This document shows, piece after piece, positions 1 to 64,000 of a DNA stretch of 64,000 nt. Positions within the stretch are counted from its first letter, which is position 1. Every line of letters starts with the position of its first letter. This DNA is from Octopus vulgaris. Lineage: Eukaryota. The notes under the pieces are model-generated. The model was not told where the DNA came from. It did not search any database and saw nothing but the letters and a program-made list of their open reading frames with translations. The stretch spans positions 496,001 through 560,000 of the forward strand of contig OX597833.1 of NCBI GenBank assembly GCA_951406725.2, given 5' to 3'. Made by a program: the position numbers and the translations under genes.

Positions 1-145
1 GTTTAACAACCACATGGTTCTGGGTTCAGTCCCACTGCGTGGCACCTTGGGCAAGTGTCTTCTACTATAGCCTTGGGCCGACCAAAGCCTTGTGAGTGGA
101 TTTGGTAGATGGAAACTGAAAGAAGCCTGTCGTATATATGTATAT

Positions 146-565
146 AGGCGCAGGAGTGGCTGTGTGTTAAGTAGCTTGTTTACCAACCACATGGTTCCGG
201 GTTCAGTCCCACTGCGTGGCACCTTGGGCAAGTGTCTTCTACTGCAGCCTCGGGCCGACCAAAGCCTTGTGAGTGGATTTGAGCCTTGTGAGACGGAAAC
301 TGAAAGAAGCCTGTCGTATATATGTATATATATATATATATATATATGCGTGTGTGTGTTTGTGTGTCTGTGTTTGTCCCCCTAGCATTGCTTGACAACC
401 GATGCTGGTGTGTTTATGTCCCCGTTACTTAGCGGTTCGGCAAAAGAGACCGATAGAATAAGTACTGGGCTTACAAAAGAATAAGTCCCAGGATCGAGTT
501 GCTCGATTAAAGGCGGTGCTCCAGCATGGCCGCAGTCAAATGACTGAAACAAGTAAAAGAGTAAA
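146..565 (+). mobile_element. tRNA-derived SINE family A (octopus OR-type-like; about 20 copies in the window)
   Basis: TGGCTGTGTG/GGTTCAGTCCC Pol III-like boxes, ccttgggcaagtg core, internal (TA)(TG) microsatellite, gtaaaaga tail. Further copies at about 11577-11970, 13790-14152, 14503-14905, 16218-16620, 30054-30487, 31001-31443, 31698-32105, 37666-38115, 44797-45288 and 60453-61065. Confidence 0.9.
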
Positions 566-602
566 AGAACAAAAGATACATATATCATTTCCATGAATGA
601 GT

Positions 603-871
603 TCAGTTCTATATTTAAGAGATGAGGAATTATTTACATTATTTACATTAGACAGATATTTGTCCTCATCTTGTTTGTTGTTAACACAACATTTCAGCTG
701 ATATACCCTCCAGCCTTCATCAGGTGTCTTGGGAAATTTCAAACCTGGGTTCTCATTCCTAAGGTATTTTTCGATGTTATTATTATTATTATTATTTATG
801 TAACTGCCTGAAATTGAACTCGGAGTTTTGGGGTTAGTAGCCCGCACTCTTAACCACTACGCCATATGCCC
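603..871 (-). mobile_element. tRNA-headed short element with (AAT)n spacer and hammerhead-containing body; partial copies at 990-1213 (+), 1246-1325 (+), 48778-48960 (-)
   Basis: Head GGGCATATGGCGTAGTGGTTAAG...CTACTAA...GAGTTCAATTTC (Pol III A and B boxes). The body is near-identical among copies. Confidence 0.7.
683..729 (-). ncRNA. Type I hammerhead ribozyme motif (family A)
   Basis: GACAC-CTGATGA-A-GGCTG(loop)CAGCT-GAAA-TG-TT-GTGTT. Confidence 0.65.
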
Positions 872-909
872 TTGGTTTAGACTTTTCCTTGTTGTTGTTG
901 TTGTTGTTG

Positions 910-940
<31 letters not shown>

Positions 941-1283
941 GCCTGGAATCGAACTTGGATTTTTCTTTTTCCAACCGTTGTAATGGATCTTCTCCGAGTT
1001 CGACTCCAGGCAGTGACCTGAATAATAATAATAATAATAATTATAATAATAATAACAACAACATTGTAAAATACCTTAGGAATGAGAACCCAGGTTCGAA
1101 ATTTCTCCAAGACACCTGAAGAAGGCTGGAGTGTTAACAAACAAGATGAGGCCAGATATCCATCAAATATAAATAATGTACATAATTCCTCATCTCTTAA
1201 ATATAGAACTGTAAAGCTAATAATAATAACATCAAATCCGTTTGAACCTTAGGAATGAGAACCCAGGTTTGAAATTTCCCCAA

Positions 1284-1325
1284 GACACCTGATGAAGGCT
1301 TGGAGGGTATATCAGCCGAAACGTA
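1284..1325 (+). ncRNA. Hammerhead motif (family A), homology ends at the predicted cleavage site
   Basis: GACAC-CTGATGA-A-GGCT..AGCC-GAAA-CG-TA followed by unrelated sequence. Confidence 0.6.
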
Positions 1326-1428
1326 AACAAATAAAAAACAAAAGATAAAGATCCCTGTTCCAAAAATTGTTTTAACTGTTTCTTGGAGTTTGGAATCACG
1401 TCAAAACCGAAATGTAATTCTTACTTAC

Positions 1429-1544
1429 GGGCAGCGCAACAATGTCAGCTCTTTTGGCTGCTTCGGCAATCTTGATGGAGGCATTGCGCAGGTTGTCCTC
1501 TTTCGAAGCGGTAACGGCCAGTTGAATGAGAGCGAGTCGTAGTT
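1429..1544 (-). CDS. NIT2: Omega-amidase NIT2 (nitrilase family), coding exon 2; gene continues beyond the left edge
   Basis: Acceptor ttttattttctcag and donor gtaagt. 116 nt, phase 1 to phase 0, encodes (K)LRLALIQLAVTASKEDNLRNASIKIAEAAKRADIVALP, matching the NIT2 N-terminus pattern FRLALIQL...DN...A...I.EAA...IVSLP(E). Not in the ORF track. Confidence 0.88.
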
Positions 1545-1773
1545 CTGAGAAAATAAAACAAAGAAACAGAAACGGTTAAGGTAAGAGAGGAAATGGAAAA
1601 GTCCCAGATCAGGGAATCCCAACGTGGGGCCTTGGAAAATTGTGCCAAGGTGGACTTTTGACTTTCTTCTTTTGGGGTTGACAAAATAAGTAGTAGTCAA
1701 GTACTGGGGTCAATGTAATCAACTAGTCCCCACCGCCATGAGAATCTCAGGCCTTGTGCCAATAATAGAAAGG

Positions 1774-1809
<36 letters not shown>

Positions 1810-2256
1810 TAAGATGGTGAGCTGGCAGAAGGGTTAGCACGCCGGGCGAAATGCGTAGCCGTAATTATCGTCTGCCGCTACGTTCTGAGTTCAAATTCCG
1901 CCGAGGTCGACTTTGCCTTTCATCCTTTCGGGGTCGATTAAATAAGTACCAGTTATGCACTGGGGTCGATATAATCGACTTAATCCGTTTGTCTGTCCTC
2001 TCTGCCTTGGTATTCTGCCTTTCGCTATATTCTGAGTTCAAATTCTGCCAGGGTTGACTTTGCCTTTCTTACTCTTGGGGTCGATTAAATAAGTACTAGT
2101 TTTGCACTGGGGTCAATGTAATCGACTTAATCCCTTCCCCCCAAATTTGAGGCCTTGTGCTTCCTGTAGAAAGGACTATTATTATTATTATTTAAGATGG
2201 TGAGCTGGCAGATTCATTAGCATACCCAGCGACATGCTTAGTGGTATTTCGTCTGC

Positions 2257-2690
2257 TGCTACGTTCAGAGTTCAAATCTCACCAAGGTCGACTTTGCTTT
2301 TCATCCTTTCAGGGTCGATAAATTAAGTACCAGTGAGACACTGGGGTTGATGTAATCGCCTATCCCCTCTGCTATGTTCAGAGTTCAAATTCTGCTGAGG
2401 TCAACTTTGCCTTTCATCCTTCCAGGGTAGATAAATTGAGTACCAGTAAAACACTGGGGTTGATGTAATCGCCTATCCCCTCCGCTATGTTCAGAGTTCA
2501 AATTCTGCTGAGGTCAACTTTGCTTTTCATCCTTTCAGGGTCGATAAATTAAGTACCAGTTAAGCACTGGGGTTGATGTAATCGCCTATCCCCTCCGCTA
2601 TGTTCAGAGTTCAAATTCTGCTGAGGTCGACTTTGCCTTTCATCCTTCCAGGGTCGATAAATTGAGTACCAGTAAAACACTGGGGTTCAA
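2257..2690 (+). repeat. Four tandem units of about 113 bp from the SINE B core
   Basis: gctatgttcagagttcaaattc...cactggggttgatgtaatcgcctatcccc repeated. Confidence 0.8.
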
Positions 2691-4316
2691 TGTACTACTA
2701 GCTCCCTCATAGTATGGTGGACTTATTTGAAAGGGCTGAAGACAGACACTTTCCTCTTTGGCCAGGCCCTCATCAACCTTTTCAAGTTTCCCTTGAAAAG
2801 GGAATTGAGGATGGAGAGGGAAGTTTGTTGAAAGGTGGGTGAATATTGGAAGAAGGGCCAGTGTGAAAGGACCAATTCTGAGCATGCACCTGTAAAAAGG
2901 GAATTAAAGAAGGGCTCTTGCCCTGTTGATCAGGCACCCGTGACTTTTGTGTGTTTCTCCATGAGGACCTTAAAGCGCCACCCCTATTGGGAGTTTTAAT
3001 TTGTAATGGTCATATATATTGTTTATATGCCGTAAAACCCATTGTATTGTCCTGTTTTTGTCTTTTGGGTTGTTGCATGTCATTTAGTGTTTGTTTTATG
3101 CGAGCCCTTGTGGCTAATAAAAGAATTGATTATTATTATTTCTATTTACAATGGTGAGCATTTAAATAATGAGGGAGATAAATTGAATATTAATTTAATT
3201 AATATCAATTTAAAACTAGTAGCCCAGCATATAAAAAATCTGAAAAATCACAAAATATTCCAAGACATGTGTATATTTAGGGCTAAAAATCCACAAGGTG
3301 GATAGCTATATGCTAGAAGAAGATCACATACGATCTAACTACAAAGAAAGAATGTTCTTCGGTGTTTGCTGAATTTTCTCTGGAGAACATTCTTTCTTTG
3401 TATTTAGATCGTATGTGATCTTCTTCTAGCATATGGCTATCCACCTTGTGGATTTTTTAGCCCTAAATATATAAAATGGTGAGCAGGTAGAACTGTGGAG
3501 TGTGATGGGAAACCAAATTGCTGTATTTCTTCTGAGTTTCAATTTTGCTGAGGTTACCTTTGTCTTTCATTCCTCAGGAGCCAATAAAATAGAGTAAGAG
3601 TCAAAAGTCAATGTAATCAACTAAACCGCCCCACGCCCATCCCACAAAAATTGCTGGCCTTGCGCCAGAAATTTGGAACCCTTAATTTCTATTATTATAG
3701 CTGTTGCCAGTGCCGCCCCGACTGGCCTCTGTGCCGGTGGCACGTAAAATGCACCATCCGTTCGTGGCCGTTGCCAGCCTAGCCTGGCCCTTGTGCCGGT
3801 GGCACATAAAAAGCACCATCCGATCGTGGCCGTTTGCCAGACTCTCCTGGCACCTGTGCGGGTGGCACGTAAAAAGCACCCACTATACTCGTGGAGTGGT
3901 TGGTGTTAGGAAGGGCATCCAGCTGTAGAAACATTGCCAGACCATATTGGAGCCTGGTGCAGCCTTCTGGCTTCCCAGACCCCAGTTGACCCGTCCAACC
4001 CATGCCAGCATGGAAAGCGGACGCTAAACGATGATAATGATTGATTGTTACTGGAATCGGCAGAGAAAATGTTTGATTGCATTTCTTCCAGCGTTTGATG
4101 TGCCACCATTCTTTTATTCTTTTACTTGTTTCAGTCATTTGACTGCGGCCATGCTGGAGCACCACCTTTAGTCGAACAAATCGACCACAGGACTTATTCT
4201 TTGTAAGCCTAGTACTTATTCTATCAGACTCTTTCGCTGAACTGCCAAGTTACAGGGATGTAAATACACCAACATCGGTTGTCAAGTGATAGTGGTGGGA
4301 CAAACACAGACACACA

Positions 4317-4360
<44 letters not shown>

Positions 4361-4399
4361 CAACAGGTTTCTTTCAGTTTCTGTCTATCAAATCCACTC

Positions 4400-5710
4400 T
4401 ATTTTGGCAGAGTTTCTACAGCTGGATGCCCTTCCTAATGCCAACCACTCCGAGAGTGTAGTGGGTGTTTTTACGTGCCACCGGCACGAGGGCCAGTCTG
4501 GCGATGGCCATGCTTGAATTGGTGTTTTTTACATGCCACATGCACAGGAGTCAGTCCAGTGGCACTGGCAACAACCTCGCTCAACCGTTTTTTCACGTGC
4601 CAGTAAGGCGACGCTGGTAATGATCACGCTCAAATGATGCTTTTTACATGCCACCGGCATGGAAGCCAGACAGCCGCTCTGGCAGAGACCCCACTCCACT
4701 GGCACGGGTGCCAGTCATCGAATTTGGTTCAATTTCGATTTCACTTGCCCCAACAGGTCTTTGCAAGCAGAGTTTAGTGTCCAATGAAGGGAGGTTGGCA
4801 TGGGTGCCTGTCATCGATTTCGAATTCAATTTCGATTTCACTTGCCTCAATAGGTCTTCGCAAGCAGAGTTTTGAGGTCCAAAGAAGGAAAGGTATGCAT
4901 AAGTGGGCTGGCTATCATCCCTGGTAAATGCCATGGGTTATGGTCTCACTTGTCCTGCCTGGTCTTTTCATGCACAGCATATTTCCAAAAGTCTCGGTCA
5001 CTAGTCATTGCCTCGGTGAGGCCTAATGTTCGAAGGTTGTGCTTCACCACCTCATCCCAGGTTTTCCTGGGTCTACCTCTTCCACAGGTTCCCTCAACCG
5101 CTAGGGTGTGGCACTTTTTCACACAGCTACCCTCATCCATTCTTGCCACATGACCATACCAGTGCAGTCGTCTCTCTTGCACACATCTGATGCTTCTTAG
5201 GTCCAACTTTTCTCTCAAGGTACTTACACTCTGTCGAGTATGCACACTGACATTACACACCCATCGGATCATACTGGCTTCATTCCTTGCGAGCTTACGC
5301 ATATCCTCAGCAGTCATGGCCCAAGTTTCACTGCCATGTAGCATGGCTGTTCGTACACATGCACCGTAGTCTGCCTTTTACTCTGAGCAAGAGGCCCTTT
5401 GTCACCAGCAGAGGTAAGAGCTCTCTGAACTTTGCCCAGGCTATTATTATTCTAGCAGCTACACTTTCAGCACACCCACTCCCGCTACTGACTTAGTCAC
5501 CTAGGTAACGGAAGCTATCAATAATTTCTAGTTTTTCTTCCTGGAATGTGGCGGAAGTTGTTCTCTGTACATTTTCAGCGTTTATTGCTCCTGAGCATCT
5601 GCCACATACAAAAACTGTCTTCCTAGTTAGACTTCCTTTGACAATGCTGCACCCCTTATGTGTCCATAGCTTACACTGGGTACATCTTGTAGAGTTTCTA
5701 CCTATGTCTT
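4400..5710 (-). mobile_element. RTE-clade LINE 3' fragment with repetitive 3' UTR
   Basis: LHGSETW...RRLHWYGHVARM...GRGRPRKTW C-terminal signature. The same 3' tail ending in (GAT)n recurs at about 3700-4040, 10525-10870, 12350-12612, 15395-15750, 17105-17243, 18940-19125, 20275-20595 and 21605-21812. Confidence 0.85.
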
Positions 5711-6278
5711 TTCCTAATATTTTTTTTTATCTAGTTTCAGCTCAGAGCTGTGGCCATGCTGATGCACCGCCGTTTAAAGTACAACAGGGGTCGCCACCCC
5801 CCCACCCCCTGCCAGAGCCTCATGGTGCTTTTAGGTGTTTTCGCTCAATAAACACACAGAACGCCCGGTCTGGGAATCGAAACCGTGATCCTCCGACCGC
5901 GGGTCCGCTGCCCTAACCACTGGGCCATTGTGCCTTCATAAAAGGACAAAAGGCAAATTCGACCTCGGCAAAATTTGAACTCAGAACGTAACGATGGATG
6001 ATATAACGCTAAGCATTTCGCTCAGTGTGCTATTGACTCTGCCAGCTCTCCACCTATATGTATATATATACTCTTTTACATGTTTCAGTAATTTGACTGT
6101 GGCCATGCTGGAGCATCACCTTTAGTCGAAGAAACTGACCCCAGGACTTAATCTTTGTATAAGCCTAGTACTTATTCTATTGGTCTCTCGCCGAACTGCT
6201 AAGTTTCAGGGACATAAACACACCAACATCGTTTGTCAAGCGATTGTGGGGGGACAAACATAGACGCAAAGACACCCA

Positions 6279-6344
<66 letters not shown>

Positions 6345-6674
6345 TATACAAGCTTTTTTCCGTTTCCGTTTACCAAATCCGCGCACACAGTGAGACTGGA
6401 CACGGTCACCTTGGGCAAGTGACCAAAAGCCTCGAAAGTGCATTTGAACCGGTGTTGGTTTCTTAAGTCCTCCGTAACTTAGCGGTTCGGCCAAAGAAAC
6501 CGATAGAACAAATACTAGGCTTACAAAGAATAAGTCCTGGGGTCGATTTGCTCGACTATGGGCGGTGCTCCAGCATGGCCACAGTCAAATGAATGAAACA
6601 AGAAAAAGAGTAAAAGAGATATACTCGCATTTTAAGCTCTATTTTTTCCTGTTTATACCAACACACACACACAC

Positions 6675-6743
<69 letters not shown>

Positions 6744-7708
6744 GTATGTATATATATGTCTGTGTGTTTGTGAACACGTCCGTAAACTGACCTCTGATAC
6801 AAAACAAAGAACCACAGACAGAATATATTCTGGACTATCCGCATATCTACAAAAACTACAAAGTGCTTTATTGTTTCCAAAACATACTATAAAACCGTAA
6901 TTAAGAGGGTTTATTTAATTTAGTTTTCTTCCTAATCACATGCTTTCTCGTTCGCTCATAAAATATTAGTTTACACAACACTTCGTGTGGAATGCCCGAA
7001 TATCTACAAAATATTCTAAACTGTGTTGTTTTAGGTCTGTATAATATACCGTAAAACAGTAATTAACTCGGCTTAATTAATTTTGCAGGTGTCTTCAATG
7101 TAGAACGATGACTGGGTGAAGCACGTAGCATGCCGTTTCTCTGTGGTCCTTTTTCGGTGTGTCCCTGGAGGTCGTTGCTTATGTACACGCCTGAAAACTT
7201 AGCCATATACACATTATACACACACACACGGGAATATTATTGTATTGTTTGTCTTGTACTCTGTTTCCTTGTTTGATTTTATGTTTCGTTTCTCGTTGTG
7301 TTCTACTTTTATTTGTGGTGTCCTGTACTCATATATATATATATGCATGTATATATACATATAGATGTAGGTACGTACATATATGTATGTATGTATGTAT
7401 GCATATGTTTTATTTGTTAAATTGTTATTACACATATATATATATATATATATATTACCATGTATGTATATATCAAATGGGGTGATTATAATCAAAATAA
7501 GCAACAAGGATATCCAAAGGTAGTGTAGTACAATCGTTTCATGCTCCTTCATTTAGTTAAACAATGTAAGTATTACATCAGTTTTAAAATGTAGAGCACT
7601 CTTCAACCACATATGTATATATACATATATATATACATATATAAGAAGATGAATGAATTATCCTACTATGGATAATTCGGTTAACCGATACCTGGATAGC
7701 AAATTCAC

Positions 7709-7747
<39 letters not shown>

Positions 7748-8160
7748 AATATATACTGTACAGAGAGTGCGTTCACGGGTAACATGAAACACAAATGCGG
7801 ATCTTGGGGCGATTTGAACTCTGAAATATAATGGGTAAAATTAAGGGTGTATAGACTCGCTATAGAGGTTAAAGGAACGTTGATGAAGATAGGGAAAAAT
7901 TAAATAATATATATTAATCAGCTAGATTGTCTATAATTATAAATTCACGAGAGATAAATACGAGGTGTCGGTATGGATAAAAACAAGGGTTTGTGTTATG
8001 TATTTGTAAAAGGTGTACAAGGAAGGAAATTACATGAAATTAAATAAAATATGCGAAATATGTTGGGATTAATGATGAGATAGGAAGAGAAATGAGTTTA
8101 TGCTTTAAAAAATATGTATTGTAATATTTAAAATGGTAAAAATTTGGAACCGAAACATAC

Positions 8161-8167
8161 TGGACAT
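8161..8167 (-). CDS. NIT2: NIT2 first coding exon (ATG TCC A)
   Basis: Minus strand reads gagaaatATGTCCA|gtatgt. Phase 1 joins exon 2 to give MSKLRLALIQL. Lies in unique sequence with several CpGs. Confidence 0.75.
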
Positions 8168-8431
8168 ATTTCTCGCGGGAAAACGTAAAAGCCGACCCGG
8201 CAGGAATTGCAGATAGAAAAACCAAAACAGACTGGAACGAATAATAGAATAGCAGAATTGCAGAGAGATTATGAAAACAAAAAAACGAACAATTAGGAAT
8301 AGCCGTTCTTCGTTTTTGATATTAATTTCATTAATAGGCGTCTCTAACGAATAGCGTCGGAAATTGCTTTGTGCTCCAAAAATTGTAATTATTTTTTTCA
8401 GATGTCTAAGTTTCGAAGATTACAAATATTT

Positions 8432-8856
8432 GGCGATCTTTCGTCTCTAGTAGACCTTTCCGTCGATTTCCGTAAAAAAATTTTTTTTTTTACATATGGG
8501 CTTGCGGGAACTTTTGAAGTAATATACATACATATACACATACACCGAGTAAAAAATTTCAGTTATCTCTTTCTTTCACACATTACTCTGTCTCTTCACA
8601 CACACTAACAGAAGCACTTCACTTACACAACATACTGTCCGTCTCCCACACCCCATCAAACACACACACACACACACATGTACATCAATGCTTTCCATGC
8701 ACGGTAACTTCAAAAGAACTTCCCTCGTCATACAATCGCTTTCTCTTAGTCTCTTTCGCTCTCATTACTTCAAAAGTTCCCGCAAGCCCATATGTAAAAA
8801 AAAAAATTTTTTTTAGAGAAATCGACGGAAACGTCTACTAGAGACGAAAGATTGCC
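8432..8856. mobile_element. Second copy of the same MITE, opposite orientation, about 270 bp upstream of the NIT2 ATG
   Basis: Same TIR of about 90 bp and same internal sequence as 23508-23933; TSD degenerate. Confidence 0.85.
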
Positions 8857-9179
8857 AAAAATATATTTTTTTAAAATTCTTCTAACTAATTCAAATTTTC
8901 ACCAGAATTTTTTTTATTTGTGAAAAAAAAATTTTTTTTTTAAATCCTATTCTTTTTCTGGAGTGGGAAAAGAAACTTTTGCCCAGTTCCTAGTTGTCCG
9001 TAATTTTTCAGTTTTGATTTATTGTTAAAAATTTGAGTATGCTTTGTTTTAGGCAAAAATATGTATAACATATACCTGGAACATTTGAACATTTTTTCAA
9101 TAAAAATGGTCAAAACTGAAAAATTAAAGAAAAGGTCCAGAATTATCGCACCTCTACTACAACAAATATACATACACAC

Positions 9180-9229
<50 letters not shown>

Positions 9230-10098
9230 ATATGCATATATATAATTTATGTCCAGTTAAAAGAAGAAAATTAAAATATAATTATAATTATAATTAAGGG
9301 CATCTAAGAGATACTGCCATGCTTGAAATAGCAGCCAAAACTTGACTCTAAAACCACATTAAATGTTCATACAGCACCAGGAGAGAAGACAAAGAGACAA
9401 AATAAACTAGCAAAAAAATTTACTGGATAATTCTAGATCCCAGATTTCTGGCTGTGCATGAGGAATGCTCTGCCTTCATCAGTGGAATATACTCAGATAG
9501 CACATAAATACAAATATATATATATATACAACATACGAATACTTACATATATGAATGTATACATTTCTTATGCGGAGCCAGAAATCCGGGATCTGGAATT
9601 ATCCAGTAATTTTTTGCTAGTTTATTTTGTCTCTTTGTCTTCTCTTCCGGTGCTGTATGAACATTTAATGTGGTTTTGGAGTCAAGTTTTGACTGCTATT
9701 TCCAGCATTGTGGTGTCTTTTAGATACCCTAAATTATAATTTTATATATATATATATATACATATGAAAAAACTGACACTCTCTCAGTTATGACGACGAG
9801 GGTTCCAGTTGATCCGATCAACAGAACAGCCTGCTCATGAAATTAACGTTCAAGTGGCTGAGCACTCCACAGACACGTGTACCCCTTAATGTAGTTCTCA
9901 GGGAGATTCAGCATGACACAGAGTGTGACAAGGCTGGCCCTTTGAAATATGGGTACAACTCATTTTTTCCAGCTGACTGGACTGAAGCAAAGTGAAGTAA
10001 AGTGTCTTACTCAAGGACACAACGCATCACCAGGAATTGAACTCACAACCTTACAATCATGAGCCGATTACCCAAACCACTAACCCATGCACCTTCAC

Positions 10099-10129
<31 letters not shown>

Positions 10130-10130
<1 letters not shown>

Positions 10131-10468
10131 AAGCTTCATGGCTCAGTGGTTAGAGCGTTGAGCTTATGACCGCAAGGTTGTGAGTTCGATTCCCAGACCG
10201 GGCTGCATGTTGTGTTCTTGAGCAAGACACTTTATTTCATGTTGCTTCCAGTTAACTCAGCTGTAGAAATGAGCAGCGACGTCACAGGGGCCAAGCTGTA
10301 TCGGCCCCTTTGCCTTTCTTTTGGATAGCATCAGTGGTGTGGAGAAGGGAGGCTGGTATGCATGGGTGACTGCTGGTCTTCCATAAACAACCTCGCCTGG
10401 AATTGTGTCTGGGAGGGTAACTTTCTAGGTGTAATCCCGTGGTCTGTGTCGTGACCGAAGGGGGTCTC
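10130..10468 (+). mobile_element. tRNA-derived SINE with V-domain-like core; related copies at 9960-10097 (-) and 29665-29800 (+)
   Basis: TGGCTCAGTGG, GAGTTCGATTCC, gtgttcttgagcaagacacttta. Confidence 0.75.
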
Positions 10469-10477
10469 ATATATATG

Positions 10478-10513
<36 letters not shown>

Positions 10514-11147
10514 TAGATAGATAGATCATCATCATCATCGTTTAACGTCCGTTCTCCATGCTAGCATGGGTTGGACGGTTCGACCGGGGTTCTGGGAAGC
10601 CAGAAGGCTGCCCCAGGCTCCAGTCTTATCTGGCAATGTTTCTACAGCTGGATGCCCTTCCTAACGCCAACCACTCCGTGAGTGTAGTGGGTGCTTTTTA
10701 CGTGCCACCTGCACAGGTGCCAGGCGAGGCTGGCAACGGCCACGGTCGGATTGGTGTATTTTATGTGCCACCGGCACGGAAGCCAGTCGAGGCGGCGCTG
10801 GCATCGGCCACGAGTCGGATAGTGCTTTTTACGTACCACCAGACCAGGGATCCTGGCTGGTTCAATTCGATTTATATATATAGTATTACCTTTGTGTTTC
10901 TACTCTCTGTGTGTACATAGATAGATAGTGAGGGAGATGAAGATAAAGAAGAAAAAGATATACACATATATTTTATATATATGCATATTTATATATACAT
11001 ATATCTATGAACATTATGGATACATTCAGACACGCACATACACACATATACATATATAGACAATCATACATACACACACACACACACATATATATATATA
11101 CATATATACATACACACACACACATATATATATATATACATATATAC

Positions 11148-11186
<39 letters not shown>

Positions 11187-11288
11187 TATACCTACATGTA
11201 CAGATATATACATACATACATAGCTGTATGTATATGCAAGTTGTAATCTTTTTGAAAAATATTAAAAATGTCCATTTGTTCGACTTAC

Positions 11289-11407
11289 TTGGTTTCGTAG
11301 CCATCCTCCTCAAAAGATAATCTGTAGAGATTAGCAGTACTTTCTGTCTGGACTGTAAACCCTGCCACGCCCTCCCTCACCAAACTCTGAAAGTCACCCT
11401 CATTAAA
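11289..11407 (-). CDS. Candidate alternative NIT2 first coding exon (MATKP from ATG 11304; upstream in-frame ATG 11403 blocked by TGA 11377-11379)
   Basis: Perfect donor CAA|gtaagt, AGGATGG start context, phase 1 compatible with NIT2 exon 2 (MATKPK-LRLALIQL). Acceptor ttttgagttcag with a CTAAT branch-like motif at 11425-11429. Confidence 0.5.
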
Positions 11408-12674
11408 CTGAACTCAAAATGTTGATTAGTCACGTGGAATTGTAAATATTGTTCGTCTTCAGGATACAACAACAACAACAACAATGATAACGGTAATGAT
11501 AACAACACTGCCACCACCTCTGCCTCCTCCACCACCACAATGACGACAACAATAAGAAGAATAACAATAATAAGCATGAGTGGCTGTGTGGTAAGTAGCT
11601 TGCTAACCAACCACATGGTTCCCGGTTCAGTCCCACTGCGTGGCATCTTGGGCAAGTGTCTTCTGCTATAGCCCCGGGCCGACCAATGCCTTGAGTGGAT
11701 TTGGTAGACGGAAACTGAAAGAAGCCTGTCGTATATATATGTATATGTATATATATATGTATGTGTGTGTCTGTGTTTGTACCCCTAGCATTGCTTGACA
11801 ACCGATGCTGGTGTGTTTATGTCCCCGTCACTTAGCGGTTCGGCAAAAGAGACCGATAGAATAAGTACTGGGCTTACAAAGAATAAGTCCTGGGGTCGAT
11901 TTGCTCGACTAAAAGGCGGTGCTCCAGCATGGCCGCAGTCAAATGACTGAAACAAGTAAAGAGTAAAAGAGTATGATGACAACAACAACAAAGCCCTCGG
12001 CTAAGTTAAGAGCCTCTGTCTGGTCGTTTGAGCTGTTAGAAATAGCAGCCAAATCTACCTCTAATAGATATGCCCACAAATGTTATCACGAAAGGAAGAG
12101 TACTTAGAACTAATGATTTCCTGAAAGCGCCATATCTGGAAATGAGATGTGATGGTCACATTTGGATTTCCTTCAATCCTAGTTCTGCTCTAGGGGGGAC
12201 AAACCTGAGGCTGAACAACAGCAACAACCACAACAACATCAGCTAACATCAACAGCACCAATATCAATTATATTAACAGTTTCCAATTTAGGGCTTGAAA
12301 CCAATGGTAGCCTTAATACACGGAGAAAGAAATTTTATCCAACAATGGCCTTGGCTGGTTTCCGTGCCGGTGGCACGTTAAAAGCACCAACCGATCAGGG
12401 CCGATGTCAGACCCCCCTGGCACCTGTGCAGGTGGCACGTAAAAAGCACCCACTACACTCGCGGAGTGGTTGGCGTTAGGAAGGGCATCCAGCTGTAGAA
12501 ACACTGCCAGATCAGACTGGAGCCTGGTGCAGCCTTCTGGCTTCCCAGACCCCGGTCGAACTGTCCAACCTATGCTAGCAGGGAGAACGGACGTTAAACG
12601 ATGATGATGATGAATGCAGAGATGGGCACTCATTCTCATCATTCGACATTTGCATATATATATATATATTATTA

Positions 12675-13780
12675 TCATCATCGTTTTCCATGCTGGCATG
12701 GGTTGGACGGTTTGATTGAGGACTGGCAAGCCAGGAGGCTGCACCAGGCTCCAATCTAATCTGGCAATGTTTCTACAGCTGGATGCCCTTCCTAACACCA
12801 ACCACTCCGAGAGTGTAGTGGGTGTCTTTTACATTCCACCGGCACAGGAGCCAGTCAGGTGGCCCTGGCATCAATCATGTCCGGATGGTGCTTTCTCCGT
12901 GCCACCGGCATAGGGCCCAGTCAGGGTGCAAGGGCATCGACTATGTTCGGATAGTGCTTTTTACGTACCACTGCACTGTGAGCTGGTCAGGTGACCCTGG
13001 CATCAACCACATTTGGATGGTGCTTTTTAAGTACCATTGCCACAGGGGCCCAATAAGGGGGCAATGGCATTGACTACATTTGGATGGTGCTTTTTACATG
13101 CCACCGCCACAGGAGTCATCAGGGGTCCTGGTATCAACCACATTAGAATGGTACTTTTAATATGCCACCGCCACAGGAGCCAGTCAGGCGATCCTGGCAT
13201 CAACCACATTCAGATGTTGCTTTTTACATACCACTGGCACAGGATCCAGTCGGGGTGAGGAGGCTGGCATCGACCATGTTTGGATGGTGCTTTTCATGTA
13301 CCACTGGCACGGGGAGCCAGCCAAGCAACGCTGGCAATGACCCATGCATGCATGGAGCTTATTGCGTGCCACCAGTATGGGAGCCAGTCAGGTGGCACTG
13401 GCCACATTCGGACGGTGCTAATTACATGCTACTGGCACAGGAACCAGTCGGAGCGAGGAGGCTGGCATCGACCATGTTCGGTCATGATGGTGCTTTTCAC
13501 ATACCACTGGCAATGACCCATGCATGCATGGAGCTTATTGCGCGCCACCAGCACGGGTGCCAGTCAGGTGGCACTGGCATCGGCCACAACTACAATTCCA
13601 TTTGATTTGGTTTGATTTTGATTTTACTTGACTCAATGGGTCTCTGACGATTCAAAGGTACTTTTTAAAAGGGCTGGTTATGTGACACTGGTACAGGCCA
13701 CAGCTGTGATCTCACTTTACTTGCTGGGTCTTCTTGATTATAGCATATCTCCAGACGTCTCGGTCTTTCGTCATTGCCTC
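12675..13780 (-). mobile_element. RTE LINE 3' end with expanded about 60-bp minisatellite
   Basis: ORF end (MTKDRDVWRYA) at 13715-13780, then roughly a dozen degenerate tgctttttacgtgccaccggcac units and the common tail. Confidence 0.75.
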
Positions 13781-14218
13781 TGTATATATTACTCTTTTAC
13801 TTGTTTCAGTCATTTGACTGCGGCCATGCTGGAGCACCACCTTTAGTCGAGCAAATCGACCCCGGGACTTATTCTTTGTAAGCCCAGTACTTATCCTATC
13901 GGTCTCTTTTGCCGAACTGCTAAGTGACGGGGACGTAAGCACACCAGCATCGGTTGTCAAGCAAACACACACATTCATATACATATATACGATGGGCTTC
14001 TTTCAGTTTCCGTCTACCAAATCCACTCACAAGGCTTTGGTCAGCCCGGGGCTATAGCAGAAGACACTTGCCCAAGATGCCACGCAGTGGGACTGAACCC
14101 GGAACCATGTGGTTGGTTAGCAAGCTACTTACCACATAGCCACTCCTGCGCCTATATGTATATGTATATCAAATGGGGTGATTATAATCAAAATAAGCAA
14201 CAAGGATATCCAAGGTAG

Positions 14219-14306
14219 TGTAGTACAATCGTTTCATGCTACTTCATTTAAGTATTACATGTAAGTATTACATCAGTTTTAAAATGTCGAGCAATCTTCA
14301 GCCACA
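14219..14306 (-). ncRNA. Type I hammerhead with long stem II loop (family C); second copy at 7524-7611 (-)
   Basis: TGTGG-CTGAAGA-TTGCT...AGCAT-GAAA-CGATTG-TA-CTACA. Confidence 0.6.
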
Positions 14307-14667
14307 TATAGAATTTTAAAAATTAAATGGACAATGTACATTTTTATACTTATTTCATTTACCAACATTACAGAGAGGATAGATATATAGACAGAGAGGT
14401 TAATTTCATCATTAAGAACATGGTAGAAGAAGGCCCTTCTCCATCTGTAGAGTTTTCATCACAAATTCTGGTGAATCTAAATTTTGCTGAACTTATATAT
14501 ATAGGTGCAGGAGTGGCTGTGTGGTAAGTAGCTTGTTTACCAACCACACGGTTCCGGGTTCAGTCCCACTGCGTGGCACGTTGGGCAAGTGTCTTCTACT
14601 ATAGCCTCAGGGCTGACCAAAGCCTTGTGAGTGAATTTGGTAGACGGAAACTGAAAGAAGCCCATCG

Positions 14668-14699
<32 letters not shown>

Positions 14700-17078
14700 C
14701 GTTTGTGTGTGTGTGTTTGTCCCCCTAGCATTGCTTGACAACCGATGCTGGTGTGCTTATGTCCCTGTCACTTAGCGGTTCGGCAAAAAGAGACCAATAG
14801 AATAAGTACTGGGCTTACAAAGAATAAGTCCCGGGGTCGATTTGCTCGATTAAAGGCGGTGCTCAAGCGTGGCTGCAGTCAAATGACTGAAACAAGTAAA
14901 AGAGTATATATATATATATATAAAGTCAAATGACTACACAAAAAGAATATATACGTGTGTGTCTGTCTTTGCATGTCCTCCATCACTGCTTGACAATCCC
15001 ATGTTGGTTTGTTTACATCCCCATAACATAACAGTTCAGCATAAGAGATTGATAGAATAAGTACCTGGCTTGAAGGGGGGAAAAAAAAAATAAGCGCTGG
15101 GTTCGAACCATTTGACTAAAACTTTTCAAGACAGTGCCCCAGCATGGCCACAGTCAATAAAATGCAAAAGATAGATTTGTTTTTCTGGCCAGAGCTGTAT
15201 TTTCTGATAAGGATTTTAAATATTCCTCAAAGATAAGCAAAATGAGAAACATTTGTATGCAATGTCACGTATTTAGTGGAGTCAACAGATTGGATGAAAC
15301 GAAGCCGTGAACCATATTTGGTCTGTGAGCCGTGCTTTATTGTTCCCCGATGTAGAAAGTAAGGCAATGTTTCACTCCTTCTCTTGATCATCAACATCAT
15401 CATCGTTTAGCATCCGTTTTCCATGCTAGCATGAGTTCGACAGTTCGACCAGGGTCTGGGAAGCCAGGAGGCTGCACCAGGCTCCAGTCTGATCTGGCAG
15501 TGTTTCTACAGCTGGATGCCCTTTCTAATGCCAACCGCTCTGTGAGTGTAGTGGGTGCTTTTTACGTGCCACCAGTACAGGGGCCAGACAAGGCTGGCAA
15601 ACGACCATGATCGGTTGCCGCTTTTTATGTATCACCAGCACAGAAGCCAGTCAGGCGGCGCTGGCAACTGCCACGTTCGGATGGTGCCTTTAACATGTCA
15701 CTGGTATGGGTATCTTAACTACAATTTCCATTTGATTTTCATTTTGATGTTGATAACAATGCAAATGCAACATAGTTTAAATGGCTCTCATTTAAAACAT
15801 TTGATATCATCATCATAAGCAGGGGGGCCCCGAAAGGGGTCTCAGGGAGTAGTGTCCCTGCTGTCCTGAGCTAGTTTTCCACCACACTTCTTAATTGTGG
15901 TAGAGGCCTTGGTTTCAGGATCATTCATGTCTAGAAATTGTGGTTGGGGCTAAGCAAGGGCATGCTCCCAGTAGAAAATCCAGCCCCAAAAAAGTCTCAT
16001 GATAGCAAAGGAGAATGGGCACCAACCAGCCCAAAGGTTGAGGAGGGCTGCACCTGCCTACCTCAGTTGCTATGGTATTGAGGTAGATCTGGCCACCCCC
16101 ACTAACGGGGACAAAACCCGGATTGAAAACACTGGATGATGATGATGATGATCATTTAACATCCGTTGTCCATGCTGCCACAAGCATGGAGAGTCATGAG
16201 GAATTAACATCATAATCGTAGGAGTGGCTGTGTGGTAAGTAGCTTGCTAACCAACCACATGGTTCTGGGTTCAGTCCCACTGCGTGGCACCTTGGGCAAG
16301 TGTCTTCTACTATAGACTCGGGCCAACCAAAGCCTTGTAGTGGATTTGGTAGACGGAAACTGAAAGTAGCCCGTCATATACATATATATATATTTATATA
16401 TATGTGTGAGTATATGTTTGTGTGTCTGTGTTTGTCCCCCCCAACATCGCTTGACAACTGATGCTGGTGTGTTTATGTCCCTGTAACTTAGTGGTTCGGC
16501 TAAAGAGACCAATAGAATAACTACTAGGCTTACAAAGAATAAGTCCTGGTGTTGATTTGCTCGACTAAAGGTGGTGCTCCAGCATGGCCACAATCAAATG
16601 ACTGAAACAAGTAAAAGAGTATCCAACCATCCACCTACTTTCTCTGCCTGCTGTTCCTGGGAGTATGGAAGGTCACGAGGGTAGAGTCCTTGGGCCCTTC
16701 TCCATTGGGTCCTATCAAGAACAACTGTCATTACACTCTCAGGTTGGATTTCCAAATATGACCAATTGTGACTATGGATATTACCCAACAATATTGTTCT
16801 TGGTCTGCAGCAAGGTCTTCTGCCTTGGCTTGTCTTGAAGAATCTGTCTTGAGATTCTTCACTGTGACATTTTAATCACATGTTTGTAGTAATGGAGTTG
16901 TGACCTCTCGATGCAGAGAAGTAAAAGCTTGACCTGAAGAGATTCCCTGATCTCTGAGCAACGTACCCTGTTGAGGAACGGTACTCCAGAGATCCTTTGG
17001 AAAAAAAAAAAAACCATTATTAAAAAAAATTAATCCCTGTGGTGATTAATTACAGCTAATAAAACAACAACGAAACAT

Positions 17079-17099
17079 TTTATTTGAAATATTTATTTA
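17079..17099 (-). terminator. Clustered AATAAA polyadenylation signals, probable MTERF4 3' end
   Basis: Minus strand reads aataaataaatatttcaaataaaatg about 420 nt after the stop, followed by GT/T-rich sequence. Confidence 0.45.
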
Positions 17100-17308
17100 T
17101 TAACATTGGAAGGGCATCCAGCTGTAGAAACACTGCCAGATCAGACTGGGCCTGGTGCAGCCTTCTGGCTTCCCAGACCCCAGTTGAACCGTCCAACCCA
17201 TGCTAGCATGGAGAATGGACGTTAAACGATGATGATGATGATTAGCAATGTGATAATGCTCAACATCATCATCATCACCATCATTATTATTACCATTCAT
17301 CATTTATC

Positions 17309-17527
17309 TGTTTCTTTACTACCCACAAGGGGCCAAATACAGAGGGGACAAAGAAGGACAGACAAACGGATTAAGTCGATTACATCGACCCCAGTGCGTA
17401 ACTGGTACTTAATTTATCGACCCCGAAAGGATGAAAGGCAAAGTCGACCTCGGTGGAATTTGAACTCAGAACATAAAGAGAGATGAAATACGGCTACGCA
17501 ATTCGCCCGGCATGCTAACGTTTCTGC
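17309..17527 (-). mobile_element. SINE family B copy overlapping the MTERF4 stop codon
   Basis: tggcagaaacgttagca...gcctttcatcctttcggggtcgataaattaagtaccag (resembles the Meta-SINE core); 8-bp TSD catttatc at 17301-17308 and 17528-17535. Confidence 0.9.
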
Positions 17528-18657
17528 CATTTATCATCATCATCCTCATCATCGTCGTCGTCGTCATCATCCTCATCGTCGTCATCATCATCATCATCGT
17601 CATCATCACTATCATAACCCTCATCATCATCGTAGTCATCTTCAATTTCTTGTTGTAGCAATTTGCAAAATGTTTGGTAATCCTTCTTAGACATATTCCC
17701 AAATTTCTCTGCAAATTCTTTGTCAGACAAATCCAAAATCGTGTCAAGGCGAGGATTCAATTGTTTCTCTTCTTTGTGTTTGCTTTTCTTGAAGAAACCA
17801 GTTCTGTACACCCAAAGATGCCTGGTTCTGATATGATCCAAGGAATGATGAAAGAGATTTGAATATCTCATCTGTGGTTGTGTGATGCCCATTTCGGAAA
17901 AAACATAATTGAATTTCTTCCTAATCATCTCCCAGTCTTCGGTGAGAATGTGCGGAGACTTTCGGATAAATAAAATAACATCATCCATTTTAAACAGAGT
18001 CTGTAATTCCCTTGCTCTCTTCACCAACATATTTGGTTCAAAAGACACAATCTCAGGGTTATGAGTGATCATCTGCCTCAAGCTGTTATCAGAGATCTTC
18101 AACGTCCGTAAACTGTTAAATACGGTACTTAATTGATTAGGGTTCTGGCCAAGAATAAGGGGATAGTTGTGTAAAGTTTTCAACATTGGTTTGTTTTTGA
18201 TACCATAATCATTAAGTGTCTTAAGAACATTTTGCCAATTTTTTACAGGAATCTTCAGCAATTCCGGGTTGTCCCCTAAGAATTCTTTTATCTTGTCCAA
18301 TGGCATGTTGAGACCTTCAAGTATAGAGATGTAACTACAGATGGTTTTGTCAGGAACTGAGGCTATCATTTTATCAACGTGTGTTGCCTTTTCTTTAATA
18401 CTTACGACCAATTCGGACACATTGTAGGGGTGAGGTGCTTGGTTAACGATGTACCTTTTTGGTTGGCAGCAGATAAATGCAGGGACAAGTGGAAAGTTTG
18501 GACATGGTGGAAATAAGTTTACAGATTTAGTTCTAAACAGTGGACAGTGGTGGTAAGCATTTTGTTGCTTACATAATACTTGCCATAATGATTTAGAAAA
18601 GAGTACCCTGACATTTCTCCAGTCAAAGAGAGATTTTGGAAACATGTTAGGCAACAT
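17515..18657 (-). CDS. MTERF4: Mitochondrial transcription termination factor 4-like protein, 380 aa, single coding exon
   Basis: Long non-repetitive ORF with mTERF-like Leu/Pro repeats (NPELLK, YPLIL, NPEIV, SPHIL). C-terminal block KFNYVFSEMG...IRTRHLW...NPRLDTIL.LSDKEF plus an acidic tail, as in MTERF4. Acceptor ttcttttgcag at 18705-18706 implies an upstream non-coding exon. Confidence 0.85.
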   Translation of the reverse strand: MLPNMFPKSLFDWRNVRVLFSKSLWQVLCKQQNAYHHCPLFRTKSVNLFPPCPNFPLVPAFICCQPKRYIVNQAPHPYNVSELVVSIKEKATHVDKMIASVPDKTICSYISILEGLNMPLDKIKEFLGDNPELLKIPVKNWQNVLKTLNDYGIKNKPMLKTLHNYPLILGQNPNQLSTVFNSLRTLKISDNSLRQMITHNPEIVSFEPNMLVKRARELQTLFKMDDVILFIRKSPHILTEDWEMIRKKFNYVFSEMGITQPQMRYSNLFHHSLDHIRTRHLWVYRTGFFKKSKHKEEKQLNPRLDTILDLSDKEFAEKFGNMSKKDYQTFCKLLQQEIEDDYDDDEGYDSDDDDDDDDDDDEDDDDDDDDEDDDDKWQKR

Positions 18658-19150
18658 CTCCAGTCATACCATATTCTCAAGATTGTCAAGAATTTCGTAA
18701 ATACCTGCAAAAGAAAGAAAAAAATCATTATATTTTGAAAGAGCTATACTAACGATGTCTATAAATACACTCACCGGTTGTTGTTTGTTTACATTTCTTT
18801 CCTCTAAAAGCACTTGTTATTCATCTATATCTTCTCCGAAATATTTTTCTTTAGACATAGTATAGATGAGGGTTAACCAATATCTTGTGAGCGAAATCAG
18901 TACAAGGAAACTGAAGAAGCACAATGTGTATTTCTTCTATCACCATCATCATTTAACGTCTGCTTTCCATGCTGGCATGGGTTGGACAGTTTCACTGGAA
19001 CTGGGAAGCTGGAGAGATGCACCAGGTTCCAGTCTGATTTGGCTTGGTTTCTATGGCTGGATGCCCTTCCTGATGCAAACCACTCAAAGAGTGTAATGGG
19101 TGCTTTTTACGTGCCACTGGCATTTACATTTTTATATATATGTCTATATA

Positions 19151-19659
19151 CCGTAAATCCTTGAATATAGTCTGCCCTTGAGTATAATACGCAGGGAATT
19201 TTTAGGGGGCTGTACCTCTGAAAAACCTAAACCTTGAGTATAATACGCACCCCTTCACTAACTTGAGTCAAGGAGGTCTATATAACGTCCTTGATTTGTA
19301 AAAATGTATACAGTAACGTTCTTTATTATTATTGTATATATAACATAATGCAAACGTGTTGCTTTTTTTGTGCATTTTGTTCGCAGAAAATAAAGAAGTA
19401 ACAGTAATAACGTTTAATAAATGTTGCTTTCTGCAAGTTATGGATGATTCTTTTATGACTTCATTGCTTTCAGTCTTAGCTTAAGGTATTTTCACGCCCG
19501 ACATCACAAAATGCGTCTGAATAAACATTGCCGCACAGCAAATAGAGACTCGGACATTGCTTAGAAAATATTTTTCATTTTTAACCTATATAATACGCAC
19601 TAGGGATTTGACCTTTAAATTTTGGGGAAAAAATGTGGATTATACTCGAGGATTTATGG
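19151..19659. mobile_element. Tc1/pogo-type MITE
   Basis: TA|ccgtaaatccttgaatata ... tatactcgaggatttatgg|TA. Confidence 0.75.
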
Positions 19660-22531
19660 TATGCATAAACATATACGTGTATATATATATATTCATTCTT
19701 TTATTCTTTTACGTGTTTCAGTCGTCTGACTGCGGCCATGCTGGAGCACCACCTTTAGTTGAGCAAGTCGATCCCAGGACTTATTCTTTGTAAGCCTAGT
19801 ACTTATTCTATCAATCTCTTTGGCCAAACTGCTAAGTTACGGGGACATGAACACACCAACATTGATGGTCAAGCAATGTAGCGGGGGAAAACACACAAAC
19901 ATATACAGATGCATATATATATATATATATATATCTGTCCTCATCCATATGCAACCCATGGTATGGTGATGGGTTGCATATGGATGAGGACAGCTGTGCA
20001 AAAAAGTGTCACACTCTAGCAGTAGAGGGAACCTGTGGAAGAGGTAGTCCTAGGAAGACCTGGGATGAGGTGGTGAAGCACGAACTTTGAATGCTGGGCA
20101 TCATGGAGGCAATGACAAGTGATCGAGACCTTTGGAGATAGGTCACTGCTTTCCATTTGTTTCTCTTGTTCAACTTTTTTGTTTCCGTATTTCATGTTGT
20201 TTACGCTTTGTGACATCCTGTACCCATATATGCATATATATGTGTATGTGTGTGTGTATATATATATATATATCCTGTGCCGGTGGCACGTAAAAAGCAC
20301 CATCTGATTGTGGCCGTTGCCAGCCTTGCCTGGCCCTTGTGCTGGTGGCACATAAAAAGCACCATCCGATTGTGGCCGTTTGTCAGCTCCGTCTGGCACC
20401 TGTGCCGGTGGCACGTAAAAAGCACCCACTACACTCTCGGAGTGGTTGGCGTTAGGAAGGGCATCCAGCCGTAGAAACACTGCCAGATCAGATTAGAGCC
20501 TGGTGCAGCCTTCGGGCTTCCCAGACCCCAGTTGAACCGTCCAACCCATGCTAGCATGGAAAGCAGACGCTAAACGATGATGATGATGATGATGAATGAC
20601 CTCAGGAAGCTGAACCTTTCAGGTGAGATGACAAAGGACTGAGACACCTGGCTGTACTCAAGAAGACCCGTACCCTGCAGCAGCAGCATTGGGCCCAATC
20701 CTTCTGCTCGAGTAAAGCACCCATGGCGGTACCACGTAAAAACACTCATGCAGTGCCACATAAAAGCACCCATGTGACATCATGTAAAAGTGCCCGTGTG
20801 GTGCCACATTAAAGCATTGAGCTGTAGAAATCATGTGGTGAGCTGGCAGAAACGTTAGCACGCTGGGTGAAATGCTTGGCGGTATTTCGTTTGCCGCTAC
20901 GTTCTGAGTTCAAATTCTGCTGAGGTCGACTTTGCCTTTCATCCTTTCAGAGTCAATAAATTAAATACTTATTTCTTTATTACCCACAAGGTGCTAAACA
21001 CAGAGGGGACAAACAAGGACAGACGAACGGATTAAGTCGATTATATCGACCCCAGTGCGTAACTGGTACTTAATTTATCAACCCCGAAAGGATGAAAGGC
21101 AAAGTCAACCCCGACGGAATTTGAACTCAGAACGTAACGGCAGACGAAATACAGCTAAGCATTTCGCCCGGCGTGCTAACGATTCTGCGAGCTCGCCGCC
21201 CTTCGATAAATTAAGTACCAGTTATGCACTGGGGTTGATGTAATCGACTTAATCCCTTTGTCTGTCCCCTCTATGTTTAACCCCTTGTGGGTAGTAAAGA
21301 AATAAGTATTTCGGCTGTTGTCATGTTCTGAGTTCAAATTCCGTCGAGGTCAATTTTGCCTTTCATCCTTTCGGGGTCGATAAATTAAGTACCAGTTACG
21401 CACTGGGATCGATGCAATCGACTTAATCCCTTTGTCTGTCCTTGTTTGTCCCCTCTATATTTAGCCCCTTGTGGACAATAAAGAAATAAGAAAACATGCC
21501 AAATCAGTATGGAGTATGGTGCAGGCCCTAAACTTGTCAGCTCTGGTCACACTCTCCAACCCATGCAAACATGAACAATGGATGTTTTATATATACATAT
21601 ATGTTGCCAGTACTGCATGACTGGCCTTTGTGCCAGTGGCACGTAAAAGCACCCACTACACTCTTGGAGTGGTTGGCGTTAGGAAGAGCATCCAGCTGTA
21701 GAAACTCTGCCAGATCAGATTGGAGTCCGGTGCAGCCATCTGGTTCGCCAGACCTCAGTCAAATCGTCCAACCCATGCCAGCATGGAAAGCGGACGTTAA
21801 ACGATGATGATATATAGGTATTCAAGTGATTCTTATTTTATCGACACAGAAAGGACGAAAGGCGAAGTCGACCGCCGGCAGAATATAGGCATTCGGGATG
21901 CTAGAAATAACAGCCAAACCTTTTAAAAATGATACCGTAATGTCTTGAAATATTGAAAAAAATTAAAGAAATACACACATTAGTTAAGAAAAACCTCGAT
22001 ACACCCATAGGAAAAATAAACCCCAAAACAAAAAAAGGGACGTTAATGCTTGAAATTCTCGCATGACTAAGTTTACCTAGAATGAACCATTAACACGAAC
22101 AAGAATTTTTTACGCCGCAAGAAAGGTAACTTTTATTATTTTTAATAAACTAGAGGTCAAGTGATAATTACCAAAAAATAAACTGCATTCTTTAGTCTTT
22201 TAAATTCCAACACTATAAATTCAAGATGACATGCGGGAGTTTTATTGGCAAGGTCAAGATAAGGGGTCTAATATCAGAAGTAAAAAAACATACGGCATTT
22301 CACGGCACCGCGGATACTCTTTAACGACAAAAATATATCTCGATGATTTACTCAGAGTTCCAGAGACCCAAGGTTATATATTTACTTTCAGGTGATTTTT
22401 ATAACAACGGAAGAGGATTATCGTGTAACTTAGTGTCTCCGTCAGGTATGAAATAAAAGGTGGAAACTATAATTGGTTTTAATAAAATCTATATCATCTA
22501 GATGTCGCTAAACCACCTTGGTAAAGTATGT

Positions 22532-23408
22532 GGGTACTATTAGCGAACGGTGGTCCCGGTGCGCGCACTCGCGCTAGCTAGTCGTAAGTAGTCGATCCTA
22601 CAACGACTTGCGCGTATATTTAATATTATATTATGTAATTTAGTCATTTATATCGTTTTTTTTTAAAGAGTAGGAAGGTTATGATGGGAATTTGGCTGCC
22701 ATTTCTAGCACGTCAACCACCCAAGCTGAGATGAAATTCGTCCCAGTTATATAGTTGGTTGGGTACTACTAGCGAACAGTGGTCCCGGTGCGCGCACTCG
22801 CGCTAGCTAGTCGTAAGTAGTCGATCCTACAACGACTTGCGCGTATTTTTGTATTTCAAGGCTGAATACATATCGAAGGAAATTAAATAATATTTTTCAA
22901 ACAAAGTAAATAATTTTTTAAACTAATTAAATAAATTATTTTTATAAACAAACTAAGGTCGGGATTAGGGTAAAAAAGTCGTTGTAGGATCGACTACTTA
23001 CGACTAGCTAGCGCGAGTGCGCGCACCGGGACCACTGTTCGCTAGTAGTACCCAACCAACAATATAACTGGGACGAATTTCAACTCAGCTTGAGTGGTTG
23101 ACGTGCTAGAAATGGCAGCCAAATACCCATTATAACCTTCCTACTCTTAAAAAAAAAACGATATAAATGACTAAATTACATAATATAATATTAAATATAC
23201 GCGCAAGTCGTTGTAGGATCGACTACTTACGACTAGCTAGCGCGAGTGCGCGCACCGGGACCACTGTTCGCTAGTAGTACCCGTCGTAAAGTATGTGAAT
23301 TAGGTTTAGGGTTAGGGTTAGAAAGTCGTTGTAGGATCGACTGCTTGCGACTAGCTAGCGCAGATGCGCGAGTGCGCGCACCTGGACCACTGTTCGCTAG
23401 TAGTACCC
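22532..23408. mobile_element. Composite foldback element built from five copies of a 78-bp TIR
   Basis: gggtactactagcgaacagtggtcccggtgcgcgcac... at 22532 (+), 22761 (+), and ending at 23053, 23282, 23408 (-). Flanked by the 14-bp direct repeat ttggtaaagtatgt. Confidence 0.8.
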
Positions 23409-23507
23409 TTGGTAAAGTATGTGAAAGTGTTGGGACCTTACTGCATTTTTTTTTTACTTCATAATTTTCAAGTCAAACTCGGGGGAACATCGAGGTCGAA
23501 GCATCCG

Positions 23508-23933
23508 GCGATCTTTCGTCTCTAGTAGACCTTTCCGTCGATTTCCGTAAAAATTTTTTTGTTTTTTTTACATATGGGCTTGCGGGAACTTTTGAAGTAA
23601 TGAGAGCGAAAGAGACTAAGAGAAAGCGATTGTATGATGAGGGAAGTTCTTTTGAAGTTACCGTGCATGGGAAGCATTGATGTACATGTGTGTGTGTGTG
23701 TGTTTGATGGGGTGTGGGAGACGGACAGTGTGGTGTGTAAGTGAAGTGCTTCTGTTAGTGTGTGTGAAGAGACAGAGGTAACTTCAAAAGAACTTCCCTC
23801 GTCATACAATCGCTTTCTCTTAGTCTCTTTCGCTCTCATTACTTCAAAAGTTCCCGCAAGCCCATATGTAAAAAAAAAAAAAAATTTTTTTACGGAAATC
23901 GACGGAAAGGTCTACTAGAGACGAAAGATTGCC
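23508..23933. mobile_element. MITE with long TIRs (GG...CC ends, 8-bp TSD; Merlin- or hAT-like)
   Basis: TIR ggcgatctttcgtctctagtagacc..., perfect TSD aagcatcc. Confidence 0.85.
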
Positions 23934-25082
23934 AAGCATCCTTCTTCACTCCAGGGTAACCCGGGAAAAAAAAACCTTCCCCAAATTTGCATTAAAACTA
24001 AATTTGTGAGTGTATACATTTAGTTAACACGAGGGATTACCGGTACATATACTAACCGTTTAAGAAGAATAAGGAATTAAGCTATTTCCCTAATTTTATA
24101 ATTAAAAGACAAAGATTCCCTACCGAAGTTTTTCAGTTTTCACATGAGGACGGTGTCGAGGTAAAGTTGTTCCCCCTTCGAATATTATTCCACCACAAAA
24201 ATGATTTCTTTAGATTTATCTCCCTTCTCGTATTACTAATAACGCGAGCCGAAGTTCACATGTTAGAGCGACGTGCAACATTCCTCACTGTATTTATTTA
24301 CTTATATCCTTTCATGTGGAGGTGCAATGGCCCAGTTGTTAGGGCAGCGGACTCGCGGTTGTAGTATCGCGGTTTCGATTCCCCGACTGGGCGTTGTGAG
24401 TGTTTATTGAGCGAAAACACCTAAAGCTCCACCGACAGGGGGTGGTGTCGATCCCTGCTGTACTCTTTCGACACAACTTTCTTTCACTCATTCTCCTGTT
24501 GGCCTGCTCGCTTAGCCAGCGGGGTGGCGTCATTTCAAGGCTAAAAGACAATGCGAAGCGCATTGTGACCAGCGATGTGTAGCAACATCTGACAGCCTGG
24601 TCGGTCACGTGATCACGTGATATCCTTTCATATTCTGGGATTCGTAAAACTGTTAATTATGTACGTAATTAACGTCGTTGAACTCCGGTACAAAACGGAA
24701 ATGATTTTTACAAATAGAACACCATTTTTACACAGGTGACTAAAATTAATTGGCATATCCACACAAGTGTGTCTCTACCTCGACTTTATTTCCTCATAAT
24801 TTTCAGAAAACGAATATTTTCGAAGGTAATCTGCTACATACACCTTTAAAATTGTATAGGTTGCGATTATATTGGAATTTAACACAAACGAAACGAAACG
24901 AAACGAAACGAAACAAAAAAGACTTGGTGGGCGCACACACATCACACATATTTTCAATTTTAAGTTACATTTCTTAAAGGGTTTTCTATTATAGCTGGGT
25001 CGTCTGTCAAATTCCCTCACAGTGCTTTGTGAGTGAATTTGGCAGAGGGAAACTGTGTAGTGCGCGCCTACATATCTACATA

Positions 25083-25830
25083 TACCTATTTCTTTACTAC
25101 CCACAAGGGGCTGAACACAGAGGGGACAAACATGGACAGACAAAGGGATTAAGTCGATTATATCGACCCCAGTGCGTAACTGGTACTTAATTTATCGACC
25201 CCGAAAGGATGAAAGGCAAAGTCGACCTCGGCGGAATTTGAACTCAGAACGTAGCGGCAGACAAAATACCTATTTCTTTACTACCCACAAGGGGCTAAAC
25301 ATAGAGGGGACAAACAAGGACAGGCGAAGGGATTAAGTCGATTATAACGACCCCAGTGCGTAACTGGTACTTATTTAATCGACCCCGAAAGGATGAAAGG
25401 CAAAGTCGACCTCGGCGGAATTTGAACTCAGAACGTAGCGGCAGACAAAATACCTATTTCTTTACTACCCACAAGGGGCTAAACATAGAGGGGACAAACA
25501 AGGACAGGCGAAGGGATTAAGTCGATTATAACGACCTCAGTGCGTAACTGGTACTTATTTAATCGACCCCGAAAGGATGAAAGGCAAAGTCGACCTCGGC
25601 GGAATTTGAACTCAGAACGTAGCGGCAGACAAAATACCTATTTCTTTACTACCCACAAGGGGCTAAACATAGAGGGGACAAACAAGGACAGGCGAAGGGA
25701 TTAAGTCGATTATAACGACCCCAGTGCGTAACTGGTACTTATTTAATCGACCCCGAAAGGATGAAAGGCAAAGTCGACCTCGGCGGAATTTGAACTCAGA
25801 ACGTAACGACAGACGAAATACTGCTAAGTA
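25083..25830 (-). repeat. Four tandem 184-bp units of SINE family B body
   Basis: Unit starts (tacctatttc) at 25083, 25267, 25451 and 25635. Confidence 0.9.
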
Positions 25831-26786
25831 TTACCTACATATACCTTCAGCTTGGTAGTCAGCGTGGATGTCGACAAAGCTCTTGACAGCGCTTCGTTCA
25901 AGTCGGCTTACGGGAAGGCCATGTCCGAGGCACAGCGGCTGTGGAATCTTCAGAACCGCACCACAGTGGTGGCAGACAGCATTCTGGACGCGTCGAAGAG
26001 GAGGCTGGTGGTCCCTAACAGTACCAGATGGAACTCTGTGTCTTTGTTGCTGTCTTCACCAACCTGCTGGAGAAGAATAGGGGAGGTGTCCCCAGGGTAA
26101 TGACACAGCTGAAGCTGCAGACCTTCACTGATTCTGATGTCAGCTTCCTGACGGCGGCGAGCTGGCAGAAACGTTAGCACGCCGGGCGAAATGCGTAGCT
26201 TTATTTCGTCTGCTGTTATGTTCTGAGTTCAAATTCCGTCGAGGTCGACTTTGCCTTTCATCCTTTCGGGGTCGATAAATTAAATACCAGTTACGCACTG
26301 GGTCAATGTAATCGACTTAATCCGTTTGTCTGTCCTTGTTTGTCCCCTCTATGTTTAGCCCCTTGTGGGTAGTAAAGAAATAGGCTTCCTGACGGTGTAC
26401 GCCCAGGTGATGTATAATGTTGCCAAGGCCTTGGATAAAATCCTATGGGAGGACTAGGCCTATCTTGGGAGCCTTCTGCCGACTGTAGCGGCTACCGTCA
26501 TGAAGTTGAAGGAAGCCAAGTTAAGATAACTCCTGTACTGCAGTCCTCTGGTAGACGCGATACTGGAAGGCATCACGAAAAGGTTTGGGCTCCTCCTAGA
26601 AGACTTGGAGTACCAGCTGGTCGCTGCTTTCCACCCTAAGTTTAGCCTGTTCAGGCTGGAGCAGTATTATAACAGCCAGGTCAGCAGAGTAACGAACGCC
26701 ATGGAGACCGTCGCAGAGACAGCTCTAACGGAGACCAATGAGGAGGGCAGCTGCACCACCAGCAATGAGGATGAGGAAGATGATTT

Positions 26787-27337
26787 TGTAAGGAAATGTG
26801 AATATCTTCTCCGGACCTTTTGGGGGTGCGAGAAGCAATCACTTTCCGTTGCTTTTATATCCAGACTCTACCAGTCAAAGAAACACAAAACGCAGACGTA
26901 AAAAATAGATATACTTTATTGTTTTATGGTGAGAGATCAGTGGTATATCTGATATCCTTGGTTCTGGGCGCGCAAGGCTGAAAGTTAATCGATTGTAATA
27001 TTTACAATGTTCAGCCGCTAAAAACAGAACGGGTTAAAGATGGCCGCGGAATATGAAGACGATGTTGTCCGCAACGATTTGGTAAAAACCTTCGGCCGAC
27101 TGCTATCAAAGCTGGACAGAGAGAAATATACGTCTGCTTGTATCAAAGGCCTTCTGCTGTCTCTGCTGGACGCTGTCTCTCGTCAAGGTTTTTGCGTTCC
27201 CTTGCCTCTTTTCTAAGGGTCGCTTTTCCTAGCCAATCAGCTAATTCCACGATAGCAATATTTCCTCTTGGTGATGAAAACACGCGCGAATCAGAAAAGG
27301 GCGTTGCGCGCGCGCGCTGTTGTATAGCGTCACTACA
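26787..27337. mobile_element. Solo LTR (Gypsy-like) inside the hAT transposase
   Basis: TGTA...TACA termini and 4-bp TSD ATTT; removing it restores GAT GAT TTC TTC (DDFF) in the hAT frame. Confidence 0.75.
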
Positions 27338-27756
27338 ATTTCTTCAGCAACATCATTCGGTTCCGGTAGAGCAGGAAATCCAAGGTGCATAACTTGGAGA
27401 AGACCTAGCTGGAGGACGTCTCGAAGGAGATCCTGACTGAAGTTGCCTTTTTGGGTGAACAGGTTGTGTAGTTTGGGTTCTAATGGGATCGACAACCAAA
27501 TGAAAACCATTGTTATTGTTACGTGTTTATTGACTTTCCATGTTACACGGACTCGACATTCAGCGTAGTAATACATTATATACTTTACACACAGTTGTAC
27601 TGTTCACTAACAAAATAGTGCCAAGAGTGGGGATGTAGTTTGGCATACGTAAACACATAGATATGAATGTGTAACACAGGTCTTGATAAACCTGTTTCTC
27701 CAAGTGTAACCCCGTCATCCCATCCAGTACTGCACTTGAGCACCTATTCTCTATAG

Positions 27757-27957
27757 CAGTGCTTTTCAAACTTTTTGCTGGAGCGGAACCCCAAGGAAGC
27801 ATTCCACTGGCTCGAGGAACCCCTGTGCAATAATTTAATAGTCTTATGCACACATATCTGCACAGGAGAATTAAAAATTACTGCCGATTTTAGCAGTTTT
27901 GTAACTTCTTGCGGAACCCCTGGACTGTACTGGCGGATCCCTGGTTGAAAACCACTG
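27757..27957. mobile_element. hAT/Charlie-type MITE
   Basis: TIRs cagtgcttttcaa / ttgaaaaccactg; 8-bp TSD ctctatag/ctctatac. Confidence 0.85.
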
Positions 27958-28538
27958 CTCTATACGCAAAGATATTTTGAGAGCCAAGAGAGTCACTCTG
28001 TCAGATGGTAACTTTGAGAGGCTGATGTTTATGAAGGGCAACCAGCATGACATCGAGGCGATGGAGAAGGCCCAGCCAGAGCAGTACACGTTGATCATCA
28101 TCTGATCTTAGTATGGTCCCTATGTTATACTGTACCTTTTTGATTTGTTTAATACTTTTTCTCCAGTAAATAAAATGTATGTTGACTGAAGAACTAATCT
28201 TTAATTTCGTTTGTTCACTTAATTATTTGCGTACACCTTAATCATCATCTGATCTTGGCATGTTACACCTTTTTGGAAAGCTCTATGTCTAAGCTACAAC
28301 ATGAAAATTTAAGCTCTGTAGGTCTGTTTTTAGGGTGTTTAGAGCTAAAAAAAAAAAAAAACAAAAACAACCTGAGTCTAAGTTCGAATCGTAAAATTTA
28401 GCGGTTCTTAGTTAGCGTTACCTTTCGCTAATTCTTTCCACCTGTTTAGGGGTTTTAGCGTTTGCAGAGCTGACCCTTTTAGTTAGCGGATTAGCGGTTC
28501 GCGAAGCTAACTTTCTGGTTAACTGTGCCCACCGCTGC

Positions 28539-28604
<66 letters not shown>

Positions 28605-30217
28605 ATAAATGAAAGAATGGAGTCGAACGAAGATGTTAACAAAATTCCTTTACTCTCGACATATGTTTCGAAGACAACATGTTTTCATTCCAAAGGAATA
28701 AAGGGTGCATTATGCAATCATAGGATAATTCATTCACCTATTTATATATATATATATGTATATGTGTGTGTGTGTGTGTTTGTGGCTGTGGTTGTCCCCT
28801 CCCCACCATCACTGCCTGACAACCGGGGTTAGTGTGTTTACGTCCTCGTAACGCACACACACACACACACACACACACTCCCACATATACATACGACGGG
28901 CTTCTTTCAGTTTCCGTTTACCAGATCCTCTCACAAGGCCTTGGTTGGCCCGAGGCTATAGTAGAAAACACTTGCCCAAGGTGCCACGCAGTGGGACTGA
29001 ACCTGGAACCACGTGGCTGGGAAGCAAATGTTTTACCACACTGCTACGCATGCGCCTTTATTAAGGTTTCAACCCCAGTTCATTCCTTATTTGTTCTAAT
29101 TCCATGTTTGATTCGCGATTTGGTTTTTAACTAATTAAAAACACAATTAGCTCGCATTTAGTTCAGCTTTGGTCATCCTACAAACTGAGTGAAAATTCCT
29201 GCTGTTGTTTTTGCCTTTGTCCACTACGTTACCTTGGTTTTGGATTACCCCGGTCAGATAGTGACCCTTTGACCCTGTATAAATTTCTATTGCATTGTAT
29301 AGCCTATTTCTTTACTACCCACAAGGGGCTAAACACAGAGGGGACAAACAAGGACAGACAAACGGATTAAGTCGATTATATCGTCCCTAGTGCGTAAATG
29401 GTACTTATTTAATCGACCCCGAAAGGATGAAAAGCAAAGTCGACCTCGACGGAATTTGAACTCAGAACGTAACGGCAGACGAAATACTTATTTCTTTACT
29501 ACCCACAAGCGGCTAAACACAGAGGGGACAAACAAGGACAGATAAAGGGATTAAGTCGATTATATCGACCCCAGTGCGTAACTGGTACTTATTTAATCGA
29601 CCCCGTAGACGAAATACCGCTAAGCATTCCGTCCATTGCATTGCATAACCTGTACCAACCGCTGTGAAGGTGCTTGGCTTACTGGGTAGGGTACTGCACT
29701 CACGATTGCACAGTCGTGGTTTCGAATCCCGGACCGGGCGTTACGCTGTATTCTTGAGCAAAGCACTTCATTTCATTTTGCCCTGCAATCACTTCGACAC
29801 TTGGCAGTTGGCACACATATGCACCTGTAAACGCTATGCCAATTCGATGGTGGAAGTGAGCTAATGTACAGTCCAAACATCTGATCATTCTAAACAAATC
29901 AACTTTGCTGGATTTTCACCGAGAAGCTGCAAAATCTTTATCTGTCTTTTATGATAAGAGAGTCCACCACCTATTCTTGTAGGTATAAATACATGTATAT
30001 AATTGGTCTATTTGCAGACAAGTCAGTCGCAATCTATAAATCTAAAAAATAGTACGCAGGAGTGGCTGTGTGGTAAGTAGCTTGTTTACCAACCACATGG
30101 TTCCGGGTTCAGTCCCACTGCGTGGCATCTTGGGCAAGTGTCTTCTGCTATAGCCCCGGGCCGACCAATGCCTTGTGAGTGGATTTGGTAGACGGAAACT
30201 GAAAGAAGCCTGTCGTA

Positions 30218-30287
<70 letters not shown>

Positions 30288-31218
30288 TGTGTCTGTGTTT
30301 GTCCCCCTAGCATTGCTTAACAACCAATGCTGGTGTGTTTACGTCGCCGTCACTTAGCGGTTCGGCAAAAGAGACCGATAGAATAAGTACTGGGCTTACA
30401 AAGAATAAGTCCCGGGATCGATTTGCTCGACTAAAGGCGGTGCTCCAGCATGGCCGCAGTCAAATGACTGAAAAAGAGTAAAAGAGTATTTCTTCGCCGA
30501 GCGTAGTTTCAGCCTATACTCCTCTCGGTATTGCACCCCAGCACACTTACATTGCACCACAATTATATACAATGCATTATTTCTTATATCGTTTGTTTTG
30601 AGTTCCATTACTTCATTCACCATCGATCATATGTTATCTATTTATCTTTTACCTTTTACTTGCTTCAATCAATAGACTGCGACCATGCTGGGGCATCGCC
30701 TTGAAGAATGTATAGTATACATTGACCCCAGTACTTCTTTCTTTAAAGACTCGTACTTATTCTATCGGTCACTTTTGCCGAACCGCTAAGTCACAGTGAC
30801 AACCACAAAGACATACATGCACACACACACACACACACACGACGGGCTTCTTTCAGTTTCTGTCTACCAGATCCACTCACAAGGCTTTGGTTGGCTTGGG
30901 GCTATGGTAGAAAACAATTGCCCAAGTTTCTACGCAGTGGGACTGAACGCGGAATCATGTGGTTGGTAAGCAAGCTACTTACCACACAGCTTCCATCATA
31001 TTTTACTCTTTTACTTGTTTCAGTCATTTGACTGCGGCCATGCTGGAGCACCGCATTTAGTCGAGCAAATCGACCCCAGGACTTATTCTTTGTAAGCCCA
31101 GTACTTATTCTATCGGAGTCTCTTTTGCCGAACCGCTAAGTGACGGGGACGTAAACACACCAGCATCGGTTGTCAAGCAATGCTAGGGGGACAAACACAG
31201 ACACACAAACACATACGC

Positions 31219-31274
<56 letters not shown>

Positions 31275-31861
31275 ATATACGACGGGCTTCTCTCAGTTTC
31301 CGTCTACCAAATCCACTCACAAGGCTTTGGTCGGCCCGGGGCTATAGCAGAAGACACTTGCCCAAGATGCCACGCAGTAGGACTGAACCCGGAACCATGT
31401 GGTTGGTAAGCTAGCTACTTACCACACAGCCACTCCTGCGCCTATCTATTTATTTATTTATTTATTTATTTATTTATTTCTCTGCATTAAACTGTGTCAA
31501 ATGCATGGAAAATAGTAACTGCACACATGCTGCGGCCCCGGGGTGTTAATTTACTTTCTGCGAGGTACCGTTTCCCTTTGTCGATATTCTGGGAGTCACA
31601 TTTAACCCCAGGCATAGACCTACGCCTTGTAACGTTTTCTGCATGTCTTTTCCTTTGCCATATTCATTTCAACCTGAAGCAAATCAATTCGATATATAGG
31701 CGCAGGAGTGGCTGTGTGGTAAGTAGCTTACTTACCAACCACATGGTTCCAGGTTCAGTCCCACTGCGTGGCACCTTGGGCAAGTGTCTTCTGCTATAGC
31801 CTCGGGCCGACCAAAGCCTTGTGAGTGGATTTGGTAGACGGAAACTGAAAGAAGCCCGTCG

Positions 31862-31908
<47 letters not shown>

Positions 31909-32290
31909 TTGTGTTTGTCCTCCTAGCATTGCTTGACAACCGATGCTGGTGTGTTTACGTCCCCGTCACTTAGCGGTTTGGTAAAAGAGACCGATAGAAT
32001 AAGTACTGGGCTTACAAAGAATAAGTCCCGGGGTAGATTTGCTCGATTAAAGGCGGTGCTCCAGCATGGCCGCAGTCAAATGACTGAAACAAGTAAAAGA
32101 GTAAAGAGAGAGTATATACCCCCGCAGGGGGTATATACTCACACTTGATTAAATGTGTGAATTATCGTATATTATTTCTCTAGTTTTCTTGCTAAAACAG
32201 CTATCTTTCTTTTTAAACATTTCAATAGACACTTGATTTTCGAGTAATTTCAAATATCATGAGATGAATTTAAAAACTAAAAAATTAATA

Positions 32291-32362
<72 letters not shown>

Positions 32363-32401
32363 TATTAATTTTTTTAATTTTTAAATATATATATATATAT
32401 A

Positions 32402-32795
32402 CTAGCAGTATCGCCCGGCGTTGCTCGGGTTTGTAAGGGAAATAACTATATAAGCATTTTTAGAGATGTAAAGTATAATAGCCATCTCAATATGGCTAAC
32501 CACAAAGGGGGGTGTTACTGTAGTTTTTTACGTTCTGAGATTTAATAATAAATTTTTAGAGAGTTACTTCCCTTATATATGCCAAAAATGCATTAAAAAT
32601 GGGAAAAATTGATGGTAAATTTTTTTTAAATCGTAGACTCATCGTAGACGTGCGCTAATACCCAGAAGGGCTCGATATGAATCACGACTATAAGATACCC
32701 GGTTTTGGTTAAACTGCACCGCAAAATGTGGGAGTAGTTAGGAATCTAAATCGTAGGAGACAGACAGCACACAACCTCACTTTTATATATAAAGA
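32402..32795 (-). mobile_element. Non-autonomous Helitron; partial second copy at about 44675-45340 interrupted by a SINE
   Basis: Minus strand: A|TCTTTATATATAAAAG ... hairpin CCCGAGCAACGCCGGG ... CTAG|T. Confidence 0.85.
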
Positions 32796-33339
32796 TGTGT
32801 GTGTGTGTGTGCGTGCGCACATATGGAATTAGAAAATCATGTGGTTATCACAGTAAGCTCCTCATTCGGAGTCGGCTATCAGTCTACGCAGTAATCAATT
32901 ACTGTCTAATACAATATGGCCATGCATCTGAAAATCCAAGAAACCTGAACGATAATTTTTTTCCGCAAGGAGAAAATGAAACATAAGGTCAGGAGGCACA
33001 AAAAGTAAAGGCAAATTTATTTCTTCACGATTTCCATATGATGACGTACGGTTACAGCCGTTTCGTAACGTTCTTCATGAAATATTGTTAATTGCAGTAT
33101 GCAAAATTATACGTGCATGATTTTCTCAATATGTACGCTCAACATTATACAGTACACTTGTATATTCACAAATTAATGCAAATGAAGGTAGCTAGCTCAT
33201 CAGATCACCGGAACATCATGGTTAACCATAATGAAATTGATAATAATCTATATGAAGAAGATTATGAAAGGGATGTAGTCTTGTGGAAATCATATGGAGA
33301 AATAAATCTGTTTTCATTTCAAACACTCACTTTCCGACA

Positions 33340-33433
<94 letters not shown>

Positions 33434-33487
33434 CTGAAGAAATGAATGCATGAAAATGACCTACCCGATGTGTGTATATATATATAT

Positions 33488-33552
<65 letters not shown>

Positions 33553-33609
33553 CATTGTAGTGATTAATAAATTCTGGTATAGTCCATGTTTCTGTCTTTC
33601 ATGTACCAT

Positions 33610-33642
<33 letters not shown>

Positions 33643-33690
33643 GTAAATAATGACAATAATCCTTGGATGGAAGTTATAAACTTTTAATGC

Positions 33691-33824
33691 ATCGCTACGC
33701 GCGTTTCCACAAATTACATGTCTCTTAAGAACATAGATCGTATTCCTGGGATGATTACAGTGTAGTCTGCATTACCCGTGGGCATCGGGTAGGTCATTTT
33801 CATGCATTCATTTCTTCAGGTGAT
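33691..33824 (-). ncRNA. Degenerate type I hammerhead (family D)
   Basis: ATCAC-CTGAAGA...GAAA-CGCGCG-TA-GCGAT with palindromic stem III ACGCGCGT; stem II is long and imperfect. Confidence 0.45.
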
Positions 33825-36033
33825 ATAACATTAATGGAGGATTACCAGAGCCATGTTTATCCCTTTTGAATGCGGACTATGATCTTAAGAAACATGTGAT
33901 TTGTGGAAACGCGCATAGCGAGGCATTAAATATTTATAAATTCCATTCTACCATTCCTATTTTTCTTCTGCTCTAACTGTTTTACACTCTGTTCGTTTCT
34001 TTTTCATTTTTATTTAAATTTCTGAATATCACTTTTAAATTTTTTACTGATGCTTGAAAATAGGTTAAAATAATAAAAAAAATTAATTAATTATTAAAAT
34101 TCCTTTACTTCAAGTAGAAATGGAAATACTCGGTGTCCTATAAATAGGACACTGAGACAAGGTTTTCATTTAGTGTCCTATTTATAGGACAGTGTGACTT
34201 AATGGGTTAAATTTCTCGCTTTTAAACATTTGGTCGTGTGACAGACGAGACATACAAGAAGAAGAAACAGAAAACAGTGACAGAATGAATCAACGGTTTC
34301 GAGTAAATCACTAAATTGATCGTAGTATTTCTCTCCTTTGTACATCTGCACGCATGCCCACATAATATATACATACATACGGGCTGGCAGACACGTTAGC
34401 GCGCCGGGCGAAATGCTTAGCGGTGTTTCGTCTGTCGTTACGTTCCGAGTTCAAATTCCGCCGAGGTCGACTTTGCCTTTCATCCTTTCGGGGTCGATAA
34501 ATAAAGTACCAGTTTCCCACTGGGGTCGATATAATCGACTTAATCTCTTTGTCTGTCCTTGTTTGTCTCCTCTATGTTTAGCCCCTTGTGGGCAATAAAG
34601 AAATAGGTATTTCGTCTGCCGCTACGTTCTGAGTTCAAATTCCGCCGAGGTCGACTTTGCCTTTCATCCTTTCGGGGTCGATAAATTAAGTACCAGTTTC
34701 CCACTGGGGTCGATATAATCGACTTAATCCCTTTGTCTGTCTTTGTTTGTCTCTTCTATGTTTAGCCCCTTGTGGGCAGTGAAGAAATAAATATATACAT
34801 ACATACCCCCTCCATATACACATATATGTGAGTATGCGTGCGCGTGTGTGTACATATGTGAGGCTGGCAGAATCTGTAGAGCACCGGATAAAATGTGATG
34901 TGGTGGCTTTTACGTTCTAAGTTGAAATATGACATGACGTAAGCACTTGACGATAACAGAACCAACAATATTCCGACTGTGTCGTTCCAACATGGTCACA
35001 CCGCATAAAGCGTTGTGTTGATAATATCATCCCCTGATTCGTGACAGATTTGAACTCAGAATGTATGTCACCCTGTCCCCATATATATAAACACATATAT
35101 TCATAAGCATGCATGCATACACACATATACACCCATTTATACATGTACGCATGTATATATATAAACCTCAATAAACCTGCAAATGCAAGAAAATGTTAGA
35201 TCAGAGATATTTACTAAATACCTTCACTTCAGCAAGTACCTGTCAAAATACTGAAAATCATGCATTCACCCCCACTCATTAGGTCTAAACTTTTTTGTTT
35301 TTTACCAAGAACAATAATTTTTTTTACCAAAAACAATCATTTTTTTTACCAAGAACAATCGTTTTTTTTTACCAAGAACAACCATTATTTTTTTATCAAG
35401 AACAATCGCTCATCCTTACTAGGAGATATCATTGATCTCAATATATTTCCTTTAATAACAAATTCATTAACATTTTCAATATTTTATCTTTCCATGCTTA
35501 TATAGCAGAGTGGTTAAATGCTTAGTTATTCACCAGAAGCATTCACATTGTCTTATATCCCCCTTCAGCTTTAACCCATTAAAGCTTCCCAAGATATTTA
35601 ACTTTCCATAATGTATGTCCACACAGACTTCCTTAATTTGTCTCTTTCTTTTTTTTCTTCCCCTGAGCGTATTATATTCACGTCCTTCATCTTTCAGCCA
35701 TTTAAAAGTTTTTAAATTTCTTCTGACCTTTCAAAGAAAACAATCCACTTCTAAGAATATTAAAATGGAATGAATTATGCCCCTCATAATTTTTAACTCG
35801 AAATGCGTTTCTAGAAACTCCATATACGAAGAAAACATATCTCAAAAAAATATTTCAGTCACGGGTTGATGTTTGTCGTCGGACGATTTCTTAGCATTTT
35901 CTGGGCAGGAAACTTAACGTAACGATCATGAATCGTCTTTATCGTATAATATATTATTCTACTACTGCATCGGTTATTATTTGAACTACTTACCGTATTC
36001 TTGTTTATTTAAACACCCAATATACATACATGC

Positions 36034-36121
<88 letters not shown>

Positions 36122-36285
36122 GTATGTATATTCATACATATGGTTATATGCAAATGGATACGCTTAGTTACGCATGAATACACACTCTCACGCTCTCATC
36201 AAAAAAATTATTTGGGTTTTCTAGTTCTGCCATTTTCTTCTTTGCATTTCGAGTTTCAGCTAATCTTTTTAAAAACCCTTGTTTG

Positions 36286-36287
<2 letters not shown>

Positions 36288-36340
<53 letters not shown>

Positions 36341-36344
36341 GTTA

Positions 36345-36391
<47 letters not shown>

Positions 36392-36395
36392 GTTA

Positions 36396-36454
<59 letters not shown>

Positions 36455-36458
36455 GTTA

Positions 36459-36496
<38 letters not shown>

Positions 36497-36506
36497 GTTA
36501 TTGTTA

Positions 36507-36550
<44 letters not shown>

Positions 36551-36554
36551 GTTA

Positions 36555-36598
<44 letters not shown>

Positions 36599-36632
36599 GT
36601 TATTGTTATTGTTATTGTTGTAGTTGTAGTTG
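36288..36632. repeat. (ATT/GTT)n microsatellite about 90 nt downstream of the SLC34 stop
   Basis: Direct reading; explains the poly-I, poly-L and poly-Y ORFs. Confidence 0.97.
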
Positions 36633-36724
36633 TTAATTTTTACTTGTTTGTTATTATATTTGCTCAGTTTGTGCCGTGTTTTATTTTCTTGATAAGGTTT
36701 TTGGTATTTAAAAAAAAATTTCTT

Positions 36725-37620
36725 TCATGGAATCGATTCCATTGAGCTTTTCATGGCAAAGTTCGTTTGCGGCGTAAGAGTGTTATTCTTTTCTTTGGAG
36801 AACGAGCACCTTTTCAATTTCCCAAACCACCGACCGATTGCCGTCATTGGTCGGTCGTATGGTTCTAGCGAGTGCATCCACAGAGGCAGAAAGTCCCAGG
36901 TCCTCAGTTTTTCGGGTAGATAGCTGGGTAACTTTTTCTGAAGTATGTTCATGATAATCACGAATATAAGGACCAAACCGATCGGACCAAAAACACCAAC
37001 CCAAGCAGGCCATCCACCCAAGGACACGACAAACACAAGACCGGGTAACAACAAGAACATAGTGATGAGGTATACAATGGCAAACCAACGATATTTTGCT
37101 GTTGTATTGCCGAGAGATTTGCTCAAACCAATGGGGACTTTCCTCAAGTATGGAATCGGATACCAAATGAGGATGCCGCTTACGTTAAAGAACAGATGAC
37201 AGAACGCGATTCGCAGGGCCAGTTTTAGGCTTTCACCGGATGATGTCATGGCAGCCATAACAGCTGTGAACGTCGTCCCTATGTTTGCTCCCAGCGTCAG
37301 AGGATACATCCGTTTCAAGGAAATAACCCCAACGCCAACGAGCGGGGTGAGTGTGGAGGTGAAGATGGAACTACTTTGCACCAGAAACGTCAAGGCTGTA
37401 CCGACAAGAATCGCCAGGTAACCGGTTAGAAACCCAAACGGACTGGGTAGTTTGGCGTTGACCATTTTCTTTATAATTTTCGCCGTGTTGCCTTTCATTA
37501 CGGTATGGAGGATTTTTACAATTGATATTAAGCAGAAACAGAGCACGACCAGCGAAATTACAAGCAAGATCACGCCAATTAAGGTGTCGTTGAGGGAAGA
37601 GTTTGCAAATACGTGGTGAC
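36725..37620 (-). CDS. SLC34A2: SLC34 last coding exon
   Basis: ttttgcag acceptor, 896 nt to TGA. Contains [36 protein letters not shown] and [16 protein letters not shown]. The seven exons sum to 1911 nt in frame. Confidence 0.96.
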
Positions 37621-37832
37621 CTGCAAAATAGACAAATGAGTAAATTAATTAAATAGATAAATAAATAGGCGCAGGAGTGGCTGTGTGGTAAGTAGCTTGC
37701 TAACCAACCACATGGTTCCGGGTTCAGTCCCACTGCGTGGCATCTTGGGTAAGTGTCTTCTGCTATAGCCTCGGGCCGACCAATGCCTTGTGAGTGGATT
37801 TGGTAGACGGAAACTGAAAGAAGCCCGTCGTA

Positions 37833-37928
<96 letters not shown>

Positions 37929-39255
37929 ATTGTGTGTCTGTGTTTGTCCCCTAGCATTGCTGGTGTGTTTACGTCCCCGTCACTTAGCGGTTAGGCAAAA
38001 GAGACCGATAGAATAAGTACTGGGCTTACAAAGAATAAGTCCCGGGGTCGATTTGCTCGACTAAAGGCGGTGCTCCAGCATGGCCGCAGTCAAATGACTG
38101 AAACAAGTAAAAGAGTGAAAAGAGAGAGAGAGATAAATAAATAAATAATCACTGGTATTGCAACTTATATTTGTTGAGACGACTGTGGTTGACAATGTGC
38201 ACTTGCTACTGATGAAGCTCAACAAAGCAGAAATGCATGGATGACATTCTAACCACCGCTATTGGATGATTTTTGTCTGGTATTGATATATTTTGTGTTT
38301 TTGTGAAAATAGCATACTTAAGAGAAAATCTTACAGGCTATGATCATATAAGTCGTTGGATTGGCTAGCTGACTGACTTTCAACTCAGGCGGGAAGGTGG
38401 TGTTGATAAGCCACAAAAATGTCGAAACATCGTTGCCCATCACTCCCAAATAAGATTGAGGGTGAGTTATCTCACCTGTCCATGGCTCTAGGGTGTTTTA
38501 ACATCTTAGATCCACGTGAGTTATATACTCCGCTACGCCACTGCAGCCACCGGAAAATACACAAAGCATTTACATTAGTATATGTATTTAACAATATTTA
38601 TTATACTAGAATTGCTTTCACCTCATATGTAAATTCATGCATACATACATACATATATACATACATACACAATACATACATATATATATATATATATGTA
38701 TATATGTATATATATATACATATATATATATGTATGTATATGTATATATGTATGTATGTATGCATATATGTATGTAGATATATATATATATAAATAGATG
38801 AGTGTATTTTACCTTGTTAACAATTAACACGGATAAATGAATGAATAGTTACCAGGGCAGCAAAATCTCACAAGTAAAGATGTTGTAACTCCTTGTTTAT
38901 AAAGGTTGAAACTTCGTGTTTACGTTGAATATTTGAATAATAGGAATAAAAAATGGAGTCAACGCAGGTTTAAACAAGTATTTTTTCTTTCTACATATGT
39001 TTCAAAAATTCCACTGATACTTATTCAAAAGAATAAAAGGTATAAACAATGCAATCTTCTCTTCGGCAAAGTGAAAAAACGAAACTTGTCAATACGACAT
39101 TTTAGCAAAAAATGATGGATTCGTATAGCGATAGACAGAACGCTATTAATATTGTTTAAAAAAACGTTATATGATATAACGTCATAAGTAGCTAACAGAA
39201 AGAGTAGGGATATTAATAGTGAATGTTAAATATAAAGGAAATTAAAGTCTAGAGA

Positions 39256-40047
39256 CTACTTATATGCACTAAAAGTATGCTTTTGCCAATGCTTACATCT
39301 GTATGCTCGTTCTATAACCGTGTTTACTAGAGTATTTTTAGAAAAAATAATGAAAAATAGCTCAGAATTGCAGAGAAGACAGAATTTCTTGCCTTTGTCA
39401 TATGGTATCGAAATTGAGAGGATCAACCATTCCAAATGAAATTGTTCATTGTGGTCTTTTAAATTCCAAATCAGTTTGCTGAGACCGGTACTATTCCGTT
39501 TATTTCTATCTCTAAATGTTGAGTAATGGATAGAAATTCTCTTAGATAACTCTAACGATGTGCTTCCAATGTAAAATCGTACTTTATTACGAGTACTGAT
39601 TATACACTGGTATATAGAATTTTTAATCTTAGAGTTACTTGACATAAATTTAATTCTATTGGGATTGACTTCAGATACAATAACCTTGCTATTAATATTT
39701 CTAGAGGGTTGGATGGTAGTAGCTAAATTAATGTTAGTATTAGTAAATGTCTTAATATTTAACAGTTTGTTATTATGAGAAGATATAATTTGCAAGAGAT
39801 TTTTTGTGTTTGAAAAACCTATCCTAACCTTATGTGAATTAATTATAGAGTAATATCTAGAATTATTTGGAAAATTCCTAGCAATAGCTTGACGAAACAG
39901 CAGTGGGAGATTAGATTTAATTTGTCTCCCGTAAGGAATTATTAACCAAATATTTTTACTAGTATTCATAGCGTAATTACTTTTGAAGGTGTTATATTTA
40001 CTTTTAGATCGGTAATAGGGGAATAAATAAGGGTTATCTGCCTTCAT
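39256..40047 (-). pseudogene. Inverted copy of Penelope linker plus GIY-YIG ORF (YIG intact)
   Basis: 263-aa ORF identical to the C-terminal part of the plus-strand ORF except one G/R difference. Confidence 0.85.
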
Positions 40048-40201
40048 TCGCTTTGTATCGGTGCATTCTTTTTGAAATGGCTGAAGAGTTCCCTAACATT
40101 TATGGAGGTCTATATCGTGATGATTGTTTACTTTACCTCCAAAATGTTTCTAACCAAAAGGTACAAAAGTTAAGAACAGTTTAGTTAATTTTTTCAGTAG
40201 A

Positions 40202-41383
40202 ATGGGCTTAAAAATCGTTTTTGATGACGATCTGACGAAGGCCAACTTTTTAGATATTACCCTTAATTTACACAGTGACTCTTACTTCCCATATCATAAA
40301 CCGTTGACCAATCTTAAGTACATTAGCAAATTTAGTAATCATCCTGGAGCAATTACTAAGAATTTAGTTAAGAATATTTCATTTAGATTATCTAAATTAT
40401 CTGCTAATGTTGATATTTTCAATAATAACGCTGAATTCTATAACTCTGCCTTAATCAAAGCAGGTTATACAGAAAAAATTTTCTACATTGATTCTGCTCA
40501 GTCTAATTGTAAATTCAATAATGTAGATAAGATTTCTAGTCGTAAAAGAATTATTGATAACAAACATAACTTACGCACCGATACAAAGCGAATGAAGGCA
40601 GATAACCCTTATTTATTCCCCTATTACCGATCTAAAAGTAAATATAACACCTTCAAAAGTAATTACGCTATGAATACTAGTAAAAATATTTGGTTAATAA
40701 TTCCTTACGGGAGACAAATTAAATCTAATCTCCCACTGCTGTTTCGTCAAGCTATTGCTAGGAATTTTCCAAATAATTCTAGATATTACTCTATAATTAA
40801 TTCACATAAGGTTAGGATAGGTTTTTCAAACACAAAAAATCTCTTGCAAATTATATCTTCTCATAATAACAAACTGTTAAATATTAAGACATTTACTAAT
40901 ACTAACATTAATTTAGCTACTACCATCCAACCCTCTAGAAATATTAATAGCAAGGTTATTGTATCTGAAGTCAATCCCAATAGAATTAAATTTATGTCAA
41001 GTAACTCTAAGATTAAAAATTCTATATACCAGTGTATAATCAGTACTCGTAATAAAGTACGATTTTACATTAGAAGCACATCGTTAGAGTTATCTAAGAG
41101 AATTTCTATCCATTACTCAACATTTAGAGATAGAAATAAACGGAATAGTACCGGTCTCAGCAAACTGATTTGGAATTTAAAAGACCACAATGAACAATTT
41201 CATTTGGAATGGTTGATCCTCTCAATTTCGATACCATATGACAAAGGCAAGAAATTCTGTCTTCTCTGCAATTCTGAGCTATTTTTCATTATTTTTTCTA
41301 AAAATACTCTAGTAAACACGGTTATAGAACGAGCATACAGATGTAAGCATTGGCAAAAGCATACTTTTAGTGCATATAAGTAG
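40202..41383 (+). pseudogene. Truncated Penelope RT C-terminus plus GIY-YIG ORF (YIG mutated to YIR)
   Basis: 393-aa ORF separated from the YRDD segment by a frameshift. Confidence 0.85.
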
Positions 41384-41694
41384 TCTCTAGACTTTAATTT
41401 CCTTTATATTTAACATTCACTATTAATATCCCTACTCTTTCTGTTAGCTACTTATGACGTTATATCATATAACGTTTTTTTAAACAATATTAATAGCGTT
41501 CTGTCTATCGCTATACGAATCCATCATTTTTTGCTAAAATGTCGTATTGACAAGTTTCGTTTTTTCACTTTGCCGAAGAGAAGATTGCATTGTTTATACC
41601 ATTTATTCTTTTGAATAAGTATCAGTGGAATTTTTGAAACATATGTAGAAAGAAAAAATACTTGTTTAAACCTGCGTTGACTCCATTTTTTATT

Positions 41695-41751
<57 letters not shown>

Positions 41752-41939
41752 GGGAGTGTATTGCCCAGTTTGCATACATCATATTGACACGGAAGGGCAT
41801 TGGTCGGTGCGGGGGTTATAGTAGAAGACATTTGCCCAAGATGCCACCCAACGGGACGGAACTCGAAGCCACCAGTTTCTATATCGAGCTTTTTAACCAC
41901 ACGGCAATGCCTCTGTCATTATACATACATGCACACACA

Positions 41940-41979
<40 letters not shown>

Positions 41980-42000
41980 TGTATATATGTATGTATGTAT

Positions 42001-42171
42001 ATGGTGGTGGTTGTGGTGGTGGAGATGATGATGATGACAATGATGATAGTACTGATGATGATGAGGGTGACGACGATGAACATAATAATAGTGGTGGTGA
42101 TGATCATGATGACGACGACGACAACGACGATGATCATAATGATGATGATGGTGATGATGGTGATGATGATG

Positions 42172-42221
<50 letters not shown>

Positions 42222-42422
42222 AGTGATACTGCTGGAGCTACTGCTGCTGCTGCTGGGGCTGTTGGTGGCGATAATGGTGGTAGTGATGGTGGTGGTGGTG
42301 GTGGTGGACATGATGATGATGATGATGATGGTGACGCCGTCGGACCCAGCGCCGCCGACGACAACGTCGATGATGGTAGTGGTGGTGATGATGACAATGA
42401 TGATGACGACGATGACGCCTAC
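42001..42422. repeat. (GAT/GGT)n low-complexity tract
   Basis: Direct reading. Confidence 0.9.
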
Positions 42423-42520
42423 GATTATTCAAGCGGTGACAGTTGTTGACATTACTTATGGCGAATGACCCAACAATGAGATAAAAAAAACCCATCAAAT
42501 TGCTTTCGTTTTTTCCTTAC

Positions 42521-42649
42521 ATTTCTTCCAGTCTTTCGTAAGGTTTCCTATAATTTGTTTTTCTGTACTTGTTGCATTGACACCAAGCTCTGTATTTATT
42601 GAACATTCACCCATCGACATGTTATGAGCATCTAGCAACTGAGATGGAT
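42521..42649 (-). CDS. SLC34A2: SLC34 exon (glycosylated extracellular loop)
   Basis: 129 nt, ttccag/gtaagg, phase 1-1, open frame with NMS, NAT and NLT sequons; ends KK(C) and joins CHHVF of the last exon. Confidence 0.85.
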
Positions 42650-42882
42650 CTGGAATAGGAACGAGTACATATATATTTAATCATGCTTGTAGACGACATA
42701 CAAGGGGACTATTACACATGTTTAAGGACAGCTGCATATTGTATATAGCAAAACATATCTGTTTTGTTGTGTCTAGGGAGGGTCATTACGCCAATATTAA
42801 TAACACACGCACTGGTTCAGATCCACTCCTTTATTATAAAAATAATAATACAAATTATAAAAATAATAGAAAAAAGATCCAA

Positions 42883-43673
42883 TACTGTACTATTTCTGCT
42901 TCGCGGATTTTCACATATCGCGGGGCGTTTTGGAACGTAACACACGCGATAATCGAGGGATTACTGTAGATAAACCGGCCATATCTGGTCCAAATAATCT
43001 ACCCCTTTTGTGTTCGAGCTAGCCTTGTCCAGCTTAGTCAAGTGGTTAAATATCCAACTAGTTAACCATTCGATCGTTTGTTTAACTTTTTTTTTGCCAT
43101 ATTTTTTTTTGCCATATTTTTTTTGCCGCCATTTGCAACTTTCTCGGTGACTTCTCTCCCAGTTCGTTACGGGATTGATTGCTAATTACCAACAAATTAA
43201 ACAAACAACCGATTAGTTAGTTGGACATTTAATCAATTGATTAATAATTAAAGAGTGGAATCGAACCGGTGCGTGCGTTATTAATATTAGCGTAATGATC
43301 CTCCATAGACGTAACCAAAATTTGTTTCAACACACGAATTCACATAAAGAATCTTGCAAACCAGATACAAAAAAATAAGTAGGAACATGTCTGTGCATTA
43401 AATATATTTAACCCTTTCGTACAGTATTGTGGTTCACCTATCGCAGTTTATTATTTAAGTTTAAGTCGATTCCTCCGTGGTATTTTGCATTTATAATAAA
43501 ATAAATATATACAAATTCAGTACAGTACTGTTTCTACTTCGCGGATTTTCACATATCGCGGGGCGTTTTGGAGCGTAACACACGCGATAATCGAGGGATT
43601 ATTGTAGTTAAACCGGCTATATCTGGTCTAAATAATCTACCCCTTTTGTGTTCGAACTAGCCTTGTCCAGCTT
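42883..43673. repeat. Direct duplication of about 150 bp (42883-43035 and 43522-43673) including a Tigger-like terminus
   Basis: ttcgcggattttcacatatcgcgggg...cgcgataatcgagggatta.tg|TA plus shared flank. Confidence 0.7.
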
Positions 43674-43820
43674 CTTACCCCTACTCTACAATGTTATTAT
43701 AAAATGAAACAATTACAACATTGAAATCTCAAAGCTATGAGATAATGCGTGATTATTTCAAAACAATAAGAATAAACAAGCGTTTTATTTGATAGAGAAA
43801 TCTGAATACAAAACGGTTAT

Positions 43821-43959
<139 letters not shown>

Positions 43960-44074
43960 ATAGTAATGCAATACGAAAGTATTGCTTTCCAGTAAAAGAT
44001 AGCCCGTAAGGGTAAAATTATACATAAAAGTAAATAAATGGTACAACGAAGTACCGATATTTACTGGAAAACTG

Positions 44075-44218
<144 letters not shown>

Positions 44219-44273
44219 ACCATCCATCCATCCATCCATCCATCCATCCATCCATCCATCCATCTATCCATCC

Positions 44274-44341
<68 letters not shown>

Positions 44342-44401
44342 GCATTATAAAAATATTTACATTAAAGAATGATAATTTAAAAGACAAATATATATACTTA
44401 C

Positions 44402-44516
44402 CGGGAGTGAAAAAGCCATGGCTTCCATTAACCGGAAGTGTCTTCTCACACCATCTTTTTACTAGACTTTCCACATCATCGCCATTTGCAATTTTCTTTA
44501 AACACTCCGAGTCCAG
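44402..44516 (-). CDS. SLC34A2: SLC34 exon (extracellular loop, first Cys)
   Basis: 115 nt, ttgtag/gtaagt; [25 protein letters not shown] matches the LD...IA.GD...SL.K.WC pattern. Confidence 0.9.
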
Positions 44517-45789
44517 CTACAAGGAATCGAGAAAACATTGAATAAACTCCCAGTACTTTTTTTAATGTAAAGAACATACTGTTTTACTTTTTTATGTCTT
44601 AGTGGCACCAAGGCCCTGATCTTAATACCTTTTCTTTTTCAAATATCCTGTTTCTAAAATTACATTATGCAGTACTAGCAGTATCGCCCGGCGTTGCTCG
44701 GGTTTGTAAGGGAAATAACTGTATAAGCATTTTTTAGAGAGTTACTTCCCTTATATAAAACCGAGTAAAAAATGCATTAAAAAAGCGAAAAAATTATACT
44801 CTTTCTCTTTTTACTCTTTTTACTTGTTTCAGTCATTTGACTGCGGCCATGCTGGAGCACCGCCCTTAGTCGAGCAAATCGACCCCGGGACTTATTCTTT
44901 TGTAAGCCCAGTACTTATTCTATCGGTCTCTTTTGCCGAACCGCTAAGTGACGGGGACGTAAACACACCAGCATCGGTTGTCAAGCAATGCTAGGGGGAC
45001 AAACACAGACACACAAACATATTCACACACACTTATATATATATACACACACCACCATCGGTTGTCAAGCGATGTTGGGGGGGATAAACACAAACACACA
45101 AAGATATACACACGTACATATATACGACAGGCTTCTTTCAGTTTCCGTCTACCAAATCCACTCACAAGGCATTGGTCGGCCCGGGGCTATAGCAGAAGAC
45201 ACTTGCCCAAGATGCCACGCAGTGGGACTGAACCCGGAACCATGTGGTTGGTTAGCAAGCTACTTACCAAACAGCCACTCCTGCGCCTATGGTAAATTAC
45301 CTTATGGTAAATTTTTTTTTAAATCGTAGACTCATCGTAGAATATAAGTGTGCTGCATGTGAAAAAAAGGTTGCGGAGCAATGGTATTAAGCCAACCTCG
45401 AGTAAAGTATTCCGCTATCAAGTCTCTTTTATGTGGCATATCAGAAGGTCTAAAAGAATGAAAGAATGAGAGTGTGGGTAGATGAGGAAGCTGGGTGAGA
45501 AGATAATATGTGGGTGGCTGAGTGTGACTGGGTGGCTACACTCACTCAACCATGCGACCACCCACCCTGGTTGTGTGAACGGGTAGGTGAGTGATTGGGC
45601 CGAGTGAGTGAATGATTGAGCGGAAGAATATATATGGGTGTATGACAGATGACTAGTTAGGTGGACAGGTACACAGGTGAATGAAGGAATGCGTGAGTGA
45701 GTGGACGGGTGGACGGGTGGAGGGGAGAGTGGAAGTGTCGCTCAGCGGGACGGGGTGGGGGTGGGGTGGTTAGGTAGGTTCCTTGGTGT

Positions 45790-46582
45790 TTAACAACGAC
45801 GATGGTAAGGATGACAACGATGGTGGTGATGTTGACGACAACGACGATGATGAAAACTGACGATGACGATGACGACAATGGCGATAATGGCGATGATGAC
45901 AACAACGGTAGCAATAATGGCGACAACGACAAAGATGACGATGACAACGACGGTGATGATGACGAAAACGACAAAATTTGATGATGACGATGATGACAAC
46001 AATAACGATGATGACGATGGCGACGACGACGATGGCGATGATGAAAACAACACCGACGATGATGGCGATGATAACAACGATGGCGATAATGGCGACAACC
46101 ACAAAAATGACGACGACATGATGACGATGATGACGACGACGATGATGATGACGACAATGACGATGATGGCGATGACAATGACGACGACGACGACGACGAT
46201 GATGACAACAACGATGGCGATAATGGCGACAACAACAAAGATGACGACGACACGATGATGATGATGACGACGAAGGCGACGATGACAACCACGGCGATGT
46301 TGACGAAAACGACAAAATTTGATGACGATGATGACGAAAACGACGGCGATGATGACAACGGCAAAGATGACGATGACAACGACAAAATTTGAAGATGACG
46401 ATGACAACGATGACGATGATGAAAACAACGATGGCGATAATGACGATAACGACAAAGATGACGACGACACGATGACGATGATGACAACGGGGAAAAGATG
46501 ACGATGACAACGACGGCGATGATGACGACAACGATAAAAATGATGACAAAAATGATGACGACAACGCTGACGATGACAACAA
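45790..46582. repeat. Degenerate (GAY/AAC)n trinucleotide array in SLC34 intron
   Basis: Direct reading; recurring acgacaaaatttga and atggcgataatggcga subunits. Confidence 0.95.
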
Positions 46583-46627
46583 GAAATGGGAAGTGAGTAT
46601 TGTATTTTTTCTGGAGAACGACCTTAC

Positions 46628-46935
46628 CTCAATGATAAGATCAGTGAACGGCCGAGTGATCACCTGCAGCAGTTCAATACGATCGAATTTCGTGTTACCT
46701 GAGATGCCATCCATAATGGCACCCGTAAGTCGGTAGAGGTAACCGCTGGCGGCCTCCAACGGCAACAAGATTAGCACCGTTAACCAGTTGAACATATCCA
46801 AGATAGTGGCGGCGGCGAATGCTCGGCGGAACTCGTTCCGGTTGCCTGCTTGAGCTAAAGAAACGATGGTGTTTGTGATTGAGGTCCCGATATTGGCGCC
46901 CATCACTAGCGGTATCGTTGCTTTGACGCTGATAA
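46628..46935 (-). CDS. SLC34A2: SLC34 exon with GANIGTS motif
   Basis: 308 nt, ttccag/gtaagg; IPLVMGANIGTSITNTIVS...FRRAFAAATILDMFNWL...FTDLIIE. Confidence 0.95.
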
Positions 46936-48465
46936 CTGGAAATATAAAGTAAAACCTATAATTAAAACAATCAGATCGAAACATCGTATAAGTGTAAATA
47001 CTGGTTGTAAATTTTGGCACAAGGCCAGCAATTTCTGGTGGGGAGGGGGTGCAAGTCGTGCAAGTCGATTACATTGAACCCAGTGCTCAACTGGTACTTA
47101 TTTTATCGACCCAGAAATGTTAAAAGGCAAAACTGACCTCGGCTGAATTTGAACTCAGAACGTAAAGACGGACCAAATAATAATTTCTTTACTACCCACA
47201 AGGGGCTAAACACAGAGAGGACAAACAAGAACATACAAACGGATTAAGTCGATTATATCGACCCCAGTGCGTAACTGGTACTTAATTTATCGACCCCGAA
47301 AGGATGAAAGACATAGTCGACCTCGGCTGAATTTGAACTCAGAACGTAAAGACGGACCAAATAATAATTTCTTTACTACCCACAAGGGGCTAAACACAGA
47401 GAGGAGCCAAACAAGGACAGACAAACGGATTAAGTCGATTAGATTGACCTCAGTGCGAAACTGGTACTTTATTTATCGACCCCGAAAGGATGAAAGGCAA
47501 AGTCGCTCTCGGCGGAATTTGAACTCAGAACGTAGCGGTAGACGAAATACCGCCAAAGCTTCTGGCTGGTGAGGATCGAACCACAATTCACCTACTTTCA
47601 ATCCAGATTTCCTCCCAGCCCTCGCCCCTCAAACTTCGTCTATCTTTTTTCTGCATCGTCTTTCACGTCTTCCTAACCTTCTTTCAGTCCCATCTCACTA
47701 CATTTGCCTTCAAGATGATTGACACTTGCGTCCACTTTGCCATACATTCAACACTTATTAAACTCGGTGGCTTCTGTCAATTTTTGTTTTAACAACATTT
47801 GTTCTAATCGCTTGTTCTTGCGCAGTCATGATAAGGGTCGCGATTTCTGTTTACAGTTTTACAACCATCTCTCAGTCAAACTCATAACTCCTCTCCTTCC
47901 TATGTCCTCCCTTTACAAACTGACAAACTGCCCATGTAACACTCTTTTTCCCGTCCTCTTTTCAATCGTTTCCCTTCTTTTGTTTATAATCCTTTATTCT
48001 AAGTGCTTAACATTGATCTCCCTGCTTGTTCTTATAAAGCCTCATCGCTTCTCCTAATGCACTTCCCTACCTTTATAATTGCCAAGTACACTGGGACGAT
48101 ACACGGTACATTACGTGACCCCTCAATTTCACATTTTTCTCGAGTCCCTGAACCACAGATTCCTTCGTTTTCTCGGGCTATTAACGCACCAAATTCTTAA
48201 TGCACAAGTTCTTCTACGTAGCCAGTGCCGCCCCAAAGGCATGTCGAAGAGGGAGTTAGGAGTTAGGAGGAGGTGAAGGGGCGGCAAGGTAACATAATTA
48301 ACATATCAAATTTTACCTATAATAGTTATTATATTATACAATGCATGTATATATACATACATGCACACACACATATACATCAATTCATACATACATACAT
48401 CAATATACATCAATTCATTCATACATACATACATAATACATACATAATACATACATACATACATA

Positions 48466-48520
<55 letters not shown>

Positions 48521-48593
48521 GAAATGAGGTACTCAGAAATTCTGAGTACCTCATTTCTTCTAATATAAATTACTTGTACACCATCTCCAAACC

Positions 48594-48650
<57 letters not shown>

Positions 48651-48866
48651 TCATCATCATCATCATCGTTTAACGCCCGTTTTCCGCGCTAGCACGGGTT
48701 ATATATATATATACAGACACATACATACATGCATTATGTGTGTGTGTATGATAAAGATAAGTAATAAACAAGCTGGTACAGTTCTGTATTTAAGAGATGA
48801 GGAATTATGTACATTATTTACATTATTTACATTTGATGGATATTTGTCCTCATCTTGTTTGTTGTT

Positions 48867-48913
48867 AACATAACGTTTCGGCTGATATACCCTCCAGCCT
48901 TCATCAGGTATCT
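48867..48913 (-). ncRNA. Hammerhead motif (family A)
   Basis: GATAC-CTGATGA-A-GGCTG-GAGGGTATAT-CAGCC-GAAA-CG-TT-ATGTT. Confidence 0.65.
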
Positions 48914-48959
48914 TGGGGAAATTTTGAACTTGGCTTCTCATTCCTAAGGTATTTTTCGA

Positions 48960-49032
<73 letters not shown>

Positions 49033-49039
49033 GTTATTA

Positions 49040-49382
49040 TTTTCTTCTTTCTTCAAATTTTCTTCCGTTTCTCGCCGAGTGTTTTCCGTACACCTAGGGC
49101 AGAGAAGCTCATTGTATGCATTCCCAGATTACACGCGCAAATTCACAGATAAAATATGTATATAAAAATTGATAAATAAATAAATTCATGAATGGATGTT
49201 ATTTTCACAGCGATAATGTTCTTCTCAGTACATGAGCCGTTCCAGTTAATACGATTTTTTGCACTTCCTGTAGGGATGGTAAGCCTGTTATCATTTTCAA
49301 ATAGGTTTCAGTACCTTTTTTTTTTTTATCATTCCTAGAGATCCTACAATCACTGGTACTGTAGTTGCCTTGAGATGCCACA

Positions 49383-49384
<2 letters not shown>
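49040..49384 (-). mobile_element. R4/Dong-like non-LTR retrotransposon 3' end inserted in a (TAA)n tract
   Basis: Minus-strand translation WHLKATTVPVIVGSLG...LQEVQKIVLTGTAHVLRRTLSL* is typical of the C-terminus of restriction-like-endonuclease elements; (ATT)n lies on both sides. Confidence 0.7.
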
Positions 49385-49449
<65 letters not shown>

Positions 49450-49574
49450 GGTGTTTGTTTCTATTCTCTACGCTCTGAGTTCAAACCTCGCTATGTTTTT
49501 TGTGGGTCATAGACTTAATCCGTTTTTATTGTACATATATGTACGTGTATCTCTGTCAGTCTGTCTGTCTCTCG

Positions 49575-49609
<35 letters not shown>

Positions 49610-49621
49610 CACATACACACA

Positions 49622-49661
<40 letters not shown>

Positions 49662-49821
49662 TTATGAAACAAAATTTTTATATAAATTCTGCATACACTA
49701 ACGGATTTCCACATGTATATCCAGTAAGAGAAGAAATCCCGCTGTATGATGGCCTATGGTAGCCGATAACCGTATAGGAGCTTTGAAGTGCATATTATGA
49801 AGTTATTAACCAGATGGTGAT

Positions 49822-49857
<36 letters not shown>

Positions 49858-49890
49858 CTTCATACACACACACATATGTATGTATATGTA

Positions 49891-49953
<63 letters not shown>

Positions 49954-50095
49954 ACATACAGTTATATCTTACATAGTTTTGATAAATCCATTTAGTATGC
50001 GGAGTGTGTTTGTGGTGTTGTTGGTGTTGGAATTGGTTGGTGGGGGTGGGGGCGTTGAATATGAATTAATAAAAACAAAAAAAATTGTTACCTAC

Positions 50096-50239
50096 TTTTT
50101 GATGCCACCATGGATACCATGATCGACGTGGAGGTAGATGAGCTTTGTACCAATACTGTGAATAAAACACCGATCATTAATCCGGCAACTGGATTCGATA
50201 CAATTTCACTTTGACTGATCGCTTTTCCGGCACCTTTTC
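50096..50239 (-). CDS. SLC34A2: SLC34 exon with first QSSS motif
   Basis: 144 nt, KGAGK...[33 protein letters not shown]; phases consistent with neighbouring exons. Confidence 0.95.
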
Positions 50240-50439
50240 CTGTAAGACAAATGGAGAAGATAGCAATAATTACTACGGACCTGTTAGAAATAACTGCCAA
50301 AATAACAATATCAAATCCTCTCTCTCTCTCTTCATTTTTTCCGTTTTGCATTTTCTGATGAATGTAAAAATTCCGAAACGTCAATTAAACTTATGAAATC
50401 ATCCTACGAATACCTTAAATGTATATACACTTGACATAC

Positions 50440-50568
50440 CTCCTATTAAACGGAATGCTGAGCTGAGGAAATCCAGGGAACAAACGAATAGATAGAAGAA
50501 ACCTGTAAGGAGAATGACTTTGCCGATGGCGGTGAAGACTCGCAGACATTTCTCCTTGGAATCGAGTT
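50440..50568 (-). CDS. SLC34A2: SLC34 exon
   Basis: AG/GT bounded, 129 nt, LDSKEKCLRV...YLFVCSLDFLSSAFRLIG(G). Confidence 0.93.
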
Positions 50569-50983
50569 CTGTAAATAGAGAAAAATAATTTGTTAATAGA
50601 CAGAAATATGCGTCTATGTTTGCAATGGAGGTGCGTATCTGTGTGTGTGTGTGCGTAAACATGTATGTATGTATGTATGTATGTATGTATGTATGTATGT
50701 ATGTATGTATGTATGTATGTATGTATGTATGTATGTATGTATGAATGTATGTATGTTTGTATGTTATGTATGTATGTGTGTATGAATGTATGTTTGTATG
50801 TATGTTATGTATGTATGTATGTATGGTATGATATGGTATGTATGTATGTATGGTATGTATGTACATGGATATGTGTGTGTGTTATGTACGAATGTGTGAG
50901 TATGAATGTATGTATAAAAGTGTGTATATATATACATATATACGCATGCATATATATATATATATGTGTGTGTGTGTATTAAT

Positions 50984-51052
<69 letters not shown>

Positions 51053-51231
51053 CGACGGGCTTCTTTCAGTTTCCGCCTACCAAATCCACTCACAAGGCAT
51101 TGGTCGGCCCGGGGCTATAGCAGAAGACAATTGCCTAAGATGCCACGCAGTGGGACTGAACCCGGAACCATGTGGTTGGTAAACAAGCTACTTACCGCAC
51201 AGCCACATATATGTCTTCCCAATAGCAACAT

Positions 51232-51885
51232 ATGGATGCGAGTCCTGGACACTAAAGAAAGCTGACCAGAAGAGAATTAATGCATTCGAGCTTTGGTGTC
51301 GGTAAGACTTCTACGGATTCCATAGACAGCGAGGCTCACAAATGGAGAAGTTCTTAAGCAGATCCAACCGAAAATGTCGCTAGAAGCTAGGATCACCAAG
51401 CATAGATTGGCATATTTCGGTCATGTTATTCGGAGAAAATCCCTGGAGAAGGACATCATGCTCGGAATGGTAAGTGGCAAGAGAGGAAGAGGCCGACCAA
51501 GAACCCGCTGGCTTGACACCATCAAGAGTGATACCTATTTCTTTATTACCCACAAGGGGCTAAACATAGAGAGAACAAACAAGAACAGACATAGGTGTTA
51601 AGTCGATTACATTGACCCCAGTGCGTAACTGGTACTTAATTTATCGACCCCGAAAGGATGAAAGGCAAAGTCGACCTCGGCGGAATTTGAACTCACAACG
51701 TAACGGCAGACGAAATACCGCTAAACATTTCGCCCGACGTGCTAACGTTTCTGCCAGCTCGCCGGTATCAAGAGTGATACCGGAATGGACATAGCCAGTC
51801 TGAAAGAAGCGGCCCAGGATAGAACTGACTGGAAGACACTGATCCAACGAGTAACCGAGAGTCGACTTCGACTGAGCGGATAAAT
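51232..51885 (+). mobile_element. RTE/BovB-like LINE 3' fragment interrupted by a SINE
   Basis: [10 protein letters not shown]...AFELW...YFGHVIRR.SLEKDIMLG...RGRPRTRWLD. The SINE is flanked by the 15-bp duplication atcaagagtgatacc (51521-51535 and 51767-51781). Confidence 0.85.
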
Positions 51886-51959
51886 TGATAGATACATATA
51901 TACATTTGCATATGCACACATCCTGCACACACGTTTACGCACATACTACATAAGTGAGT

Positions 51960-52014
<55 letters not shown>

Positions 52015-52170
52015 TGTGCCCAGGTCGGAGCAATCTCAAGATTAATCAGCCGAAATTGCGAAGATGATCCGGTTCTTGGCTGAAGATTGAAGGCTTCGAA
52101 TGTCCCGTCCGTGTTTTTTGTGTCGTCTTCTAATGTTTCACGTTCTTGTCCCAGTTTGTATATTTTTTTC

Positions 52171-52215
<45 letters not shown>

Positions 52216-52646
52216 ATATTATGGCCGGGGTATACGTGTGTGTGTATGTGTGTTGTGTGCGCGTGTAAATATCCAAGAAAGCGGAAGGTTGTCTTTATCT
52301 CGCATATAAAACAAACTGTTACATGAGTATAAGATTTCAGTGCGGAAAAGTCAACCGTTCAGATCAAACATTTTCGTCTGATGTTTATTCCAAGAAATAT
52401 CCTCGGGTTGTAATTCCAAGTAACAGAACGCTGTAAACTGACCTATATCGAACACACATTGAATATTTGTCCGATCTCCATATTGATTTTTCCTCCACTT
52501 TGTTCGTAGTTTCATCGTGTGCCATCTTGCTTATATGCACTACACTGTCTGTACTATACGTCTGTGTGTCCCCCTTTCTCTTTCTGTACTACACATGCAC
52601 GCATGCGCACACACACATACATATGTATGTATATATATTTGTACTG

Positions 52647-53030
52647 TGGAGGCGCAATGGCCCAGTGGTTAGGACAGCGGACTCGCGGTCGTAGGATCAT
52701 GGTTTCGATTCCCAGACCGGGCGTTGTGAGTGTTTATTGAGCGAAAACACCTAAAAGCTCCACGAGGCTCCGACAGGGGATGGTGGTGATCCCTGCTGTA
52801 CTCTTTCACCACAACTTTCTCTCACTCTTACTTCCTGTTTCTGTTGTACCTGTATTTCAAAGGGCCGGCCTTGTCACTCTCTGTGTCACGCTGAATATCC
52901 CCGAGAACTACGTTAAGGGTACACGTGTCTGTGGAGTGCTCAGTCATTTACACGTTAATTTCACGAGCAGGCTGTTCCGTTGATCGGATCAACCGGAACC
53001 CTCGTCGTCGGAACCGACGGAGTGCTTCCA
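52647..53030 (+). mobile_element. tRNA-derived SINE family C; related heads at 5790-5937 (-), 24317-24620 (+), 55150 (+)
   Basis: TGGCCCAGTGG A box, GTTTCGATTCC B box; 3' part shared with 9780-9940 (-). Confidence 0.8.
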
Positions 53031-53661
53031 TCCATATTTGTATATATATATGTATACATGCATACACACACACATATATATATATATGTATATATCTATA
53101 TAACTTACTTGGAAAAGGATGCGTGGCGTTCGATCATATAATAATATAAATAACATATAAATATATGCATATATACATACATATATGTACATACCTACAT
53201 CTATATGTATATATACATGCATATATGTGTACAGGACATAAAAATAAAAACGTTGAATACTATGAGAAACGAAAATACAAAAAACAAAAACATGGAAACT
53301 AACTTTTTTCAAACAACGAGAAAACAGAGTACAAGACATACAACACAAGGAATATTCTCCTTCTTCAGTTGTCCCTGTTTCGTCTACTCCGTGTTACGAA
53401 GGTAAGGACAAGACGCGACTTCCTTGAAACAATCCTTCCCGCAAAGCAAATTAAATAAAATTTGGAATTTTTTGCGGAGGGGTGAAAGTGGTAACAAGAA
53501 CAGGACAGTAAGAACAAAACAAGACAGTAAAACCAGTAAGGTTTTGGTCGGCCCGAGGCTATAGTAGAAGACACTTGCCCAAGGTGCCACGCAGTGGGAC
53601 TGAATCTGGAATTATATGGTTCGTAAGCAAGCTACTTATCACACAGCCACTCCTACGCCTA

Positions 53662-53701
<40 letters not shown>

Positions 53702-53887
53702 AAAGTTTACGAAAATAAACAAAAGATGAAGTCTGGTGGAGTACAAACAAACAAATGTATTAGTATAGCGCTCAGGAATAGAAAAAGTCTTTTACGTTTC
53801 GAGCCTACGCTCTTCGACAGAAAGATACACAGAAAAGAAACAAGGAGAGAAAAATGCGTGTAGGAGCTAACGATCTATCATGGCGTC

Positions 53888-54022
<135 letters not shown>

Positions 54023-54224
54023 TCAAAACCCCACCTCATCTCACACAAACATATGTATGGGTATATAAAATGAAATTCGGGATCAGTATGTGGGGCTCAC
54101 CTTTACGTTGACCCTATCTTGTTTACTTTGGCGATTTTTAGTGTAATACTTTATAAAGGAATAGAGTCCAGCTCAACGTAGCTTTGTGATATATAGAAGG
54201 AAAGAACTCCAAATTTCTTCTCAC

Positions 54225-54414
54225 CTGACCATTTTGGAGAATCGTCCACTAAGTCGGGTGTGTTCCAGGGATCATCTTCCACACTTGTATCTGCCACAGA
54301 GTCCCGGTGATTTTCATTATTTCCGATATGACTGTTGGTGGTGTGGTTGTTGTCCACAACAACCGGATGGCTGTGTGTCACGTTATTGGAATCACGTAAT
54401 AGCTTGAAACGTCC
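54225..54414 (-). CDS. SLC34A2: SLC34 (NaPi-II) Na+/phosphate cotransporter, first identified coding exon
   Basis: ctttag acceptor, gtgaga donor, 190 nt; GRFKLLRD...EDDPWNTPDLVDDSPKWS(E) carries the DPW...KWSE N-terminal motif of SLC34. The symbol denotes SLC34A2-like; paralog identity cannot be resolved. Confidence 0.85.
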
Positions 54415-54433
54415 CTAAAGAAAGAAAGCACAA

Positions 54434-54465
<32 letters not shown>

Positions 54466-54497
54466 AGACAAATGAAATTAATGCAAGAACGATATGT

Positions 54498-54909
54498 GGA
54501 TCTTTTCGGTTTGAACGGCAGTTTTTTCTAGCGGTGTCATATGAAATTGTCACCCATAATTATGACCCTAGTATCGATCTATTGCATTTCAATCAGTTTT
54601 AGGGTTAGGGGTGGGTGGAAGGGTATCTTTTTATCTTCACAAATGTAAATAAACCCAATCTGTTTCTTAAACGGGGGAATATTCATACAGCAAAGAATGT
54701 TTTCACCTCAATAGACGTCATTGATTGGTTGAAATTGCAGAAAGTGAAGAAAAAAACAACAACAAATATCTTACAAACCATAGAATTTTCTCAATAAAGC
54801 CAAGAGAAAAAGATATTTTATAAACACATTCTACCAGTATACGAAGTTTAAAAGTGTTTTGTTACGCGGAAATTATTTTTAAAAACTGCCGGTCAAACCG
54901 AAAAGATCC
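54498..54909. mobile_element. TIR element (MITE) in SLC34 intron
   Basis: TIR ggatcttttcggtttgaacggcagttttt / aaaaactgccggtcaaaccgaaaagatcc with internal ttagggttaggg; no TSD seen. Confidence 0.75.
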
Positions 54910-55221
54910 CAAAGTCGTTATTTCTTTTCTACTTGGCGCTCCATCGTCGTATTTCTGAAGGAACGAAAAATTTATTAAAATTTCAAAAACGGTATACAGA
55001 TGTAAAGAAGGAATAGATTTGCAAAAGTCCCCTAAAGCTCCTACGATAAAATTAGGCTTCGTTTTAATTCCATTAACATTAGAATGGATTAAAATAAATG
55101 GAAAAAAAGCGAACGACATCATGTGACATCCCAGTATTTATTTACAAACGTGGAGGTGCAATGGCCCATTGGTTAGGGCAGCTGACACATGCATATATAC
55201 ATACATACATACATACATACA

Positions 55222-55303
<82 letters not shown>

Positions 55304-56033
55304 TGTATGTATGTATGTATGTATGTATGTATATATGCATGTGTCAGCATATATATATATATAGCAGCTTGCTTACCAAGATTCCACGCAGTGGGACTGA
55401 ACCCAGCACCATGTGGTTGGTAAGCAAGCTACTTACCACACCTACCCCTGAAAGATAAAATTGAAAACTAAAAGAAATTACTGAAAAAAGAAAAAAATGC
55501 CTGTGGAGAGAGAGAGAAAGAGAGAGAAAGAGAGAGAATAAATGGAAAAAAAAAACGAGAAAATATAAGATGGCGGTAATGAGGGCGAGAGCCTGAGATG
55601 GAAAATGGAGGGAAAAAAGGGCGAAAAAGTTACAAACAAAAGAAGAAAATTAAAATAAAAATATAAAGGAAAAGTAACAAAAAATTTACTGAACGAAAAA
55701 AAGAGTAAAAGAAAAATATAAATAAATAAATAAATAAGAATAAAATAGCTTAAAAATAGAGAAAATTGGTGAAATTCGAGGAGTCCAAATATTGTCGGTT
55801 CTACGACAACATGAAGGTTTATTTTTTATGTTTTGTTTTACGTATTATAGGTTATTGTGGTATGTTGTTTTTTTTTTAATCTGCTTGTTGTTTTAAAGTT
55901 GTTTTTGCTTGTTTGTTTGTTTTTTTTTTGACCGGAAGTCGGCTGACTAAAAGGAATTAAAGGCCAGCTCTGTTAAGGGGAATACTTTGAGGCAGTAATT
56001 GCCCCTTCTCGAAGCTGTCGTTCGGAGTCGTTC

Positions 56034-56077
<44 letters not shown>

Positions 56078-56127
56078 CATTGACTTAGTTTAGAACAAGT
56101 AAACAGGGACGGTTTGGGGACAGATTA

Positions 56128-56706
56128 ATGGTGGTGATGGTGATAATGATAGTAGTAGTGGTGGTGGTAGTGGTGGTGGTGGTGGTGGTGGTGGTAGTTG
56201 TGGTGGTAGTGTAGGTGATGGTAGTTGTTACGGTGAAGGTGGTAGTGGTAGTCGTGGAGGTGGTGGTAGCGGTGGTGGTAGTTGTGGTGGAGATGGTGGT
56301 GATGGTAGTGGTGGTGGTGGTGGTGGTAGTGGTTGTGCTAGTAGTGGCGTTGGTGGTGATGGTGTTGGAGGTGGTGGTAGTGGTGGTGGTGGTGATGGTG
56401 GTGGTGGTGGTGGTAGTGTAGATGATGGTGGTAGTGTAGATGATGGTAGTTGTTACGGGGAAGGTGGTAGTCGTGGTGGTGGTGATGGTGATGGTGGTGG
56501 TAGTGTAGGTGATGGTAGTTGTTACGGTGAAGGTGGTAGTCGTGGAGGTAGTGGTAGCGGTGGTGGTAGTTGTGGTGGAGATGGTGGTGATGGTAGTGGT
56601 GGTGGTGGTGGTGGTAGTTATGGTGGTAGCAGTGGCGTTGGTGGTGATGGTGTTTGAGGTGGTGGTAGTGGTGGTTGTGTTGGTGGGGTGAGTGGTGGAG
56701 GTGGTG
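56128..56706. repeat. (GGT)n degenerate array with an internal duplication of about 290 bp
   Basis: gtgtaggtgatggtagttgttacggtgaagg occurs at about 56209 and 56503. Confidence 0.9.
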
Positions 56707-56784
56707 AACGAGACAATGGTTTTATCTTTTCTTTCTCTTTTCTTTGAAGACAGCTTTTTCGTTTCGTATCAGTTTTGCTGCTCT

Positions 56785-57260
56785 TTAACCCTTTTGTTAC
56801 CAAATTTCTGCTGAGATGCTCTGTGTTTCTTTCAATTAATTAAAAAATATCATAAAGAATTTAGTAAAATAACTTAGTTATCATTAAGCTAGTGTTAGGA
56901 ACATAAATTGTGACTAAGGTTTGGTGGAAGATTTTAATTCAAAACTTTTGAAAACAAGACATTTGTACTCAGAGCCAAAGGTGGTTGCAACAAGGTTGAT
57001 ATCAAAAGGATTAAGAATTGTTTCTCTATTATATATATTTTAACCCTTTTGTTACTGGATTTCTGTTGAGATGCTCTGTGTTTCTTTCAATTAATTTTAA
57101 ATATAACAAAGAATTTAGTAAAATAACTTAGTTATCATTCAGCTGGTGTTAGGAACATAAATTGTGACTAAGGTTTGGTGGAAGATTTTAATTCAGAACT
57201 TAAGAAAACAATACATTTGTGCTACAGAGCCAGAGGTGGTTTCAGCCGGGTTGATAAAAC
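56785..57260. mobile_element. Two tandem piggyBac-type MITE copies of about 230 bp
   Basis: Each starts TTAA|CCCTTTTGTTAC; the first ends tatcaaaaggattaa; bodies are near-identical. Confidence 0.65.
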
Positions 57261-58303
57261 AAGTATGAAGATCTTGCTAAATTTCTTCCAAAAGCTTGAA
57301 GTTCTTCAAATTTCCACCGGGCTATTTTTTAAAATACAGTTTTGCATGATAATGATAAGAATAGCTTTATTTTTATTTTTCTAAAAAGTTACATCGGTGT
57401 TGAAAATAGAATGTAGTAAAAATTTGAACTATTTCAAGTGGTTGGAAGAAATTTTATAAGATCCAAGTATAATGGTAAAAAGAATAGAAAAAATAAACGA
57501 AGAAGACAAAGGAGAGGGTGAGGGATAGGGAGGGAGAAAAAGTATGGCGGGGAAGAGAAAGGGAGAGCCTTAGGAAAATGAAAGAAGGAAAACTAGGTAC
57601 CGATAGAAAGATAAAGGAAACGTGGAGAGATATGAAGAACATATCTATTTCATTACTACCCACAAGGTTCTAAACACAGAGAGGACAAACAAGGACAGAC
57701 AAATAGATTAAGTCGATTATATCGACCCCAGTGCGTAACTGGTACTTATTTAATCGACCCCGAAAGGATGAAAGGCAAAATCGACCTCGGCGGAATTTGA
57801 ACTCAGAACGTAGCGGTAGACGAAATACCTATTTCTTTACTACCCACAAGGGGCTGAACACAGAGGGGACAAACAAGGACAGACAAATAGATTAAGTCGA
57901 TTATATCGACCCCAGTGCGTAACTGGTACTTATTTAATCGACCCCCGAAAGGATGAAAGGCAAAGTCGACCTCGGCGGAATTTGAACTCGGAACGTAACG
58001 GCAGACGAAATACGGCTACGCATTTCGCCCGGCGTGCTAACGTTTCTGCCAGCTCACCGTCCTTTTAATATGAAGAACATATCAACGTATGAAGAATTGA
58101 AAGAATGAGATAGAAAGAAGAAAGAGGAAGAGCGAGGGAGGGGGAGGGACGGAGAGGAATGGAGAGAGAGAGGGGGGAAGGAGGGAGGGGAGGGGGAGAG
58201 GGAGGGAGAGAGAGTTGTGAACGAGAGTAAAGCGGGCGTTTACGCGTGCGCACGCGTGTGCCTGTGTCGCTGAGTTTGTCTATATATGTGTGTGTAACTT
58301 GAC

Positions 58304-58320
58304 TGGCCCCCTAGTGGCTA
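58304..58320. promoter_or_regulatory. CTCF-like motif near a CpG palindrome
   Basis: TGGCCCCCTAGTGGCTA closely matches the CTCF core GCCCCCTAGTGGC. Confidence 0.4.
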
Positions 58321-58500
58321 GTAAAAAAACAAAAGGCGTGACTTGCATGCTTATTATACAAATATTGATACGTGTTCTACGTGTGTGTCGAAAAGTAATG
58401 CCAGCTTCATTTTGATGTACACTACATGTTCCTGTGTTGGTAATTATACCTGTCCTAAACAAAACAGCTGGTCCTCTGTGGATCACATCCCTACTCCTCA

Positions 58501-58673
58501 AACCCTAACCCTAACCCTAACCCTAACCCTAACCCAAACCCAAACCCAAACCCTAACCCTAACCCTAACCCTAACCCTAACCCTAACCCAACCCTAACCC
58601 AAACCCTAACCCAAACCCTAACCGTAACCCTAATCCTAACCCCTAACCCCTAACCCTAACCCTAACCCTAACC
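58501..58673 (-). repeat. Interstitial telomeric repeat (TTAGGG)n with TTTGGG variants
   Basis: About 29 ccctaa/cccaaa units. Confidence 0.95.
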
Positions 58674-58945
58674 ATAGTCACCGTTTCTCTCAATAGCAAT
58701 GTTCCACCTTCGAATGAAAGCATGTATCCCTGCCCCGTAAAATTCTGTTGACTGTTCTTTGAGCCACTTTTTCACTACCCCTACACTCAACAGATTTAGC
58801 GCCTTCAGACTATCATCTCTTCGGCGCCACGAAAGAGGGTTTGAGAGGCAAACATTATTCCAGTGACGAGGAAGTGAAAACTGTAGTGAAGAAGTGGCTC
58901 AAAGAACACTCAAGAGAATTTTACGGGGCAGGGATACATGCTCTC
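58674..58945. mobile_element. Mariner transposase C-terminal fragment, duplicated in inverted orientation
   Basis: Plus strand [26 protein letters not shown]; minus strand [35 protein letters not shown]. Confidence 0.85.
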
Positions 58946-58981
58946 AAATTCTCGTATATTCCATCTTCTGTCTTTCATTTA

Positions 58982-59118
<137 letters not shown>

Positions 59119-59402
59119 TCCACAGTGATCCGTAGGTAGGGGAGGTGCAGCCAGAGGGTAAATGTCCGAAAGAGAATCTGTAAAGGGTGGATAGAAAATC
59201 CAGTGGAAAAGTTCGCGGGTGATAAAAAATGATAGGATCAACTGGGGCGACCACTTGAGCGTGAGATATAAAGGGAGAGTTTACGAAAAAAAAAAAAAAA
59301 AGACGAAGACAGGGGGTGCACAAAACAAACAGTCGCCATGATAGATCGTTAGCCACTACACACATTTTTTTCTCTCCTTGTTTCCTTGTTTTTTTCTGTG
59401 TC

Positions 59403-59440
59403 CCTTTCTGTAGAAGAGCGTAGGCTCGAAACGTAAAAGA
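59403..59440 (+). ncRNA. Minimal type I hammerhead variant (family B); second copy at 53788-53825 (-)
   Basis: CCTTT-CTGTAGA-A-GAGC-GTAG-GCTC-GAAA-CG-TA-AAAGA; the other copy reads TCTTT-CTGTCGA with an identical remainder. Confidence 0.6.
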
Positions 59441-59526
59441 CTTCTTCTATTCCTGAGCGTTAAACTAATACATCTGCTTGTTTTGTACACCACCTGTCTT
59501 CGTCTTTTGTTTTCTTCGTAAACTCT

Positions 59527-59590
<64 letters not shown>

Positions 59591-59831
59591 CAAATAATAA
59601 AATTTTAATGAGGTTAAACATTCTATTCGAGTATATAATGATGGCATAAGATCATAAGACATGTATGCGTGTGTGGATACATGAAATCGAGGGAGTTTAG
59701 AAATTGTAAATAAAGTTCAGCAATACTACATATCATGGAAAGTAAAAGTCAGTTAAAAAAAACCTTATATATATATATATACATACGTACATATGTATAA
59801 TCGGCTAGTATTATTTTATTGGACCTGAGAG

Positions 59832-60258
59832 CAGCGCTGGATTAACCATTAAGTAAAATAAACACGTGCTTAGGGCATCAAGGGAAGGAGGGGGCACGAC
59901 AGAAGTGGTAAATAGTTTACGACACAAAAGAAATCACTTTAAACTTTGCTAAAATAATATTCGGGATACATTTATCTCTACTAAGTATAGATGCAGATGG
60001 GATGCCTAAGATTAATTTTGAGGATCTGATCAAAGACTTTGTAATTCAAAAAAGTAGGAGGAAACTTTTCAAATATAAATTAAGTGGAATTAGACAAAAA
60101 TAAACGTTATTTTCCCTCTTACTGTTTTGTTTCGTTTAGAAAAATAAAAAATTATTTTATGGTTTGTTATTGTTTATATTTTGAATTACATAAGCTTTTA
60201 TGGGGGCACCAAAATCTTTTAAGTGCTTAAGGCCTCGATGGATCTTAATCCGGCCCTG
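59832..60258 (+). mobile_element. Non-autonomous hAT element
   Basis: TIRs cagcgctggattaa / ttaatccggccctg, 8-bp TSD cctgagag/cccgagag, residual INFEDLIKDF..QKSRR transposase tail. Confidence 0.8.
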
Positions 60259-60677
60259 CCCGAGAGGATAAATGACAAAGTCGAGCTCGGTGGAATTTGA
60301 ACTCAGAACATAAAGAGTCGAAAGAAACGAGCTGGCAGAATCGTTAGCACGCCGGAATAAATGCTTAGTTGCATTTCATCCGTCTTTGCGTTCTGAGTTC
60401 GAATTCCGCAGAAGTCGATTTTGCCTTTCATCCTTTCGTAGATCAATAAATTACTCTTTTACTCTTTTACTCTTTTACTTGTTTCAGTCATTTGACTGCG
60501 GCCATGCTGGAGCACCGCCTTTTAATCGAGCAACTCGACCCCGGGACTTATTCTTTGTAGGCCCAGTACTTATTCTATCGGTCTCTTTTTGCCGAACCGC
60601 TAAGTGACGGAGACATAAACGCACCAGCATCGGTTGTCAAGCAATGCTAGGACAAACACAGACACACAAACACACAC

Positions 60678-60708
<31 letters not shown>

Positions 60709-61219
60709 CATACATATATACGACGGGCTTCTTTCAGTTTCCGTCTACCAAATCCACCCACAAGGCTTTGGTCGGCCCGAGGCTATAGTAGAAGACACTT
60801 GCCCAAGATGCCACGCAGTGGGACTGAACCTGGAAACATGTGGTTGGTAAGCAAGCTACTTACCACACAGCCACTCCTACGCCTATTTATATACAAATAT
60901 ACGGCAGGCTTCTTTCAGTTTCCGTCTACCAAATCCACTCACAAGGCTTTGGTCGGCCCGAGGCTATAGTAGATGACACTTGCCGAAGATGCCACGCAGT
61001 GGGACTGAACCTGGAACCATGTGGTTGGTAAACAAGCTACTTACCACACAGCCACTCCTGCGCCTATTAAGTACCAGTTGCGTACTGGGGTCGATCTAAT
61101 CGACTGGCCCCACCTTCCGCAGAATTTCAGGCCTTGTGATTATATTGGAAAGGTTATTGCTGTTGTTGTTGTTGTTTAGCTTAAGATTACCTTTGATTAA
61201 ACCACCGTTAACTGAAGTA

Positions 61220-61278
<59 letters not shown>

Positions 61279-61290
61279 GCACACGCACAC

Positions 61291-61336
<46 letters not shown>

Positions 61337-61657
61337 ATGACTTTTACTGGGTCGTAAAGATGGTGTTGCAAACTAAGTAGCAACTGGATGATAAAGAAGT
61401 CAACGAGTGAAGTCCAGGTTTAAAGGTGAAGTAAAAACAATTATATACCGTGAGTTTTTGAATAGGGACGGCTTGGTGAATAGGGACGAAAAACAAAAAA
61501 AAAAACAGGCGTGGGTGTGGGGTAAGAAGCTTGCTTCTCAGCCACATGGTTCTGGGTTCAGTCCCACTGCGTAGCACATTAAGCAGGTGACTTCTGCAGT
61601 AGACTCGAGCCGACTCAAAATGAGTGATCCCTGAATTAAAGCTCCATTGATTTTTCT

Positions 61658-61738
<81 letters not shown>

Positions 61739-62431
61739 CGCCGAGGTCGACTTTGTCTTTCATCCTTTCGGGGTCGATAAATTAAATACCAGTTACCCAC
61801 TGGGGTCGATATATATATATATATATATAGCGCAGGAGTGGCTGTGTGGTAAATAGCTTTCTTACAAACCACATGGTTCCAGGTTCAGTCCCACTGTGTG
61901 GCACCTTGGGCAAGTGTCTTCTACTATAGCCTCGGGCCGACCAGAGCCTTGTGAATGAATTTGGTTGACGGAAACTGAAAGAAGCCCGTCCTATATGAGT
62001 GTGTGTGTGTATTTGTGTGAGTATGTGCGTGTGAATGTGTGTGTACCTGCGTGTGTTTGTTCCCCACACCCTGTTAACCGGTGTTGGTGTGTTTCCATTT
62101 CCGTAACTTAGTGGTTCACCTAATGGAATAAGTGCCAGGTTTAAAAAAAAAAATAGTCGATTCGCTCGACTGAAAATTCTTCCATTTTCTAGAGAAGCCA
62201 CTTGCTAAAGAGGCTATAAGCCAACAGGTTTGACATCTGATGATACGCTGGAAAGCTAAGCACTTTACGGACGTGAAACCCAGGGCAATCCCATAAACCG
62301 GCCTTATGTAATTTTATCTATGTTTTATCTATACTGTTCTATAACTTAGAGAATGCTGCTATTTTGGATTCATATTTTACCGACAATATACATATATATA
62401 TATATACATACACACACACACATATATATAC

Positions 62432-62517
<86 letters not shown>

Positions 62518-63460
62518 TGTTATATTTCGGAATGATCATATTTAAACGTACTATATATATATATATATGCACACACGACAAGCTTCTTTCAGTTTCCGTC
62601 TACCAAATCCATTCACAAGGTCTTGGTTGGCCCGAGGCTACAGTAGAAGACACTTACCCAAGGTACCACGCTGTGGGACTGAACCCGGAACCATGTGGCT
62701 GAGAAGCAAGCTACTTACCACACAGCCCCGCCTACGCCTGTTGTATGTATGTATGTACGTATGTACTTCTTCAAAATTTCTCAGTTACTTACTCTAGCGA
62801 TTATTTCACACTGTGAAACATTAAAGTTTATCTGGAACGCAAACTAATACCAGAAGATTATTTTTGTTTTTGTTTCGACGCACCGATTCATCCGTCTCAG
62901 AGGTGCAAGAAAAAGATTTCCCACAGGTCTTGCATGTGAGCGATCTACTTCTCACAACAGGACACCACGGGACATAAGTAACGACACACAGACACACACA
63001 ACTTATTCACAGATGCAGGTGCGTGCATGCATGTATGTGTGTATACGTGCATTCTTATACGTTATGTTATTGTTCTTGTGCAAACACGTCAATTGCTAAG
63101 CAGGTAAAGGTAACAAGGTAACGTGCATGGGAAGATTGCAACCCAAATACAGAAAGAAGACCTTTGACACAGAACAAGCAATAAAAACACTTCATTATCA
63201 ACAAATAACTTTAAAACACATAAAAATCCACTAAATACAGTCACATCTACAGGTATACATGTATGTATGTATGTATGTATGTATGTATGTATGCATACAC
63301 TTACATACACATAAACATATATACACAAGCGCACGCATACATACAGACACATATATACCTGCATGTGTGAATATATTAATGCAAATATCTAACTATATTT
63401 CTCTCGTATTTCTCTCTATGTGTGTATGTGTGTGTATATATGTACACATGTACGTATGTA

Positions 63461-63541
<81 letters not shown>

Positions 63542-63545
63542 CTCC

Positions 63546-63682
<137 letters not shown>

Positions 63683-63836
63683 GAAATATAACGAAAGCTG
63701 TTACTCAGAGTTTCACGTTCCCGTTCATCGGACAGTTTTGTTATATTTCTGCTGCTTTTAAATAAAGCATATTACTCTACCTCTGGTATTTGGGTACTCT
63801 TTTTTTCCACCTTGTTTCACATTTATGTGCTTACTC

Positions 63837-63882
<46 letters not shown>

Positions 63883-64000
63883 TTACATACATATATATAG
63901 GAGTAAATGTAAGGACCAGCAAGTGAGGCAAGTCGATATACAAAATATATCAAATACACTCAATACAAAAAATGTGCATATGCATGCATATAAAAAAAGT

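Follow-up and report, generated by a model that had tools for sequence, protein, structure and literature searches.

The window analysed here is a stretch of 64,000 nucleotides of the Octopus vulgaris genome (contig OX597833.1 of assembly GCA_951406725.2), and the feature under study lies on its minus strand in NIT2, the gene of omega-amidase. The exons found in the window match Octopus NIT2 proteins. Exon 2, at 1429–1544 with the acceptor TCTCAG before 1544, is common to two first exons, of which one (exon 1b) occupies 11289–11413 and a second candidate (exon 1a) ends at 8161; the gene continues past the left edge of the window, where L002 and L003 carry its later exons. The translations of exon 2 and of the later exons agree with the NIT2 protein named O. 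vulgaris, and a genome search with the exon-1b stretch found a single match. The same strand carries an mTERF-family gene upstream of NIT2, a single long exon at 17515–18663 that matches PF02536 with 70.2 bits and encodes a C-terminal tail that is long and acidic. A sodium-phosphate cotransporter gene, also on the minus strand, has its exons within 36725–54400, and PF02690 is matched by the last of them with 46.9 bits. Two near-identical tandem ORF copies of 278 and 409 codons are found on the plus strand at 39256–41383, and we take them for the putative terminal portion of a Penelope-type retroelement, its tail being GIY-YIG-like.

The first NIT2 intron holds a tandem array at 2258–2687, composed of 3.8 copies of a 113-bp unit with 91% matches, and in the region 22540–23370 a CG-rich unit of about 60–240 bp recurs in nested copies of both orientations, beside CCCTAA-like words. 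A MITE-like element of 411 bp with terminal inverted repeats of ~85 bp is present at 8440–8850, just upstream of exon 1a, and again at about 23520–23935, ~1.2 kb upstream of a CpG-rich stretch near 22300. All 40 copies scored, out of 1,532 genome candidates, were full-length at 96–100% and so the element would belong to a young, large family.

Contigs from 4 of the 24 listed runs were compared with the window over 11225–11570. These runs (X1 and X4 of organism A, X7 of organism B, and X12 of organism C) represent four studies and three organisms, with organisms D and E outside the comparison. The run-type labels were guessed, and X1, X7, and X12 were counted as RNA since their contigs lack precisely the 9.7-kb intron, from end to end, a pattern that is best read as spliced RNA. 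The original prediction, made from the sequence alone, had proposed an alternative NIT2 exon at this position, and the contigs of three of the four runs, one from each organism, indeed join 11289 to exon 2 at 1544. By-eye comparison of the loose contig ends at 11289 with 30 letters of exon 2 gave 29 matching letters for X1 and 28 each for X7 and X12; the X12 contig stops after 30 letters of exon 2, as would be expected at a branch, and the X4 contig (depth 5) covers 11340–11458 and stops short of the junction. The predicted donor GTAAGT is present at 11288–11283 and is used in X1, X7, and X12. The GT–AG sites of exon 1b thus join the shared exon 2 in three of the four runs, and the phase-1 join yields MATKPK-LRLALIQ, which places the exon-1b Met in frame with a full carbon-nitrogen hydrolase (209.5 bits for P0001 against PF00795). 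Exon 1b is genuine: it is spliced into octopus NIT2 transcripts as an alternative first exon. The internal acceptors after the TGA (tttacag and ctacag) that had been put forward as an alternative are read through by the three spliced contigs. A donor-like GTGAGG at 11380–11375, which overlaps the TGA and would join in phase to an acceptor-like site at 8232, ahead of exon 1a, was rejected for now because the contigs read through it and organism B alters its +5 G.

The X1 and X7 contigs cover 11289–11413 without a loose 5′ end, and the coincidence of these ends in two runs of two studies is a weak hint of a transcription start at 11413. X4 and X12 place the 5′ end of the exon at 11458 or beyond: both extend to that position, the edge of masked repeats, with 88 and 139 further letters unplaced, respectively. 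Several words on the minus strand near 11413, within 11406–11450, resemble promoter motifs, namely, an initiator-like TCAGTT at 11411–11406, an E-box CACGTG at 11436–11431, and an AT-rich, TATA-like word near 11448.

The minus-strand translation of 11289–11403 is exactly the one given in the original prediction. It runs from an upstream ATG (11403–11401) to an in-frame TGA (11379–11377, its A being 11377), and then to a second ATG (11304–11302), which is the NIT2 start. The exon can therefore be divided into an upstream ORF (uORF) of 8 codons plus TGA (11377–11403), a segment of 5′ UTR from the uORF stop to the NIT2 start (11305–11376), and a coding part that specifies MATKP and the first base of the Lys codon (11289–11304). 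Both the AUG and the stop of the uORF precede the NIT2 ATG on the spliced molecule in X1, X7, and X12, which fits the uORF that had been listed as an alternative to a targeting peptide. The upstream ATG, located 10 nt from the 11413 end in two runs, stands in a weak context with T at −3 and A at +4, and the NIT2 ATG at 11304 stands in a strong one with A at −3 and G at +4.

The uORF shares the NIT2 frame in organisms A and B and is out of frame in organism C. The X12 contig of organism C, at a mean word depth of 431, differs from the window by 8 substitutions in 170 bases, five of which are listed by place and three not, and by two indels: 2 nt are missing at 11326, and 6 nt are inserted behind 11373. 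Its upstream ATG consequently lies 103 nt before the NIT2 ATG (mod 3 = 1), and stops occur in the NIT2 frame at 9, 32, 34, 35, and 44 codons upstream of Met, that is, 5 in 52 codons, for all three deletion placements tried. The O. vulgaris window has a single stop, the TGA, in the 51 codons upstream of Met. Two of the six Arg codons are changed in organism C and one is gained. Conservation of the frame, on which the original prediction had staked its validity, is thus broken by indels, as read from one contig of one run for organism C and from three organisms in all. Because the upstream frame is out of register in organism C, editing or readthrough could not make a fusion there, though the exon is kept and expressed.

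The composition that had suggested a mitochondrial presequence was recovered as described, with 6 Arg, 7 Arg plus Lys, and 1 acidic residue in 33 codons. When criteria chosen after the peptide was seen (net charge of at least +6, at most one acidic residue, and at most one stop) were applied to dinucleotide shuffles of the 96 nt, 352 of 20,000 passed; the charge pattern also recurred in 61 of the 1,280 ATG-started frames of the window with at most one stop. The composition is therefore only mildly presequence-like beyond chance. An amphipathic helix beyond what composition gives was not detected by the hydrophobic moment, a crude measure, which was equaled by 3,097 of 5,000 residue shuffles. 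If the TGA is read as Trp, the first 30 residues of the restored peptide contain 5 Arg plus Lys and 1 acidic residue with a moment of 0.51, scores that equal those of the N terminus of the mTERF-family protein of the window, a likely presequence (5, 1, and 0.54). The RR-Met at the end of the restored peptide resembles the R-x-Met seen in the extensions of some NIT2 proteins from other animals. In the transcripts, a frame open from the upstream ATG into the enzyme was not found, owing to the stop in all four runs and the loss of register in organism C.

The product of exon 1b is already known from two related octopuses, O. sinensis and O. bimaculoides, for which RefSeq annotates isoform X1 (278 aa, MATKPK; proteins P0001 and P0024) beside isoform X2 (275 aa, MSK). 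O. vulgaris is represented in the cluster by one protein, CAI9737139.1, of the MSK type, and exon 1b is absent from the O. vulgaris proteins of the collection. The MSK isoform of 275 aa is attributable to exon 1a, whose coding part at 8161–8167 (minus strand) specifies MS plus one base before the donor GTATGT, the join giving MSK-LRLALIQ (proteins P0021–P0023); the X2 proteins of the database and the branch-like end of the X12 contig would be compatible with the use of exon 1a. In a tree of 28 proteins, the 16 from cephalopods group together as a single clade (support 99/96), and long and short N termini meet the same core at the same junction among P0001, P0004, P0021–P0029, and P0141–P0146. 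Such pairs are MATKPK/MSK in two Octopus species, MASEPGKK/MTSK in two core types of a cluster with a named cuttlefish protein, and MAVTTSKK/MASK in a third cephalopod group, with a core identity of 99–100% within each pair. Of the seven long-form cephalopod proteins, six begin at the Met of the long N terminus, and P0146 has eight additional residues with no Arg. Two NIT2 first exons are probably present coleoid-wide, as judged from proteins. Apart from MA and the terminal lysines, the long N-terminal peptides have little in common, so that conservation more likely concerns a second promoter than a signal; the two first exons probably serve promoter choice rather than supply a particular peptide. 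The small addition made here is that the pair of first exons seems to have persisted in octopus and in cephalopods of the cuttlefish side, a hint that the second promoter is old.

The surroundings of the two first exons differ in CpG content: the observed/expected ratio is 1.78 for exon 1a (8161–8440), 0.56 for exon 1b (11289–11570), and 0.84 for the window. This contrast is as expected for a housekeeping start accompanied by a second, regulated start. The frame before the exon-1a Met (8168–8230, minus strand) is open, has no ATG, and starts at CTG; the last 21 codons before the Met include 3 Arg and no acidic residue, reach 0.72 in hydrophobic moment, and terminate in R-N-Met. This CTG-started frame could be a non-AUG presequence, and its position is that of the extension in other animals, but the T-rich DNA explains its openness, and the Argonauta NIT2 model has an unrelated extension that is acidic and Thr-rich.

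It is highly probable, in our judgment, that exon 1b is a spliced NIT2 first exon giving MATKPK and that the ATG-to-TGA segment is a likely unconstrained uORF of 8 codons, not a hidden targeting peptide. Transcription of exon 1b would begin at a separate start that lies upstream of exon 1a. In the scanning model of initiation, ribosomes mostly skip a weak, cap-near AUG and can re-initiate after a short uORF. Applied to the leader of exon 1b, where the upstream AUG is weak and cap-near, the model predicts that most ribosomes pass the upstream ATG, or re-initiate after the uORF, and start at 11304, and the main product would be an omega-amidase of 278 aa that lacks a cleavable presequence and exceeds the exon-1a form by three residues. 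The uORF might instead be a selected translational damper of the exon-1b transcript, in favor of which both its ATG and its TGA are retained in all three organisms. We nevertheless think this improbable because, at 8 substitutions in 170 bases, six given bases are estimated to stay unchanged by chance well over half the time, and because the context is weak and the leader, in two runs, measures only 10 nt. Another history, that exon 1b once coded for an open mitochondrial presequence, that a nonsense change occurred in an Octopus ancestor, and that organism C decayed further, would account for the single stop in 51 codons and for the RR-Met end, and Arg/Lys-rich extensions do precede the NIT2 Met in other animals, e.g., P0014, P0019, and P0020. 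The extension of those animals, however, precedes the ancestral MS/MA start, whose counterpart is exon 1a, and five long-form proteins of the cuttlefish side and the third group lack anything of the kind, four starting at Met and one having eight uncharged residues. Given also that the composition arises by chance in about 2–5% of comparable frames, a decayed presequence is very unlikely.

The TGA itself is genuine. An assembly error or a private nonsense allele, both of which had been raised earlier, has a vanishingly small probability in view of its presence in all four runs, from four studies and three organisms; a further run, X17, which is possibly the assembly's own sample, also holds all 23 sampled words of the stretch. 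The central proposal of the original prediction was that ADAR editing of UGA to UGI, read as Trp, or readthrough in some tissue switches on a 33-residue presequence and thereby a mitochondrial NIT2. The frame, its phase, and its composition are as that proposal described them, UGAG was the best-edited UGAN context in a directed-editing assay (PMC5137428), and UAG-to-UGG stop-loss edits are allowed for in coleoid editome work (PMC8382921). In mammals, the glutamine transaminase-omega-amidase pathway is reported in the cytosol and mitochondria (PMC10452834), and human NIT2 is reported to be distributed throughout the cell (PMC12864753), although both sources concern mammals and not the sorting of octopus NIT2; the accessible section of PMC5485471 contains nothing on targeting. 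The transcripts nonetheless argue against the switch. All four runs cover 11377 and keep the TGA, and none has T>C on the plus strand; the absence of A>G at this position from all four contig sets rules out majority editing in these four runs; low-level editing would escape contigs, which drop minority variants. The frame is destroyed in organism C, and the 3′ neighbor of the TGA, which is G in organisms A and C (UGAG), is C in organism B (UGAC), a poorer context in the same assay. The 5′ neighbor G is disfavored by ADARs (PMC9638939), the upstream ATG has a weak context, and the leader shows no local fold at the site (139 of 200 shuffles fold as well; z 0.51). The best distant duplex partner of the site in the pre-mRNA reaches −43.1 kcal/mol, a borderline result, as 1 of 20 shuffled queries was better, ranking it second of 21. 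A protein search with the 40-codon frame in which the TGA was taken as Trp returned one candidate and none at E ≤ 10, which is weak evidence against the switch. One supplementary file of PMC8382921 gave no match to NIT2, although the editing-site tables may be in others, and a literature search on NIT2 and octopus returned nothing beyond work on human transaminases. We thus consider the editing or readthrough switch scarcely credible. Its narrower form, in which a minority of exon-1b transcripts in nervous tissue of the lineage of organisms A and B would be edited or read through to add the 33-residue presequence and shift the enzyme from the cytosol to mitochondria, deserves just as little credence. 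Were it true, it would represent an editing-gated change of protein location via a leader stop codon, of which a limited look through the literature, itself not proof of absence, yielded no case. As found, the feature matters little: an exon already modeled in O. sinensis and O. bimaculoides is confirmed, and an appealing hypothesis of editing falls away.

The nearest counterparts of exon 1b among known systems are the NIT2 isoforms X1 of O. sinensis (XP_029647751.1) and O. bimaculoides (XP_014781850.1), which have the same MATKPK N terminus and the same join to exon 2; they are database gene models. The leader resembles the general class of leaders with AUG uORFs (PMC7889888) in having an upstream AUG, a short frame, and a stop before the main start, and it differs from the general case in that, in two of the three organisms, the NIT2 uORF and the main ORF are by chance in the same frame. 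The dual-targeted glutamine transaminases GTK/KYAT1 and GTL/KYAT3, which belong to the same pathway, have isoforms that differ at the N terminus by an optional presequence (PMC10452834). Their presequence frame is open, while the upstream frame of NIT2 is closed by a stop and not conserved, and the real octopus NIT2 isoforms differ by three residues. In A-to-I stop-loss editing, considered for coleoid ORFs as UAG-to-UGG changes (PMC8382921) and reported for Fusarium (PMC13684032), a single event turns the stop into Trp, as it would at the NIT2 TGA. The octopus site is set apart from those systems by its UGA with a 5′ G, by its position in a leader, by an edit that was not seen in the four runs, and by the lack of a conserved frame across it.

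What the first reader, a model, noticed from the sequence alone, without database searches (positions are those of the whole stretch)
17295..17540. SINE insertion split the MTERF4 stop codon and now encodes the C-terminus
Seen: the 8-bp TSD GATAAATG (minus strand) flanks a 5'-truncated SINE B. Removing the SINE and one TSD restores GAT AAA TGA TGA (D K stop stop). With the insertion TGA becomes TGG, and the SINE head supplies W-Q-K-R-TAG plus the first 200 nt or so of 3' UTR. The TG is also microhomology with the SINE consensus (ctggcagaaacg). This is a base-exact example of SINE-derived coding sequence.
Basis: seen in the sequence. Interest (0 to 1): 0.7.

Follow-up and report, generated by a model that had tools for sequence, protein, structure and literature searches.

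The report
SINE replaces octopus MTERF4 stop codon
A short jumping DNA element sits exactly in the stop signal of an octopus mitochondrial gene, so the reading frame runs four amino acids into the element before stopping while a sister species' protein ends at the old stop; the addition falls in a tail predicted to be floppy and is likely harmless.

Summary
A 219-nt SINE (17527-17309, minus strand, lacking about 10 nt of its 5' end) lies between two copies of GATAAATG at the end of the single MTERF4 gene. With it the frame ends D-K-W-Q-K-R-TAG; without it D-K-TGA-TGA. The Octopus sinensis ortholog (XP_036366580.1, 98% identical) ends E-D-D-D-D-K, exactly the predicted empty allele. The duplication sits in the family's usual register (23 of 42 duplication-bearing copies) and begins with the family's preferred xxTA target. 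The four residues are the unchanged family consensus and follow a poly-Asp tail predicted to be disordered, which itself differs by 10 residues between the two species. It is most likely a tolerated, neutral insertion, a known kind of event. Open points: no read or RNA evidence across the junction, no O. sinensis DNA seen, and the copy's 5% divergence from its subfamily suggests an age greater than the species split. Interest is low; the site is useful mainly as a presence/absence marker.

The parts
17515..18657 (-). MTERF4 coding sequence, single coding exon, 380 aa from the first in-frame ATG that matches the O. sinensis start
   Evidence: Pfam mTERF E 2e-19; 98% to XP_036366580.1; best solved relative human MTERF4, E about 1e-25; one match in G000
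17533..17644 (-). GAT/GAC microsatellite coding the poly-Asp tail
   Evidence: TRF period 3 and 18; residues 338-376 of P0001 have pLDDT under 50
17528..17535 (-). 5' copy of the target-site duplication GATAAATG (codons D, K and the TG of the old TGA); its last TG also matches the SINE consensus
17309..17527 (-). SINE copy, 219 nt, same orientation as the gene, about 10 nt missing at the 5' end
   Evidence: 88-92% to full-length window copies, 94% to the best genome copies, 11 of 221 differences from the nearest subfamily consensus
17515..17529 (-). New end of the frame: TGG CAG AAA CGT TAG (W Q K R stop)
   Evidence: the same five codons read WQKR-stop in 36 of 76 sampled family copies
17301..17308 (-). 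3' copy of the duplication, followed by ATGA: the old TGA TGA double stop, now in the 3' UTR
17100..17225 (+). 3' part of a second, different repeat family, antisense within the putative 3' UTR
   Evidence: sequence; very high contig depth at 17102-17237; no BLAST match to the first SINE
17079..17101 (-). Three AATAAA hexamers, candidate polyadenylation signals; none lies inside the SINE
   Evidence: use not tested

Best explanation
A SINE copy flanked by an 8-nt duplication interrupts the TGA stop of MTERF4 and supplies four codons and a TAG, and it likely arrived by ordinary target-primed retrotransposition and likely persists as a neutral change to a tail predicted to be disordered. Shown: the duplication, the in-frame WQKR-stop, the D-K end of the O. 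sinensis protein, and the family's register and xxTA target preference. Inferred: a LINE enzyme cut at GATA in the D-K codons; the element's 3' end (TA|GGTA) primed on the similar target; cDNA synthesis stopped about 10 nt short and joined through a TG microhomology; the next SINE base turned TGA into TGG. Inferred: it was tolerated because the frame meets a stop after 4 codons and the folded domain ends some 30 residues earlier.
For: The ortholog ends ...EDDDDK, as the in-silico empty site does. The duplication starts 2 nt after AAAGAAA, the modal register (23 of 42 copies with a duplication of 8 nt or more, among 74 examined). 18 of the 22 other copies in that register begin xxTA, against 9.2% TA in the region; this one begins GATA, one of only two such [GAT][GA]TA sites in the last 153 nt of the frame. 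WQKR-stop is the commonest reading of the family head, 36 of 76, so no adaptation is needed to explain it. The tail has pLDDT under 50. Relatives end freely: EEEQRK in Argonauta, YKPGKK in Danionella, DLEDE, LEEDE, DFDN in unnamed relatives. The poly-Asp run differs by 10 residues from O. sinensis.
Against: The copy differs from its nearest subfamily consensus at 11 of 221 sites (4 CpG transitions), the best sister is 94% identical (40 of 1264 candidates scored), and three pattern searches found no near-identical sister. At 0.0036 per site per Myr (PMC13282606) that is 5-14 Myr, older than the 2.5 Myr split quoted in PMC10700109, so a simple post-split insertion fits poorly. At 8 nt the duplication is at the short end of the family's range (8-20 nt, two microsatellite cases aside) and lies in GAT-rich DNA. 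No read or transcript across the junction was seen.
Confidence: 0.82

Rival explanations
1. The insertion is older than the species split and is shared; O. sinensis carries the SINE but regained a stop by TGG to TGA or TAG.
For: Divergence from the subfamily consensus gives 5-14 Myr on the published rate. A stop at this codon occurs in 3 of 76 sampled family copies. Only the sister's protein was seen.
Against: It needs one of two specific transitions within about 2.5 Myr, roughly 1-2% by my arithmetic on that rate. The rate is borrowed from O. bimaculoides (PMC13282606, methods). Diverged source elements, CpG decay in a gene body and ancestral polymorphism would all inflate the apparent age (inference). 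The SINE origin of WQKR would still stand.
Confidence: 0.08
2. The insertion is a rare or private allele, or an assembly artefact, and not the species' usual gene end.
For: The exact window protein is not in the protein collection (2 starts tried). Both flanks are microsatellite-like and no laid contig spanned the junction.
Against: A clean duplication in the family's register with the family's target motif is not what a misjoin makes. At least 6 private substitutions argue for an old allele and not a new private one.
Confidence: 0.05
3. The insertion is functional: the SINE-derived stop, basic end or 3' UTR changes MTERF4 output, for example through A-to-I editing of the single UAG, or altered stability.
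For: A double TGA was replaced by a single UAG inside a repeat with about 380,000 heads genome-wide (63 in 464 kb, extrapolated). An antisense copy of the head lies 3.3 kb upstream and can pair with it (-112.6 kcal/mol). An Alu UAG is edited to Trp in human NARF (PMC1852406, passages).
Against: That upstream copy has a much stronger neighbour partner (-202.0 kcal/mol), and it is not shown to lie within the transcript. The local fold is no better than shuffles (z -0.66). There is no new AATAAA or ATTAAA in the SINE. The codons are unchanged consensus. No RNA evidence was obtained.
Confidence: 0.05

Closest known systems
TE insertions that give a host gene a new stop codon and C-terminus, e.g. 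wheat Mariam in TRIDC2AG023940 (PMC6824096; abstract and passages)
   Same: A short non-coding element inserted in a coding exon is read in frame to its own stop and alters the C-terminus.
   Different: Mariam is not a SINE and truncates a domain; here nothing is lost, the element lands inside the stop codon and adds 4 residues.
Alu/SINE exonization in mammals (PMC2203978; passages)
   Same: Non-coding SINE letters become nominal coding sequence; that paper cautions that such sequence seldom has shown protein function.
   Different: Alu exons typically arise from intronic copies through new splice sites; this is a direct insertion into the last coding exon and needs no splicing, so any transcript of this allele that reaches the stop would carry it.
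NARF Alu-exon with an edited UAG (PMC1852406; passages)
   Same: A UAG inside a SINE with an inverted copy nearby.
   Different: Editing is shown for NARF; here it is only a possibility, and the nearby inverted copy has a better partner.
Octopus tRNA-derived SINEs OK, OR1, OR2 (Ohshima and Okada 1994; paper not seen, cited in PMC4824008 and PMC4758252 for OR1 and OR2; the name OK is recalled)
   Same: High-copy short octopus repeat with a tRNA-like head.

Membership tests
tRNA-derived SINE | Short, interspersed, high copy number | tested here: met
   About 230 nt; 63 heads in 464 kb; 1264 candidates genome-wide
tRNA-derived SINE | Flanked by variable-length target-site duplications | tested here: met
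   42 of 74 copies have 8 nt or more, mostly 8-20 nt
tRNA-derived SINE | Internal Pol III A and B boxes in a tRNA-like head | tested here: inconclusive
   GAGTTCAAATTCC (B-box-like) and TGGCAGAAACGTTAG (A-box-like) are in the sequence, judged against recalled motifs; Rfam gave no tRNA match at E up to 10
tRNA-derived SINE | 3' tail shared with a partner LINE | not tested
   Earlier unchecked notes on this genome propose a Tx1 partner for an abundant SINE; not compared here
Octopus OK/OR1/OR2 SINE families | Sequence match to the published consensus | not testable with these tools
   No repeat library is held; the 1994 paper was seen only as a citation
MTERF4 | mTERF repeats, closer to MTERF4 than to other MTERFs | tested here: met
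   PF02536; human MTERF4 E about 1e-25 against E 6e-8 for chain 3m66_A; 98% to annotated O. sinensis MTERF4
MTERF4 | Acidic C-terminal tail after the last helix | tested here: met
   Aligns with the human acidic tail; last helix ends at residue 341
Exapted TE-derived coding sequence | TE letters in frame with the host gene | tested here: met
Exapted TE-derived coding sequence | Absent from an outgroup at the orthologous site | tested here: met
   At protein level only: O. sinensis ends D-K; its DNA was not seen
Exapted TE-derived coding sequence | Present in mRNA and protein | tested here: inconclusive
   Contigs of 4 of 4 laid runs cover 17644-18000, but the repeats at both junctions were skipped
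Exapted TE-derived coding sequence | Selection on, or function of, the TE-derived residues | tested here: inconclusive
   The 13 SINE-derived coding and stop letters are unchanged from consensus, too few to test; one lineage only

The most novel reading that the evidence does not exclude
The SINE handed an essential mitoribosome factor a single, editable UAG. Pairing with an antisense copy in the pre-mRNA lets ADAR turn it into Trp, giving a second isoform that ends WQKR-WHAGRIA in a lineage known for heavy recoding: a retroposon-built, editing-controlled stop switch.
Probability: 0.04. Interest if true: 0.65.

Novelty: new member of a known kind. Interest (0 to 1): 0.22.

Why it matters
It is a clean, base-exact case of a SINE supplying a stop codon and a few residues, with the empty state visible in a sister species' protein. 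It could serve as a presence/absence marker in the common-octopus species complex and as one test point for the published octopus repeat clock, which it appears to contradict. It shows that this SINE family's xxTA target preference reaches coding ends. It does not, on present evidence, change what MTERF4 does. No held paper names both 'octopus' and 'MTERF4'; supplements were not searched.

Tried and rejected
Read-level test: contigs of four runs (X1, X2, X13, X17; 4 of 24 listed) were laid on 17000-18000. Other SINE copies swamped the element and the repeats 17225-17298 and 17528-17643 were skipped, so presence, absence and expression of the junction stay open. No RNA holder is listed on record. 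Exact look-up of the window protein from two starts: not in the collection. Search among shorter proteins: 0 of 95 candidates passed; no protein named as O. bimaculoides appeared. The search of 50% representatives was still queued at the end, so the survey of tail ends rests on 7 sequences read. A closer source subfamily: 1, 6 and 9 other copies share single variant blocks, none above 94% overall. A structured RNA at the stop: z -0.66; 27 Rfam matches, all far below gathering scores. New polyadenylation signal in the SINE: none. A frameshift in the sister's A-run as the cause of its D-K end: adding or removing one A in the filled allele gives Met or Asn-Gly, not a stop (read from the sequence). 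Targeting signals or degrons in WQKR: no match to PTS1, KKxx or the FEM1 K/R-x(1-2)-R pattern (motifs recalled, no call). The two crystal-structure papers on MTERF4-NSUN4 are not held, so the role of the acidic tail is not sourced. Earlier findings near this place, by these words and by this sequence: none.

Full report
Observation. On the minus strand GATAAATG stands at 17535-17528 and again at 17308-17301, with 219 nt of a high-copy repeat between. The open frame 18663-17515 carries an mTERF domain and ends DDDDK-WQKR-TAG. Cutting out the repeat and one duplication gives DDDDK-stop-stop. A duplication of 8 nt or more this close to both ends arose in 145 of 20000 random flanks, 265 of 20000 shuffled flanks and 49 of 20000 triplet shuffles.

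The gene. The domain has one match in G000. Its closest relative is O. sinensis MTERF4 isoform X3, XP_036366580.1, with 6 differences in the first 345 residues; the window is therefore likely from the common-octopus complex, and I treat it as O. vulgaris for the dating argument. Human MTERF4 is the best solved relative and also has an acidic tail. In mammals MTERF4 works with NSUN4 in large mitoribosomal subunit assembly and its knockout is lethal in mice (PMC8067846, passages; PMC8209004, passages).

The outgroup. The O. sinensis protein ends DDDEDDDDK, letter for letter the end predicted for the empty site.

The element. I sampled near-full copies from 464 kb around and including the window and from the 29 best genome hits. 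Of 74 with head and tail, 42 have a perfect duplication of 8 nt or more; in 23 of the 42 it starts 2 nt after the terminal AAAGAAA, as here. In that register 18 of the 22 other copies begin xxTA (GGTA 9, TATA 4, GATA 2, AATA 2, ATTA 1), against 9.2% TA in the region. The element's own 3' end continues TA-GGTA, so the target resembles the element's tail, which suggests priming by microhomology (inference). This copy lacks only the leader GGCGGCGAGC; the sample was chosen for near-full heads and says nothing on how common deeper truncation is. Earlier unchecked notes on this genome describe an abundant SINE moved by a Tx1 LINE that targets the SINE's own head. The 184-nt tandem units in this window begin at GTATTTCG inside the head, which fits, but I did not test that it is the same family.

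Mechanism, most likely. A LINE enzyme cut at GATA in the last two codons; the SINE RNA primed there; the copy ended about 10 nt short and joined through TG; eight target bases were duplicated. The first SINE base made TGG of TGA, and the head's own frame reaches TAG after Q-K-R. The junction anatomy is shown; the enzymatic steps are inferred from how non-LTR retroposons insert (established knowledge).

Consequence. The model has a well-folded helical domain ending at residue 341 and pLDDT under 50 for 338-376 (12-sequence alignment). WQKR-stop is simply the family's commonest reading, 36 of 76 copies. Relatives end in many ways, and the poly-Asp run alone differs by 10 residues from O. sinensis. 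The SINE adds 206 nt to the putative 3' UTR and no AATAAA or ATTAAA; three AATAAA lie at 17101-17079. I read this as a tolerated neutral change.

Against a simple story. The copy differs at 11 of 221 sites from the consensus of its 36 nearest sampled copies (4 are CpG transitions) and at 14 from the consensus of 42 local copies, whose median is 13-14. The best sister is 94% identical, with only 40 of 1264 candidates scored; pattern searches found variant blocks shared with 1, 6 and 9 other copies but no close sister. With 0.0036 per site per Myr (PMC13282606, parts 1 and 2 of 3 read), 4 to 11 changes mean 5 to 14 Myr, against a 2.5 Myr split (PMC10700109 and PMC13093632, passages). About 2 changes would be expected since the split; 6 or more has probability 0.016. 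Either the clock or the consensus overstates the age, or the allele was polymorphic in the ancestor, or O. sinensis has the SINE with a regained stop, as 3 of 76 family copies do at that codon. I put the last at about 8%.

Not shown. Contigs of 4 of 4 laid runs cover the coding stretch 17644-18000, two of them guessed to be RNA, but the repeats at both junctions were skipped. Whether the allele is fixed, transcribed across the junction or translated is open.

Boldest reading. A single UAG within a SINE could be edited to Trp, as in human NARF (PMC1852406, passages); read-through would add WHAGRIA. An antisense head 3.3 kb upstream pairs at -112.6 kcal/mol, but its neighbour pairs with it at -202.0, the local fold is unremarkable, and the transcript's 5' extent is unknown. 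Probability about 4%.

Comparison and verdict. Elements that give a gene a new stop and C-terminus are known (wheat Mariam, PMC6824096, passages; Alu exonization, PMC2203978, passages). No held paper has both 'octopus' and 'MTERF4'; the listings of searches on SINE or TE with stop codon and C-terminus and on octopus SINEs showed no title on this case; supplements were not searched. Real, neat, a new member of a known kind, probably neutral: interest 0.22.

Noticed in passing
window 25082-25821; also 34385-34796, 57642-58051, 47062-47553, 29304-29605: Head-to-tail stacks of 184-nt units of the same SINE; each extra unit begins at GTATTTCG inside the head, right after the previous unit's tail, and several stacks share one outer duplication. 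Fits earlier notes on a self-targeting SINE.
   Followed up: partly
window and 400 kb around it; L043-L071: The family's duplications start right after AAAGAAATA and mostly begin xxTA, mirroring the element's own 3' end GGTA.
   Followed up: yes
window 20830-21486: Three or four copies of the SINE packed in alternating orientation, able to form a long hairpin (-202 kcal/mol for one pair), 2-3 kb upstream of the MTERF4 coding exon.
   Followed up: partly
window 23470-23960: A long inverted repeat, arms of about 150 nt or more around a spacer of about 115 nt with a CA run; foldback or MITE-like (read).
   Followed up: no
window 22520-23420: About five copies, in both orientations, of a CpG-rich unit of about 80 nt, one beside TAACCC-like repeats (read).
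   Followed up: no
window 18705-18774 (minus strand): Candidate 70-nt intron (GTGAGT ... TTTTGCAG) in the 5' UTR just upstream of the start codon; the first exon was not located.
   Followed up: no
window 17776 and 17860: Runs X13 (organism B) and X17 (organism A) share two synonymous differences from the window that X1 and X2 (organism A) lack.
   Followed up: no
window 17533-17644: The poly-Asp microsatellite is 10 codons longer than in O. sinensis, a larger change to the protein than the SINE makes.
   Followed up: partly
L072 (G000:C12:87935027-87938061): An element with nearly the same head as this copy but a different 3' tail, suggesting that head and tail modules are exchanged between subfamilies.
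   Followed up: no
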